Below the pieces are notes generated by a model, which worked only from the letters and a program-made list of their open reading frames with translations, was not told the DNA's origin and ran no database searches. A program made the translations under genes and the position numbers. From an uncultured delta proteobacterium (GTDB lineage: Bacteria; Myxococcota_A; Polyangia; Fen-1088): DNA of 64,000 nucleotides. The DNA lies in assembly GCA_963767925.1 (NCBI GenBank), contig CAVYGB010000008.1, forward strand, positions 768,001-832,000, written 5' to 3'. This document shows positions 1 to 64,000 of this stretch, piece by piece (within the stretch, counting starts at the first letter, position 1; the number at the start of each line of letters is the position of its first letter).

Positions 1-458
1 CCGGGGTGGCTGGCGTGAACCCGGGTGGTCCCGGGGGTGAGCGCGGTCAGGCGGCCGCTGCGCTCTGCCACCTGGGCGATGGTCGGATCTTCGATCCGCC
101 AGGTCAGCTCGGAGTCCTGGGTGACGTCGCGCAGCCCACCCAGCTCGACGAGGGCCCGGAGCTGCAGGCTCTGGCCCACGGGCAGGGGGGGGCCGATGCC
201 CGGGACCACGACGATGGCCACCTCGCCCGGGCGGAAGTCGGGGGCGCTCGCTTCGGCGCCTCCGTCGTTCGGCAGGCCGCTGGGGCCGCCGTCGCGCCCG
301 GCCGCTCCGCCGGCCTCCGTGGTGCCGCCGGCCGTGCCGCCGGTGCCGCCGCCGCGTCCGGCGAGGACCCCTGCTCCATCGAGCAAGGGGTCGCGACCGC
401 AGCCTAGCCAGGTGAGGGTGATGAGAGCCGGGACCAGGTTACGACGCAAGGCGTTCAT
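1..458 (-). CDS. Lipoprotein with Gly-rich linker and probable Ig-like (Big_2) domain; runs off the window edge
   Basis: Manual translation from ATG at 458: MNALRRNLVPALITLTWLGC (lipobox-like), GGTGGTAGG linker, then QSLQLRALV..RDVTQDSELTWRIEDPTIAQV..GRLTALTPGTTRV, typical of Big_2. Absent from the ORF track because no stop lies inside the window. Confidence 0.65.
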   Translation of the reverse strand, partial: MNALRRNLVPALITLTWLGCGRDPLLDGAGVLAGRGGGTGGTAGGTTEAGGAAGRDGGPSGLPNDGGAEASAPDFRPGEVAIVVVPGIGPPLPVGQSLQLRALVELGGLRDVTQDSELTWRIEDPTIAQVAERSGRLTALTPGTTRVHASHP

Positions 459-627
459 GGGTGTCTCCGTCCGGGGACGGGGGCCGGCCACATGTTAGAC
501 CCCTCGAACCGGGACGGAAGAGGCTCGCGCCGATATTTTTGCGATCGCGACGGAATTCGCCGCGGCAAGGGCCGCCCGGACGACGCGGATGGGCCCCGGT
601 CCATCGTCCGCGTTATGATCTGTCGAG

Positions 628-921
628 ATGGCCAGCCCAGGACGCGCAGCTCCGAGCCGGGGAAGGCCGGTCGACCCGACCCGACCGCCGTTCACCTCGT
701 TCCTCGAGCGGGGGGACCTGCGCGAGAAGCGGCAACGCGGCCGGCGCTGGACGCTGATCGTCTCGGTGGGCGTGCACGTCATCGCCGTGCTGGCCCTCGC
801 CGCCTACGCCGTCTTCGACGTGGACGAGCTCTACGGCCCGTCGGTCGAGGTCAAGATGTTCGCCCCCGGTCAGGCGCCGATCACCAGCACCACCCGCACC
901 GGTCCCTCGGGGACCCCGTAG
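628..921 (+). CDS. Small single-pass membrane protein with TonB/TolA-type SxxxH anchor
   Basis: RRWTLIVSVGVHVIAVLALAAYAVF hydrophobic helix; 97 aa; 3' end overlaps the convergent Omp85 gene. Confidence 0.5.
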   Translation: MASPGRAAPSRGRPVDPTRPPFTSFLERGDLREKRQRGRRWTLIVSVGVHVIAVLALAAYAVFDVDELYGPSVEVKMFAPGQAPITSTTRTGPSGTP

Positions 922-2237
922 CCCAGGTCCACGCCGACCAGCGGGACGGCCACCGATCGCAGGAAGAAGCGCAGCCCGATCCCCACCGAGGTGTGGGCGT
1001 CGCGCTTGGCGCTGAAGCCCGCCGTGAGATGGCTGGGCGGCAGGAACCGCCGGCCGTCGGCCCGCTCGTAATAGGCCAGCCCGCTGGGATCTACCTCGGG
1101 CAACTCGCGGTACCAGATGGCGGTGGCGTCGTTGAAGATCAGGCCCCGAAAGTCGAGCTTCCGGATGCTGAAGAGCGGGAAGTGGTACTCGAGCTGGGTG
1201 CGCAGGTGGGTATCGCCGGCAAACTGCCGGTGCACGAAGCCGCGCAGGTTCCCCCCGCCCGCCGAGTTCTCGCTCCAGAAGGGCATGTTGCGTCCGACGT
1301 AGGCCCCGCCTCGCAGGATGAAGTTGTGCCGCCGCAGGAAGCGGATGCCGTGCTCGTAAGACGCGCGCGCCTTCCAGTACTTGAACTTGGCGTCCCCCCC
1401 CCAGCGCGGGTCGCCGTGGTCGAGGCTGAAGCTGAGGGCGTTGCCCCACATGACCGCGTGCTCGCGGGCACGAAAGTCGAAGGTCAGCTCGGCCTCGGCG
1501 TAGGCCCGCACACCCCCCTCGGCCGGCGCCGGCAGATCTCCGGTGCCGGGAAACTGCTCCTCGTTGCCCCGCACCCAGCGCACCTGCGGCCGATCGATGC
1601 CCCAGCCGACGCTGGTCTTGACCCGCCGGAACCAGGCCACCCCGAACTTGGCGTTGAAGCCGAAGGAGCGCAGGTTGGTCTCCCGCACCGGCGCCAGCAC
1701 CGACAGATCCATGTTCGAATATTCGGGGATGGTCTGGTCCTGAACGTTCCCGGCGAACTGATAGAACATCCAGGTACCGAACAGCGCCGGGTCCTGGTAG
1801 GCGACGATGGCCCCCGAGTCGGCGGTGGAGAGGCGGCCGCCGATGATGCCGCGTTTGCCCCGGCCGAACAGGTTGCCGTGGGCCACCACCAGCCCGGCCG
1901 ACAGGTTGCCCGGCGCGTACGAGAGGGTCGGCACCGGGGCCCAGGGGAACTTGTCGCGGATGACGATGTTGACCCGCACCCCATCGCGGTAGGGCACCCA
2001 GTACACGTTGACCTCGGAGAACAGGCCGCTCGTGTTGAGCCGCTCGCGCACCTCCTCCAGGGTGTGGACCTCCATGACGTCGCCGATGGCGATCCCCGCG
2101 ATCGATCGGACAGTCTCTTCTTCGGTGCGGGCGTTGTCCTCGACGCGGATGTCCCGGATCACCTCGCCGATGGCGAAGGCTGCCCGCGGGAGCGCCAGGG
2201 CGAGCGCGATCCCGAGCAGGCAAGCGAGTCTATGCAT
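870..2237 (-). CDS. Omp85 (BamA/TamA) family outer-membrane protein, single POTRA plus beta-barrel
   Basis: Signal peptide; POTRA-like IRDIRVEDNARTEEETV..RLNTSGLFSEV; NLFGRG; loop-6 motif NLRGF; alternating beta-strand C-terminus. Confidence 0.85.
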   Translation of the reverse strand: MHRLACLLGIALALALPRAAFAIGEVIRDIRVEDNARTEEETVRSIAGIAIGDVMEVHTLEEVRERLNTSGLFSEVNVYWVPYRDGVRVNIVIRDKFPWAPVPTLSYAPGNLSAGLVVAHGNLFGRGKRGIIGGRLSTADSGAIVAYQDPALFGTWMFYQFAGNVQDQTIPEYSNMDLSVLAPVRETNLRSFGFNAKFGVAWFRRVKTSVGWGIDRPQVRWVRGNEEQFPGTGDLPAPAEGGVRAYAEAELTFDFRAREHAVMWGNALSFSLDHGDPRWGGDAKFKYWKARASYEHGIRFLRRHNFILRGGAYVGRNMPFWSENSAGGGNLRGFVHRQFAGDTHLRTQLEYHFPLFSIRKLDFRGLIFNDATAIWYRELPEVDPSGLAYYERADGRRFLPPSHLTAGFSAKRDAHTSVGIGLRFFLRSVAVPLVGVDLGYGVPEGPVRVVLVIGA

Positions 2238-2284
2238 ACACCCCAGTCTATAACGGGGACTTTGCTTGGCGAGGGATCAGGTGT

Positions 2285-3823
2285 GTGACCTCCACCCCCG
2301 GAGTGGGAGCCGGCGCGCATCCACCGCTGGAACGCCCGGACGCCACGCCAGATGCGGAGCGAATCCTGCGTGGAGCTCCCTCGGAGTATCATCACGGAGC
2401 GGCGATGGGGCAAGGCGGGGGGGCGGGCGAGCGGACACTGACGGCGATGCGTTCTTCCCTGGCGCGCGCCGAGGAGCCCAGCATCCCGATCCTGTTCCTG
2501 GCCGGCGGCGGGCCGGCCGGACCCTCGGCGACCCGGGCGCGCTTCCGGCTGGTGGGTGAGGAGCTGCTCCTCGGCCGCAGCGCCGAGGGGGAGGCGCTCC
2601 CCGAGACGGGCGTGCTGCGCCTGGTTGACCCCCTGATCTCGGGCCGCCACGCCCGCCTCCTGCGCACGGCCGCGGGCCTGGACCTCGAGGATCTCGAGAG
2701 CAAGAACGGGACCCTCCTGCAGGGGCGGCGGCTCACGGGGCGGATCGCGCTGGCCTCCGGGCAGCCCTTCTTCATCGGGGGCCACGCGCTGCTGTGGCGG
2801 ATGGTCTCGGCGATCGAGCTCGAGGCGCTCGAGGCCGAGGCGACCAGCCCCCTGGGTCCGGTCGCAACGGTTTCACCGAGCCTGGCGCTCATCGCCAGCA
2901 AGCTCCGTCGCTGGGCCGAGAGCGGCGACGAGATCCTCCTGCTCGGCGAGAGCGGGGTGGGCAAGGAGGTCTACGCGCGCGCGGTGCACGCCGCCAGCCG
3001 TCTCGCCGGACCGTTCGTCGCGGTCAACTGCGCCGCCCTCCCGCGCGATCTGGTCGAGAGCGAGCTGTTCGGTTACCGCCCGGGGGCCCACTCCACCGCC
3101 CGGGCGGCCAAGCCCGGGCTGATCGAGCGGGCCGAGGGGGGCACCCTCTTTCTCGACGAGATCGGAGAGATGCCCCAGGACGCCCAGGCCAAGCTCCTCC
3201 GCTTTCTCCAGGACCGGGAGCTGCTCCCCCTGGGCGCCACCCAGCCCCGGCGCCTGGACGTGCGGGTGCTGGCCGCCACCAACCGCCCGGTGGCGCCCGA
3301 TCAGCCCGGCTCGCTGCGGGCCGACCTGCTGGGGCGGCTGGGCGCGGCCCCCGTTCACCTGCCGCCGCTGCGCGAGCGGGTCGAGGACCTCGGCGCCCTG
3401 GTCGGTCACATGCTGGAGCGGCTCAGCCGCGTGCGGGCGGCGGGCCCTCCCGAGCTCGAGCCGGCGGCCTTCCGCGCGCTGTTTGCCTACCGCTGGCCGC
3501 TCAACGTGCGCGAGCTCGAGAAGGTCCTGGCCGCCGGGGCGGCGCTCACCCTCGGGACCCGCCCGATCGGGCTGCGGGACCTGCCTCCCGCGCTGGCCGC
3601 GGGGGTCACGGGCACGACCTCACCGGCGCTGCCGGCCGCGGTCGTCGTCCCGGGACGCAAGGCGCCCGCGCCCGGCCCCTCCCCCCAGGAGCTGGCTGCC
3701 TTGCTCGAGCGCCACCAGGGGAACGTGGCCGACGTGTCGCGCGCGCTGGGGCGACAACGCGCAGCGGTCTGGCGCTGGATCAAACGTTTCGGCCTCCCGG
3801 TGGAGCGCTCGAAGAATAAGTAG
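2285..3823 (+). CDS. FHA-domain sigma54-type (Fis family) AAA+ transcriptional activator; start uncertain
   Basis: FHA motifs LGRS, ISGRHA, SKNGT; Walker A GESGVGKE; Walker B FLDEIG; WPLNVREL; C-terminal HTH (GNVADVSRALG). Confidence 0.9.
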   Translation: MTSTPGVGAGAHPPLERPDATPDAERILRGAPSEYHHGAAMGQGGGAGERTLTAMRSSLARAEEPSIPILFLAGGGPAGPSATRARFRLVGEELLLGRSAEGEALPETGVLRLVDPLISGRHARLLRTAAGLDLEDLESKNGTLLQGRRLTGRIALASGQPFFIGGHALLWRMVSAIELEALEAEATSPLGPVATVSPSLALIASKLRRWAESGDEILLLGESGVGKEVYARAVHAASRLAGPFVAVNCAALPRDLVESELFGYRPGAHSTARAAKPGLIERAEGGTLFLDEIGEMPQDAQAKLLRFLQDRELLPLGATQPRRLDVRVLAATNRPVAPDQPGSLRADLLGRLGAAPVHLPPLRERVEDLGALVGHMLERLSRVRAAGPPELEPAAFRALFAYRWPLNVRELEKVLAAGAALTLGTRPIGLRDLPPALAAGVTGTTSPALPAAVVVPGRKAPAPGPSPQELAALLERHQGNVADVSRALGRQRAAVWRWIKRFGLPVERSKNK

Positions 3824-3846
3824 TAGCCTCCTGGCGGGAGGCGCAC

Positions 3847-5949
3847 ATGCGGTACCTTGCGCTCGCGTTGCTCATCGTTCCGTCCTTTGCCCACGCCGAC
3901 GAGGGCATGTGGACGTTCAACAACTTCCCGAAGGCCAAGCTCGCGCAGAAGCACGGCGTCTCCATCGACGACCGCTGGCTCGACCAGGTGCGGCTCTCCT
4001 CGGTGCGGCTGGCCCAGGGCTGCTCGGGCAGCTTCGTCTCGTCCGAGGGGCTGGTGATGACCAACCACCACTGCGCCGCCGCCTGCATCAGCGAGCTGTC
4101 GACCAGGGATCGCGACCTGATGAAGACCGGGTTCTACGCCCGGGAGGGCAAGGACGAGCTGCGCTGCCCGGCGCTCGAGGTGAACCAGCTCGCCGCCATC
4201 ACCGATGTCACCGAACGGGTCCGCAAGGCCACCGCCGGGCTGGTCGGTCAGACCTACAACGACGCCGAGAAGGCGGAGCAGTCCCGCATCGAGAAGGAGT
4301 GCGCCACCAGCCCCGACCTGCGCTGCGACGTGGTGACGCTCTACCGGGGCGGTGTCTACAACCTCTACAAGTATCAGCGCTTCCAGGATGTCCGCCTCGT
4401 GTTCGCGCCCGAGCTGTCGATCGCCTTTTTCGGGGGGGATCCCGACAACTTCAACTTCCCCCGCTACGCTCTCGACGCCTCCTTCTTGCGGGTCTACCGG
4501 GACGGCAAGCCGGCCCCCGTGGCCAATCACCTGGCCTGGTCGGCCAGCGGCGCCGCCGAAGGCGACGTCACCTTCGTGGCCGGTCATCCCGGCAGCACCA
4601 GCCGCCAGCTCACGGTGGCCCAGCTCGAATTCCTCCGCGACGTCAGCTTGCCCGAGCGCCTGTTGCGGCTGGCCGAGCTGCGCGGCTTGCTGACCGAATA
4701 CCAGCAGCGGGGGCCGGAGCAGCAGCGAACCGCCAGCCACCACCTGTTCTCCGTGGAGAACGCCTTCAAGGCCCTGCGCGGCCGCCACGGCGCCCTGCTC
4801 GACAAGGCGTTCTTCGGGACGCTCGTCGCCGCCGAAGAGAAGCTCGAGGCCCAGGTGGCGGCCAATCCCACCTGGCAGAAGTCGAGCGGGGGGGCCTGGA
4901 CGAAGATCGCCGAGGCTCAGAAGAAGCTGCGCGACCTGCGCAAGCCGTACGGTCTCATCGAGGCGGGCTCGGGCTTCACCAGCGACCTCTTCCAGCACGC
5001 CCGCACGCTGGTCCGCGCGGCCGACGAGCGGAGCAAGCCGCTCGAGACCCGCTTTCGCGAGTTCCGGGACTCGGCCCTGCCCGCGGTCACCCAGAAGCTG
5101 TTCAGCGCCGCCCCGATCTACGACGAGCTGGAGGTGGCCCTGCTGACCTTCTCTCTGACCAAGCTGCGCGAAGATCTCACCGCCGACGATCCCTTCGTGC
5201 GCAAGGTGCTGGGGAAGGAGGCGCCCGCCGAGCTGGCCGAACGGGTCATCCGTCAGAGCAAGCTGAAGGACGTGGCCGTCCGCAAGGCCCTCTGGGCGGG
5301 CGGGCGCAAGGCCATCGACGCCTCCCGCGACCCGCTGATCCTCCTCGCCAAGCTGGTCGACCCCGACGCCCGGGCCGTCCGCAAGCGCTACGAGGAGACC
5401 GTCGAGGCCCCGGTCAAGCAAAACGGGGAGCTGCTGGCCCGGGCTCGCTTCGCCATGGAAGGCACCTCCACCTATCCCGACGCGACCTTCACCTTGCGCC
5501 TCAGCTTCGGCAAGGTGAAGGGCTGGGAGGAGAACGGCCGCCCGGTCCGGCCCGTCACGACCATGGTCGGCTCCTTCGACCGGGCCACCGGCCGGCCGCC
5601 CTTCGATCTGCCGCCGAGCTGGCTGGCCGCCCGGTCCAGGCTCGGCGCCCGCACGCCCTTCAACTTCGTCACCACGAACGACATCATCGGCGGCAACTCG
5701 GGCTCACCGGTCATCAACAAGGAAGGGGAGGTGGTCGGGCTGGTGTTCGACGGAAACATCCACTCGCTGGGCGGGGACTACGGCTTCGACGAGAGCAAGA
5801 ACCGCTCGGTCGCGGTCCACAGCGCGGCCATCCTCGAGGCGCTCGCCAAGATCTACGGGGCCGATCGGCTGGTCAAGGAGCTCCGCCCCCGGGGGACCAA
5901 GCTGGGGTCCGATCAGCCCCGTGATGGGCGGCCGCCGGGCGGTGCCTGA
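3847..5949 (+). CDS. S46 family dipeptidyl peptidase
   Basis: Signal peptide then ADEGMW, GCSGSFVS, TNHHC, TYPDATFTLRLSFG, DIIGGNSGSPV. Confidence 0.95.
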   Translation: MRYLALALLIVPSFAHADEGMWTFNNFPKAKLAQKHGVSIDDRWLDQVRLSSVRLAQGCSGSFVSSEGLVMTNHHCAAACISELSTRDRDLMKTGFYAREGKDELRCPALEVNQLAAITDVTERVRKATAGLVGQTYNDAEKAEQSRIEKECATSPDLRCDVVTLYRGGVYNLYKYQRFQDVRLVFAPELSIAFFGGDPDNFNFPRYALDASFLRVYRDGKPAPVANHLAWSASGAAEGDVTFVAGHPGSTSRQLTVAQLEFLRDVSLPERLLRLAELRGLLTEYQQRGPEQQRTASHHLFSVENAFKALRGRHGALLDKAFFGTLVAAEEKLEAQVAANPTWQKSSGGAWTKIAEAQKKLRDLRKPYGLIEAGSGFTSDLFQHARTLVRAADERSKPLETRFREFRDSALPAVTQKLFSAAPIYDELEVALLTFSLTKLREDLTADDPFVRKVLGKEAPAELAERVIRQSKLKDVAVRKALWAGGRKAIDASRDPLILLAKLVDPDARAVRKRYEETVEAPVKQNGELLARARFAMEGTSTYPDATFTLRLSFGKVKGWEENGRPVRPVTTMVGSFDRATGRPPFDLPPSWLAARSRLGARTPFNFVTTNDIIGGNSGSPVINKEGEVVGLVFDGNIHSLGGDYGFDESKNRSVAVHSAAILEALAKIYGADRLVKELRPRGTKLGSDQPRDGRPPGGA

Positions 5950-5964
5950 GTTGATCGTCCCGGC

Positions 5965-6930
5965 ATGAGCGCCCCCGGGGTGCCGGAGCACCCACGTGAG
6001 GTGCTCGACCGACTCAAGCAGCTCGAGCACGCCCACCTGGCGCGCGCCGGCCGGGACCGCCTGCGGCCCGGCTGGCGGCTGGCGCTCTCCCTCCGTTTCC
6101 TGCGCACGGCGCTCCGGCATCTGTTTCACCGGCCGCGCCTGCGGGCCCCCACGCCGGTCGCCGCCCCGCCCGCGGGCGCGCTGGCCGCCACCTTCGTGGG
6201 CCACGCCACCGTCATGTTGACCACCGCCGAGACGCGGGTGCTGATCGACCCCTGCCTGGGCAACTTCCTGTGGGGGCTTCGCCGCGCCGAAGCCGCTTGC
6301 CTCGACGCGCGCGACGCGGGCGCGACGAACCTCGTGCTGATCTCCCATGCCCACGCGGATCACCTGCACCTGCCCAGCCTGCGCCGGCTGCCCCGCTCGG
6401 CCACCCTCGTCGTGCCCCCGGGCTGCGGGGAGCTCGTCGAGCGGCTGGGCTTCAGCCAGGCGGTCGTGCTCGAGCCGGGGGGCGAGTTCCGCTTTCGCGA
6501 CCTCGTGATCACGGCGGTGGCCGCCCGCCACGGTGGGCGGCGGTCCCTCACCGACTTTCGCTGGCGGGGAGCCTGCGGCTACGTCGTGCGCGGCCAGGGG
6601 GTCACCGTCTACTTCGCCGGGGACACCGGCTACTTCTCCGGGTTCCGGGACCTGGGTCGCCGCATGAAGCCCGACCTGGCCCTGTTGCCGATCTCGGGCT
6701 ACGAGCCCCTCGCGCTCCGCGAAACCCACATGTCCCCCCTCGACGCAGTGGCCGCCTTCGAGGACCTGGAGGCGCGCATCTTCATCCCCATCGCCCACGG
6801 CGCTTTTCCCCTGGGTTACGAGGCCCTCGAGGCCCCCCTGGCCTGGCTACGCCAGCTCTGTGACGAGCGGGGCTACTCCGGGCGCCTGGCCGTGCTGGCC
6901 CCCGGCGAGACCTGCCTCCTGCAGCGATGA
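5965..6930 (+). CDS. MBL-fold metallo-hydrolase
   Basis: FVGHAT, ISHAHADHLH, YFAGDTGY, PIAHG motifs. Confidence 0.9.
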   Translation: MSAPGVPEHPREVLDRLKQLEHAHLARAGRDRLRPGWRLALSLRFLRTALRHLFHRPRLRAPTPVAAPPAGALAATFVGHATVMLTTAETRVLIDPCLGNFLWGLRRAEAACLDARDAGATNLVLISHAHADHLHLPSLRRLPRSATLVVPPGCGELVERLGFSQAVVLEPGGEFRFRDLVITAVAARHGGRRSLTDFRWRGACGYVVRGQGVTVYFAGDTGYFSGFRDLGRRMKPDLALLPISGYEPLALRETHMSPLDAVAAFEDLEARIFIPIAHGAFPLGYEALEAPLAWLRQLCDERGYSGRLAVLAPGETCLLQR

Positions 6931-7002
6931 GGGCTTGGGTGGACGGGCCGGCAGCCCCTGGTTAGAGTGCGCCAACCTCGGCGATACGCCGAGCGCCATA
7001 CC

Positions 7003-9360
7003 ATGAGCCTCCACGAAAAACTGCGGCGTGTCCCGTCTGTCGCCTGGGCCGCGCTGTTCGCCCTCTTGCTGGTCTTCCCCTTCCTGGGGTCCTTCGGGTT
7101 CTGGGATCCCTGGGAGCTCAACCTCGCCGAGAAGGCGCGCGACATGATGCGCGCGGGACAGCTCGCCGACCCCACCGCCGGCCGCGGCTACCAGGCCGAG
7201 CCGCCCCTGGATCTGTTCCTGGCCGCCCTGGGGATGAAGCTGTTCGGCGCCCAGGAGCTGGGCGCGCGCCTCGGCAACGCGCTCTTCGCCGTGGGGGCGC
7301 TGCTCTCGGTGTACTGGGCGGGGCTGGGCCTGTTCCGGCGGCGGGCCGCCCTGCTGGCCACCCTGGCCCTCGGCACGATGCCGCTGTTTTTCCTGCAGGC
7401 CCGCCAGCTCACCTCCGACATCCCGCTCATCGCCGGACTGGCCCTCGCCCTCGGCGGGCTGGGGCGTTACACCTGGCCCGCGGCTGGACGGCGCCGGCTA
7501 CAGGACCTCCTCGTCGGCGCGACGGGCATGGCGATCGGCACCCTCTCCGGTGGCGCCATGCTGGGGGTGGCGCTGCCTGCGCTCGCGGTGGCCGGCACGG
7601 TGCTGGTCGTCTGGGGCCTGACCCCGGCCGAGCTGGTGCCGGGAGCCGATCCCGGGTTGACCGCGCCGGGGCTGGGCGCCGACGTGCCCGCCGGCCGCCC
7701 CTTCGGACGCAGCCTGCTGGCCAACCCGCGCGGCATCGCCGTGCTCGTCATCGGGGCGGTGGGGCTCGCGGTGCTGCTGCTGACCCTCACCCGGGCCAAC
7801 CTGGCCGGAGAATATTCGCTCCTGCTCGGCGGGACGCCCAAGGGCGGGACCCCGCCCCACAAGTTCGAGTACCTGATCCGTCAGATCGGCTTCGGCATCT
7901 TCCCCTGGAGCGCGCTGGTGGTCTTCGCCCTGGGGCGGGCCCTGGTGCGCCTCGGTGAAGACGACGCCGGCAAGGGCGCGCGCCTGACCTTCTCCCAGCT
8001 CTACCTGCTGGTGTTCGCCGCCTTCGGGTACGCCCTGGTGACCGTGTTCGTCCTCATGACGGGCGAGGCGCGCTTCGCGCCGCTGGCCGCCCTGGCCCTC
8101 GCGGTTGGCGCCTTCCTGGACGAGGCCCTCGAGGGCGAGCGGGTCGAGCCGGTGCTCGGGCTCGTGGTGGGCACCGGCACGATGGTCGTGGCGCGCGATC
8201 TGTTCCTGGCGCCCGAGGAGCTGGCCTCGCTCCACGTCCTCAACAAGGTCAAGTGGCCGCCCCAGCTTCGGCTCGGCCCGATCTTCCTGGTGGCCGGTCT
8301 CGTTGTCGCGCTCGGCATCTACCTGGGCCTGGCTACCCGCGGCCGAGCGCTGGCCAAGGTGGGCCCCCGGGAAGGGGGGACAGCGGGGTCCTGGCGCGGC
8401 CGGCTCGAGGGCCTCCTCGTCCAGGTCGGGCGCTGGGGCATCCACGGCGCGGTCGCCGGGGCAGTGATCTTCGCCCTCGGGATCGCCCACCTGCTCGTCC
8501 CCACCCTGTCCCGGCACTACTCGTTCAAGCCGGTCCTCGAGTCCTTCTCGCGCTACGCCCAGGGCGACGAGCCGATCGCCAAGTTCCGGGTGGAGGGGCA
8601 CGGCACCGGGTTTTACAGCGCGCGAGAGATGACCGACCTGCCGAGCCAGGATCGGGTGGTCGCCTTCCTCCGCCCGGAGAAGCGCGCGTTCGTCCTGGTG
8701 GCCTCGGAGGAGCTGGGCTCGCTGGACGCCGCGCTCCGGCTCGCCCGCGTCGACTACGTCGTGGTGGACGCCTCCTCTTCCCGTTTCCTCCTGCTGTCGA
8801 ACCGCCTGGGCAGCGGGGAGGAGGATCAGAACCCGCTGAAGAAATACGTGTGGATGGCGCCGCGCGTGCCCACGCCTGCCCCGGCGGGTGACAACACCGG
8901 CGGCATGCGCCACGACTGGCCCCAGGAGAAACCACCCTGGCCGCCGCCCCGGGTCGTTGCCGGCGCCGAGTTCGGCAACTCCATCGAGCTGCTGGGGGCG
9001 GAGTATCCGGCGGTGATCCGGCGGCCGGCCAAGATCCCGCTGACCCTGCACTTCCGTGTCAATCAGCGCCCGCCCGGGGGGTACAAGGTGTTCGTCCACT
9101 TCGACTCCACGGGCAACCCGCGGGTGCTGGGCGACCACGCACCGCTCGACGGTGTTTTTCCCACGTCGTACTGGCTTCCAGGGGAGTACATTAAGGACTT
9201 CGTGGAGGTGGACGTCCCTCTCATGACCACGCCCGCCGGGGTGTACACGCTCTACATCGGCTTCTGGCCGGGTGGAGAGCAGAAGCGACTTCGCGTAACC
9301 GGCGGCACCCTGGGAGATGGATTCGATCGTGTTCGGGTGGGAACCATTGACATCCGCTAG
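7003..9360 (+). CDS. GT-C glycosyltransferase (family 39 / ArnT-like) multi-pass membrane protein
   Basis: GFWDPWE, EPPL and ELGARL motifs; many TM helices; extracytoplasmic C-terminal domain (FVHFD..DHAP..WLPGEYI). Confidence 0.8.
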   Translation: MSLHEKLRRVPSVAWAALFALLLVFPFLGSFGFWDPWELNLAEKARDMMRAGQLADPTAGRGYQAEPPLDLFLAALGMKLFGAQELGARLGNALFAVGALLSVYWAGLGLFRRRAALLATLALGTMPLFFLQARQLTSDIPLIAGLALALGGLGRYTWPAAGRRRLQDLLVGATGMAIGTLSGGAMLGVALPALAVAGTVLVVWGLTPAELVPGADPGLTAPGLGADVPAGRPFGRSLLANPRGIAVLVIGAVGLAVLLLTLTRANLAGEYSLLLGGTPKGGTPPHKFEYLIRQIGFGIFPWSALVVFALGRALVRLGEDDAGKGARLTFSQLYLLVFAAFGYALVTVFVLMTGEARFAPLAALALAVGAFLDEALEGERVEPVLGLVVGTGTMVVARDLFLAPEELASLHVLNKVKWPPQLRLGPIFLVAGLVVALGIYLGLATRGRALAKVGPREGGTAGSWRGRLEGLLVQVGRWGIHGAVAGAVIFALGIAHLLVPTLSRHYSFKPVLESFSRYAQGDEPIAKFRVEGHGTGFYSAREMTDLPSQDRVVAFLRPEKRAFVLVASEELGSLDAALRLARVDYVVVDASSSRFLLLSNRLGSGEEDQNPLKKYVWMAPRVPTPAPAGDNTGGMRHDWPQEKPPWPPPRVVAGAEFGNSIELLGAEYPAVIRRPAKIPLTLHFRVNQRPPGGYKVFVHFDSTGNPRVLGDHAPLDGVFPTSYWLPGEYIKDFVEVDVPLMTTPAGVYTLYIGFWPGGEQKRLRVTGGTLGDGFDRVRVGTIDIR

Positions 9361-9367
9361 GGGGGGA

Positions 9368-9796
9368 ATGCGGGCCAAGGATCGCCGCCGCCGTGCGCTG
9401 CCGGTGGAGGAAGACCGTCGCAGCGCCCGCGATCGGCGGGGTCATGAGCGGGTTCTGGTTCACATCGAGGTGGACTACCGCTGCGACGACACCTTCCTGT
9501 TCGCCTACATCACCGACCTGTCGGCGATGGGCATCTTCATCCGGACCGCGCTGCCCAATCCGCCGGGAACCCGGCTGAACCTGCATTTCGCCCCGCCCGG
9601 CAGCGCGCCCATCGACGTCGAGGGGGAGGTCATGTGGACCAACCCCAACCGACCCGGGCGCGCCGAGAACCTGAATCCCGGCATGGGTGTGCAGTTCGTC
9701 GACCTGACGCCGCAGCAGCGGGATCGGGTCATGAGCCTGGTGCGTACGTTCGCCTATCTCAGCGACGACGACGGCGACCCCAAGGGGAACTCCTAG
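9368..9796 (+). CDS. PilZ-domain protein (myxobacterial TIGR02266-like)
   Basis: RRGHER and DLSAMGIFI (RxxxR, DxSxxG), GEVMW, PGMGVQF. Confidence 0.85.
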   Translation: MRAKDRRRRALPVEEDRRSARDRRGHERVLVHIEVDYRCDDTFLFAYITDLSAMGIFIRTALPNPPGTRLNLHFAPPGSAPIDVEGEVMWTNPNRPGRAENLNPGMGVQFVDLTPQQRDRVMSLVRTFAYLSDDDGDPKGNS

Positions 9797-9956
9797 TGCA
9801 CCGTTCTCGAAATATCGTCAAGGCTGCGCCGACGATCCTGCGCCCCCGCTTCGTTGCTCCTCCTCGGAATATGCCGGATATTCGTCGTCGTCGCGCCTCG
9901 CGGGGCCGCAGGCTTGTCGGCGGATCCTTGACGCTATTTCGAGAGCGGTGCACTAG
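9793..9956. mobile_element. MITE-like long palindromic element bounded by CTAG
   Basis: Left arm CTAGTGCACCGTTCTCGAAATATCGTCAAGG.. matches the reverse complement of the right arm over 57 nt with 7 mismatches; no coding capacity evident. Confidence 0.7.
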
Positions 9957-9965
9957 CAGGCTGCC

Positions 9966-10541
9966 GTGACCGGACGGATTCGCCAGTCCGTGTCCAGGCC
10001 GGAGGAGGGCGAGGCCGTTCGGGTCGGCTGGGTCGAGCGCGTGTCGCTGCCCGACCTCGGGCTGTGGGGGCTGGCGGCGAAGGTCGACACGGGGGCCCGC
10101 ACCTCGGCGCTGCACGTCCGTTCCATCGAGCCGATCCTCAAGGGGCTGGGGGAGGGGACCTCGGACCGCTCGCTGTTCATCGTCTTGCCCCCCTTGGGCC
10201 GCGCCGGCGAGCGTCGCCTCATGCGGGTGGTGGTCAAGGACTGGGTCGAGGTGCGAGACACCTCGGGTCGCTGCGAGCGGCGACCGGTGGTGGAGACCTC
10301 GTTCGAGCTCGGGCCCATTCGCCAGACGATCCGGCTGACCCTGACCGACCGGGGTGACATGCGCTACCAGATGCTCGTCGGACGCACGGCGATCCCGCCC
10401 GGCGTGCTCGTCGATCCGGGGGCGCGGTTCCTGCTCAGCCCCCAGGAGGTGCCCGCCGCCCGGTCGCTGGCTGCTGCGCGCTCGTCGGTCGGGGGCCGTC
10501 CCGTCCGGCGTTCGCTCAAGCGCAGCCAGGCGAAAATTTGA
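9966..10541 (+). CDS. Putative aspartyl/'ATP-dependent zinc' protease (RimB-like family)
   Basis: VGWVERVSLPDL, AKVDTGARTSALH, RRPVV, LTDRGDMRYQMLVGR. Confidence 0.85.
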   Translation: MTGRIRQSVSRPEEGEAVRVGWVERVSLPDLGLWGLAAKVDTGARTSALHVRSIEPILKGLGEGTSDRSLFIVLPPLGRAGERRLMRVVVKDWVEVRDTSGRCERRPVVETSFELGPIRQTIRLTLTDRGDMRYQMLVGRTAIPPGVLVDPGARFLLSPQEVPAARSLAAARSSVGGRPVRRSLKRSQAKI

Positions 10542-10571
10542 CAGCCAGCGCGGCTCGCCGAAGATGCTCGT

Positions 10572-10808
10572 ATGCGAGCGGATTCGAGCCTGGCGGTCGG
10601 CAGCGTCATGGGCGCTCTGCGTCGCAGTCGGGAGGCCGTCGAGGAGATCGACGGTGATCTGGACACCGTCCTGGACTGGCTCCACGACCCGAGCGCCCCG
10701 CTCGATTCGGACGTCCCGGATCGGCTCGCCCGGCGCGCGCGCGACGCGGGCGAGGCCATCGACGCGCTCACCCCCCTGCGTGAGATCGCCTCGCACCCCA
10801 TCTTCTGA
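10572..10808 (+). CDS. Hypothetical small helical protein
   Basis: 78-aa ORF fills the gap between co-oriented genes; TTGACA lies about 30 nt upstream. Confidence 0.5.
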   Translation: MRADSSLAVGSVMGALRRSREAVEEIDGDLDTVLDWLHDPSAPLDSDVPDRLARRARDAGEAIDALTPLREIASHPIF

Positions 10809-10843
10809 GCGGCCGCTCCCCGGGGCCAGGTAGGCTCCCCCGC

Positions 10844-11614
10844 GTGGCCGATTCGACGTCCGGAGAGCAGCCCGCCGGTCTGACCGAGCCGCTGCTGACC
10901 TTCTTCGCCGCCACCGCCATCGCCTCGGCGCTGTTCTGGGCCGGGCGGGGAGTGACCTTAATCCGGGACAACCTGCACGGCGCGATCGCCCTCGTCTTCC
11001 TGGTGGCGCCGCGGCTGGCCTCGTCCCTCAGCGGGCGGCCCTTCGACTACGACACCGCAGGGCTGCGGCTCGCGCCCGTGCGGCTCAACCTGCGGGTGCT
11101 GGCGGTTGCGCTGGCCATCACCTGGCCGCTCTTCCTGCTGGCCTTCCTGCTCTTCTACGGCTCGGCCTGCTCGCTGAACACGGCGCCCTTCTGGGGCTAT
11201 CTCGTCGACTGGATCGCCCCCACCTGCGCGCGCTGGACAGGGCTGGCCGGGGCGGAGCTCCGGGTGCCGGCGGGGCTGGCCCTGGCGGCGCTGACCCAGA
11301 TCGTCGTCGTGGCGATCCCCGAGGAGCTGTTCTTCCGGGGTTATCTGCAAGGACGCCTGGAGGAACGCTGGCCGCCCCGGCGCTTGCTGCTGGGAGCGCC
11401 CGTCGGCTGGGCGACCGTCGCGGGGAGCGCGCTGTTCGCCCTGGGGCACGTCCTCGTCGACTTCGATCCCCAGCGCCTGGCGGTCTTCATCCCTGGCCTC
11501 GTCTTCGGCTGGATGCGGGCCCGGACCGGATCCATCGCCGCTGGCGCCACGTTCCACGCCCTGTGCAACGTCTACTCCGACGTCCTCCACACCAGCTTCT
11601 TCTGGCGGGTCTAG
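10844..11614 (+). CDS. CPBP-family intramembrane glutamic protease (myxosortase MrtC-like)
   Basis: PEELFFRG, FALGH, RLAVFIPGLVFGWMRARTGS, FHALCN. Confidence 0.85.
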   Translation: MADSTSGEQPAGLTEPLLTFFAATAIASALFWAGRGVTLIRDNLHGAIALVFLVAPRLASSLSGRPFDYDTAGLRLAPVRLNLRVLAVALAITWPLFLLAFLLFYGSACSLNTAPFWGYLVDWIAPTCARWTGLAGAELRVPAGLALAALTQIVVVAIPEELFFRGYLQGRLEERWPPRRLLLGAPVGWATVAGSALFALGHVLVDFDPQRLAVFIPGLVFGWMRARTGSIAAGATFHALCNVYSDVLHTSFFWRV

Positions 11615-11672
11615 GCCTCCTGCGGGGAACCGGGAGGGACGGGGCCCCGGCACCTCCGCGCTCGGGGCGCGG

Positions 11673-12080
11673 TCAATCGAGGCCGAGGAGCAGGTCGGTG
11701 GTGGCCTGGTCGGCGGCGGGGAAGGGGTACTTGTCGAAGTCGCCCGAAACCACCCAGCGGAAGTCGGCGACCCTCAGGGCGGCGGGCTTCTCGCCGGGCT
11801 CGAGCTCGGCCTGGTACAGGTTCAGGTCGACCGAGTACCCCTCGTAGTCGTGCCGGCGCGAGGCGATGCGGGCCTTCACCACGACCTTCACCCCGAGCCG
11901 CTCCAGCACCTCCCGGCGGAGGGCGGCCTCGTCGTTTTCACCGGCCTCCACCCGACCGCCGGGGAACTCCCACAGACCAGGGAGCACGGCGGTCTTCCGC
12001 CGCTGGGTGATGAGGTACTTGCCATCGCGTTCGATGACCGCGGCGACGACCCGGATCGGCGTTGCGAGTTTGCGAGACAC
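11673..12080 (-). CDS. NUDIX hydrolase, MutT-like
   Basis: WEFPGGRVEAGENDEAALRREVLE Nudix box; FPAAD; GTG start inferred. Confidence 0.9.
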   Translation of the reverse strand: MSRKLATPIRVVAAVIERDGKYLITQRRKTAVLPGLWEFPGGRVEAGENDEAALRREVLERLGVKVVVKARIASRRHDYEGYSVDLNLYQAELEPGEKPAALRVADFRWVVSGDFDKYPFPAADQATTDLLLGLD

Positions 12081-12148
12081 GGGGATGGCGATGATACATC
12101 GGTCGACAGGTCGGTGGCGGGCGATCTGTGCTAGATAACAGCCGTCCC

Positions 12149-12574
12149 ATGGCGAAGCAGGTGACCCCATCCGAGGCCGCAGAGCTCATCTCGAAGGGCT
12201 GGAAGTACCTCGACGTCCGTTCTATCCCCGAGTTCGAGCAAGGGCACCCCGAAGGGGCGGCCAACGTCCCCCTTCTGCATTCCCAGGGTGGCCGCATGAT
12301 CCCCAACCCGGAGTTCCAGCAGGTCATCGAGGCCAACTTCGGCAAGGGCGACATGCTGGTGGTCGGCTGCAAGATGAGCGGCCGCTCGGCGCAGGCCGTC
12401 GCCGTGCTGGAGGCAGCGGGCTACACCAGCATCGCCCACATGCGCGGTGGCTTCTCCGGTGAGCGCGATATGTACGGCAAGGTGAGCGCGCCAGGATGGG
12501 CCGAGTCCGGCTTGCCGGTCGCGACCCAGCCCGCCTCGGGCGCCAGCTACGCCGAGCTGGTCAAGAAGAAGTAG
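12149..12574 (+). CDS. Rhodanese-like domain protein
   Basis: LDVRSIPEFEQGHPEGA, active-site loop CKMSGRS, MRGG. Confidence 0.9.
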   Translation: MAKQVTPSEAAELISKGWKYLDVRSIPEFEQGHPEGAANVPLLHSQGGRMIPNPEFQQVIEANFGKGDMLVVGCKMSGRSAQAVAVLEAAGYTSIAHMRGGFSGERDMYGKVSAPGWAESGLPVATQPASGASYAELVKKK

Positions 12575-12578
12575 CCCC

Positions 12579-12598
12579 GCGGCCGGTCGACCGGCCGC
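12579..12598. terminator. Perfect 20-bp palindrome between convergent genes (possible terminator or stabiliser)
   Basis: GCGGCCGGTCGACCGGCCGC just after the rhodanese stop; no U-tract. Confidence 0.35.
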
Positions 12599-12655
12599 CA
12601 GGGCCCTTCGGGCACGTCCGCTCCGGACGCGACTCGCCTCTGCTCCGGGCTGCCT

Positions 12656-15232
12656 TCACTTCTGATCGGCGAGCTGGATGCCGGCCTTCTGGCACCAGGC
12701 CTTGACCAGGTCCTTGAGCTTGACGTCGTCGATGCGCTGGTAGGCCTTGGTGGCGTCGCCGACGTTGCGCAGGGAACAGGAGCACGAGGCGACGATCTGA
12801 TACGCCTTGGTCAGCGACGGCCGGATCTTCAGCGCCCGCCGGGCGCTGTCGATCGCCAGCATGTACTGTCCGCGCAGCCAGGCCTGCTGGGCATCCTGCA
12901 CCAGCGCCTCGGGGTCCCCGGTCGGCTCGGGAGCGGCGGGGGGCGTGGGGCGGGTGGCCGGCGGGGTTCGGGGGGTCGCGGCGGCGAGCTGCCGCTGGGC
13001 GGCCGGCGCCGACGTTCGGGTCGTGGCAGACGCTACCGGGCGCGGCTCCGTGGGCTCGGGCGGCGGGGTGCGCGCGGCCTGCTCCCGGGCGGCGGCCTCG
13101 CGGGCCGCGGTCCGGGCGGCGGCCTCCCGGGCGGCCTGCTCCTTGGCAGTGGCGTCGCGGGCAGCCTGCTCCCGGGCGGCGGTACGCGCGGCGGCTTCCC
13201 GTGCGGCCTGTTCCTTTGCCACCTGGGCGGCTTGCTCCTTGGCGAGGCGGTTGGCCTCGTCGCGGGCGGCCTTCTCCTTGGCGGTCCGCTCGCGGGCGGC
13301 GACACGCTCCACCTCGTCGCGGGCGGCCTTCTCCTTGGCGGCCTGCTCCCTGACGAGGCGGTTGGCCTCGTCGCGGGCAGCCTTCTCCTGGGCGGCTTGC
13401 TCCTTGGCGAGGCGGTTGGCCTCGTCGCGAACGGCCTTCTCCTTGGCGGCCTGCTCGCGGGCAGCGGCACGCTCGGCGGCGTCCTTGGCGGCTTGCTCCT
13501 TGGCCACCAGCTCCTTGGCGGCCCGCTCGCGGTCGGCGATCTCCTTGGCGGCCTTGGCCTCCTTGGCGGCGATCTCCTTGGCCTCCCGGGCCTCCTTGGC
13601 CGCCAGCTCGCGCGCCTCGCGCGCCACCTTGGCGGCCGCTTCCTTGGCCGCGGCGTCCTTGGCAGCCTGCTCCTTGGCCACCAGCTCGCGCGCTTCGCGC
13701 TCGCGCTTTTCGACCTGGCGGGCCATCACCCGTTCGCACTTCTCGATCGCGGAGCGGGCCCCTTCGTGCTCGGGCTCGAGGGCCAGCACCCGATCGGTCT
13801 CCGCCCGGGCCTGGTCGCATTCACCGCGGGCGGCAAACTTCTGGGCCTCGGCCAGCCGCACCGTGATCACCCGGGTCTGGGCGGTCCGCCGCAGGGAGAG
13901 GGCCCGGGGCCGGTAGATGCTGCTCTCGGCGATGCCGCCGAAGAGGGTGAGGACCTCTTCGTGGTTGTTCGCCTTGGCCGCTTCCTTGATCTTGGAGAAG
14001 CGGGCCGAGGCCTCCTGCTCGCTCTCGATGACCTCTCTCAGCGTGACCGCTTCCTGGGAGAGGGGGGCCAGGTCCAGCGCCCCCTTGACGGCCTCGAGGG
14101 CCACGTCCCAGCTCTCCTTGGCCTTGGCCGCCTTGGCCTGGGCGATCAGGCTCTCGGGGGATCCCGAGGGACCGGAGGGCAGGGCGGCCATCGGCGGCAT
14201 CGGCGCCGGGCTGGGATCGGGGGAGCCGGCCGCCACGGGAGCGGAGGCAACCGGGGCCTGCGTCGGCTCGCTCGAGCCGAGATCGCCCCCCCGCATGGCA
14301 AAGGCCAGGGCGAAGCCGGCCACCACGACCGCCCCGCCGGCACCGGCGAACACCAGGCGCCGCTTGCTCCGGCCCGCCTCACCGATGTCGAAGTCGACGT
14401 AGTCGGCCCCGGAGGTGAAGCGCAGGCGGACGTGACCGAGCTCCAGGGTGTCGCCGCTCTTGAGCTCGACCCGCTCGAACTCGCTGCCGTTGACCCGCAC
14501 GCCATTGGCACTCTCCAGATCGACGACGATGTACTTGTCGCCGTCGCGGATGACCTTGGCGTGGTGCCGGGAGATCGACTTGTGGTTGAGGACGATGTCG
14601 TTTTCGGGGGTCCGCCCGATGACCAGCGACGGCCGATCGAGGACGAACTCGGTCCCCGCCAGGTTGGTGGTGATGACCACCAGGCGCGCGGGCGCCACCC
14701 CGGGCGCCTGTCCGGGCGCCAGCGACTGCTCGGCCAGCGTCCGCACCGGGATGGTGGGCGCCGCATCCAGCGTCGCCTCGGGTGGGGGCGCGGTGGACGG
14801 AACCGCCGGAGAAGGGCGCGTCTGGACCCCGAGCGCGCCCGCCGGCAAGGCCGTCGTGCTGGGCAGCGGCGGCGCGGGGACGGTCGACGGGCCAGGTGGG
14901 GTCGTGAAGGGGGCCGCGCCGTACAGCCTGGTGGCGACGGGGCGATCGGCCCGCACGGTCAGCTTGTAGTCGCCGATGATGACGAGGTCGCCGTCCTTGA
15001 GAGAGGTCGGGGCGACCACCCGTCCACCGTTGACCTTGATCCCGTTGAAGCTGCCGAGGTCCTCGACGAACAGCGTGCTGTTCTGCCGGAAGAATCGGGC
15101 ATGCCGGCGCGAGATGTTTCGCTCCGTCAGCCGGATGCTATTGCCCTCCTGACGGCCAACGGTGATCTCGTCACGAATGAGGGGTACGACGACAGTCTTT
15201 CCCTCATCGTCCTCTATAGTCAGCTTATGCAT
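12656..15232 (-). CDS. Double-FHA membrane protein with TPR-like region and TolA-like Ala/Glu/Lys/Arg repeat stalk
   Basis: Two FHA domains (VGRQEGN..ISRRHA..GSFNG; IGRTPEN..ISRHHA..SANG), one TM helix, repeat helix, Cys-containing C-terminal domain. Confidence 0.85.
13075..13700 (-). repeat. Coding tandem repeats (about 54-bp [18 protein letters not shown] units plus shorter [14 protein letters not shown] units); boundaries approximate
   Basis: Recurrent GAGGCGGTTGGCCTCGTCGCG and GCCTTCTCCTTGGCGG strings on the + strand. Confidence 0.85.
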
Positions 15233-15388
15233 ATGGCGAGGCCGCCGCCCCCTGGGCGGTAAAGCCCGACTTTAGCCGCGCGTTTTTCCACGGTCAAGCC
15301 AAGCGGGCCGTAACGACGCATAAACGTTCGCGATTTCTACGGCCCTGCGCGACGCCGACGGCCCGCCGACGCAGGGTCGAAAAGCGGC

Positions 15389-16345
15389 TCACAGGCCCTT
15401 CACGTGCGGATAGGTGAGCAGCAGGTCGTTCTCTGTCAAGGCGTCGTCGGGATCGGCCGGCGTCCAGACGACCTCCAGGCCCATCAGCCCTCGAGGGGGA
15501 ACGCTCCCCAGCTCGGCCAGGACGGTGTCGAGCTCCTCCCGGTCGGTCAGGCTCTTTAGGCTGGCGAGCTGCACCCGCGTCGCGACCAGGACCGTCACCA
15601 TCAAGTATTCCAGCACCTCGTCGCTGGCCGCGGGCGCCGCGCTGGAGCGGCGAACCGAGCCGTCGGCGCCGCGTATGCGCTCTACCTGAAAGCGCGAGCG
15701 TTCGGCCAGGGACAGCGCGCTGAGCTTGCTCTCGCCGTTGGCCAGGTTGAACGGCCCCGTGGCCTCCGCGCTCCCGTAGCGGATCGAGTGCTTCTCCCGG
15801 AGGAGCTCGAGGGCGGTCTGCTGCAGGAGCTGGGCGAGCCCGGCCTCGCTGCCGGTGTCGCCCTCGTCGGCAAACCGGGCGAGTCGCTCCTGGATGCCGC
15901 GGGCCGAGCGTCCCAGTCCGAGCTGCACCTTGTAGACGAACACACGGCTGGGCGCGACGTCCTCGTCCTCGTAGTCGTCGCCATCTCCGTAGAGAGATGA
16001 GCCGCCCTGTCGCCGGGCCTGCGCTTGGCGCACCGCTCGGACGACCATGACCGTTCCGAGCCCGACCAGGGCCAGCATCATCAGGGAGCCGCCAAAGCCA
16101 CAACCACCGGCGCCGAAGGGGGAGAGGCCCCAGCCGAAGCTGGGAAAGATGATGAAGCTGGGACCGGGGCTGGTGCGCGGCACCTGCGCGGCGGTCCGGC
16201 TCCGTGAAAACGATCCGCCGCCCGAGCGGAATCCGCCCCGCCCGCTGAAGCTGCCGCCCGAACGCGGTCCGGCCAGGGCCAGCGCCGGCTCCAGCACCAG
16301 AGCGAGGAGGGAGCCGATCAGGACGAAGCGACGGAGCCGAGCCAT
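15389..16345 (-). CDS. DUF1517 domain protein
   Basis: Signal peptide, GGSFSGRGGFRSGGGS, KVQLGL, ALELLR, EVVWTP..DLLLTYP. Confidence 0.8.
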   Translation of the reverse strand: MARLRRFVLIGSLLALVLEPALALAGPRSGGSFSGRGGFRSGGGSFSRSRTAAQVPRTSPGPSFIIFPSFGWGLSPFGAGGCGFGGSLMMLALVGLGTVMVVRAVRQAQARRQGGSSLYGDGDDYEDEDVAPSRVFVYKVQLGLGRSARGIQERLARFADEGDTGSEAGLAQLLQQTALELLREKHSIRYGSAEATGPFNLANGESKLSALSLAERSRFQVERIRGADGSVRRSSAAPAASDEVLEYLMVTVLVATRVQLASLKSLTDREELDTVLAELGSVPPRGLMGLEVVWTPADPDDALTENDLLLTYPHVKGL

Positions 16346-16398
16346 GAGCGAAGGTTAACGACCGTGCCGGGGGGAATCAAACCGAAACGGCGCGCTCC

Positions 16399-17745
16399 TC
16401 ACAGCAGGAGGATGTCGTTGCTGTCTAGCTCCATCGGTTCCCAGGGCAGAGCGGCTCCCAGGCGCAGATCGTTGTCGCGCGCCCGCCGCTCGGCGACGCC
16501 GGCGAAGTAGTCGCGAACCTCGGGGAAGGCCGCGCTGAGCCGGTCGACGTAGACCCGGGCCAGGTAGAGCAAGGTGCAACGGGTCAGCGCGCAGACGGTG
16601 GCGGAGGTGGGCAGATTCGTGATGAGCGACATCTCCCCGAAGATCTCCCCGGTGGTGAGCCGGGCCAGCGGCACCGAGGCGTCGGCCAGCGGATCGCGCG
16701 CGACGACCTCCAGCTCGCCCACCAGCACCACATAGAGGCCCCGGCCCTCCTCGCCCTCCCGGATGATTGTGTCCCCCGCCTCGACTTCGAGGCCCTCGAA
16801 GCGGCGGAGCAGGTCGGCCTGCTGCTCCCTGGTGAAGGGGGTGAACAGCGGGGAGCTCGACAGGAGGTTCTTGATGAGGCGCTCGCGGGCGAACCGATCC
16901 AGCGAGGTGCGAAGGGCCGGGAGCTGGTCTGCGGCTGCCTGCAGGGCCTCCCGAGTGAGCTCGATGACCTCCGCCTCGCGGACCACCGCGACGGTCGCCG
17001 CCCGGGGCTGGCTGGTCAGGAGCGCCATCTCTCCCACGAGGCTGTTCTCGTGGACCCGGGCCAGCTCGCGGGTGTCCCCGTCCGGGGCCTGCAGGAGCAC
17101 GCGCAGCTCGCCGCTGGCGACCAGGTAGAGCGAGCTGCCCGGCTCGCCCTGGCGCAGGACCAGCTCACCCGGCGCCAGGCGGTGCACCTGCGCCGAATCG
17201 AGCACCGCGCGTAGAGGTTCCTCGGCCAGGTCCGAGAGAAACGGGATCCGATGGAGCTGGGGACGGTACGGGCCGTAGGCCGTCAGATCGAGGGCCCGCC
17301 GGTGGGCGGCCAGGGCCAGCTCGTCGAAGGGCAGGGCCTCCCGAGCCTCCTCGTCGGCGATCGGGGTGTGAGGGTCGGGCGGGGCCGGGCGGGAGGCGAA
17401 CGGCGCGAGCCGGACCGAGCCGTCGGCGTAGGTGCGGGCGACCTCCTCGAGGATCTCCGGCGCGGGTCGGCCCAGCCGCACCAGCGCCTGGGCCGCGGCG
17501 ATTGCCCGCAGCGGCTGCCCGATGTGGATGAAGTGATTGGCCAGCACGCGCCAGAGCTCGTGAGCCTCGTCGCGCAGACCGCTGCGCGCCAGGATCTCGG
17601 CCACCTCGAGCCGGAGCTGATCGTCGAGCGGAAAGGTGGCGAGCAGCCGGTGATTGAGGGCCAGGGCGCCGGGATAGTCGCCTTCCTTGAACAGGGCGCG
17701 GATGCGGTGCTTGGCCTCTACCAGGGTCGGGGGCTGGTCCGGCAT
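16399..17745 (-). CDS. TPR plus tandem cyclic-nucleotide-binding domain protein
   Basis: RQGEPGSSLYLVASG..GEMALL..PRAATV and REGEEGRGLYVV..FGEMSL..PTSATV; start chosen to avoid overlap with the divergent gene. Confidence 0.85.
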   Translation of the reverse strand: MPDQPPTLVEAKHRIRALFKEGDYPGALALNHRLLATFPLDDQLRLEVAEILARSGLRDEAHELWRVLANHFIHIGQPLRAIAAAQALVRLGRPAPEILEEVARTYADGSVRLAPFASRPAPPDPHTPIADEEAREALPFDELALAAHRRALDLTAYGPYRPQLHRIPFLSDLAEEPLRAVLDSAQVHRLAPGELVLRQGEPGSSLYLVASGELRVLLQAPDGDTRELARVHENSLVGEMALLTSQPRAATVAVVREAEVIELTREALQAAADQLPALRTSLDRFARERLIKNLLSSSPLFTPFTREQQADLLRRFEGLEVEAGDTIIREGEEGRGLYVVLVGELEVVARDPLADASVPLARLTTGEIFGEMSLITNLPTSATVCALTRCTLLYLARVYVDRLSAAFPEVRDYFAGVAERRARDNDLRLGAALPWEPMELDSNDILLL

Positions 17746-17782
17746 GTGAAAATCTCCCCTCGCGCGCATAGACTCGAATGCA

Positions 17783-18490
17783 ATGGCAAGCGAGTCAACC
17801 GCGCCGCAGCTCCTGCTCGAACGGATCGAGCGGCTGGGCTGGCCGGAGATCGCCCGGACGACCCTGGGCCACCCCATCCGGGCAGCGGCGATGCCGTCGG
17901 GCAGGGAGGGGGCGCCGCTGATCCTCGTGGGGGGCGTCCACGGCGACGAGCCGTCATCGGTCGAGGTGGTGCTCGATCTGGTGGAGCGCTGGCCGGAGGG
18001 GGCTGCTCCCACCTGGGTCGTGCCCGCGCTCAATCCGGATGGGATCGCAACGGGACGCAAGAATTCCGCCCGTGACGTCGATCTGAACCGCAACTTTCCT
18101 GCCCGGAACTTCAGCAGCGCCCACCGGCCTGGGTACGCGCCGGGGGAGGGGCCGGCCTCCGAGCCGGAGACGCAGGCCCTGGTGGAGCTGGTAGACAGGT
18201 GTTCCCCCTGGGGGGTGGTGGCGGTGCACGCGCCGTTCGCGTGCATCAACTATGACGGCCCAGCGGCGAGCTGGGCGGAGGCGGTGGCCGGAGCCTGTGG
18301 CTGGCCGGCGCGCGCCGATATCGGCTACCCGACGCCCGGCTCGCTGGGGAGCTGGCTGGGCGTCGATCTCGGCCTGCCGGTGCTGACGATCGAGCTGCCG
18401 GCGGGGCCCCTCGCGGCATTCCGCGACCCCGCGCTCCGCGCCGTGGGCGCCGCGGTGGCGTGGCGGTTCACCGCGGGCTCCGTCCGGTAA
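17783..18490 (+). CDS. M14 zinc carboxypeptidase, MpaA-like murein peptide amidase
   Basis: GGVHGDE, NPDG, DLNRNFP, SEPET, IGYPTPGSLGSW, TIEL. Confidence 0.85.
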   Translation: MASESTAPQLLLERIERLGWPEIARTTLGHPIRAAAMPSGREGAPLILVGGVHGDEPSSVEVVLDLVERWPEGAAPTWVVPALNPDGIATGRKNSARDVDLNRNFPARNFSSAHRPGYAPGEGPASEPETQALVELVDRCSPWGVVAVHAPFACINYDGPAASWAEAVAGACGWPARADIGYPTPGSLGSWLGVDLGLPVLTIELPAGPLAAFRDPALRAVGAAVAWRFTAGSVR

Positions 18491-18628
18491 CCGGCGCCAC
18501 CGAGTGCAGGTGGGGTGATCCTCGCCGGGCGAATATCTGCGGTAACATCTGGAATCATGTAGTATGCGTCAAGTCTGGTCGCCGATAGTCCGACCGAACG
18601 CCTATCAACTTACCGTTTCAGTCTGTCC

Positions 18629-19219
18629 ATGGATAAGGATGTAGAGAGAGGGTTTCTCGAGGTTTACTCGAAGGCGCTGGTGTCTCTGCCGTTCGATGTG
18701 AAGGTGCTCCTCGAAGCGGTCAGCGATGCGGATCTCGAACATGGCGTTCGAGAGCTGGCAGCGGCAGCGGTGGTGCACGTCATCACGGCCAAGGACGGCA
18801 ACGTCGAGCCGTTCATTCGCCACGCCGAGGACGTCCTGCTGCTCCGGCTCGCTCTGCGCAAGATCCTCGCCGAAGGCGGGGAAGGGGCGGAGGCTTTCAA
18901 GACCCGGTTCGACGAGAACTACGGCCGGCTGGAGAGCGAGATCACCGTCTTCGAGGGTGCCTTCGGGGGAGACGTCATCAGCTGGCTCGACAACAAGTGG
19001 CCAGCCTTGCTGAAGGCGGTCTACGCCCGCAAGAAGGTCATCCAGTTCGTCGATGACGAAGAGGTCGGCACGTTCCTCTACGACGAGGGACTGCGCTTCG
19101 GCACCGAGTACCCGATCACGGAGAGATCGCTCGCCGGACGGGTCAAGCAGGGTCAGCCGATCGTCGATCACCTCGTGCGGAAACGCGAACAGGATCGAAA
19201 GAGGATCTCGCACCCGTAG
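18629..19219 (+). CDS. Hypothetical protein, weakly DUF1232/YkvA-like
   Basis: 196-aa clean ORF; AAAAVVHVI..D..EDVLLLRLAL pattern. Confidence 0.6.
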   Translation: MDKDVERGFLEVYSKALVSLPFDVKVLLEAVSDADLEHGVRELAAAAVVHVITAKDGNVEPFIRHAEDVLLLRLALRKILAEGGEGAEAFKTRFDENYGRLESEITVFEGAFGGDVISWLDNKWPALLKAVYARKKVIQFVDDEEVGTFLYDEGLRFGTEYPITERSLAGRVKQGQPIVDHLVRKREQDRKRISHP

Positions 19220-19258
19220 CAACCGCGCGGGTTCGAGGTCGTCGCGGCAGAGCAGTTC

Positions 19259-20193
19259 ATGGCCGGTCCGATATCGTCGGCGGCGCCTTTCGGCGCCGGG
19301 CCCGAAGCAATCCTCGATGTGGCTTGCCGGGTGGCGCGCGAGCCCCTCGTGTTGCCCGACGAGATCACGGAGGCCGCCCGCGAGGTGGCCCCCTCGGTCT
19401 CGGAGCTGCCGGTGGCCAAGCTGCGGAGCGCCGTCGAGAACATCATCATGGCGCCCCACCTGGGCGCCGGGCTGCAGTGGCTGCACGACGCCGGGGTGCT
19501 GGGCATCGTGCTGCCCGAGCTGGACGCCACCGTTGATTTTTCCCAGGAGGCCGGCCGCCGGCACAAGGACGTCTGGGAGCACACGAAGCAGGTCGTCCTG
19601 CAGTCGCCGCCCAAGGCGATCGTGCGCTGGTCGGCCTTGCTCCACGACATCGGCAAGGTGCCGACGCGGGTGCTTGCTGCCAGACGGGCGGGTGACCTTT
19701 CACCGCCACGCCGAGGTCGGTGCTCGCATGTTCGACGGGATCGCCCGGCGGCTGCAGTTCGACCGCGAGTCGCGGCAGCGGATCAAGTTCCTCATCTATC
19801 ACCACCTGCGGGCCAACGCCTATCAGGCCTCCTGGACCGACTCGGCGGTGCGCCGGTTCGATCACGAGATGGGGCGCTACCTCGACGAGCTGGTCGAGCT
19901 CTCCCTGGCCGACGTGACCTCGCGGCGGCCGGGGCGGCGGCAGGAGGCTGCCCGCAACGTCGAGGCGCTGGTGCACCGGATCCACGACGTGCGGGAGCTG
20001 GACGCCAAGGTGCCGCCCCTGCCGCCGGGGCTGGGCAACGCCTTCATGACCAGACTTCCAGATCGCCCCCGGCCGACGGATCGGGGAGCTGCGCAAGATG
20101 TGCGAAGACGCCATCGAGCGGGGCGAGCTGGAGGAGCGGCGCGAGGCGGACTACTACGTCGCCTTCCTGCGCGGCCGCGGGGTCAGCGGTTGA
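19259..20193 (+). CDS. HD-domain protein resembling the C-terminal part of the CCA-adding enzyme; frameshifts near 19675 and 20055
   Basis: LPEL, HKDVWEHT, ALLHDIGK; continues in another frame as FHRHAEVGA, HHLR, WTDSAVRR, ADVTS. Confidence 0.75.
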
Positions 20194-20725
20194 CCGCGGC
20201 GCCCCCGCGCCGCTGACCAGCTCCGCGCCGGGATCGTTCGCACGCGACGCCGAACCGCCCGTCTGGCCGTGATCGCCGACAGCGCCGAGGCGAGCGGGCT
20301 CATGGACCGCGCCCGCGTCGATCGGCGATCGATCCCGGCGGGATGGAACGAACATCAGCGCGGCGTATTGAAGCGCGCGGCAGCAACGGCAAACGCCCGC
20401 GCGCAGCTCCGTTTCTTGATTGGGTTCAGAGGGCGGCGTTTCTCAGCAAATGACGAGGGCCGCATCGTGGCAGGAGAATCTATCCAACGATGGGCCCCTG
20501 CGCCGCGCGCGTGACGGCTGTGTTTCGGCCGGTCGCCGGAAGGTTGAGGCGTTGGAGTGTCTCGAATGGTGACGCGAGCGGGCGCCCTGCCATCCGTACT
20601 GCGACATGGGATCACGAGTGGTATTGGCACGTCCAAAGACTAGAAAAACGTCCCTCGAAGCGAATAGCATTGCCCCTCGACGGGACTGCAGGTGGGACGC
20701 AGAGGTCCCGCGTAAAGGAGAGACT

Positions 20726-22540
20726 ATGACTCTTGTTCGCCGGCCAACCGTGGTGGTTCTTTCGCTCGCACTGGCGAGCACCCTCGCTTGCTCCAACGAA
20801 GGCGGCGGCACGCCGCCAGGACCTCCCGGCACCGGCGGCTCCGGTGGATCGGGCGGTCGACCAGGCGTGGCCGGCTCCGGTGGCAGCGGTGGCGCAGGTG
20901 GTGGCGCTCCCGCCTCCGTCGACGCCCGCTCCCCCGACACCAGCTCCCCCTCCGTGGACGCGGCCCCGGCCGCGGTGCCGGCGCCCGAGGACTTCGCCTG
21001 GCTCGCCAAGCCGTTGCCGGTGCTCTGGATTACCCTCAACGGCGCGGCCATCGTCGCTCCGGGCCAGCCGAAGGCGATGCGCACGCTCGGCAGCGTCAAG
21101 GTGATCCAGGATCACGACGGCTCGGCCTTGACCAGCGTCGATGGCAAGACCATCGCGCTCGATGCCCCGATCCTGATCGAGGGCCGCGGCTCGAGCTCCT
21201 TCACCGCCGGCGCCAAGTTCATGGGCGCGCAGGGCTACAACATGGAGTTCCACGACGGCAACCGCGACGGCGTTGGCCGTCAGCTCTTCGGCTTGCCGCA
21301 GAACGCGGACTGGGCGCTCGTCACTTGCGTCTCCGACAAGACTTGCATGCGGAACGCTTTGACCTACGCCATAGGCCAGGAGCTGGCCGGCCCCATGGGC
21401 CGCTGGGCGCCGCGCTTCCGCTGGGCCGAGGTGTACATCGACGGCGTCTACAACGGCGTCTACACGGTGGCGGAGAAGCCGAAGGACGACAAGTTCCGGG
21501 TCAACCTCCCCAACGTCGCCGACAACGCCGCCCCCAACGAGACGCCTTACCTCATCAACGCCGACGGAGACTGCCGGGCGGCGTACGCCTTCGATCCCCT
21601 CGATCCGAAGAGCGAGTTCCTCGACGAGCGGGGCCGGATGTCAGCGCCGCCGGCCGGCATGATGGGCTGTGCGACCACCCGCGTGCCGGGCAATCGCCGC
21701 TGGAAGGTCCGTTCTCCCAACCCCGACACCAAGCTGACCGACGCCCAGCGGATGTACCTCCCGCAGGCCTTCGATCAGATGACGAAGGCGCTCGACGCCG
21801 GCACCGGTGACTGGAAGGCGAAGGTCGATCTCCCGAGCTTCCTCGATTACTTCGTGATCTCGGAGTTCACCAACAACGTCGATGCCTTCTTCAAGAGCTG
21901 GTACATGTACAAGCTGCCCGACAGCATGGGCGGCAAGTGGTACATGGGCCCGATCTGGGACTACGACCTGGCCTATGGCAACGCGAACTACTACTTCCGC
22001 CAGTGCGCCACCAACACGCAGATCGGGCCGCTCGCGAAGGAAACCCCGATGGCCAGCGCCAAGGACGACGCGGCTCCGCCCTGGGCGCTCGCGCCGCTCA
22101 AGGACACCGCGGTGGCCAACGACCTGCGCTGCCGCTGGAACACGCTGCGCACCGACGGGCCGCTCGCGCTGGCCAAGCTGGAGGCCCGCATCGACGCCTT
22201 CGTCGCCCACCTGCGCACCGCCAAGGCCCGGGACACAGCCAAGTGGATGAACTATCCGAAGTACGTCTGGCCGAACAACCACGTCGCGATGAGCTGGGAC
22301 GACGACGTCCGCTACCTCAAGTTCTGGATCCGGACCCGACTGGCCTGGGTTGATCGCACCCTGGCCGGCACCTGCGCGGCCACCCCCAATCCTCCGATGG
22401 TCCCGCAGATGCAGCCGCCGCCGAGCGCACCGGTCAGCCGGGCCATCGAGATGTGGGGCGGCGAGTCGCTCGATCGCTTCAGCGACTATGTCCCGATCCT
22501 CGGCAACACGCCCGCCGAGTGGTCCTGCCCCGGTCGCTGA
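20726..22540 (+). CDS. CotH kinase family lipoprotein
   Basis: AAGGAG RBS; lipobox LAC; Gly-rich linker; GRGSSS, DKTCMRN, YNGVY..EK, NVDAF, GPIWDYDLAYGN. Confidence 0.9.
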   Translation: MTLVRRPTVVVLSLALASTLACSNEGGGTPPGPPGTGGSGGSGGRPGVAGSGGSGGAGGGAPASVDARSPDTSSPSVDAAPAAVPAPEDFAWLAKPLPVLWITLNGAAIVAPGQPKAMRTLGSVKVIQDHDGSALTSVDGKTIALDAPILIEGRGSSSFTAGAKFMGAQGYNMEFHDGNRDGVGRQLFGLPQNADWALVTCVSDKTCMRNALTYAIGQELAGPMGRWAPRFRWAEVYIDGVYNGVYTVAEKPKDDKFRVNLPNVADNAAPNETPYLINADGDCRAAYAFDPLDPKSEFLDERGRMSAPPAGMMGCATTRVPGNRRWKVRSPNPDTKLTDAQRMYLPQAFDQMTKALDAGTGDWKAKVDLPSFLDYFVISEFTNNVDAFFKSWYMYKLPDSMGGKWYMGPIWDYDLAYGNANYYFRQCATNTQIGPLAKETPMASAKDDAAPPWALAPLKDTAVANDLRCRWNTLRTDGPLALAKLEARIDAFVAHLRTAKARDTAKWMNYPKYVWPNNHVAMSWDDDVRYLKFWIRTRLAWVDRTLAGTCAATPNPPMVPQMQPPPSAPVSRAIEMWGGESLDRFSDYVPILGNTPAEWSCPGR

Positions 22541-22564
22541 CAGGTCCCCCCGGTCCAGCGGCTC

Positions 22565-22580
22565 GGGCACGCGCGTTGCC
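22565..22580 (+). promoter_or_regulatory. Candidate sigma54 -24/-12 promoter upstream of the TonB-dependent receptor
   Basis: GGGCACGCGCGTTGCC fits GG-N10-GC and is close to TGGCAC-N5-TTGC; an AT-rich tract follows. Confidence 0.3.
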
Positions 22581-22829
22581 GGAGCCGTTGCACAGCCGTC
22601 ACATTTACTTCCTCTGAGTTTAATGTTCATAGAATCGAGCGGAATTAAAACGACCGGTGGGGGCACGGTGGGTGCCAATGTCCCCCGCAGGGATCGTGGG
22701 AAGTTTGGATTCAATCGATTTCATGGCGCCAATCCAGGGCTCTCGCCTAGCGTCCCGAAAAGGGATATTCCTTGTGCGGGGAGCTTAGGCCCCTAGGGGT
22801 TCATCTCGTGGACCGAAAGGACTAAGGCG

Positions 22830-25601
22830 ATGTCGCGGTTAGCCAGTCGAGTATTTGTTCTAGGTGCGGCTGCCCTCATGCTGTTGCCCTCGGTGGCCTG
22901 GGCCCAGGGCGGCGCGAGCGGAAGCTTGGTCGGTATGGTCGTCGATCAGACGGGCCAGCCGATGAGCGGGGTGAAGATCAGCGCCCGCTCGGACACGCAG
23001 ATCGGCGGGGCCAAGGTGACGTACACCAACGACACCGGTGAGTTCCGGGTCGTCGGGCTCATCCCCGGCACCTTCGAGGTGACGGCCACCGTGCCGAAGA
23101 TGAGGACGGTCCATCAGAAGGGGGTCAACGTCGGCGTCAATGCGGCGGCCGAGGTGACCATGATGATGGAGGTCGAGACGGCGACCGAAGAGGTCAAGGT
23201 CATCGAGCGCGCCCCGGTGGTCAGCACCAAGAGCGCGGTGGTCAAGGAGGTCTTCGACTCCGAGTTCGTCGACCAGATCCCCTCCGACTTCAAGGCGGGG
23301 GCGGAGAGCGTGGTGGCCACCAGCGTGCCCGGCTCGGTCGTCGTCGGTTTCCGTGGCGCCCGCATCCGCGGCGGCGCCCAGAACCAGACCGGCTTCCTGG
23401 TCGAAGGTTTCCACATGAACGGCCAGCGCAGCACCCTCAAGGGCATGGCCGCGCTCGAGGTCCAGGGAGCGGGCTACGGCGCCGAATACGCGCCTTACGC
23501 CGGCGGGGTCGTCAACATGGTGACCAAGTCCGGATCGAACCGGCACGAGATCGACCTCAACGGCTACATCGAGGACAACCGGCTGAGCTTCTTCCTCGAC
23601 AACCAGGACTCGCGCGAGCGCTCCTACTTCTACGTCTTCAACCCCAACGTCTCGGGGCCCATCATCAAGGACAAGGTCTGGTACTTCGTCAACTTCGAGG
23701 CCCGGCCCGAGCTTGTCGTCGATCCCCCGGATCCCCTCGGCCTGGCCCCCAAGACGCCCGACTACCGCTACTTCAGCTTGCGCGGATCGGGGAAGATCAC
23801 CTGGCAGATCAGCCCCCGCAACAAGCTGGTCAACTTCACCAACTTCAACCTGCGGAGCAACTACAACAACGTCCGCGGCTACAACACCTACGCCGAGCCC
23901 GAGGCGCAGACCCGCCAGGACGACCGGGACATCTTCACCGGCTTCATCTGGGAGTCGCTCCTCACCGACAACACCTTCCTCAAGAGCCAGGTCGGCGTGC
24001 AGCGCTTCCAGCAGCAGGTGGGCCCGCAGCTCTGCCAGGCCGACCCCGATGCCTGTCTGCACACCCCCTCGGTGATCCAGACCTTCCCCCGGACGGTCGT
24101 CTCGGGCAACGCCCGGACCCACACCCAGACGATCACCCAGAAGCTCCAGTTCATCAACACGCTGCAGTTCTTTCCGGCCAGCCGGCGCTTCGGGGAGCAC
24201 GACATCCGGCTGAAGAACGACTACTACATCGAGGGCGCCGAGCGCGCCGCCTCGACCCCGGGGAACATGGAGACCTTCCTGGCGGGCCCCACGCCCGACC
24301 GACAGGTCGAATATTTCGCCAATGATCCGCGACTGGAGGACGCCCGCGCCGGCTGGTTCATCCGGAGCAGCGGGAGCTGGCGGAACGTGCTCTCGCTGTC
24401 GGACTCGATGCGGATCGCCCGCTACCTGACGCTCACCCCCGGTGTCGCCCTCACCACCGCCCGGGCCTTCAACAGCCTCGGCGAAACGCCCCTCAGCGTG
24501 AACGCCTTCACGCCGCATTTCGCGGCGGCCTGGGACGCCACCCAGGACGGTAGGACCGTGCTTCGAGGCAGTTTCAACCACTACGTCGACGTCGATGCGG
24601 CAGGAATCGCCAACTTCACCGTTGGGGACCGTGTCTCGCGCACGTGTTTGTGGGATGCACCTTCCCAGACCTACAGTGGGAGCTGCACCTTTGCCGGAGG
24701 CTTGTCTGGCCGGACTATTGGCTTGCCCTGCGGGGCGACGGGTTTCGACGCCAGCGGGCAGCCCTGTAGACAGAAGTTAAAGGCTCCCCGGACCTGGGAG
24801 TACACCGTTGGTGCGGAGCGAGAGGTGGTTGCCGGCGTCGCTCTTTCGGCGGACGTGATCTACCGGAAGTACACCAACCAGTACGAGATCTTCGAGACCA
24901 ACCGGATCTGGAACCGTTCGGGTTCTTCTCTCGAACCTAGCGGCTCTTTCCGGAACGGCCGCAGCCAGGTCATCCAGGACATCCAGACCCCCGAGAGCGC
25001 GCAGCGTTCTTACCTCGGCAATACCATCGGCATTCACAAGCGGGAGGGTGCCCTCAAGGTCAACGTCGGCTACACGTTGAGTTTCCTCAAGGGCACCGTC
25101 CTCGATGGCATGGGGAATCCCTACGGCGACATCACGGGGCGGGACTTGTTCCTCAACGGATACCTTGTCGACGACTCGCGCCACAATATCCGGATGACCA
25201 GCACGTACCAGTGGAGTCGTTGGCTGAGCACGGGCGTGCTCTACGACTACAAGTCGGGCCGCCCATACCAGCGCCTCTACCGGAACACCGTTACCGGGGG
25301 GTTCGAGGACTACCGCGCCCGGGTGGGCATCAACCCCGGGAACAACCTCAATGACCCTCTCGACGACCGCGAGTTGCGCCTCCCCGACATTCAGGAACTG
25401 GGCGTGCAGTTCCGGGCCAACCTGGCTTCGATCCTCGGTGTTCAACTGGAAACCTACGCCGACGTCATGAACGTGCTCGGGTTGCGTACCACCCTTGCAG
25501 TGGTCCAGCAGGACGGTCCAACTTGGGGGACCCCGGTGGGCGGTCCGGAGGGGCGGATGAAGCCGTTCCGCCTCCGCCTCGGCGCCCGCTTCAAGTGGTA
25601 G
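22830..25601 (+). CDS. TonB-dependent receptor, Oar-like, with N-terminal carboxypeptidase-regulatory-like domain
   Basis: AAAGGA RBS; signal peptide; GMVVDQTG..GEFR; AEY..GGVVNMVTKSGSN plug; SGPIIKDKVWYF; ends RLGARFKW. Confidence 0.9.
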   Translation: MSRLASRVFVLGAAALMLLPSVAWAQGGASGSLVGMVVDQTGQPMSGVKISARSDTQIGGAKVTYTNDTGEFRVVGLIPGTFEVTATVPKMRTVHQKGVNVGVNAAAEVTMMMEVETATEEVKVIERAPVVSTKSAVVKEVFDSEFVDQIPSDFKAGAESVVATSVPGSVVVGFRGARIRGGAQNQTGFLVEGFHMNGQRSTLKGMAALEVQGAGYGAEYAPYAGGVVNMVTKSGSNRHEIDLNGYIEDNRLSFFLDNQDSRERSYFYVFNPNVSGPIIKDKVWYFVNFEARPELVVDPPDPLGLAPKTPDYRYFSLRGSGKITWQISPRNKLVNFTNFNLRSNYNNVRGYNTYAEPEAQTRQDDRDIFTGFIWESLLTDNTFLKSQVGVQRFQQQVGPQLCQADPDACLHTPSVIQTFPRTVVSGNARTHTQTITQKLQFINTLQFFPASRRFGEHDIRLKNDYYIEGAERAASTPGNMETFLAGPTPDRQVEYFANDPRLEDARAGWFIRSSGSWRNVLSLSDSMRIARYLTLTPGVALTTARAFNSLGETPLSVNAFTPHFAAAWDATQDGRTVLRGSFNHYVDVDAAGIANFTVGDRVSRTCLWDAPSQTYSGSCTFAGGLSGRTIGLPCGATGFDASGQPCRQKLKAPRTWEYTVGAEREVVAGVALSADVIYRKYTNQYEIFETNRIWNRSGSSLEPSGSFRNGRSQVIQDIQTPESAQRSYLGNTIGIHKREGALKVNVGYTLSFLKGTVLDGMGNPYGDITGRDLFLNGYLVDDSRHNIRMTSTYQWSRWLSTGVLYDYKSGRPYQRLYRNTVTGGFEDYRARVGINPGNNLNDPLDDRELRLPDIQELGVQFRANLASILGVQLETYADVMNVLGLRTTLAVVQQDGPTWGTPVGGPEGRMKPFRLRLGARFKW

Positions 25602-26382
25602 CGGCCGACCGCGCGTGAAGGAAAATTCCCGTCGCGGTGGCGACGTTGAGGGAATCGGCCTTCGCGCGCGCCATCGGGATGGTCACGAGCTCCTGACAGA
25701 CGGCCCTGGCCTCGGCACCGAGGCCGGGGCCTTCTGCGCCGAAGAGCAGGGCCACCCGCTCGGGCCAGGAAAACCGGCCGAGGGGCGTGGCCCCGTCGGC
25801 CAGGACGGCGCCGACCGGGGTGAGTCCCCCGGACCGGCATAACCGGTCGAGGTCCCCCGGCCAGTCCTGGCAGCGCAGGATGGGCAGGAAGAAGACGGTC
25901 CCCATCGAGACCCGGATCGCCTTCCGATAGAAGGGATCCGCCGTGCGGGGGGACAGGATCACGGCGTCGGCGTCGAAGGCGGCGGCGTTCCGGATGGCCG
26001 CCCCGACGTTGTCGACGTCCACCAGGTCTTCCAGGACCACCACGGTGCGGGCTCCGGGCGGGAGGGTCGCCGGCGCGGGGCGCTGTCCCAGCGCCAGGCA
26101 GCCGCGGTGCACATGGAACCCGGCCACGGCGTCGAGCAGGGCCTGGGGGCCCAGGTAGACCGGCACCCGCGGTCGCAGGCGATCCTGCAGGCTCTGGAGA
26201 TGGCCCGCGGTGAGCAGGACCGATCGTACGGCGAGCGGGCTCTCGAGGAGCTTGCGCACCACCGGCTCGCTCTCGGCGATGAAGGTGTCCCCTGCCGCCC
26301 GGAGCGCCCGGTCCTTGAGGTTGCGGTAGGCGTCGAGCCGCGGGTCGGCGGCGTCGCTGACCGCGTGCAGGTCGAGGGTCAC
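25591..26382 (-). CDS. TrmH/SpoU family RNA methyltransferase
   Basis: NVGAAIRNAAAF, DPFYRKAIRVSMG, LFGAEGPGL, IPM..DSLNVATA; GTG start overlaps the upstream stop. Confidence 0.9.
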   Translation of the reverse strand: MTLDLHAVSDAADPRLDAYRNLKDRALRAAGDTFIAESEPVVRKLLESPLAVRSVLLTAGHLQSLQDRLRPRVPVYLGPQALLDAVAGFHVHRGCLALGQRPAPATLPPGARTVVVLEDLVDVDNVGAAIRNAAAFDADAVILSPRTADPFYRKAIRVSMGTVFFLPILRCQDWPGDLDRLCRSGGLTPVGAVLADGATPLGRFSWPERVALLFGAEGPGLGAEARAVCQELVTIPMARAKADSLNVATATGIFLHARSAATT

Positions 26383-28472
26383 GCCCGCCAGCGCGCCAGG
26401 CCTTCCATGAGGGCCGCGAACTCCGGAAAGTCGAGGCTCTGGTCGGCGTCGGACTGGGCCTTTTCCGGCTCGGGATGCACCTCGATGAGCAACCCGTGGG
26501 CGCCGCAGGCGCGCGCCGCCCAGGCCATCGGGGCGACGTAGGCCCGGCGGCCGGTGCCCTGGCTGGGATCGACGAGCACCGGCAAGTGGGTCCGCTCGCG
26601 CACCACCACCACCGCCGACAGATCCAGGGTGTTCGGGGTGGCGCTCTCGAAGGTGCGGATGCCCCGCTCGCACAGGATGACCTGCCCGTTGCCGTGAGAC
26701 AGCAGGTATTCCGCGGCCGCCAGCCACTCGTCGATGGTCGCCGACAGCCCCCGCTTCAGCAGCACGGGGCGGTTGATCTTGGCGACCTCGCCCAGCAGGG
26801 GGAAGTTCTGCATGTTGCGCGCGCCGATCTGGAGGATGTCGGCGCGGTCGGCCACCAGGCGCACGTCCTCGGGCGACATCACCTCGGTCACGACCGGCAT
26901 GCCCACGGAGCGGCCCGCCGCGGCCAGCAGGTCGAGCCCGGGCAGGCCGAGCCCGGCAAAGCCCTCGGGGCTGGTCCGCGAGCGGAACACGCCCCCCCGC
27001 AGCACGTGGGCCCCGCGATCCCGCACGAAGCGGGCGGTCGATCGGATCTGGTCCTCGGACTCCACCGAGGCCGGGCCCGCCATGACGACGAAACCGTTGC
27101 CGCCGATCAGGAGGTTGCCGACCCGGACCAGGGTGTCCTCGCTGCGCGAGCCCCGTCCGACGAGGCGCTGGCGGGTCGGCCGGGGCCGGCTAGCGGGAAT
27201 CTCCGCGGCGACCGGCGGGGGAGGGGGCATCGCGACGGCGCGCTCGGGCGCGAGGGCAGGACCGCCGGGCGCGGGCGACCGGATGCCGGGCAGGTGGGCC
27301 TCGACCGGTGTGGCCTTGGCCGGGTAGCAGCCCAGGACCTTGAGGAACAGCGCCCGGGCCCGCAGCTCGTCGAGCGCAGCGGCGACCCGGGGGTCGGCGG
27401 TGTTCCCCTCGAAGTCGGTGAAGAACATGTATTCCCAGGGCCGGTCGGGGTGGGGCCGCGATTCCAGCTTGGTGAGGCTCAGGCCGTGGTTACCGAGCGT
27501 CTCCACGCAGCGCAGGAGGGCGCCGTGCTCGTGGCGGGTGGAGAGGATCAGGCTGGTCTTGCAGGGGATGCGGGCGTCGAACGTCACCGGGGCCCGGGCC
27601 AGCGCGACATAGCGGTGCAGGATCTCCTCGTGGTTGCCGATCCCCCGCCGCACGACCGTGAGGCCGTGGGCCTCGGCCGCCTCGGGTGAGCCGACCGCGA
27701 GCTGGGTGGGGTCCTGGGCCTCGGCCACCAGGCGCATCGCCTCGGCGGTGTCCACCACCGGCACCGCCCGGGCGTTGGGCAGGGCATCGAGAAAGACCGA
27801 GCACTGCTCGAGGGCCAGCGGGTGAGAGAGGACCCGCTGCACCGCCGACAGCGGCACGTCGGACAGGCCACACAGGCAGAGGTCGACCTTGATGGTCTCC
27901 TCCCCCACGATGTGCAGGTCCTTCTCCCGCAACACGTCGTAGACCTGGTTGATCGATCCGGCGGCGGTGCTCTCGATGTTGAGGAAGGCCAGGTGCACCG
28001 CGGCCGCCTCCAGCGCCCCCACCACCTCCTTGATCGAGGGCTGCCCCACGAACTCGGCCGGCTCGTCGAGCTCGCTGGTGAACTTCTGGGCGGCCAGGTG
28101 GTTGAAGGTGAAGGGCGTTCCGACGTAGGCCACCCGCAGCAGCCCCGCCTCCGGACCGAGTCCGGTGAGGGTGCTGGCCTGCCGGCTGACCGAGTGGGCG
28201 ATGAGCTCGGAGAAGATCTTCCGCGCCAGCGGCACCGAGATGCCCGCCGCCCGGGCCAGCGACTCGACCCGGGTCAGGATCTCGTGCTCGCGGCGCGAGT
28301 CCCGGATGCCCGAGGTGCGTCCCTGCTTCTCGGCGATGATGAGCCCGATGGTCTCCATCCGGGAGGCGATCAGGCGGACCAGCTCCTCGTCGATGCCGTC
28401 GAGCTTCTGGCGCAGCTCGCGCAGCGCGGGGGTTGACGCGGGGGGTGGGGGGCGACCTTGGTTCTCGCTCAT
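26379..28472 (-). CDS. Chorismate mutase / prephenate dehydratase-like + ACT / DAHP synthase (type I-beta)-like fusion
   Basis: Aro[19 protein letters not shown]-like [64 protein letters not shown] at 28472 overlaps the pheA stop. Confidence 0.9.
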
Positions 28473-29368
28473 GACGATCGGTCCTGTCCGGGCATCTCTG
28501 CCCGCGGATAGGTGCCCAGGACGCGCACGCTCTCGGAGGAGACCGTCAGCTTCTCGAGGGCCCGGGCGATGGCCGGGTCGGCCGGATCGCCCATGAAGTC
28601 GAGGTAGAAGGAATACTCCCAGGGGCGGCCCGGGATGGGGCGCGATTCGATCTTGGTGAGGTTCACGCCCCGCTCGGCGAAGGCGGCCAGCGCCTGGTGC
28701 AGCCCCCCCGGCTGATGGGCGGTGCGAAACACGATGCTGGTCTTTGGCTCCCCCGCGGCCGGAGCGGCGCTGCGGCCGCCGGCGGTCCGATCCGGGCGGG
28801 TGATCACAACGAAACGGGTGAAGTTCTGGGGGTCGCTCTCGACGCCGGCCACCAGGATCTGGGCCTGCCAGGCCCGGGCCGCGTTTTCGCTGGCGATGGC
28901 CGCCTCGTCCCGGCGGCCCGCCTCCACCACGAGCTTCACGCTGCCCGCGGTGTCGTAGGCCGCGACAGCCTCCAGGGCGGAGTGCTCGCGCAGAAACCGT
29001 TCGCACTGGGCCAGGGCCACCGGGTGCGAGTAGACCCGGCGGATGTCGCCGAGGGCCGCGCCCGGCAGGCCGATGAGGTTGTGCACGACCCGGATCACCA
29101 CCTCGCCCGTCATGGTGACGTCGTGCTCGAGCAGCAGGTCGTAGCTCTTGATGACCGAGCCGGCCAGCGTGTTCTCGATGGGCACCACGCCGGCGTCGGC
29201 TGCTCCCGCCACCACGGCCTCGAAGAGCTGCTCGAAGTCCCGGCAGGGCACCGCCCGGACGGCGGGGCCGAAATATTGACGGGCAGCTTCCTCGGAGAAG
29301 GCGCCACGTTCGCCCTGGAAAGCCGCCACCGTCTGCTTGCTGGGGGGCGTGCTTCCCGGGGCGTTCAT
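28469..29368 (-). CDS. pheA: Prephenate dehydratase (PDT + ACT)
   Basis: FQGERGAFSE, PIENTLAGSV, SHPVALAQC, NFTRF, NLTKIESRP. Confidence 0.93.
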   Translation of the reverse strand: MNAPGSTPPSKQTVAAFQGERGAFSEEAARQYFGPAVRAVPCRDFEQLFEAVVAGAADAGVVPIENTLAGSVIKSYDLLLEHDVTMTGEVVIRVVHNLIGLPGAALGDIRRVYSHPVALAQCERFLREHSALEAVAAYDTAGSVKLVVEAGRRDEAAIASENAARAWQAQILVAGVESDPQNFTRFVVITRPDRTAGGRSAAPAAGEPKTSIVFRTAHQPGGLHQALAAFAERGVNLTKIESRPIPGRPWEYSFYLDFMGDPADPAIARALEKLTVSSESVRVLGTYPRAEMPGQDRSS

Positions 29369-29373
29369 CGTCG

Positions 29374-30063
29374 CTACTGTCCTGGAGAACGCATCTTATA
29401 CCCCACGTGCCGCACAGTCTCGATGACATCGCCGCCCGTTCCCAGCTTGGCGCGTAGCCGCCGCACGTGGATGTCCACTGTGCGGGTGTTGCCGGTGTAC
29501 CGGTAGCCCCAGACCCGCGACAGGAGCTGCTCGCGGGTGAACACGCGCCCGGCGCCTGCGGCCAGGAACTTCAGGAGCTGGAACTCCTGACGCGGCAGCT
29601 TGAGGGCCCGGCCCCGGTGGGTGACCTCGACGGCCACGGTGTCGATGACGAGGTCGCCGAGCTTGATCCGGCCGGCCGCCCGGAAAGACGACAGCCGCCA
29701 GTCGAGCTGCCGGACCCGGGCATAGAGCTCGGGGCCCACGATGGGGGAGAGGATGAAGTCGTCGACGCCTAGCTCGGGGTCGAGGTTGGGCAGACGCGAC
29801 ACCTCCACGCAGAGGAGCACGGGGATGTCGGTCAGCGAGCTCACCTGACGCACCCGCTTGACGGCCGCCCGGCCGACCTCGAGGTAACCGCCGGCGTCGA
29901 TCACCACCACCGACGGGCGGGGATGTTCGATGTCGTCGGGCAGATCGTCGAGGTCGTATCCGACCGCGGTCACCGTGCACCCCAGCTCGTGCAGGCATGC
30001 GGCAGGCGTATCGGGCTCGTTGACCGCAGAGCCAGGTTTCGATGTGACAACTAGAGCGCGCAT
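29374..30063 (-). CDS. Atypical OmpR-family response regulator, GlnR-like
   Basis: Winged-helix EFQLLKFL..GRVFTREQLLSRVWGY..TRTVDIHVRRLRAKLG; degenerate receiver domain. Confidence 0.85.
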   Translation of the reverse strand: MRALVVTSKPGSAVNEPDTPAACLHELGCTVTAVGYDLDDLPDDIEHPRPSVVVIDAGGYLEVGRAAVKRVRQVSSLTDIPVLLCVEVSRLPNLDPELGVDDFILSPIVGPELYARVRQLDWRLSSFRAAGRIKLGDLVIDTVAVEVTHRGRALKLPRQEFQLLKFLAAGAGRVFTREQLLSRVWGYRYTGNTRTVDIHVRRLRAKLGTGGDVIETVRHVGYKMRSPGQ

Positions 30064-30155
30064 TACTTAGAAACATACGATGTGGGTGCGAATAGCAAGC
30101 CGGGTTTCACGGCGAATACCTGCAATGAGCACCGTCGCATGTATCCGGAGGCCTC

Positions 30156-30173
30156 TGAAACAATCAGGTTTCA
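30156..30173. promoter_or_regulatory. Palindromic operator candidate TGAAAC-N6-GTTTCA
   Basis: Perfect 6-bp inverted repeat in the AT-rich region between the regulator and gltB. Confidence 0.45.
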
Positions 30174-30394
30174 ATGTTTCCGAATCATTTCGGCTCCAAA
30201 ACCACGGGCCAGGGTGGGCAAAGGTGATTTACAGGCGTCGAAAGTGGGTGCTAGGTTTTCGAATTCAGTAAGGACCTGCTGGCTGATCTGGGGGGCGTCA
30301 CTGCATGACCTGCGCGGGTTTCCGCTCGGGCCGCACCCAGCGCGGAACGCCGCGCGGAAAGGCTGCGGCAGGCGCAGGGAGGCCGAAAGCAGTC

Positions 30395-35030
<4,636 letters not shown>

Positions 35031-35050
35031 CCGGACCGAGGCGATAGCAG

Positions 35051-36546
35051 ATGGGCAAGCCGACCGGCTTCATGGAGTATGCGCGGACCGTCCCGCTGTC
35101 GCGCCACCCGCGCGAGCGGGTGCGCGACTGGAACGAGTTCCACGAGCACCTGTCCGGAGGAGGACGCTGCGGCACCAGGGTGCGCGCTGCATGGACTGCG
35201 GCGTCCCCTTCTGCCACACCGGCAAGATGATCGAAGGGTCGGCGGCGGGCTGTCCGCTGCACAACCTGATCCCGGAGTGGAACGACCTGGTCTACCGGGG
35301 ACGCTGGCGGGAGGCGCTCGATCGCCTGCACATGACCAACAACTTCCCCGAGTTCACCGGGCGGGTCTGCCCGGCGCCCTGTGAAGGGTCCTGTGTCCTC
35401 GGCATCAACGCCCCGCCGGTGACCATCAAGAACATCGAGGTCTCGATCGTCGACACGCGGCTTCGAGATGGGCTGGATCGTGCCGGAGCCGCCCGCTGCG
35501 GCGCACGGGCAAGAAGGTGGCGGTGGTCGGCTCGGGACCGGCGGGCCTGGCCGCCGCCGCCGAGCTGAACAAGGCCGGCCACGCCGTCACCGTGTTCGAG
35601 CGCGCCGATCGCATCGGCGGTCTGCTGACCTACGGCATCCCGCCCATGAAGCTCGACAAGGAGCTGGTCGATCGGCGGGTCAAGCTGCTCGAGGCCGAAG
35701 GGGATCACCTTCGTGACCAACACCGAGGTGGGCAAGAACTTCCCGACCGATCGGCTGCGGGCCGAGTTCGACGCCCTGGTCCTCGCCGGCGGCGCCACCT
35801 TGGCCCGCGACCTGCAAGGTGCCGGGCCGGGAGCTGCCCGGCATCCACTACGCGATGGACTTCCTGACCCTGTCGACCAAGAGCCTGCTCGACAGCGGGC
35901 ATGGCCGACGGGCGTTACCTCTCGGCCGAGGGCAAGTACGGTGGTGGTCATCGGCGGCGGCGACACCGGGACCGACTGCGTGGGCACCGCCCTCCGCCAC
36001 GGCTGCAAGAGCCTGGTCCAGCTCGAGATCATGCCCCGACCGCCGGAGGACCGGGCCGTCGACAACCCCTGGCCGCAGTGGCCCAAGGTCTACCGGCTGG
36101 ACTACGGCCAGGAGGAGGCGGCCGCCATCTTCGGCGCCGATCCCCGCCAGTACGCGGTCACCACCAAGCGCTTCGTCGCCGGCCCCGACGGCAACCTGGC
36201 CGCCATGGTCGTCGCCGAGCTGAAGAAGGTGCCGGGGCCCACGGGGGGCCTGCGCTTCGAGGAGGTGCCCGGCAGCGAGCGGACCTTGCCCGCCGACCTG
36301 GTGCTGCTGGCGATGGGCTTTCTGGGCCCCGAGCGCGAAGGGCTGCTGGTCGACCTGGCCGTCGAGCTGGATGGCCGGGGCAACGTCAAGGTCGACGAGA
36401 AGAAGATGACCAGCGTGCCCGGCGTCTTCGCGGCCGGGGACATGTCGCGCGGTCAGTCCCTCATCGTGTGGGCGATCGCCGAGGGCCGGGAGGCGGCCCG
36501 CGGCGTCGACGCCTACCTGATGGGCGGCCAGACCGTCCTCTCCTGA
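35051..36546 (+). CDS. gltD: Glutamate synthase small subunit; frameshifted
   Basis: [65 protein letters not shown]. Confidence 0.93.
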
Positions 36547-36548
36547 GC

Positions 36549-36569
36549 GGCGGCGGCCTCGCCGCCGCC
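36549..36569. terminator. GC hairpin between convergent gltD and araD1-like genes
   Basis: GGCGGCGGC-CTC-GCCGCCGCC, 9-bp stem. Confidence 0.4.
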
Positions 36570-36607
36570 TTGCCGTCTTCTCCCGAGGGCCGGCGCCGGG
36601 CGGGCCG

Positions 36608-37600
36608 CTAGAGGACGCGCACCGCCGGGACCGCGGTGGCCACCGCCTCGACCCGGTTGCGCAAAGGCCGCCCGAAGGGGGGAGCGCTGATCTCGAACAC
36701 GTCACCCGGCTCGGTCACCACGCCGTCGGTGGCGGAGACGGTGCTGGTGCCCAGGAAGTGCAGGTGGACGTCGCCGGGGCGGCGGAACATCGGGTACTTG
36801 AACTGGTGGTACTCCAGGTTGGCCACCGAATGGCTCATGTTGGCCTCGCCCGACACGAAGGGCTTCTCCCAGATGACCTTCCCCTTCCGCAGGAGGCGGG
36901 TTGTCCCGGAGATCTCGGGGGGGAGCTCGCCGAGCAGGAGCTCCGGCCCGACCGCCGAGGGGCGGAGCTTGGAGTGGGCCAGGTAGAGGTAGTTCTGCCG
37001 CTCCATCACGTGGTCGGTAAAGTCGTTGCCGAGCGCCCAGCCCACCCGGCAGGGGACGCCGCCCTCGGCGATGACGTACATGCCGACCACCTCGGGCTCC
37101 TCCCCGCCGTCGAGGGCGAAGTCGGGGACGCCGAGCGGCTGGCCCGAGGCGACGAGGCCGGCGCCGTTGCCCCGGAAGAACCACTCCGGCTGGACGCCGA
37201 CGCTGCCCGGCTCGGGCTTGCCGCGCTCCACGCCCCAGCGGAAAAGCTTCATGCTGTCCGAGAGGGAGCCCTCGGGCGGGGCCAGCTTGGTGTGCATGCG
37301 ATCGCGCGCCTCGGCGCTGCCGAGGTGGGTCAAGCCGGTCCCCGTGACCCAGCAGCGCGTGGGCACCGGGTGCTCGAGCGGCGGCAGCAGGCGGCCCTCG
37401 CTCTCGGCGGCGTCGAGATCGATCGTCTCCCGGGACTGGGCCTCGCTCGCCAGGTCGGCGATGCGCTGCCCGGTCTCGATGGCTTCCAGCGCCAGCTCGT
37501 AGGTGGTCTCCACGCCCTCGAGGCGAAGCGCCTTGCCGTCTTCGTTGACGGCGGCCACCGCCCGGCGTCCCTGCGGATCTCGGAGCTGCACCAATCTCAT
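36608..37600 (-). CDS. AraD1/GguC-like fumarylacetoacetate-hydrolase-family protein
   Basis: MRLVQ, GTGLTHLGSA, VQPEWF, DGGEEPE, NYLYLAHSKLR, GEANMSHS. Confidence 0.85.
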   Translation of the reverse strand: MRLVQLRDPQGRRAVAAVNEDGKALRLEGVETTYELALEAIETGQRIADLASEAQSRETIDLDAAESEGRLLPPLEHPVPTRCWVTGTGLTHLGSAEARDRMHTKLAPPEGSLSDSMKLFRWGVERGKPEPGSVGVQPEWFFRGNGAGLVASGQPLGVPDFALDGGEEPEVVGMYVIAEGGVPCRVGWALGNDFTDHVMERQNYLYLAHSKLRPSAVGPELLLGELPPEISGTTRLLRKGKVIWEKPFVSGEANMSHSVANLEYHQFKYPMFRRPGDVHLHFLGTSTVSATDGVVTEPGDVFEISAPPFGRPLRNRVEAVATAVPAVRVL

Positions 37601-37619
37601 GTGGCGCGGGTTTACCACG

Positions 37620-38489
37620 TCAGCGCCTGCCCCGGATCGCGCCGAGGGCGATCCGGCCCAGCCAGGCCAGCAGCAAGAGCAGGCTGGCGACCATGGTCTG
37701 GGTCCCCCCCACCGGGAGCTCGAAGAAGAAGGCCGCCAGATAGCCGGCGCCCGCCGCCAGGGCGCCCAGCAGGGCCGCCACCAGCGCCGCCCAGGAGAGC
37801 TGCAGGCCCAGCGCCAGGGCGGTGACCGCCGGGAGGGTGCCCAGGGCGAAGACCGGCAGGGCGCCCAGCGCGCGCGCCGACACGCCCACCATGGCCCCCA
37901 CCGAGGCCAGGAGGAAGGCGTTGAGGAAGCGGACCGGCAGCCCCTGGACCCGGGCCGCGTCGGGGTCGAAGCTGGCGAACACCAGCCCCCGCCACCACAA
38001 GATGTGCAGGATGAGGACCAGCGCGCCGGTCACCCCCACCACCGCCAGATCCACCGGGCGGACGAGGACCGCCGACCCGAACAGGATCGAGTGGATGTCG
38101 TGGGCCTCCTGCACGATGCGGTCCTCGATCACGATGGTGGCCCCCCCGGTCACGGCGAAGGCGAACCCCAGCATGCTCTCGCGGGGGAGGCGGTAAGCCC
38201 GGGGATCGACGGAGAGCAGCAGGGTGGAGCCGAGGGCCAGCCCGATGGCGCCCACGATGGGATCGACGCTCAGCCCCAGGTGGATCTCGGCGAAGAAGGC
38301 CAGGGCCACCCCCAGCGCCGAGGCCTGGGTGACGGCCACGCTGACGAAGACCATGCGCCGGAGGACGACGTACACGCCGAGGAAGCCGAGCACGGTGCCG
38401 GCGATGAGGGCGCACAGGACCGGGTCGCGGAACAGCTCCCAGGCCGCCAGGAAGCCGGCCCAGGTCGGTGCCTCCACCGCCCCTTGCAT
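37620..38489 (-). CDS. Zn/Mn ABC transporter permease (ZnuB-like)
   Basis: LGVYVVLRRMVF, ILFGS, SFDPDAARVQG; multiple TM helices. Confidence 0.9.
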   Translation of the reverse strand: MQGAVEAPTWAGFLAAWELFRDPVLCALIAGTVLGFLGVYVVLRRMVFVSVAVTQASALGVALAFFAEIHLGLSVDPIVGAIGLALGSTLLLSVDPRAYRLPRESMLGFAFAVTGGATIVIEDRIVQEAHDIHSILFGSAVLVRPVDLAVVGVTGALVLILHILWWRGLVFASFDPDAARVQGLPVRFLNAFLLASVGAMVGVSARALGALPVFALGTLPAVTALALGLQLSWAALVAALLGALAAGAGYLAAFFFELPVGGTQTMVASLLLLLAWLGRIALGAIRGRR

Positions 38490-39214
38490 CAGCCGACCTC
38501 CCCGTATTGCCGCCGGAAGGTGGGGTGGGCAAAGATGACGTCGGGCAGGTCGTAGAGGGCCACGCCGTCGTCGCGGTCGAGGTAGAGGACCCGATCGGCG
38601 AAGCGGCGCACCAGCCCGAGCAGGTGGGTGATGATCACCACCGACATGCCCCGCTCCCGGGTCTGCTCGCGCAGCAGGGCCATGGTTCGCTGCTCGGCCA
38701 CCGCGTCCATGGCAGCGGTCGGCTCGTCGAGAAAGGCCAGATCGGCGCCGGCCGCCAGCACCCGGGCCAGCAACACGCGTTGCTTCTGGCCTTCCGACAG
38801 ATCGCGCACGAAGGCGTCGGCCAGGTCGGTGGCCTGGGCGGCAGCCAGCGCGGCGTCCGCCCGCCGTTGCATCGGGTCGAGGCGCGCGCCCCGCAGGAAG
38901 CCCCAGCCGGTGAGCGTCCCCCAGGAGGCCACGTCGCGGGCCCGCACCGGGACCAGGGGGTCGACGGTGGAGGCCTGTGGCATGTAGGCCAGGCGGGGCA
39001 GGGGATGGGGCCGGCGAACCGCGCCTCCGACCGCCGGCTGGAAGCCGAGCAGCGTCTTGAACAGGGTGCTCTTGCCGGATCCGTTGCGGCCCAGCACGGC
39101 GACGGTGGTCCCGCGGCGGATGCTCGCGTCGATGGGCGGCAGCAGCGCCCGGCCCCGGTGGCCGATCACCAGCCGGTCGCAGCGGAGCAGCTCGTCTCCC
39201 GGCTCAGAGCGCAT
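38489..39214 (-). CDS. Zn/Mn ABC transporter ATP-binding protein (ZnuC-like)
   Basis: GRNGSGKST, YMPQ, LSEGQKQR, LDEPT, ITH. Confidence 0.9.
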   Translation of the reverse strand: MRSEPGDELLRCDRLVIGHRGRALLPPIDASIRRGTTVAVLGRNGSGKSTLFKTLLGFQPAVGGAVRRPHPLPRLAYMPQASTVDPLVPVRARDVASWGTLTGWGFLRGARLDPMQRRADAALAAAQATDLADAFVRDLSEGQKQRVLLARVLAAGADLAFLDEPTAAMDAVAEQRTMALLREQTRERGMSVVIITHLLGLVRRFADRVLYLDRDDGVALYDLPDVIFAHPTFRRQYGEVG

Positions 39215-39677
39215 CGGCCTCGGTCTCGAGGACCAGCCCCACCGTCGCCCGGGTGTTGCCGGGTCCGCCGAGGGTGAGCGCCTGGGACCCGACCCCCACG
39301 TCGAACTCGTACCAGGCGGCCAGCTCGGGACAGGGCCCCCCCTTCCCGCTGTCCGAGGGCGTCACCTGGCCGGCCATGGCGTTGCCGAGCTGGACGGGGA
39401 CGTCGTCGGCCAGGAACACGAGGAGCCGCCCGCGCAAGGTGGAGGCGAAGCGGACGGTGCCCGCCCGTCCGCCCGACGAGGCTGGCAGGGCCACGTCGTA
39501 GCGGGTGTGGGTCGCCACCTCGGGGGCGCTGGCCGCCGAGCCGGTCGCGCCGATGGGCGAGGGGATGGCGGTGAGGTGCTCGCAGGCTTCGGCGAAAGGG
39601 TCCTGCGGGCCGAGCACGTCGCAGCCGAGCGCGAGCGTGGCCAGCAGGAGGGCGCCGGTGAGCCGGGTGAGGCTCAC
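39204..39677 (-). CDS. Hypothetical lipoprotein inside the metal ABC operon
   Basis: GTG start overlaps the upstream stop; lipobox LALGC; EACEH motif. Confidence 0.7.
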   Translation of the reverse strand: MSLTRLTGALLLATLALGCDVLGPQDPFAEACEHLTAIPSPIGATGSAASAPEVATHTRYDVALPASSGGRAGTVRFASTLRGRLLVFLADDVPVQLGNAMAGQVTPSDSGKGGPCPELAAWYEFDVGVGSQALTLGGPGNTRATVGLVLETEADAL

Positions 39678-40591
39678 GAGGCCCCTCCCAGCGCCTTGGC
39701 CAGGGCGGCCACCACCCGCCCGACGTGATCGAGGTAGGTCTCCCCCCCGGGAAAGTTCGTCGCCGCCGGCACGCGCAGCAGCGGCGCCGGGATGCGGTCT
39801 GCCACCAGCTTCGAGGTGGAGTCGGGATAGTGCTCCTCCTGCAAGATCAGGCGGACCTTGCGCTGGCGGGCCAGGGCCAGGAGCTGGGCCACGTGGCGAG
39901 GATTGGGGGGCACCCCCGGCTTGGCCTCGAGAAAGCCGATCGGCTCGAGGTGCAGCCAGTCGCACAGATAGGTCCAGGTCTTGTGGTAGCCGACCACCGG
40001 CACGCCCCGGAACGGGGCCAGCGTCTTCTCCCATCCGGCGCGGGCGGCCTGCAGCCGCTTGACCAGGCCGTCGGCGCCGCTGCGGTAGCGGCCGGCGTGC
40101 CCGGGATCGATCTGGGCGAGCCGGGCGGCGATGCCGGCGGCGACGCGCTCGGCGGAGCGAGGATCGTAAAGGTAGTGGGGGTTGCCGCCGGGGTGGATGT
40201 CCCCCTGGCTGCGATCGAGCGCCTGCCCGGGCAGGTCGAGCTTGCTGACGAACTGCGAGCAGTCGAGGTGGCCGGGGGCACCCGCCTGGATCTTGCCGTT
40301 GCGGGCGCCGACCAGCAGCGTGGGCAGCCAGCCCACCTCGAGGTCGAGGCCGACCAGCAGCAGCAGGTCGGCCCGGTTGAGCTCGAGGGCGAGGCTCGGC
40401 TTGGCGTCGACGAAATGGGGATCCTGGGTGGGCAGCGACAGGGACCGGACGTTCACGAGGTTCCCCCCGATCTCGCGGGCCAGGGCGGCCAGGTCGGGCA
40501 CGGTGGCCACCACCCGCACTTCGGCGCGCGCGGGGAGGCTGCCGCCGAGGGCAGTGAGGAAGGAAACGGCGATCGTAAGAAGAGCACGCAT
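39674..40591 (-). CDS. Zn/Mn ABC transporter substrate-binding protein (ZnuA/TroA-like)
   Basis: Signal peptide; QDPHFV, GLDLEVGWL, DIHPGGNPHY, YHKTW, EAKPGVPP. Confidence 0.92.
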   Translation of the reverse strand: MRALLTIAVSFLTALGGSLPARAEVRVVATVPDLAALAREIGGNLVNVRSLSLPTQDPHFVDAKPSLALELNRADLLLLVGLDLEVGWLPTLLVGARNGKIQAGAPGHLDCSQFVSKLDLPGQALDRSQGDIHPGGNPHYLYDPRSAERVAAGIAARLAQIDPGHAGRYRSGADGLVKRLQAARAGWEKTLAPFRGVPVVGYHKTWTYLCDWLHLEPIGFLEAKPGVPPNPRHVAQLLALARQRKVRLILQEEHYPDSTSKLVADRIPAPLLRVPAATNFPGGETYLDHVGRVVAALAKALGGAS

Positions 40592-40731
40592 GGTCGTTCT
40601 CCCGGAAAAGAGGTCGGGTTCTGGCTCCGCCCGGAGCCGCTCTGGGGGTCGCGCTGGGCGCGGCGGGACGTCGCTTGCTGACGTCGTGGACCGTCGTCGG
40701 TCGTGGTCGGAGGGACGGACGCGGTCCGACG

Positions 40732-41142
40732 TCAGACGGGCGGAGCGGGCGGTGAGCTCTTGGGAGCCAGGCGCAGGAGGGCCACGGGGGCGGGCGGCTC
40801 GACGCGGTCGCGCCAGCCAGGGTGGATCGGGACCGGAGGCGGCCCCGCCAGGACCCCGAAGTCGGCGCGCAGGTTGGCCAGGTCGAGCCGGCGGAAGCCG
40901 GCGGCCAGGCAGTGATCGTCGGCGTGGCCCGCGCTCTCGGGGCCCAGGCGCTCGAGCCAGGGGACCGTCCGGGACAGCGGGGCAGGGCCAGGCGTCTGGC
41001 CGCCCTCGGCGTGCACCAGAGCGTCGTGCTCGAGGCAGGTGGCGTGCTGGACCAGGGCCAGGTGGACCAGGCCCAGGAGCTGGGCCATCAGGCAAAGGCC
41101 CGCCACGGCGTAGCGGAGGGGAAGTTTTGACGCCGCGAGCAA
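40732..41142 (-). CDS. His/Cys-rich leader protein ending APKSSPP (DUF2946-like); start uncertain
   Basis: Hydrophobic N-terminus, HATCLEHDALVH, HADDHC, C-terminal LLRLAPKSSPPAPPV. Confidence 0.65.
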   Translation of the reverse strand: MLAASKLPLRYAVAGLCLMAQLLGLVHLALVQHATCLEHDALVHAEGGQTPGPAPLSRTVPWLERLGPESAGHADDHCLAAGFRRLDLANLRADFGVLAGPPPVPIHPGWRDRVEPPAPVALLRLAPKSSPPAPPV

Positions 41143-41226
41143 GGAGCTGCCTCTCCCCGATCAGCTACGAGAGCGGACCGCCCCTGTCAAGCGATCGCTC
41201 GCGGCCGTCGCGCCTGCCCGCGCCGA

Positions 41227-41809
41227 TCAGGGGCGTTCGGACTCGAAGGCGGCGATGGCCGCCTCGTCCGCGAGCAGGAAGCCCAGCTCGTCGATCGCCG
41301 TTCATCAGGCAGTAGCGGGCGAAGGGATCGATGGGGAACGTCACCTTGCGTGCCGTCGGGCAGGGTCGAGGGTCTGGTCCTCGAGCGAGACGGTCACGGT
41401 CTCTCCCGGCGCGGCCAGCAGGCGGGCGTGCGACCGTCTCGTCGACGACGATGGGGCAGCAGGCCGTTCTTGAGGGCGTTGTTCCGGAAGATGTCGGCGA
41501 TCGAGGTGCTGACGACGGCCCGGAAGCCGTAGTCGTGCAGCGCCCAGGGGGCGTGCTCGCGCGAAGAGCCGCAGCCGAAGTTGTCGCCGGCGACCAGGAC
41601 GGCGGCGCCGGCCGCCTCGGGCCGGTTGAGGATGAAGTCGGGCTTGGGGGCGCCGCCGGCGTCGTAGCGCCAGTCGGCGAACAGGTGCTTGCCGATGCCC
41701 GACCTTGCGTGGTGACCTTGAGGAAGCGGGCCGGGATGATCTGGTCGGTGTCGACGTTTTCGATCGGCAGGACGACGGTCTTCGAGGAAAAGGTGACGAT
41801 GGGTTCCAT
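41227..41809 (-). CDS. leuD: 3-isopropylmalate dehydratase small subunit; frameshifted
   Basis: [57 protein letters not shown]. Confidence 0.92.
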
Positions 41810-41833
41810 GTGGGCGCTCCGTTCCTTTCCTCT

Positions 41834-43290
41834 TCAGGGTCTCGCGGCGAGGGTGCGGGCGTCGGTGATCTTGCCGGTGACGGCGGCGGCGGCGGCGGTG
41901 AGCGGGGCTGGCCAGGAAGGTGCGGCCGCCGGCGCCCTGCCGGCCCTCGAAGTTGCGGTTCGAGGTGCTGACGGCGTATTGGCCGGGCGACAGCTGGTCG
42001 CCGTTCATGGCGATGCACATCGAGCAGCCGGCCTCGCGCCACTCGGCGCCGGCCTCCTGGAACACCCGGTCGAGCCCCTCGGCCTCGGCCTGCCTTCTTG
42101 ATCCGCTGCGAGCCCGGGACCACCAGCGCGCGCACGCCCGGCGCGACCTTGCGGCCGCGCGAACACGCTGGCGGCGGCCCGCAGATCGGAGAGGCGCGAG
42201 TTGGTGCAGCTGCCGATGAAGACCACGTCGATGGGCGTGCCCGAGCAGCGGCTTGTCCGCCTCGAGCCCCATGTAGCGCAGGGCCTTCTCCATGCTGGGC
42301 GTCGTCGGGCGCCGGCACCGGCGCGGTGATCCCGATGCCCATGCCCGGGTTGGTGCCGTAGGTGATCATCGGCTCGAGCGCGGCGGCGTCGAAGCGTCTC
42401 CTCGCGGTCGAAGCGTGGCACCCTCGTCGGTGGGCAGGGCTGCGCCAGCGCGGCCAGCGCCCGGTCCCAGTCCGCGCCCTTCGGGGCGCGCGGGCGCCCG
42501 GCCAGGTACTCGATAGGTGACGTCGTCGGGGGCGATCAGCCCGGCGCGGGCGCCGGCCTCGATCGACATGTTGCAGACCGTCATGCGCTCTTCCATCGAG
42601 AGGCCGCGGATGGCGGAGCCGCGGTATTCGATGACGTGGCCGGTGCCGCCGCCGATGCCGATGCGGGCGATGACCGCGAGGATGATGTCCTTGGCGGTCA
42701 CGCCCGGGCCGCAGTTGCCCCTCGACCGTGATGGCCAGGGTCTTGGGCGGCTGCTGCAGCAGGCACTGGCGTGGCCAGCACGTGGCCCACCTCGCTGGTG
42801 CCGATGCCGAAGGCGAGCGCGCCGAAGGCGCCGTGGGTGCTGGTGTGGCTGTCGCCGCACACGATGGTCATGCCCGGCTGGGTGAGGCCCAGCTCCGGGC
42901 CGATGACGTGGACGATGCCCTGGCCTTCGCTGCCGAGGGCGTGCAGCTCGATCCCGAAGTCGCGGCAGTTGGTCTCGAGCTGGGCGATCTGGGCCGCCGC
43001 CTGGTCGTCGACGATGCGGAACTTGCCGTCCGCGCCCCGGGGCAGTGGTCGGCGTCGAGTGGTCCATGGTGGCCACCGTGCGGTCGGGCCGGCGCACGCG
43101 CAGGCCGCGCTCGCGCAGCACCGGTGAAGGCCTGGGGGGAGGTCACCTCGTGGATGAGGTGCAGGTCGATGTAGAGAATCGCGGGGGTCTGGTCGGTCGG
43201 GCGTCTGACCAGGTGCGCATCCCAGATCTTCTCGAACAGGGTGCGGGGCGCGGTGGCAGACGAGCCGGCGGGCGGCGTGACAACCGTCAT
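41834..43290 (-). CDS. leuC: 3-isopropylmalate dehydratase large subunit; frameshifted
   Basis: [69 protein letters not shown]. Confidence 0.93.
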
Positions 43291-43351
43291 GGTCCCTGGA
43301 ATGTGCGCCGCGCGCGCGGGGGGCGTCCAGTGACTTTTGCTTCCCCATTCG

Positions 43352-43366
43352 TTAAGTTCTACTTAA
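43352..43366. promoter_or_regulatory. LysR-type binding site candidate
   Basis: TTAAG-TTCTA-CTTAA dyad containing T-N11-A, overlapping the LysR start and upstream of divergent leuC. Confidence 0.55.
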
Positions 43367-44268
43367 TGATCGAGCCGAGCCTGTTGCCCGCCCTCTACGA
43401 CGCCCTCGTGGTGGCCCAGACCTCCTCGGTGGGGGAAGCCGCGCGCCGGCTGCACAAGACCCCCTCGGCGGTCTCCCAGCAGCTCCGCCGGGTGGAGGAG
43501 CACTTCGAGGTCTCCCTGTTCCAGAAGGTCGGCCGGCGCATTCGCCTCAGCCGGGCCGGCGAGACCGCCCTCGGCGCGTTGACCCGGGTGTTCGACGAGG
43601 CGGCCTCGCTGGGGACCTTGCTGGGCGAGCTGAGCGGCAAGGGGGTCACCACCTTGCGGCTGGCGGCCAGCGACTACCTCGGCGAGGCCCTGCTCCTGCC
43701 GGTCATCCGGGAGATGCTGCACGACCGCGCGCCGCTGCATTTCGAGATCACCACCACCCATTCGGCGGAGGCCGGGCGGCTGGTGGCCGAGGGGCAGGTG
43801 GACGCCGCCATGGTGAGCGTGGGCGTCGACCAGGAGCCGGGGCCCCTGGAGGTCCCGCTGTGCGTGCAGCCGTTCTACTGGGTGGCGCCCCGGCCGAGCA
43901 CCGCGCCAGGGCGGGGCGTGGCGGCGCGCCTGTCGCGCGAGCCGCTGCTGCGCCTGCTCCCCGGTAGCCGGGGCCGCCGCCTGCTCGACGAGTACCTCGG
44001 TCGGACTGGCATCCGGCCCGCTTCGACCATAGATCTACCAAACGTGTCCCTGATGCTGTCCTACACCTCGCGCGGGCTGGGCATCGGGCTGGCGCCGGGG
44101 CTGGCCACGCTGCGCCTGCCGCGCCGGCGCGTCGTGGTCGAGCGGGCCGACGTGGAGACGCTGGACGTGCGCCTGGTGCTGCGGCCGGGACTGAGCCGCA
44201 GCGAGCCGGTGCGCCGGTTCCTCGACCGCCTGGTGGAGGAGGGGAGGCGCGTGGGCGACCGGGTGTGA
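43366..44268 (+). CDS. LysR-family transcriptional regulator divergent from leuCD
   Basis: SVGEAARRLHKTPSAVSQQLRRVE..LF..GRRIRLS..G HTH; substrate-binding domain; 300 aa. Confidence 0.92.
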   Translation: MIEPSLLPALYDALVVAQTSSVGEAARRLHKTPSAVSQQLRRVEEHFEVSLFQKVGRRIRLSRAGETALGALTRVFDEAASLGTLLGELSGKGVTTLRLAASDYLGEALLLPVIREMLHDRAPLHFEITTTHSAEAGRLVAEGQVDAAMVSVGVDQEPGPLEVPLCVQPFYWVAPRPSTAPGRGVAARLSREPLLRLLPGSRGRRLLDEYLGRTGIRPASTIDLPNVSLMLSYTSRGLGIGLAPGLATLRLPRRRVVVERADVETLDVRLVLRPGLSRSEPVRRFLDRLVEEGRRVGDRV

Positions 44269-46230
44269 GCCGCCTGCGCAGCACCGGCATGCTCCGGGGT
44301 TGGCGATCGCGCGCCGAGACGGCCGCGCTGGCCGCCTTGACCGGCTGGCTCAGCCTGGCCGGGCCCTGCCTGCGGCCGGCCGCCGCCCAGCCGCCCGAGA
44401 TCGGAGGAGGCCAGCTCGACGAGGAGAACCTCGAATCTCGAGCGCATCGTCTCGGCGGTGGCGGAGCTGCTGTTCAACCTGGCCGACGGGGCCTCGGAGA
44501 AGGTGTTCGAGTTCCTCGAGACGGTCGAGCTATGGGACTTCGAGACCGAGATCGATCGGCTGGTGGGCGACCCGCGCGCGCTCAACGATTCGACCGCCTA
44601 CAAGCTGAGCTTGCTCCCCTTTCACATCCGCTTTCCCATCTACCAGCAGCTCGTGCGCCAGATGACCCGCCAGGATGACCTGCGCAACCGGCGGATCCAC
44701 ACCGTCACCCCGGACGCGGTCAACGTGATCGCCCTGCGGGTGGAGACCCTGGCCGACGACGACGTGGGCGACGAGGTGCGCACCTCGCTGCTGAAGCACT
44801 TCAACGCCCGGGAGGTTGTCGACCTGGGCTTTTACATCCTCGCCCAGCAGCGGTTCTTCCCCGAGACCGAGGAGGGCTGGACCCGCCTCAAGCGGAATAT
44901 CGCCGATGCCGGCCCGGTGGTGGCGGCCTCTGCGCTGGCGGCGGGCGCGGCCTTCGACGTGGGGGCCCTGCAGCGTTCGGGGACCATCACCCGCCTCTTC
45001 GACCGCCAGCTCCGCCTGGGCTGGTACGCCGGCATCCGCAAGCTGGGCTTTCGTTTTCGTCCCCAGCTCCGGGCCGGGCTCACCGCCCACCTGCCCCGCC
45101 TCGAGCTGGCCCTGGGGCTGGCCGAGAAGGTGCGTCCCACCGTGTTCGATCCCCGGCGGTCGGTGGAGCTGGCGGTGCGGGAGTCCTGGATCAACGTCTT
45201 CGTCCGCCAGCGGGGCTGGGATGCCTTCGCCGAGGGGGCCTTCCGCTACGTGCTGGCGATGCCGCTCGGCTTCGAGGGGGAACGCATGAGCGGGAGGGCC
45301 GGATTTTTCGCCCGTCGGGACGAGATCCCGGGCTGGAAGGAGTTCGGCCTGCGCTTTTCCGCCGAGGCGGAGTCGGACTTCCAGCGCGACGTCCGGTTCG
45401 CCATCGGCCTGGGCGTCGAGCACGGGCCGAGCGGCATCGTCACCATGTTGCAGTCCAGCCGCAGCGCCCACCCCGCCGACCCCCTGTCGCCCCGGGATAC
45501 CAGCGGCGGGATCTTCGTCGCCGGGACGGTGGAGTCCCCCACCCAGCTCTTCGTGCACAACATGCAGACCCAGGCCCGCCTGGTCTCCGACGAGTGGCAG
45601 GTGATCGACGGGCTGGACCGGCGGCGCAGCCAGATCGAGCAGAAGCTGCGCCTGTTCGGCACCGCCGGCTTCTCGGTCGACACCGCCCGCTCGGCCCTCC
45701 TGACCATCGACCAGACCATCCGCGAGCGCGACGCCCGCCTGGGGTCGATGGGCAACCGGCTGGCCGACTACCTCGAGACCCGGCGACAGGCCTACTCCAT
45801 CAAGCGCTGGGCGCGCCGGGAGGGGGACCTGCACGGCCCCCTCGACCCCGACATCTTGCTGATGGCCCGGGCCCAGCTCTTCTTGCGGCTGCACAACCTC
45901 TCGGTGGACCTCGAGAAGTCCGCCTCCCGCTTGAACGACCTGCGGGCTCGCCAGCAGGTGGTGCAGGAGCGGCTGGAGGTGGTCTCCACCTTCAACGCCA
46001 CCAGCCCCGCGGTGGCCGGTTACAACGAGGAGCTGGCGGTCCTGGAGCACCGCCTGCAGCGCGAGTCCTCCCGGGCCAGCGCCAGCCTGAACGCCTACCT
46101 GCGGGAGCGGGACAGCGCCCGGCGCATCAAGGCGGCCAGCCCGCGGGCGCTGGCCGCGCTCGACACCGATCCCCTCCCGCCCACCGTGCTCCGGCGGGTG
46201 ATGATCCTGCGCACCCTGACCATGAACTGA
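44265..46230 (+). CDS. Hypothetical exported protein of about 650 aa; one frameshift near 44437
   Basis: Signal-like N-terminus (..PAAAQ) in one frame joins LERIVSAVAELLF.. in the 590-aa ORF frame; start overlaps the LysR stop. Confidence 0.65.
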
Positions 46231-46237
46231 AGCGGGG

Positions 46238-47827
46238 TCAGGCCGAGCTGGAGGCGGGGTCCTTCCGGCGCTGGCTCTGGCTGCGCACGAGCGGCAGCTC
46301 GAGGGCGTCGGCGAGGGCCCGGCAGCTCGCGTCGATGATGTTGGGCGAGACCCCGATCGTGCTCCAGCGCTCGCCGTTGCAGGACGACTCGATCAGCACC
46401 CGGGTCTTGGCCCCGGTGGCGGCCTCCGGATCGAGGATGCGGACCTTGTAGTCGCAGAGCTGGACTTCCTGGAGCAGGGGGTAGTGGGCGTCGAGGGCCT
46501 TGTGGAAGGCCCGGTCGAGCGCGTGCACCGGGCCCGAGCCCTCCGCCACCGTGTGGACGGTCTCCTCGCCCACCCGCAGCTTGACGGTGGCCTCGACGAA
46601 CATGTCGGTGCCCCGCCGGCGCTCCGAGATGACGACCACGTCGAGGATCTCGAAGGGGGGCTGGTGATCGGGCTGGGCCCGGCGGGCCAGCAGCTCGAAC
46701 GAGCCCTCGGCGGCCTCGAACTGATAGCCCTCGTTCTCCAGCTCCTTGATCCGGCCGAGCACCTGCTTCTCCGCCCCCCGCACGTCGGTCCCCAGCTCGA
46801 CCGCCCGCATGCGGACGTTGCCCCGCCCGGACAGCTCCGAGACGACGACCTTGCGCTGGTTTCCGACCCGCTCGGGCGGGATGTGCTCGTAGGTCGAGGT
46901 GAGCTTCTCGACCGCCGCCACGTGGGCCCCGCCCTTGTGGGCGAAGGCCGAGGCGCCCACGTAGGGGGCGTGGGCCCGGGGGCGGATGTTGGCGATCTCG
47001 CTGACCGTGCGCGACAGCTCGGTCAGGCGGGTCAGGTTCTCGTCGGGCACGCAGCGCCGCTCCATCTTGATCTGCAGGGCCGGGATGATCGAGATGAGGT
47101 TGGCGTTCCCGCAGCGCTCGCCCCAGCCGTTCATCGTCCCTTGCACCTGGGTGCAGCCGGCCTCGACCGCGGCGAGGGCGTTGGCCACCGCCAGGTCGGC
47201 GTCGTTGTGGGTGTGGATGCCCAGCCGGGTGGGGACCGTCGCCCGGACCACCCCGATGACGTCGGTGATGAAGCCGGGCAAGCTGCCGCCGTTGGTGTCG
47301 CAGAGGACGATCCACTCGGCGCCAGCCTCGGCCGCCGCCTTCAGGGTGGCGAGGGCGTACTCCTGGTCCGCCCGGTAGCCGTCGAAGAAGTGCTCGGCGT
47401 CGTAGATCACTTCCTTCCCCTGGCTGCGCAGGAAGGCGACGCTGTCCCGGACCATGGCCAGGTTCTCGTCGAGGGTCGTGCCCAGCACGTGGACCACGTG
47501 CAGGGGCCAGGACTTGCCGTAGATGCAGACCGTGGGGGTCCCCGCCTCGACCAGGGCCCGCAGGTTCAGGTCGTTCTCGGCGGCGACGCCCGCCTTGCGG
47601 GTGCTCCCGAAGGCGGTGAGGCGGGCCTGCTTGAGCCGCAGCTCCGTGCGGGCGCGGCGGAAGAACTCGATGTCCTTGGGGTTCGAGCCGGGGTAGCCAC
47701 CTTCGATGTATTGAATGCCGAACCCGTCGAGCAGCCGCGCGATCTTGAGCTTGTCCTCGACCGAGAGCGAAAGCCCTTCGCTCTGGGTCCCGTCTCGCAG
47801 GGTCGTGTCGAACAGGTGGATTTGCAT
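46238..47827 (-). CDS. cimA: Citramalate synthase
   Basis: DTTLRDGTQSEG, IEGGYPGSNPKD, YDAEHFFDG, HTHND, YVGASAFAHKGG, FEAAEGSFEL, DYKVRI. Confidence 0.9.
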   Translation of the reverse strand: MQIHLFDTTLRDGTQSEGLSLSVEDKLKIARLLDGFGIQYIEGGYPGSNPKDIEFFRRARTELRLKQARLTAFGSTRKAGVAAENDLNLRALVEAGTPTVCIYGKSWPLHVVHVLGTTLDENLAMVRDSVAFLRSQGKEVIYDAEHFFDGYRADQEYALATLKAAAEAGAEWIVLCDTNGGSLPGFITDVIGVVRATVPTRLGIHTHNDADLAVANALAAVEAGCTQVQGTMNGWGERCGNANLISIIPALQIKMERRCVPDENLTRLTELSRTVSEIANIRPRAHAPYVGASAFAHKGGAHVAAVEKLTSTYEHIPPERVGNQRKVVVSELSGRGNVRMRAVELGTDVRGAEKQVLGRIKELENEGYQFEAAEGSFELLARRAQPDHQPPFEILDVVVISERRRGTDMFVEATVKLRVGEETVHTVAEGSGPVHALDRAFHKALDAHYPLLQEVQLCDYKVRILDPEAATGAKTRVLIESSCNGERWSTIGVSPNIIDASCRALADALELPLVRSQSQRRKDPASSSA

Positions 47828-47874
47828 GGCGCTCCCCGAGCCTTTCAGGCGTGAATCTCGGACAGTACCATACG

Positions 47875-51829
<3,955 letters not shown>

Positions 51830-51847
51830 AGCTGGTAGCTGACCGAC

Positions 51848-52559
51848 ATGGCTGAGCCGCACCTGTCCGTCGTCATCCCGGTCTACAACGAGGAGGGCAT
51901 CCTGCGCGGCTCGGTGCTGGAGCTGCGGGAGAAGCTGCGGGCCTTCAACTGCACCTACGAGATCCTGCTCTGTGAGAACGGCTCGCGCGATCGGACGGTC
52001 GAGATCGGCAAGGAGATCGAGGCCGAACACCCCGAGGTCCGCCTGATCTCGGTGGGCCAGCCCAACTACGGCCTGGCCATGAAGACGGGCATCCTGGCCG
52101 CCCGGGGGACCTTCGTCATCTGCGACGAGATCGACCTGTGCGACACCGAGTTCTACGCCCGGGCCCTGGCCCTGCTCGAGCGGACCGACACCGACCTGGT
52201 GGTGGGGTCCAAGTGCATGGTTGGCTCGAACGATCAGCGCCCGCTGGTGCGCCGGCTGGGCACCCGGGTCTACAACCAGCTCCTGCGCACGGCCTGCGGC
52301 TACAAGGGGACCGACACCCACGGGCTCAAGGCCTTCAAGCGCGACGGCCCTGGTGGAGACCGCCCAGCGCTGCGTGCTCGACCGGGACGTCTTCGCCAGC
52401 GAGTTCGTCATCCGGGCCCACCGGGAGAAGAAGAAGGTGGTCGAGATCCCCTTCGCCGTGCGGGAGAAGCGCCCCCCCTCGATCAACCTGCTCAAGCGCG
52501 TCCCCCACGTGCTCAAGAGCGTGGCCCGCCTGGCCGTCTCCGTTCGCGACGGCGGTTAG
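51848..52559 (+). CDS. Glycosyltransferase family 2; frameshift near 52345
   Basis: [31 protein letters not shown]; continues as [12 protein letters not shown] in another frame. Confidence 0.85.
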
Positions 52560-52591
52560 TCGGGCCCGAGCGAGGCGAGGGAACCCGACTA
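52557..52591. repeat. Short REP-like palindrome between convergent genes
   Basis: TAGTCGGG..CCCGACTA enclosing CCCGAGCGAGGCGAGGG; begins at the GT2 stop codon. Confidence 0.45.
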
Positions 52592-52623
52592 CTTCGAGAA
52601 CAGTCCCTAGCCTCCGGGACGGC

Positions 52624-53883
<1,260 letters not shown>

Positions 53884-53939
53884 TGCCCACACTGTACGTC
53901 AGGGCGCCGATCCGTCACCCCAATCATTCAGTGTGGGTT

Positions 53940-53969
53940 TTGAGTATGTAATAATACACAACTTAGAAT
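53940..53969 (+). promoter_or_regulatory. Sigma70-like promoter candidate in an AT-rich island
   Basis: TTGAGT-N18-TAGAAT with a TGTA-ATAA-TACA dyad in the spacer; would favour the ATG at 53986 as the true start. Confidence 0.4.
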
Positions 53970-55113
53970 GATGGGTTGGCGGGGGATGGTAGGGGTCTTG
54001 CTCGTTGTGGCAGGCTGCTCGGTGGACGGCTCGGGGATCGGCCGGCTCGGCGACGGTGGCGGCGGTGACGCCAGCGTCGGGAGCGACGGAGCGGGACAGG
54101 ATGGCCCGGCCCCCGATCGGCGGGTCGATATGGCCGAGGCGGGGGCGGATCCCGACGGGCCGGCGCTGCCCTTCGAGGATGGGTGGCCCTGCACCGGATC
54201 GGAGGGGTGCTCGAGCGGCCACTGCGTGGACAACGTCTGCTGCGAGTCTCCCTGCAACGGCCCCTGCCTGGCCTGCGCGCGCAACCGGAGCAACCGCCCC
54301 GACGGCGAGTGCCACCCCATTCCGACTGGCCTCGACCCCGACCAGGAGTGCAGCGTCGAGCAGAATGGCTGTGGGCGGACGGGTGTCTGCAACGGCGGCG
54401 GGGCCTGCGCCCTGGGCGCCGCCGGGCTGGCCTGTGGCAGCGCCTCGTGCAGCGGCAACCGGGTGACGCCCCCTCCCCGCTGCGACGGCGCCGGGGTCTG
54501 CTCGCCCCAGCCCGCCGAGCCCTGCGCGGGCAACCTCCGCTGTGCCAACGGTTCGGCGTGCAAGGGGACCTGCGCCGAGAGCGACGACTGTGTCACCGGC
54601 AGCACCTGCGACACCGGGAACGGGCAGTGCAGCGCTCCCAAACCCCTCGGCACCACCTGCGATCCGGCCGACCAGGGCGACGACTGCGCCTCGGGTCACT
54701 GCGTGGACGGCGTCTGCTGCGATACCGCGTGCGAGGGGGACTGCCTGGCCTGCGCGAGCGCGAACACCGGCGCGCCCAGCGGCACCTGCGCCCCCGTGTC
54801 GGCGGGCAGGGACCCCGACGACGACTGCCAGGACGACGGCCCCTCGAGCTGCAACGACGACGGGACCTGCGACGGCGCGGGGGAGTGTCGCAAGTACCCC
54901 GACGGCACCACCTGTGGCTCGCAGTGTTGCCGGGGTGGCGGGAACCGGCTGTGCGAGTTTGCCTGCCGGCTGGGGAGCTGCGACGACAACACGCCCATCA
55001 TGCGGCAGCAGTGTGGGTCCGAGGTGACGAGCTGCTGCTGCCCGCGGCCCCTGGGCGGCGGCGAGCCGGCCTGCCGCCTGCGCATCGAGTGCCTCCAGTG
55101 TGAGGACGACTAG
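53968..55113 (+). CDS. Cys-rich repeat lipoprotein (myxobacterial type)
   Basis: Lipobox VAGC; two copies of C.SGHCVD.VCC...C.G.CLACA..DPD..C. Confidence 0.8.
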   Translation: MMGWRGMVGVLLVVAGCSVDGSGIGRLGDGGGGDASVGSDGAGQDGPAPDRRVDMAEAGADPDGPALPFEDGWPCTGSEGCSSGHCVDNVCCESPCNGPCLACARNRSNRPDGECHPIPTGLDPDQECSVEQNGCGRTGVCNGGGACALGAAGLACGSASCSGNRVTPPPRCDGAGVCSPQPAEPCAGNLRCANGSACKGTCAESDDCVTGSTCDTGNGQCSAPKPLGTTCDPADQGDDCASGHCVDGVCCDTACEGDCLACASANTGAPSGTCAPVSAGRDPDDDCQDDGPSSCNDDGTCDGAGECRKYPDGTTCGSQCCRGGGNRLCEFACRLGSCDDNTPIMRQQCGSEVTSCCCPRPLGGGEPACRLRIECLQCEDD

Positions 55114-55116
55114 CCT

Positions 55117-55698
55117 TCAGAACACCAGGCGGATGCCGATCACCGGCCGCTGCAGCAGGCAGCTGCTCAGGTCGCCGCAGAAGCTGCCGGGCGCGAGGCG
55201 GAGCACCTCGTAGCCCAGCTCGAGGCCGACGTTGCGCGAGGCGAAGATCAACACCCCGGCGTCGCCGCCGTAGGCCCAGCCATCGACGTGGTTGGAGAGG
55301 AAGACCCGCCCGGCCCGGGCGGTGAGGACCAGCGCCACCGACGAGACCCGGAAGGGCACGATCCGCAACGAGGGGAAGGTGAACCCCTGGGTGAAGCCAT
55401 CGGCCCGGGTGATCGACGCCTCCAGCCCGGGGGCCAGGCCGTCGACGACGAAGTGCCGGAACCCCCCGCCCAGGGCCATCACCCCCGAGGAGAACCCCAG
55501 CAACACGCTCACCTCCGAGCTGCCCGCCCGGCCGTAGCGCAGCTCCTCGCCCTCCACCACCTGGGCGGCCGCGGTCCGGCTCAGCAGCAGGAGGGCCAGC
55601 CCGAGCGCCAGGCGGGCCCCCGGCCAGCCGCCCGCCGTGCCCGGGCCACGCCCGGTGGGCGGCCGTTCGCGTCTCGTCGATGGGGTAGGCATGGCCAC
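55117..55698 (-). CDS. Hypothetical small outer-membrane beta-barrel protein
   Basis: Signal peptide (TAAAQ), amphipathic strands, terminal GIRLVF. Confidence 0.65.
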   Translation of the reverse strand: MAMPTPSTRRERPPTGRGPGTAGGWPGARLALGLALLLLSRTAAAQVVEGEELRYGRAGSSEVSVLLGFSSGVMALGGGFRHFVVDGLAPGLEASITRADGFTQGFTFPSLRIVPFRVSSVALVLTARAGRVFLSNHVDGWAYGGDAGVLIFASRNVGLELGYEVLRLAPGSFCGDLSSCLLQRPVIGIRLVF

Positions 55699-58485
55699 CT
55701 AGCGCATCGGCCGCCGGCTCTCCTGGAAGACGACCTCGAGCTTCTGATCACGCCCCTCGCGAACGACGACCGCGGTGGCGGTCTCCCCGGGCTTGAAGGC
55801 CTGCAGGGCGTAGACCATGTCCTCCACGCTGCGGATCTCGTGGGCGCCCAGCCGCACCAGCACGTCCCCCCGGCGCATGCCTGCCTTCTCGGCGGCGCCG
55901 CCCGGGCGCACCCCTCCGATGAGGACCCCGGGTCGCCCTCCCGGAGGACCGCCGTAGTCGGGCACCGTCCCCAGCGAGGCGTTGAAGCTGCGGGCATCCC
56001 CCGGTCCGGGGGGCGCTCCGCCCTTGCCCTTCTGGTAGGTGAGGTGCACACCGGCGTCCACGGCGGCCACGATCCGGTCGGTCAGGAGGGCCACCTTGGC
56101 GGCGCCGGCGGCGTTGATCCGCTCGGCCCGATCGGTCGGCTTGTGGTAGTCGGGGTGGCCGCCGGTGAAGAAGTGAAGGACCGGCAGACCGACCGTGTAG
56201 AAGGAGGCCTGGTCGCTGGGCCCCTGCCCGCCGCCGGTGGGGTTGCACAGCAGGCGCAGATCGCCGCAGGCGGCCCGCACGATCGACTCCCACTCGGTGG
56301 CGCTGTCGCTCCCCAGGACGTCGAGCCGGTTTTCCCGGAGCCGGCCCACCATATCGAGGTTGATCATCGCCACCGCTCGCTTCAGCCCGTCGGCCTGGGC
56401 GCGGGTGTAGTGGGCCGAGCCCAGGAGGCCCGACTCCTCCCCGGTGAAGAAGGCGAAGACCAGGTCGTGGCTGAGGTTGGCCTTGCGGGCGGCGAAGGCC
56501 CGGGCCACCTCCAGCACGGCCGCGGTCCCGGAGGCGTTGTCGTCGGCGCCCAGGTGGGGCTCGTGCCGGTCGGGGGCCAGCGAGAACCGGCCACCCAGAC
56601 CCAGGTGGTCGTAGTGGGCGCCGATCACAACCGTGCCCTTGGCGGGGGTGCGGCCGGCCGGGAGGCGGCCGACGACGTTGAAGGCGACGCTCTCCTCCAT
56701 GCGGAGGGCGACCTCCAGGCTGGCGCTGGGCGTCTTGCGGGCCAGCAACTGGGGCATGACCGCCTCCAGGGTGGCGCGCTTGACCATGACCACCGGGATG
56801 CCGGAGTCCCCGGGGCCGGTGGGGGTGGGCCGCAGCAGGGGGGCCTCCCCGCCGGGCTTCCAGTCGGGCGGCGCGGCCGCCGGCGGCAGCGGCCAGTCCA
56901 CGACGATCATGCCGACGGCGCCCCGCTCCCGGGCCAGCCAGGCCTTGCGGCGGAGGTCACCCAGACGCCGGGACACCGTGGCGTCCTTGGTCTGGTCGTT
57001 CTCCGGCGCGAACCGGCGGACGACGACGATCTTCCCCTTCACGTCGAGCCGGGCGTAGTCGTCGATCCGTTGCTCGGGCGCGACGATGCCGTAGCCGGCC
57101 AGGACCAGAGGGCCCGAGGCCTTGCCCTCGGCGGAGAAGCCGAGCGGGGCGAAGTCGGCCTTGTCCAAGCTCGCCGGGCCCACCGCCACCGTCGAGGTCG
57201 GCTCGACCTCGATGCCGGTCACCACCGGGAACTTCTGCTGGAAGCTGCCCTGGTCGCCGGCCGGCTCCAGCCCCAGCTCGCGCAGCCGAGCCTCCAGGTA
57301 GCTGCCGGCCTGCTCGAGCCCCTTGGTCCCGATCCCGCGTCCTTCCCGGGCCGGGTCGGCCAGCCAGTGGATGTCGCGGCGGATGCGGTCGGTCGGCCGC
57401 TCGGCGACCTCGTCGAGCGCCGGCATCCCCTTCCAGCGCGCCAGGAACACGTTCGTGTCACGGGCGCCGGCGGGGGTGGCCCGGTTGGACGAGAAGAGCA
57501 GCCACTTGCCGTCGGGCGAGAAGTGGGGAAAGCCGTCGAAGCCCGGGCTGTGGGTGACCCGGCGCAGGCCGCTGCCGTCGGAGCGCATGGCCCACAGGTC
57601 GAACTCCCGGCCACGGGGATCGCCGACGTTGGAGGAGAAGATGATGACGTCTTCGGTGGGGTGGAAGAAGGGGGCGAAGGAGGCGGCGTCGAGGTCGGTC
57701 ACCTGCATGGCCTCGGTGCCGTCGCCGTTGGCCACCCAGATCTCCAGCTTCGAGGGCCGCACCAGGCCCTTCGCCAGCAGGCCCTGGAAGTCCTCCAGCT
57801 CCTTGCCCGGGCTGGGGCGGCTGGCCCGCCAGACGATGCGCGAGCAATCCTTGTTGAAGAAGGCGCCCCCGTCGTAGCCGGGCGCGTTAGTCAGCCGGCG
57901 GACGTTGCTCCCGTCGCTGTTCATCCGGTAAAGCTCGATGTCGTTGTCGCGCGTCGAGGTGAAGATGATGGAGCCGTCCTTGGCGCAGACGGTGGCCTCG
58001 GCGTCGTAGCCCTTCTCCGAGGTCAGGCGGGTGACCCCCGAGCCGTCGGGCGCCGACTTGAAGATGTCGTAGGTGTCGTAGAGCGCCCAGACGTAGCCCT
58101 GGCTCATGTCGGGGCGGGGCGGGCAGGTGGCGTCGCCCAGGTGGGTGGAGGCGTAGACGACGTCGCCGCCGGGGAGAAAATGCGCGCAGGTTGTGGCCCC
58201 CTGGCCGGACGACACGGCGGCGGGCGCGCCCGGCTTTGGCAGCACGGTCATCCGGTAGATGCGGTCGCAGCCCTCGTTGACCTGGCGCGACTGGAACGAG
58301 ACCTGGGTGCCGTCGAAGGACCAGTAGGCCTCCGCGTTTTCGCCCCCGAAGGTGAGCTGCTGCAGCTCCTCCAGGAAGGGGCCCTCGTCGGGCAACAGGC
58401 GCGCGGTAGGCAGCCGGCTGCCGGCGCAGCCCAGAGAAACCAGCAAGAAACCCAGCGGTAGGGCCAGACGCGATGCGAACGACAT
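55699..58485 (-). CDS. M28 peptidase lipoprotein with TolB-like beta-propeller, PA and PDZ domains
   Basis: Lipobox LGC; PD40-like repeats (ENAEAYWS, GYDAEAT, GYDGGAFF, FDGFPHFS); GAHYDHLG, GADDNASG, GEESGLLGS, NLDMVG, DYHKPTD; PDZ LGTVPDY. Confidence 0.92.
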   Translation of the reverse strand: MSFASRLALPLGFLLVSLGCAGSRLPTARLLPDEGPFLEELQQLTFGGENAEAYWSFDGTQVSFQSRQVNEGCDRIYRMTVLPKPGAPAAVSSGQGATTCAHFLPGGDVVYASTHLGDATCPPRPDMSQGYVWALYDTYDIFKSAPDGSGVTRLTSEKGYDAEATVCAKDGSIIFTSTRDNDIELYRMNSDGSNVRRLTNAPGYDGGAFFNKDCSRIVWRASRPSPGKELEDFQGLLAKGLVRPSKLEIWVANGDGTEAMQVTDLDAASFAPFFHPTEDVIIFSSNVGDPRGREFDLWAMRSDGSGLRRVTHSPGFDGFPHFSPDGKWLLFSSNRATPAGARDTNVFLARWKGMPALDEVAERPTDRIRRDIHWLADPAREGRGIGTKGLEQAGSYLEARLRELGLEPAGDQGSFQQKFPVVTGIEVEPTSTVAVGPASLDKADFAPLGFSAEGKASGPLVLAGYGIVAPEQRIDDYARLDVKGKIVVVRRFAPENDQTKDATVSRRLGDLRRKAWLARERGAVGMIVVDWPLPPAAAPPDWKPGGEAPLLRPTPTGPGDSGIPVVMVKRATLEAVMPQLLARKTPSASLEVALRMEESVAFNVVGRLPAGRTPAKGTVVIGAHYDHLGLGGRFSLAPDRHEPHLGADDNASGTAAVLEVARAFAARKANLSHDLVFAFFTGEESGLLGSAHYTRAQADGLKRAVAMINLDMVGRLRENRLDVLGSDSATEWESIVRAACGDLRLLCNPTGGGQGPSDQASFYTVGLPVLHFFTGGHPDYHKPTDRAERINAAGAAKVALLTDRIVAAVDAGVHLTYQKGKGGAPPGPGDARSFNASLGTVPDYGGPPGGRPGVLIGGVRPGGAAEKAGMRRGDVLVRLGAHEIRSVEDMVYALQAFKPGETATAVVVREGRDQKLEVVFQESRRPMR

Positions 58486-58563
58486 GGCCCCGAATCTAGC
58501 GTAAGTCGCGTCGAACGGAGGCGAGGTTTGCTCGCCCGCGACCGTCGACCTGCCCGGGGGCGA

Positions 58564-58779
58564 TCAGCCTCCGAGGAGCTGCAACATACCGGCGCCGACC
58601 ACGACGAACCCCAGCGCCCGCGCCAGCATGCGGGTGCGCCGCCGTTGCTGGTCCTGGGCCGCCATCTTCACCATCAGCCCTTCGAATAGCTCCTGCGAGC
58701 GGACCGGATCGATGGGCCGCTCGGCCCGCTCCATGACCGCCAACAGCCTCCGAACCTGGAATGCCTCACTCTGACTCAT
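58564..58779 (-). CDS. Hypothetical small protein with C-terminal TM helix
   Basis: 71 aa; basic patch followed by ALGFVVVGAGMLQLL. Confidence 0.5.
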   Translation of the reverse strand: MSQSEAFQVRRLLAVMERAERPIDPVRSQELFEGLMVKMAAQDQQRRRTRMLARALGFVVVGAGMLQLLGG

Positions 58780-58894
58780 GGTCTACCCGCCCCGTCCCTG
58801 AGAAAATCTACGCTGTCAAGCTTAGCACCGCCCTGCCGGAGCGGCCGCCAGCCCGAGGCGATCAGGGGGCCCCAGGGAGGGAGAGGGGGACCGG

Positions 58895-59605
58895 TCAGAT
58901 GAACGAAAACGGGCTGCGGGTCGAGGACGGGCCGACCTGCTTGGTGAGCCAGAGCTCGACCTCGCGGGCGACCTGGCCGCGCGGGGGGTTCCGCTTCGGG
59001 TCGCGCAGGTCGGCCAGGTGCTCGCGCACGTGGGCCACGTCCTGCGGCTGCATCTCGAGGTAGGCCAGGTAGTCCCACTGTGAGGCGGGCAACGATCCGG
59101 CTCGATACAGCCGGCGCATCACCTTACCCATGATCCTGGACTGCTTGGCCAGGTGAGCGCCGTTCCATCCCAGGTAAGTCTGGCCGCGGCTCTCGCTCGG
59201 CAAGGTCCAGAACGACGGGGTATGGGAGAACAGCAGGACCAGGGCGACCCGCCAGGGGCTCTCCGCCCAGGCGTTCATCAGCCCGCTTGTTTCGTCCTCG
59301 CAACTGGAGTGTTTCAGATCGACGGCGCCCTGGATGGCGGAGGGGACGACCGAAGGGGGTCGAACGCTCTCGTGCTCGCGCCGGCCAACCAGGGTGCCGG
59401 TGGCCAGCGTGGCGGTGGGGCCCAGGATGGTGCGCACCGCTTCGAGCCGGTACACGTCCCAGGGGGTGTCGTCGCCACCCGGCGGAGGCTCGTGGGTGGC
59501 GGGCAAACCGAAGGAGAACGTCACCCACCGACGGGACGTCTGCCCCGAGGCCGGATGGCTGCGTTCGTGCGGTCTTGTATCCTCCACTCCTACAATCGAT
59601 GCCAC
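58895..59605 (-). CDS. Hypothetical protein, divergent chlorite dismutase-family-like
   Basis: FWTLPSESR..AHL..RRLYR..WDYLAYLE..LRDP..REVELWL pattern. Confidence 0.55.
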   Translation of the reverse strand: MASIVGVEDTRPHERSHPASGQTSRRWVTFSFGLPATHEPPPGGDDTPWDVYRLEAVRTILGPTATLATGTLVGRREHESVRPPSVVPSAIQGAVDLKHSSCEDETSGLMNAWAESPWRVALVLLFSHTPSFWTLPSESRGQTYLGWNGAHLAKQSRIMGKVMRRLYRAGSLPASQWDYLAYLEMQPQDVAHVREHLADLRDPKRNPPRGQVAREVELWLTKQVGPSSTRSPFSFI

Positions 59606-59728
59606 GCCAGCATTTTAGCGGCATTCGGTTTCTGGTCGAGAGGGATAACCGTAAATACTTCGTTAAGCACACGATCCCTCGTCGCAACATTCGCGCCCGG
59701 TGTGCGCCGGCCAGGTGTTCACCCTGAT

Positions 59729-60790
59729 CTACTGTCCCAACAATGCGTAAATAACCGTTGCAGCGGCCACCAACGCAAAAATCGCAGCGACGACCAATGG
59801 CGATCGCCCGCGAGGCAGTCTCAAATCGTCGGTCATGTCGGGTTGCGGATGGTCCGAGCGCACGCTGGACGTGTCGCTGGGCAAGGTGAAAAGCGCCCGT
59901 GTGAGGCGAGGAAGTTGCCCTCCGAGTCGTTTGTGAATGCGCAGGAGGGCAGGGGCCAATTCCTCGAACGTCGAGCGTCCGTCGCGGTCCTTGTCCATGG
60001 TCGCCCGTATCAGCAGGGCCAGCTCATCGTCGATGCCGGACACGCCCGCCTCGCGGGGATCGGGCACCGGTGCGGAGATGTGAGCCTGCATGATCTCGAC
60101 GTACTGTTTGACCTCGGTCTTGCCCGAGGAGCGGTAAGGCGGTCGCCCGGTCAGCAGGTGGTGCAACGTGCACCCGAGCGCGTACACGTCGGCGCGTTCG
60201 TCGAGGGCCTCACCTCGGGCCTGTTCGGGGGCGATGTAGTCCGCTGTCCCCACCACGAACCCCCGCGCGGTCAGGTGCCGATCGATGGCGTGGGATTTGG
60301 CGAGGCTGAAGTCGGTCACCTTGAGCACCCCCTGGGCGGAGATGCCGAGGTTGGCCGGCTTGACGTCGCGGTGGATGATCTTCGCGCGGGCGGCCTCGCC
60401 CAGGCCCGCCGCCGCCTGGGCCCCGATCAGGGCCACCACGCCGCTCGGCAGGGGGCCCTGTTCGAGCATCAGCTTCTCGGTGTCGCCGCCCTCGAGCAGC
60501 TCCATGGCGAAGTAGGGTCGCTGCTTGTCCCCCACGAACCCGGACTCGTAGACCGTGATGAGGTTGGGGTGATTGAGGCGGGCCAGGGCCCTGGCCTCGC
60601 GCAGGAACCGTTCGCGCACCGTCTCGTCGGCGAGGTGCTTGATCCCCAGCAGCTTGATGGCGGCGCGGCGACTCAGGCTATCGTCGACCGCCAGGAAAAC
60701 CTCGCCCATGGCTCCGTTGCCGATGGGGCGCAAGATGCGATAACGCCCCACCAGCTCTCCGGCCGCGATGGTGGGTGGATTGGGATCCAT
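59729..60790 (-). CDS. Hanks-type Ser/Thr protein kinase with C-terminal TM helix
   Basis: IGNGAMGEV, AIK, RFLREA, HRDVKPAN, DFS, GTADYIAPE, DVYALG. Confidence 0.92.
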   Translation of the reverse strand: MDPNPPTIAAGELVGRYRILRPIGNGAMGEVFLAVDDSLSRRAAIKLLGIKHLADETVRERFLREARALARLNHPNLITVYESGFVGDKQRPYFAMELLEGGDTEKLMLEQGPLPSGVVALIGAQAAAGLGEAARAKIIHRDVKPANLGISAQGVLKVTDFSLAKSHAIDRHLTARGFVVGTADYIAPEQARGEALDERADVYALGCTLHHLLTGRPPYRSSGKTEVKQYVEIMQAHISAPVPDPREAGVSGIDDELALLIRATMDKDRDGRSTFEELAPALLRIHKRLGGQLPRLTRALFTLPSDTSSVRSDHPQPDMTDDLRLPRGRSPLVVAAIFALVAAATVIYALLGQ

Positions 60791-62199
60791 CAGGCCGGCT
60801 CGGAGTCGTCCTCGGCGTAATTCTCGAAGCGCGTGTACTCCCGGATGAAGGTGAGGGGGACCGAGCCGGTCGGTCCGTGGCGATGTTTCCCCACGATCAG
60901 CTCGGCCTTTCCCTTCTCGGCCGACTCGGTGTTGTACATCTCGTCCCGGTGGATGAAGACGATCATGTCGGCGTCCTGCTCGATGGCCCCCGACTCGCGC
61001 AGGTCGGAGAGCTGGGGGCGCTTGTCCTCGCGCTTCTCCAGACCGCGGTTGAGCTGGGACACGGCGATGATCGGGATCTTGAGGTCCTTGGCCAGCGCCT
61101 TCAGGCCCCGGGAGATGTCGGCGATCTCGCGCTCGCGCGATTCGTCACGCCGGCCGGTGGCCCCCCGGGCGAGCTGGAGGTAGTCGACGACGACCAGGCC
61201 CAGGCGCTTGCCCCCGTTCTCGTCGATGGGGGGGAAATACCGGATATCGCTCCGGAAGCGCCGGCACTTGGCCCGGATGTCGAGGATGGTGGGGGCGCCC
61301 GAGTCGTCGATGAGGATGGGTGCCTGTGCGATACGGTTGCCGGCCGGGTAGATCCGGTTCTTCCAGTCGCTGTATTCGATCTGGCCCCGCTTGAGGCGGG
61401 CCGAGTCGATGCGGGCCTCCCCCGCCAGCATGCGCTCCATCAATTCGAACTTCGACATTTCGAGGGAGAAGATGAGCACCGGCATCTTGTGGAGGAGGGC
61501 GGCGTTCATGGCCACGTTGACCGCCCAGCTCGTCTTGCCCACGCCGGGGCGGGCGGCGACGACGATCAGGTTCTCCGGCTGCAGCCCGGCGGTCATGACG
61601 TCGAACTTGGTGAACCCGGTCGGGACACCGGTGACCTCCTTGCGCTCCCGGGCCCGCTCCTCGATGCTCTCGAGGACCTCGCCCATCATCTCGCCGACGG
61701 TCGAGTAGCTCTCCTTGCGAGTCTGCTGGGCGACCTTGAAGATGGCGTTTTCGGCCTCGTCGAGGAACTCCTCGTAGTTGCCGAACTCGCCGTAGGCCCG
61801 GGACTGCACCTCGGCGCAGGCGGTGATGAGCCGGCGCAGGGTGGACTTCTCCTTGACCAGCCTGACGTAGTGCTCGATGTTCTCCGCCGTCGGGACGGCG
61901 TTGGCGAGCGCGACCAGGTAGCTCTCGCCCCCCTCGAGCCGGGGCAGGGCCCCCCGCACCTTCAGCTCGTCCGCCAGGGAGATGATGTCGATGGGCTGGC
62001 GCCGGCGATCGATGGCCACCATGGCCTCGAACACCTCGCGGTGGGCGGGAACGAAGAAGTCGTCGGCGACCAGCGCTGTCACCAGGTCGTCGATCGCCGA
62101 CGGCTTCACGAGCACGCCGCCCAGGGCGGAGCGCTCTGCGTCCAGGTTCTGGGGCGGCGTGCGTCCGGAGCCCGCCGCTCCTGCCGCGATGTCCCCCAT
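60790..62199 (-). CDS. dnaB: Replicative DNA helicase
   Basis: PPQNLDAE, AARPGVGKT, FSLEM, VVDYLQL, SQLNR, SDLRESGAIEQDAD. Confidence 0.97.
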   Translation of the reverse strand: MGDIAAGAAGSGRTPPQNLDAERSALGGVLVKPSAIDDLVTALVADDFFVPAHREVFEAMVAIDRRRQPIDIISLADELKVRGALPRLEGGESYLVALANAVPTAENIEHYVRLVKEKSTLRRLITACAEVQSRAYGEFGNYEEFLDEAENAIFKVAQQTRKESYSTVGEMMGEVLESIEERARERKEVTGVPTGFTKFDVMTAGLQPENLIVVAARPGVGKTSWAVNVAMNAALLHKMPVLIFSLEMSKFELMERMLAGEARIDSARLKRGQIEYSDWKNRIYPAGNRIAQAPILIDDSGAPTILDIRAKCRRFRSDIRYFPPIDENGGKRLGLVVVDYLQLARGATGRRDESREREIADISRGLKALAKDLKIPIIAVSQLNRGLEKREDKRPQLSDLRESGAIEQDADMIVFIHRDEMYNTESAEKGKAELIVGKHRHGPTGSVPLTFIREYTRFENYAEDDSEPA

Positions 62200-62218
62200 T
62201 GAACCCTTTGTGAGGAGG

Positions 62219-62665
62219 TTACTCCTTCTTGACGACGTGGACCTTGATGGTTGGCGACAGGTTGTGACCCAGCTTGACCGGCACCTCGGTCGTGCCGAGG
62301 GCCTTGATCGGCTCGGCGAGCTGCAGCTTCTTGCTGTCGATGGCCACCCCTTGCGCCTTCAAGGCGTCGGCGATGTCCCGGGTGGTGACCGAGCCGTAGA
62401 GGCGGTCCCCTTCACCCACCGAGGCGGTGATGGTGACCGACACCTGGCTGATCCGGTCGGCCTGGGCCGACAGATCCTTGGCCAGCTTGGCGGCCCGGGC
62501 GGCGATGACCCGCTTGTCGTGCTCGAAGCGGGCCACGTCCTTCTCGCTGGCGATCATGGCCAGGCCCCGGGGCAGCAGGTAGTTGCGCCCGTAGCCTTCG
62601 CGCACGGTGACCACCTCGCCGGCCTGGCCCAGCTTGTCCAGATTCTCTCTCAGGATGATACGCAT
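62219..62665 (-). CDS. rplI: 50S ribosomal protein L9
   Basis: MRIILRE..LG..GEVV.V..GYGRNYLLPRG, LYGSVT. Confidence 0.97.
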   Translation of the reverse strand: MRIILRENLDKLGQAGEVVTVREGYGRNYLLPRGLAMIASEKDVARFEHDKRVIAARAAKLAKDLSAQADRISQVSVTITASVGEGDRLYGSVTTRDIADALKAQGVAIDSKKLQLAEPIKALGTTEVPVKLGHNLSPTIKVHVVKKE

Positions 62666-62678
62666 GTGACGACTCCGA

Positions 62679-62951
62679 TCAGGTCCCGGTGACCGAGAAG
62701 GGCATGAGGGCGATCATGCGCGCCCGGTTGACGGCGGTGGCGATGGCTCGCTGGTGCTTGGCGCAGTTGCCCGACAGCCGCCGCGGGACCAGCTTGCCCC
62801 GATCGGTGATGAAGTACTTCAGGAGGCTGGCGTCCTTGTAGTCGATCTTGATGTTGACGTCCGCGCAGAACTTGCAGCTCCGCCGCCGGCCCATGGGCTT
62901 GCGCTTGGCGTCGCCGTCGTCGCGTTCGGTCTCTTTCTCTTTGTCTTTCAT
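62679..62951 (-). CDS. rpsR: 30S ribosomal protein S18 (Zn-binding type)
   Basis: CKFC, IDYKD, GKLVPRR, CAKHQR. Confidence 0.97.
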
Positions 62952-62962
62952 GGCCCTGTTCC

Positions 62963-63490
62963 TTAGTCCTTGCGACGCGGCTCATCGGCCGATCCGAAGA
63001 CGGCCTCCTCGAAGTCGAAGCCGCCTTCTTCTTCTTCCTCACCGAACGTGCGCACGCCGGCCTGACCGGTGGCGATGGCTTCCTCGTCGGGTCCGGGGAC
63101 CGACGCGCTGGCGAACGTCTCGTCGGTGACCGCGGTGGTCCGCGTGGTGGCGTCGACGTTCTCGGCGACCCGCACCGAGTAGTAGCGGATCACGGAGTCG
63201 GACAGCCGCAGGTTGCGCTCGATCTCTTCGACCAGGCCGGCGGGCCCCAGGTAGTTGAAGAAGAGGTACACGCCCTTGAGGTTCTTTTTCACCTCGTAGG
63301 CCAGCTTGCGGCGGCCCCAGTTCTCGACCTTGAGGAGGTTGCCACCTCCCGCTTCGATGACGCCGCGGACCTTGTTGTTGACGGTCGAGATGCCGTCGTT
63401 GCTGATGTCGGGCCGCAGAATGTAAGTGGTCTCGTATTCACGTTTCCGGCCGGCGATGTCCCGGCTGGATCCGAGGATCCTGTTTGCCAT
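62963..63490 (-). CDS. rpsF: 30S ribosomal protein S6 with acidic C-terminal tail
   Basis: [31 protein letters not shown] before ATG at 63490. Confidence 0.95.
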
Positions 63491-63494
63491 GTGT

Positions 63495-63546
63495 CTCTCC
63501 CCGTGGGCGAATGGCCCGGAGCGCGAGTCCCCGGGCAAGGAGTGGG
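63495..63546 (-). promoter_or_regulatory. S6:S18 ribosomal-protein leader RNA
   Basis: Minus strand ACTCCTTG-CCCGG..CCGGG-CCA..GGGGAG: anti-SD, hairpin and CCR motif directly upstream of rpsF. Confidence 0.7.
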
Positions 63547-63547
63547 T

Positions 63548-64000
63548 TCAGTTGTCGTTGGTTTTCGGTCGTTTTTTGTTGAAGCGATTCATGGCCGCCA
63601 GCAGCCCCTGTTGCGCCAGGATCTGCACGGCCTCGGTGGCCTCGGCGACCACCAGCGGAAGCTCGTCGGCCTCCTCCCGGGAGAAGCCGCCCAGCACGCG
63701 CCGGGAGGCGTCTTCCGCCTGGTGGGGCCGGCCGATCCCCACCCGCACCCGGAAGAAGTCCCGCCCCATCGTGCCGACGATGGAGCGCATCCCGTTGTGG
63801 CCACCGTGACCGCCACCGCCGGCCAGCCGGAGCTGGCCGAAGGGGAGGTCGAGGTCGTCGTAGACCACGATCAGGTGGTCGGGCGCAATCTTCCAGAACC
63901 CCGCCACCCGCCCGACCGCCTCGCCGCTGAGGTTCATGAACTCCATGGGCTTGCAGAGGAGCAGGCGTTCGGCGCCGAGCTTGCCTTCCCGGACCTCGGC
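63548..64000 (-). CDS. pth: Peptidyl-tRNA hydrolase; 5' end lies outside the window
   Basis: KPMEFMNLSG, VVYDDLDL, GGHNGMRS, RVRVGIGRP. Confidence 0.95.
   Translation of the reverse strand, partial: AEVREGKLGAERLLLCKPMEFMNLSGEAVGRVAGFWKIAPDHLIVVYDDLDLPFGQLRLAGGGGHGGHNGMRSIVGTMGRDFFRVRVGIGRPHQAEDASRRVLGGFSREEADELPLVVAEATEAVQILAQQGLLAAMNRFNKKRPKTNDN

Follow-up and report, generated by a model that had tools for sequence, protein, structure and literature searches.

What remains of a multi-enzyme fusion protein when two of its enzyme domains lack catalytic residues and an intact gene for one of these enzymes lies immediately upstream? The question is raised by a gene pair in the window, by which we mean the whole 64,000-nucleotide stretch of DNA analysed here, from a soil-type bacterium. 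The downstream gene of the pair encodes an AroQ chorismate mutase (CM) fused to a prephenate dehydratase (PDT)-like domain, an ACT domain and a DAHP synthase (DAHPS)-like barrel, for which the first-pass annotation had suggested a role as pseudoenzyme scaffold or allosteric sensor.

A four-domain fusion gene overlapping an intact pheA

The frame of the fusion gene is open across 697 codons with no internal stop, in agreement with its earlier description as free of frameshifts. The stop codon of pheA and the start codon of the fusion share an ATGA overlap (Table 1). The pheA product, which had been called intact, does carry the PIEN, TRF and ESRP motifs, and it scores 201.2 bits with the Pfam PDT model and 41.6 bits with the ACT model. 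The genes for a response regulator and an RNA methylase on either side of the pair may belong to the same operon. Nearby, gltB is split into at least five frame pieces. The AlphaFold2 model of the fusion has a mean pLDDT of 80.4, with values below 50 in the linker (residues 387-434).

Table 1. Genes and domains of the fusion locus, in window positions
Feature	Position	Strand	Remarks
OmpR-type response regulator (Trans_reg_C)	29374..30063	-	5 bp upstream of pheA, same strand
pheA (P0002), stand-alone prephenate dehydratase + ACT, 299 aa	28469..29368	-	PIEN, TRF, ESRP all present
Fusion gene (P0001), 697 aa	26379..28472	-	CM / PDT-like / ACT / linker / DAHPS-like
AroQ chorismate mutase domain, residues 16-102	28167..28427	-	8 catalytic positions kept
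PDT-like domain, residues 113-295	27588..28136	-	altered pocket
ACT domain, residues 305-388	27309..27560	-	G317, L319, ESRP 337-340 kept
Pro/Ala-rich linker, residues 389-436	27165..27308	-	predicted disordered
Type I-beta DAHPS-like barrel, residues 437-697	26382..27164	-	A468, R497-S498, P613, Q638
SpoU-family RNA methylase	25591..26382	-	downstream, same strand, abuts fusion stop

The fusion family has 120 members. Within it, the window's protein belongs to a clade of 28 orthologues, Polyangia-like metagenome proteins that form a single branch (SH-aLRT 99), and a sister clade holds 88 proteins.

The CM and ACT motifs are conserved

In keeping with an AroQ (type II) CM, residues 20-98 match the Pfam CM_2 model at 54.9 bits (cut-off 27). 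The active-site residues of E. coli CM, in its own numbering, are R11, R28, K39, D48, R51, E52, S84 and Q88. In the alignment with the E. coli structure 1ECM, the fusion residues R21, R38, K49, D58, R61, E62, S94 and Q98 are all identical to those of 1ECM, and all eight are kept in 28/28 clade members. Judged from these residues, the fusion probably has CM activity. The ACT model (Pfam) covers residues 308-371 with 25.2 bits, slightly below the 27-bit cut-off, and the alignment with the C. tepidum PDT 2QMX spans the domain. ESRP and the G-x-L residues G317 and L319 are likewise present in every clade member, so that both motif sets are as intact as the first-pass annotation had stated.

The pocket of the PDT-like domain is remodelled

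With 147.6 bits over residues 114-294, the PDT domain (PF00800) is well above its Pfam cut-off of 25.2, and the PDT-ACT part of the model superposes on 2QMX with a TM score of 0.88. The pocket, in turn, is altered. Alignment with 2QMX gave IENS>IEST and NITRF>ILHRY, that is, HRY (residues 286-288, codons 27609-27617) stands in the place of TRF; two further changes, YSE>FNH and EHC>DLC, had gone unlisted in the first-pass annotation. Compared with 192 canonical PDTs, the fusion has N124, N165, S168, L198, I284, H286 and Y288 where these have S, P, N, H, N, T and F, respectively, and NIES replaces the P(I/V)EN motif. The canonical S, H and N at positions 124, 198 and 284 and the P(I/V)EN motif are 94-99% conserved among the 192 PDTs; the Thr of TRF is found in 100% of them and in 0% of the window's clade (27 His and 1 Asn in 28 members). 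In total, 11 of 37 conserved PDT/ACT columns are changed in the clade. In a published description, substrate binding and catalysis depend critically on the TRF triad, and ESRP and GALV bind the ligand (PMC10845154). These substitutions suggest that the PDT-like domain is no longer catalytic, though acid catalysis by the His that replaces the TRF Thr is in principle still conceivable.

The sister clade carries MRY in place of TRF, with M286 in 88/88 members, and keeps a canonical DAHPS domain. Together with the HRY of the window's clade, this indicates that loss of the PDT Thr is family-wide. The new pocket residues are fixed (N165 and S168 in 27/28 clade members), which looks like selection for something. 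It could thus be asked whether the remodelled pocket, with its seven replaced residues, senses a new ligand or runs a new reaction, a reading that would suit the near-invariance of the replacements within each clade as against the drifting DAHPS pocket described below, and for which another reported activity of a PDT-fold protein offers a precedent (7AM0, entitled 'GqqA - a novel type of quorum quenching acylases'). We consider it rather improbable: His and Met, which occupy the same position in the two clades, are chemically unlike, which argues against a single shared new chemistry, the gene context offers no candidate ligand or reaction for the pocket, and with an intact pheA alongside, loss of PDT function is the simpler account.

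The DAHPS-like barrel keeps its fold and loses catalytic residues

Residues 454-688 match DAHP_synth_1 (Pfam PF00793) with 236.1 bits, and the NCBIfam DAHPS models TIGR01361 (349.5, cut-off 267.75) and NF006421 (389.9, cut-off 335) are both exceeded. The barrel model superposes on P. furiosus DAH7PS with TM scores of 0.93-0.94 (1ZCO, 4C1L) and on 3NVT and 5J6F with an rmsd of 1.5-1.7. In the alignment with T. maritima DAH7PS 1RZM and A. pernix 1VS1, the changes are AGPCSVE>AGPASVE, (Y/F)KPRTSP>FRSRTSP, ATRNTLD>ATPNTLD and DPSH>DPSQ. All the substitutions that had been listed for the PDT and DAHPS domains were thereby recovered in alignments with solved structures. The metal ligands of type I-beta DAHPS are given as Cys/His/Glu/Asp, and PEP as bound by the KPRT Lys and the RNTLD-type Arg, E4P by the KPRT Arg and Thr (PMC6362186). 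Two of the four metal ligands are lost (Cys to A468, His to Q638; E664 and D675 are kept), and among the PEP/E4P residues, which comprise the KPRT motif, the Arg of GAR, the Lys of LKRG and the RNTLD-type Arg, K497 is replaced by R, P498 by S and R613 by P, the last lying in a loop (605-615) of low prediction confidence in the AlphaFold2 model. This pattern suggests that the DAHPS-like domain is no longer catalytic either. Since the barrel keeps R492, R499, T500, R552, K573, E664 and D675, it might still bind some ligand, or have an activity that is weakened or changed.

The losses vary within the window's clade. The metal-ligand Cys is missing in 27/28 members, where A, G or S replaces it, the Arg has become P, A or T, and KPRT appears as RSRT, TP--, RTRE, QPTG and others. 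At ten DAHPS catalytic positions, each of the 28 members has between one and eight changes, whereas any change at all was found in 1/88 members of the sister clade. A set of 73 canonical DAHPS representatives gave 54 columns with a conservation of 95% or more. Of these, 39 are unchanged in the clade, and the 15 that differ all lie at the metal and substrate motifs or next to them; in the sister clade a single column differs. Two basal clade members (P0011 and P0013) are changed at just one of the ten positions, and from their sequences their DAHPS domains might still be active. The mean pairwise identity within the clade, at the protein level, is 77% for the DAHPS-like domain, 74% for CM, 77% for PDT, 82% for ACT and 43% for the linker.

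These data bear on whether the barrel is still an enzyme, for example a metal-independent or altered DAHPS or a related aldolase. The 236 bits on DAHP_synth_1, the scores above the NCBIfam cut-offs and the retained E664, D675, R552, K573, R499 and T500 would fit such an enzyme, and KDO8PS relatives in the PDB include 2NXG, whose title refers to engineering KDO8P synthase from a metallo to a non-metallo form. However, the window's barrel has neither the Lys nor the Arg that binds PEP, and the drift of the catalytic positions among orthologues indicates relaxed rather than redirected selection; we therefore hold a catalytic barrel to be very unlikely.

That the changes reflect faulty sequencing or assembly, or a gene decaying into a pseudogene, is more unlikely still, to the point of being hardly credible. 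The broken gltB means that this assembly does contain either indel errors or local decay, but the fusion has a frame of 697 codons, its fold-defining columns are kept and its GC3 is even across the domains, at 0.90-0.99. A468 is encoded by GCC, R497 by CGC, S498 by TCG, P613 by CCG and Q638 by CAG; to reach several of the new codons, two bases of the canonical one must change, so that single read errors do not account for them. The other 27 orthologues, full length and independent, repeat the altered states, which is more than chance would produce and which contradicts both decay and artefact. The check on orthologues that the first-pass annotation had called for thus came out against a single decaying copy.

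Pairing with pheA and predicted binding

Fusion homologues and TRF-bearing pheA homologues share 17 exactly size-matched contigs, drawn from both clades, where about 0.45 would be expected by chance; in these relatives co-location is read from the matching contig sizes. One such contig is just 4,070 bp long, so that fusion and pheA must lie within about 900 bp of each other. No extra pheA was found in the flanks of nine outgroup loci whose fusion, or adjacent P-protein, keeps TRF.

Such pairing would suit a hetero-oligomer in which the PDT-like/ACT part of the fusion joins PheA through the usual PDT/ACT dimer interface, so that a P-protein would be reconstituted in trans, its Phe sites shared and CM placed beside PDT. 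The ATGA overlap implies coupled translation of the two genes, and the ACT motifs, which belong to Phe binding in PDTs (PMC10845154), are kept in both proteins. Gene adjacency alone says little about binding, and the first-pass annotation had proposed contact with PheA as an example of what the fusion might do. Complex prediction with fusion residues 108-392 and PheA gave a score of 0.46, compared with 0.00 for the best of three controls, and the runs shared at least 73% of contacts, with a partner pLDDT of at least 81. The pass mark is reached by 116/157 solved complexes and 2/215 mismatched pairs, but those that reach it with a score no higher than 0.60 are just 18 of the 157 complexes and both passing mismatches. 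The score therefore hints at binding, but a paralogous pair may pass by its likeness to PDT homodimers, since these have been solved (2QMX, 2QMW, 6VH5 and others), and the prediction does not weigh hetero- against homodimers. We regard the hetero-oligomer as possible rather than probable; it would complement, and not exclude, the reading preferred below.

Comparison with known systems

A P-protein with a degenerate DAHPS tail has a precedent. In Shewanella oneidensis, an aroA(I-beta) 'pseudogene' has been described at the C-terminal end of AroQ-PheA (Song, Bonner, Wolinsky, Jensen 2005, PMC1173090); where that paper takes up this tail, it gives it one sentence and an entry in an event table, with no analysis or function. 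Compared by description, the Shewanella type resembles the window's fusion in joining a P-protein (CM-PDT-ACT) to an apparently non-functional C-terminal type I-beta DAHPS. There, however, the PDT part is taken as functional, whereas the window's fusion has changes in the PDT pocket as well and a separate pheA next to it. Degenerate DAHPS tails are found in 38/50 four-domain cluster representatives, named Agarivorans proteins among them, and the PDT Thr is retained by 45/50.

The E. coli P-protein (PheA) has the first three domains in the same order, with ESRP kept in the ACT domain. The corresponding NCBIfam model PRK10622 scores 232 bits on fusion residues 16-387, far under its 577-bit cut-off. 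Unlike the E. coli protein, the fusion lacks the TRF Thr and the PIEN Asn, adds a barrel of 260 residues and has its PDT supplied by a second gene.

In the CM-linked type I-beta DAH7PS enzymes (Geobacillus 5J6F, Listeria 3NVT/3TFC, P. nigrescens, P. gingivalis), an AroQ CM and a barrel share one chain, as in the fusion. Catalysis in these enzymes centres on the barrel, with CM partly regulatory; in the fusion these roles appear reversed, the barrel being the probable non-catalytic part, and a PDT-like/ACT module lies between the two. The domains of the P. nigrescens enzyme are reported to be functionally inter-reliant, with CM activated by DAH7PS substrates (PMC8408635), and to communicate allosterically (PMC8408635, PMC12202928). 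High activity of the M. tuberculosis CM requires complex formation with DAH7PS (PMC7762937), a precedent for an AroQ CM relying on a DAH7PS body, although that complex consists of separate polypeptides and an active, type II DAH7PS.

Canonical CM-PDT-ACT-DAHPS fusions occur in other phyla (loci L001, L003, L004, L006, L007, L008, L019 and L047; representatives P0122, P0125, P0126 and others). They share the domain order of the window's fusion, with 40-59% full-length identity, keep P(I/L/V)EN, TRF and every DAHPS catalytic residue, and have no extra pheA in their flanks. Such fusions are presumably trifunctional; our literature search found no paper on them.

A probable CM enzyme on a proposed non-catalytic scaffold

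The explanation that we favour, with some confidence, is that CM is the only reaction the fusion still catalyses, that the remainder of the chain is a non-catalytic scaffold for Phe sensing and oligomerisation, and that a separate PDT is its partner. The overlapping genes would form a split phenylalanine branch, in which the N-terminal AroQ domain provides CM activity and the adjacent PheA provides PDT activity. The PDT-like and DAHPS-like domains would have lost their ancestral reactions and been kept for non-catalytic work. Most likely, the ACT domain, with its Phe motifs intact, and the remodelled PDT-like domain would form a module sensing Phe (or prephenate), and the DAHPS-like barrel an oligomerisation and allosteric platform that unites the obligately dimeric CM domains. 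Of the original proposal of a pseudoenzyme scaffold or sensor, the loss of catalytic residues is thus borne out at the PDT/ACT and DAHPS columns counted above, and we infer the scaffold and sensor role. As to origin, the starting point was probably a trifunctional CM-PDT-ACT-DAHPS fusion; the PDT pocket would have been remodelled first, across the whole Polyangia-like family, and DAHPS catalysis lost afterwards in the window's clade, in parallel across several sublineages.

A wider reading, which we think unlikely, is that dead DAHPS barrels (here with a dead PDT as well) are a recurrent pseudoenzyme control hub. The barrel and the PDT-like/ACT module would assemble with PheA, and maybe a free DAHPS, into a Phe-responsive metabolon, CM being the sole chemistry of the fusion and the dead pockets reading prephenate, Phe and perhaps, by way of the Arg, Lys, Glu and Asp residues that are kept, PEP or E4P. 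If this were true, the degenerate-tail representatives would be one widespread, unstudied regulatory design and not many accidents. As it is, such tails occur in most four-domain cluster representatives, yet the Shewanella sentence is all that was found on them in the parts of the literature searched.

The first-pass annotation had also anticipated that automated annotation would name a normal enzyme. Besides the NCBIfam cut-offs exceeded by the barrel, database names of relatives are indeed 'chorismate mutase/prephenate dehydratase' or '3-deoxy-7-phosphoheptulonate synthase', and metabolic reconstructions built on such names would credit these bacteria with first-step and PDT activities that are probably absent. 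The fusion illustrates clearly how dead enzyme domains can be retained in nature as likely scaffolds or sensors. With a conserved barrel that has probably lost catalysis, the structural and allosteric input of a DAH7PS body to CM could be studied apart from DAH7PS chemistry. Finally, the family offers an evolutionary series, from a probably trifunctional fusion, through one with a remodelled PDT and a live DAHPS, to one in which both are dead and CM only is left, with a compensating stand-alone pheA in just those cases in which the fused PDT has changed. This would make it a clean case for how multi-enzyme fusions decay into pseudoenzyme scaffolds.

Gene arrangement and domain content

The pheA gene and the gene for the 697-aa fusion (P0001) overlap at their stop and start codons and are followed by a methylase gene. 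In the fusion, Pfam matches were found for CM_2 (chorismate mutase, CM; residues 20-98), PDT (prephenate dehydratase; 114-294), ACT (308-371; at 25.2 bits slightly below the 27-bit cut-off) and DAHP_synth_1 (454-688; 236 bits), and PheA (P0002) matched PDT and ACT. The curated cut-offs of two NCBIfam DAHP synthase (DAHPS) models were exceeded by the fusion (TIGR01361, 349.5 vs 267.75; NF006421, 389.9 vs 335), and annotation pipelines would therefore label it a DAHP synthase, just as the first-pass annotation had predicted in stating that it would be named a normal enzyme.

Features of the window and of two compared genome loci
Sequence	Feature	Position	Strand	Remark
Window	CotH-domain protein (644 aa) and 923-aa protein	20606-25601	+	other strand; 923-aa protein with N-terminal CarboxypepD_reg (outer-membrane receptor-like)
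Window	SpoU methylase gene			abuts the stop of the fusion gene
Window	fusion, 697-aa open frame	26379-28472	-	directly after pheA
Window	pheA, 299 aa	28469-29368	-	TGA stop falls within the fusion's ATG (ATGA overlap)
Window	OmpR-type response regulator gene			upstream neighbour of pheA, with its end 5 bp away
Window	gltB (glutamate synthase large subunit)	30082-34628	+	in at least five reading-frame pieces
L002 (Actinomycetota-labelled MAG)	P-protein and canonical DAHPS	9767-12036		two overlapping frames
L055 (Polyangiaceae)	stand-alone FXD-DAHPS	829-2576		canonical type I-beta DAHPS

The G+C content of the window is about 70%. The nearby gltB is split such that GATase_2 positions 1-61, 66-342 and 391-420 and parts of Glu_syn_central and Glu_synthase lie in separate ORFs, which reflects either a decayed gene or local assembly indel errors; other long genes near it are intact. 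The CotH-domain and CarboxypepD_reg neighbours appear unrelated to the fusion.

Active-site substitutions in the fusion

The first-pass annotation had read the fusion as a CM with its expected residues joined to an apparently dead PDT and an apparently dead DAHPS, and all the substitutions that it listed were borne out by residue-level alignment to solved DAHPS, PDT and CM structures. In alignment with 1RZM (T. maritima) and 1VS1 (A. pernix), the metal-binding Cys and His are replaced by A468 and Q638 in the DAHPS-like domain (hereafter the barrel), the Lys-Pro of KPRT by R497-S498 and the Arg of T-R-N-T-L-D by P613; E664, D675, R492, R499, T500, R552 and K573 are retained. According to the available text of PMC6362186, the metal ligands of type I-beta DAHPS are Cys/His/Glu/Asp, PEP is bound by the KPRT Lys, the GxR Arg, the LKRG Lys and a later Arg, and E4P by the Arg and Thr of KPRT. 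In the PDT part, alignment to C. tepidum PDT (2QMX) gave IEST for IENS and ILHRY for NITRF, as well as two changes that were absent from the earlier list, FNH for YSE and DLC for EHC. The TRF triad is described as critical in substrate binding and catalysis, and ESRP and GALV as ligand-binding motifs (PMC10845154, available text). The CM domain, on the other hand, is identical to E. coli CM (1ECM) at 8/8 pocket residues. Sequencing read errors were rejected as the source of the substitutions, because several codons are two bases away from the canonical ones (e.g. Cys to GCC, Thr to CAC and Lys to CGC).

Recurrence among orthologues

Among 5.8 billion proteins searched, 119 full-length relatives were listed (62-87% identity), all with the same four Pfam domains; the family is labelled 'Polyangia' after the 'Polyangia bacterium' MAG names carried by a few sister-clade proteins. 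In a tree of 68 family members plus outgroups (IQ-TREE quick mode, LG+G4), the family formed a single branch (SH-aLRT 99), within which the window's fusion fell inside a clade that counts 28 members (SH-aLRT 99), with P0030 and P0057 as sister to it (SH-aLRT 95), and a second group comprised 88 proteins in the full set (sister clade; SH-aLRT 91). These tree-defined clades (28, 88 and 4 others) were used for all counts and replaced a 30 vs 90 split based on six DAHPS positions.

Substitutions at the same PDT and DAHPS positions recur among the orthologues. The TRF Thr is absent from all 28 members of the window's clade (27 His, 1 Asn), N165 and S168 replace the Pro and Asn of PIEN in 27, the metal Cys is absent in 27, and every member carries one to eight changes over the ten DAHPS catalytic positions; the eight CM residues, ESRP and G317/L319 are kept in 28/28. 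Such recurrence over a whole clade argues against the fusion being a lone decaying copy. Six of the 88 sister-clade proteins (P0035, P0038, P0041, P0043, P0045 and P0046), all with canonical DAHPS, have Glu at the last CM pocket residue (Gln88 equivalent), which may reflect a CM drifting to a regulatory role in that clade.

Two kinds of degenerate pocket

The DAHPS domain was scored over the 54 columns in which 73 canonical DAHPS cluster representatives show at least 95% conservation. The window's clade keeps 39 and departs in 15 (C468, G494, K497, P498, R499, S501, P502, F505, Q548, R552, K573, R613, H638, E664 and Q678), all of them at or next to metal or substrate motifs, compared to a single departure in the sister clade. 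The replacements vary by sublineage, with Cys changed to A, G or S, Arg to P, A or T, and KPRT to RSRT, TP--, RTRE, RLRD or QPTG, and the basal members P0011 and P0013 have one deviation each among the ten scored positions. Mean protein identity within the clade is 77% for the DAHPS-like domain, 74% for CM, 77% for PDT and 43% for the linker. At the protein level, this appears to be the signature of a DAHPS pocket freed from selection several times in parallel while the domain fold stays selected. Separately, in a 345-aa stand-alone DAHPS representative (P0229) the motif reads KPST and the metal His is replaced by Gln, so partial active-site changes occur outside fusions too.

The PDT pocket behaves unlike the drifting DAHPS pocket, in that its replacements are fixed. 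Measured over 37 columns with at least 93% conservation among 192 canonical PDTs, departures number 11 in the window's clade and seven in the sister clade, with H286 in 27/28 and M286 in 88/88 members, respectively, and I284, N124 and L198 in most. The ACT columns deviate by no more than partial conservative replacements (K305 to R, L323 to V/I, and P345), and ESRP, G317 and L319 are wholly retained. The fixed residues are compatible with a PDT pocket that has gained another ligand or function. Taken over both domains, the column counts agree with the earlier claim that catalytic residues have been lost from two otherwise conserved domains.

A stand-alone pheA accompanies the altered PDT

The occurrence of a stand-alone pheA goes together with an altered PDT in the fusion. 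Among 120 pheA homologues, TRF is present in 119 and P(I/V/M)EN and ESRP in all. Co-location in relatives was inferred from the equal size of each protein's longest contig, and on this basis 17 fusion/pheA pairs lie on contigs of exactly equal size, where near-miss pairs predict about 0.45 by chance, 11 of the 17 being from the window's clade and six from sister-clade or other proteins. One match, P0008/P0318 (3,005 bp), is probably due to chance, as the two proteins come from different sources with an identity out of rank, and a single such match agrees with the number expected. One of the contigs is 4,070 bp long and would have to accommodate genes for both a fusion of 747 aa and a PheA of 301 aa, which therefore must lie within about 900 bp. 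Nine outgroup loci in which TRF is intact in the fusion, or in a neighbouring P-protein, served as a control, and their flanks (up to 10 kb either way) contain no extra PDT gene.

The AlphaFold2 model of the fusion (60-sequence alignment; mean pLDDT 80.4) has confident domains, a disordered linker (387-434) and a low-confidence P613 loop (605-615), and at a pTM of 0.50 the relative domain placement is unreliable. With Foldseek, the barrel superposed on P. furiosus DAH7PS with a TM of 0.93-0.94 (rmsd 1.5-1.8, about 260 columns) and the PDT-ACT part on 2QMX with a TM of 0.88. The first-pass annotation had suggested, as one example, that the fusion binds the adjacent PheA, and the predicted complex of fusion residues 108-392 with PheA hints at this, with a score of 0.46 against 0.00 for the best of three controls, at least 73% contact agreement between runs and partner pLDDT of at least 81. 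The mark passed here was reached by 116/157 solved complexes and 2/215 mismatches, at scores of 0.60 or lower in 18 of the 157 and in both mismatches. However, the score may reflect mere likeness to PDT homodimers, because such homodimers are solved.

Probable order of events

At least eight four-domain fusions of other phyla among the matches listed retain P(I/L/V)EN, TRF and every DAHPS catalytic residue: L001 (Actinomycetes-labelled MAG), L003 (Melioribacter), L004 (Ignavibacteriaceae), L006 (Chthoniobacterales), L007, L019 and L047 (Acidimicrobiia) and L008 (Acidobacteriota). L002, whose P-protein has IEN, TRF and ESRP and whose DAHPS shares 72% identity with the window's barrel, is either a four-domain fusion interrupted by a frameshift or a pair of adjacent, unfused genes. 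The changes S124 to N/H, N284 to I/L and F288 to Y would be common to the entire Polyangia-like family, and the next step would have been Thr to Met in one clade and to His in the other; Thr is retained in family members P0030, P0057 and P0105. P165N, N168S and DAHPS decay appear restricted to the window's clade.

A scan of genome contigs with the family alignment gave no window-family locus among the matches listed. The sole Polyangiaceae locus among them was L055, whose DAHPS is 55% identical to the window's barrel; shared synteny with the fusion (each is followed by a SpoU methylase) is doubtful, the methylases being only 29% identical, and was set aside as evidence. No other DAHPS or CM is present within the 64-kb window. 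A search with the L055 FXD-DAHPS gave at least 120 matches (73-100% identity), and among those listed none was on a contig of 3,312,238 bp, the length of the window's contig, or of the length of the relatives' long contigs.

Degenerate DAHPS tails in other P-proteins

When 1.84 billion cluster representatives were scanned without a profile and the best 150 matches were kept, 50 of these were CM-PDT-ACT-DAHPS-like proteins with a length of 600 aa or more. Within these best matches, all ten DAHPS catalytic positions are canonical in 12 and not so in 38, and the CM set is kept in nearly all 50. DAHP_synth_1 was still found in 36 of the 38 degenerate tails (30-215 bits, compared to 234-274 bits for the 12 canonical ones) and was no longer detected by Pfam in two. 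A P-protein with an apparently non-functional DAHPS tail was remarked on in Shewanella by Song et al. (PMC1173090, available text); on the function of such tails our literature search found nothing beyond that remark, and it turned up no publication describing a pseudo-DAHPS or a CM-PDT-ACT-DAHPS fusion, which is weak evidence since most subscription journals lay outside the search. A putatively dead barrel on a P-protein thus appears to be a known curiosity, far commoner than the remark suggests. What is new in the window is the altered PDT plus a compensating separate pheA, whereas the TRF Thr is kept in 45 of the 50 proteins.

Other fusion orders among the representatives were FXD-DAHPS-PDT-ACT, PDT-DAHPS-CM and FXD-DAHPS-prephenate dehydrogenase-ACT (P0150, P0154, P0158, P0174, P0198, P0237, P0255 and P0262). 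Of these, P0198 (FXD-DAHPS-PDT-ACT) carries changes that include Ala in place of the metal Cys, and DAHPS decay may have occurred in this architecture also.

Proposed role of the fusion

The pseudoenzyme reading of the PDT-like and DAHPS-like domains is supported by the residue comparisons, and the scaffold, sensor and hetero-oligomer mechanisms put forward with it are plausible but unproven. We infer that the fusion probably supplies CM only, and that the PDT step is probably supplied by the separate PheA. The ACT domain, with intact Phe-binding motifs, and the remodelled PDT-like domain would probably sense Phe or prephenate, and the barrel is probably maintained as a body for oligomerisation and allostery, which the AroQ domains need. 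This role for the barrel is suggested by two precedents, as described in the available text of each source: in P. nigrescens DAH7PS-CM the domains are inter-reliant and CM is activated via the DAH7PS part (PMC8408635), and the CM of M. tuberculosis depends on DAH7PS to reach high activity (PMC7762937).

A degenerate-tail protein is also found in cultured Agarivorans spp. (Gammaproteobacteria; P0143 cluster), as a 667-aa CM-PDT-ACT protein whose tail keeps 5/10 catalytic positions. It is named '3-deoxy-7-phosphoheptulonate synthase' or 'chorismate mutase' in the sources, the former being likely a mis-annotation, and makes Agarivorans a tractable organism for experiments on such proteins. The fusion itself is of interest for research on shikimate-pathway allostery and on pseudoenzymes.
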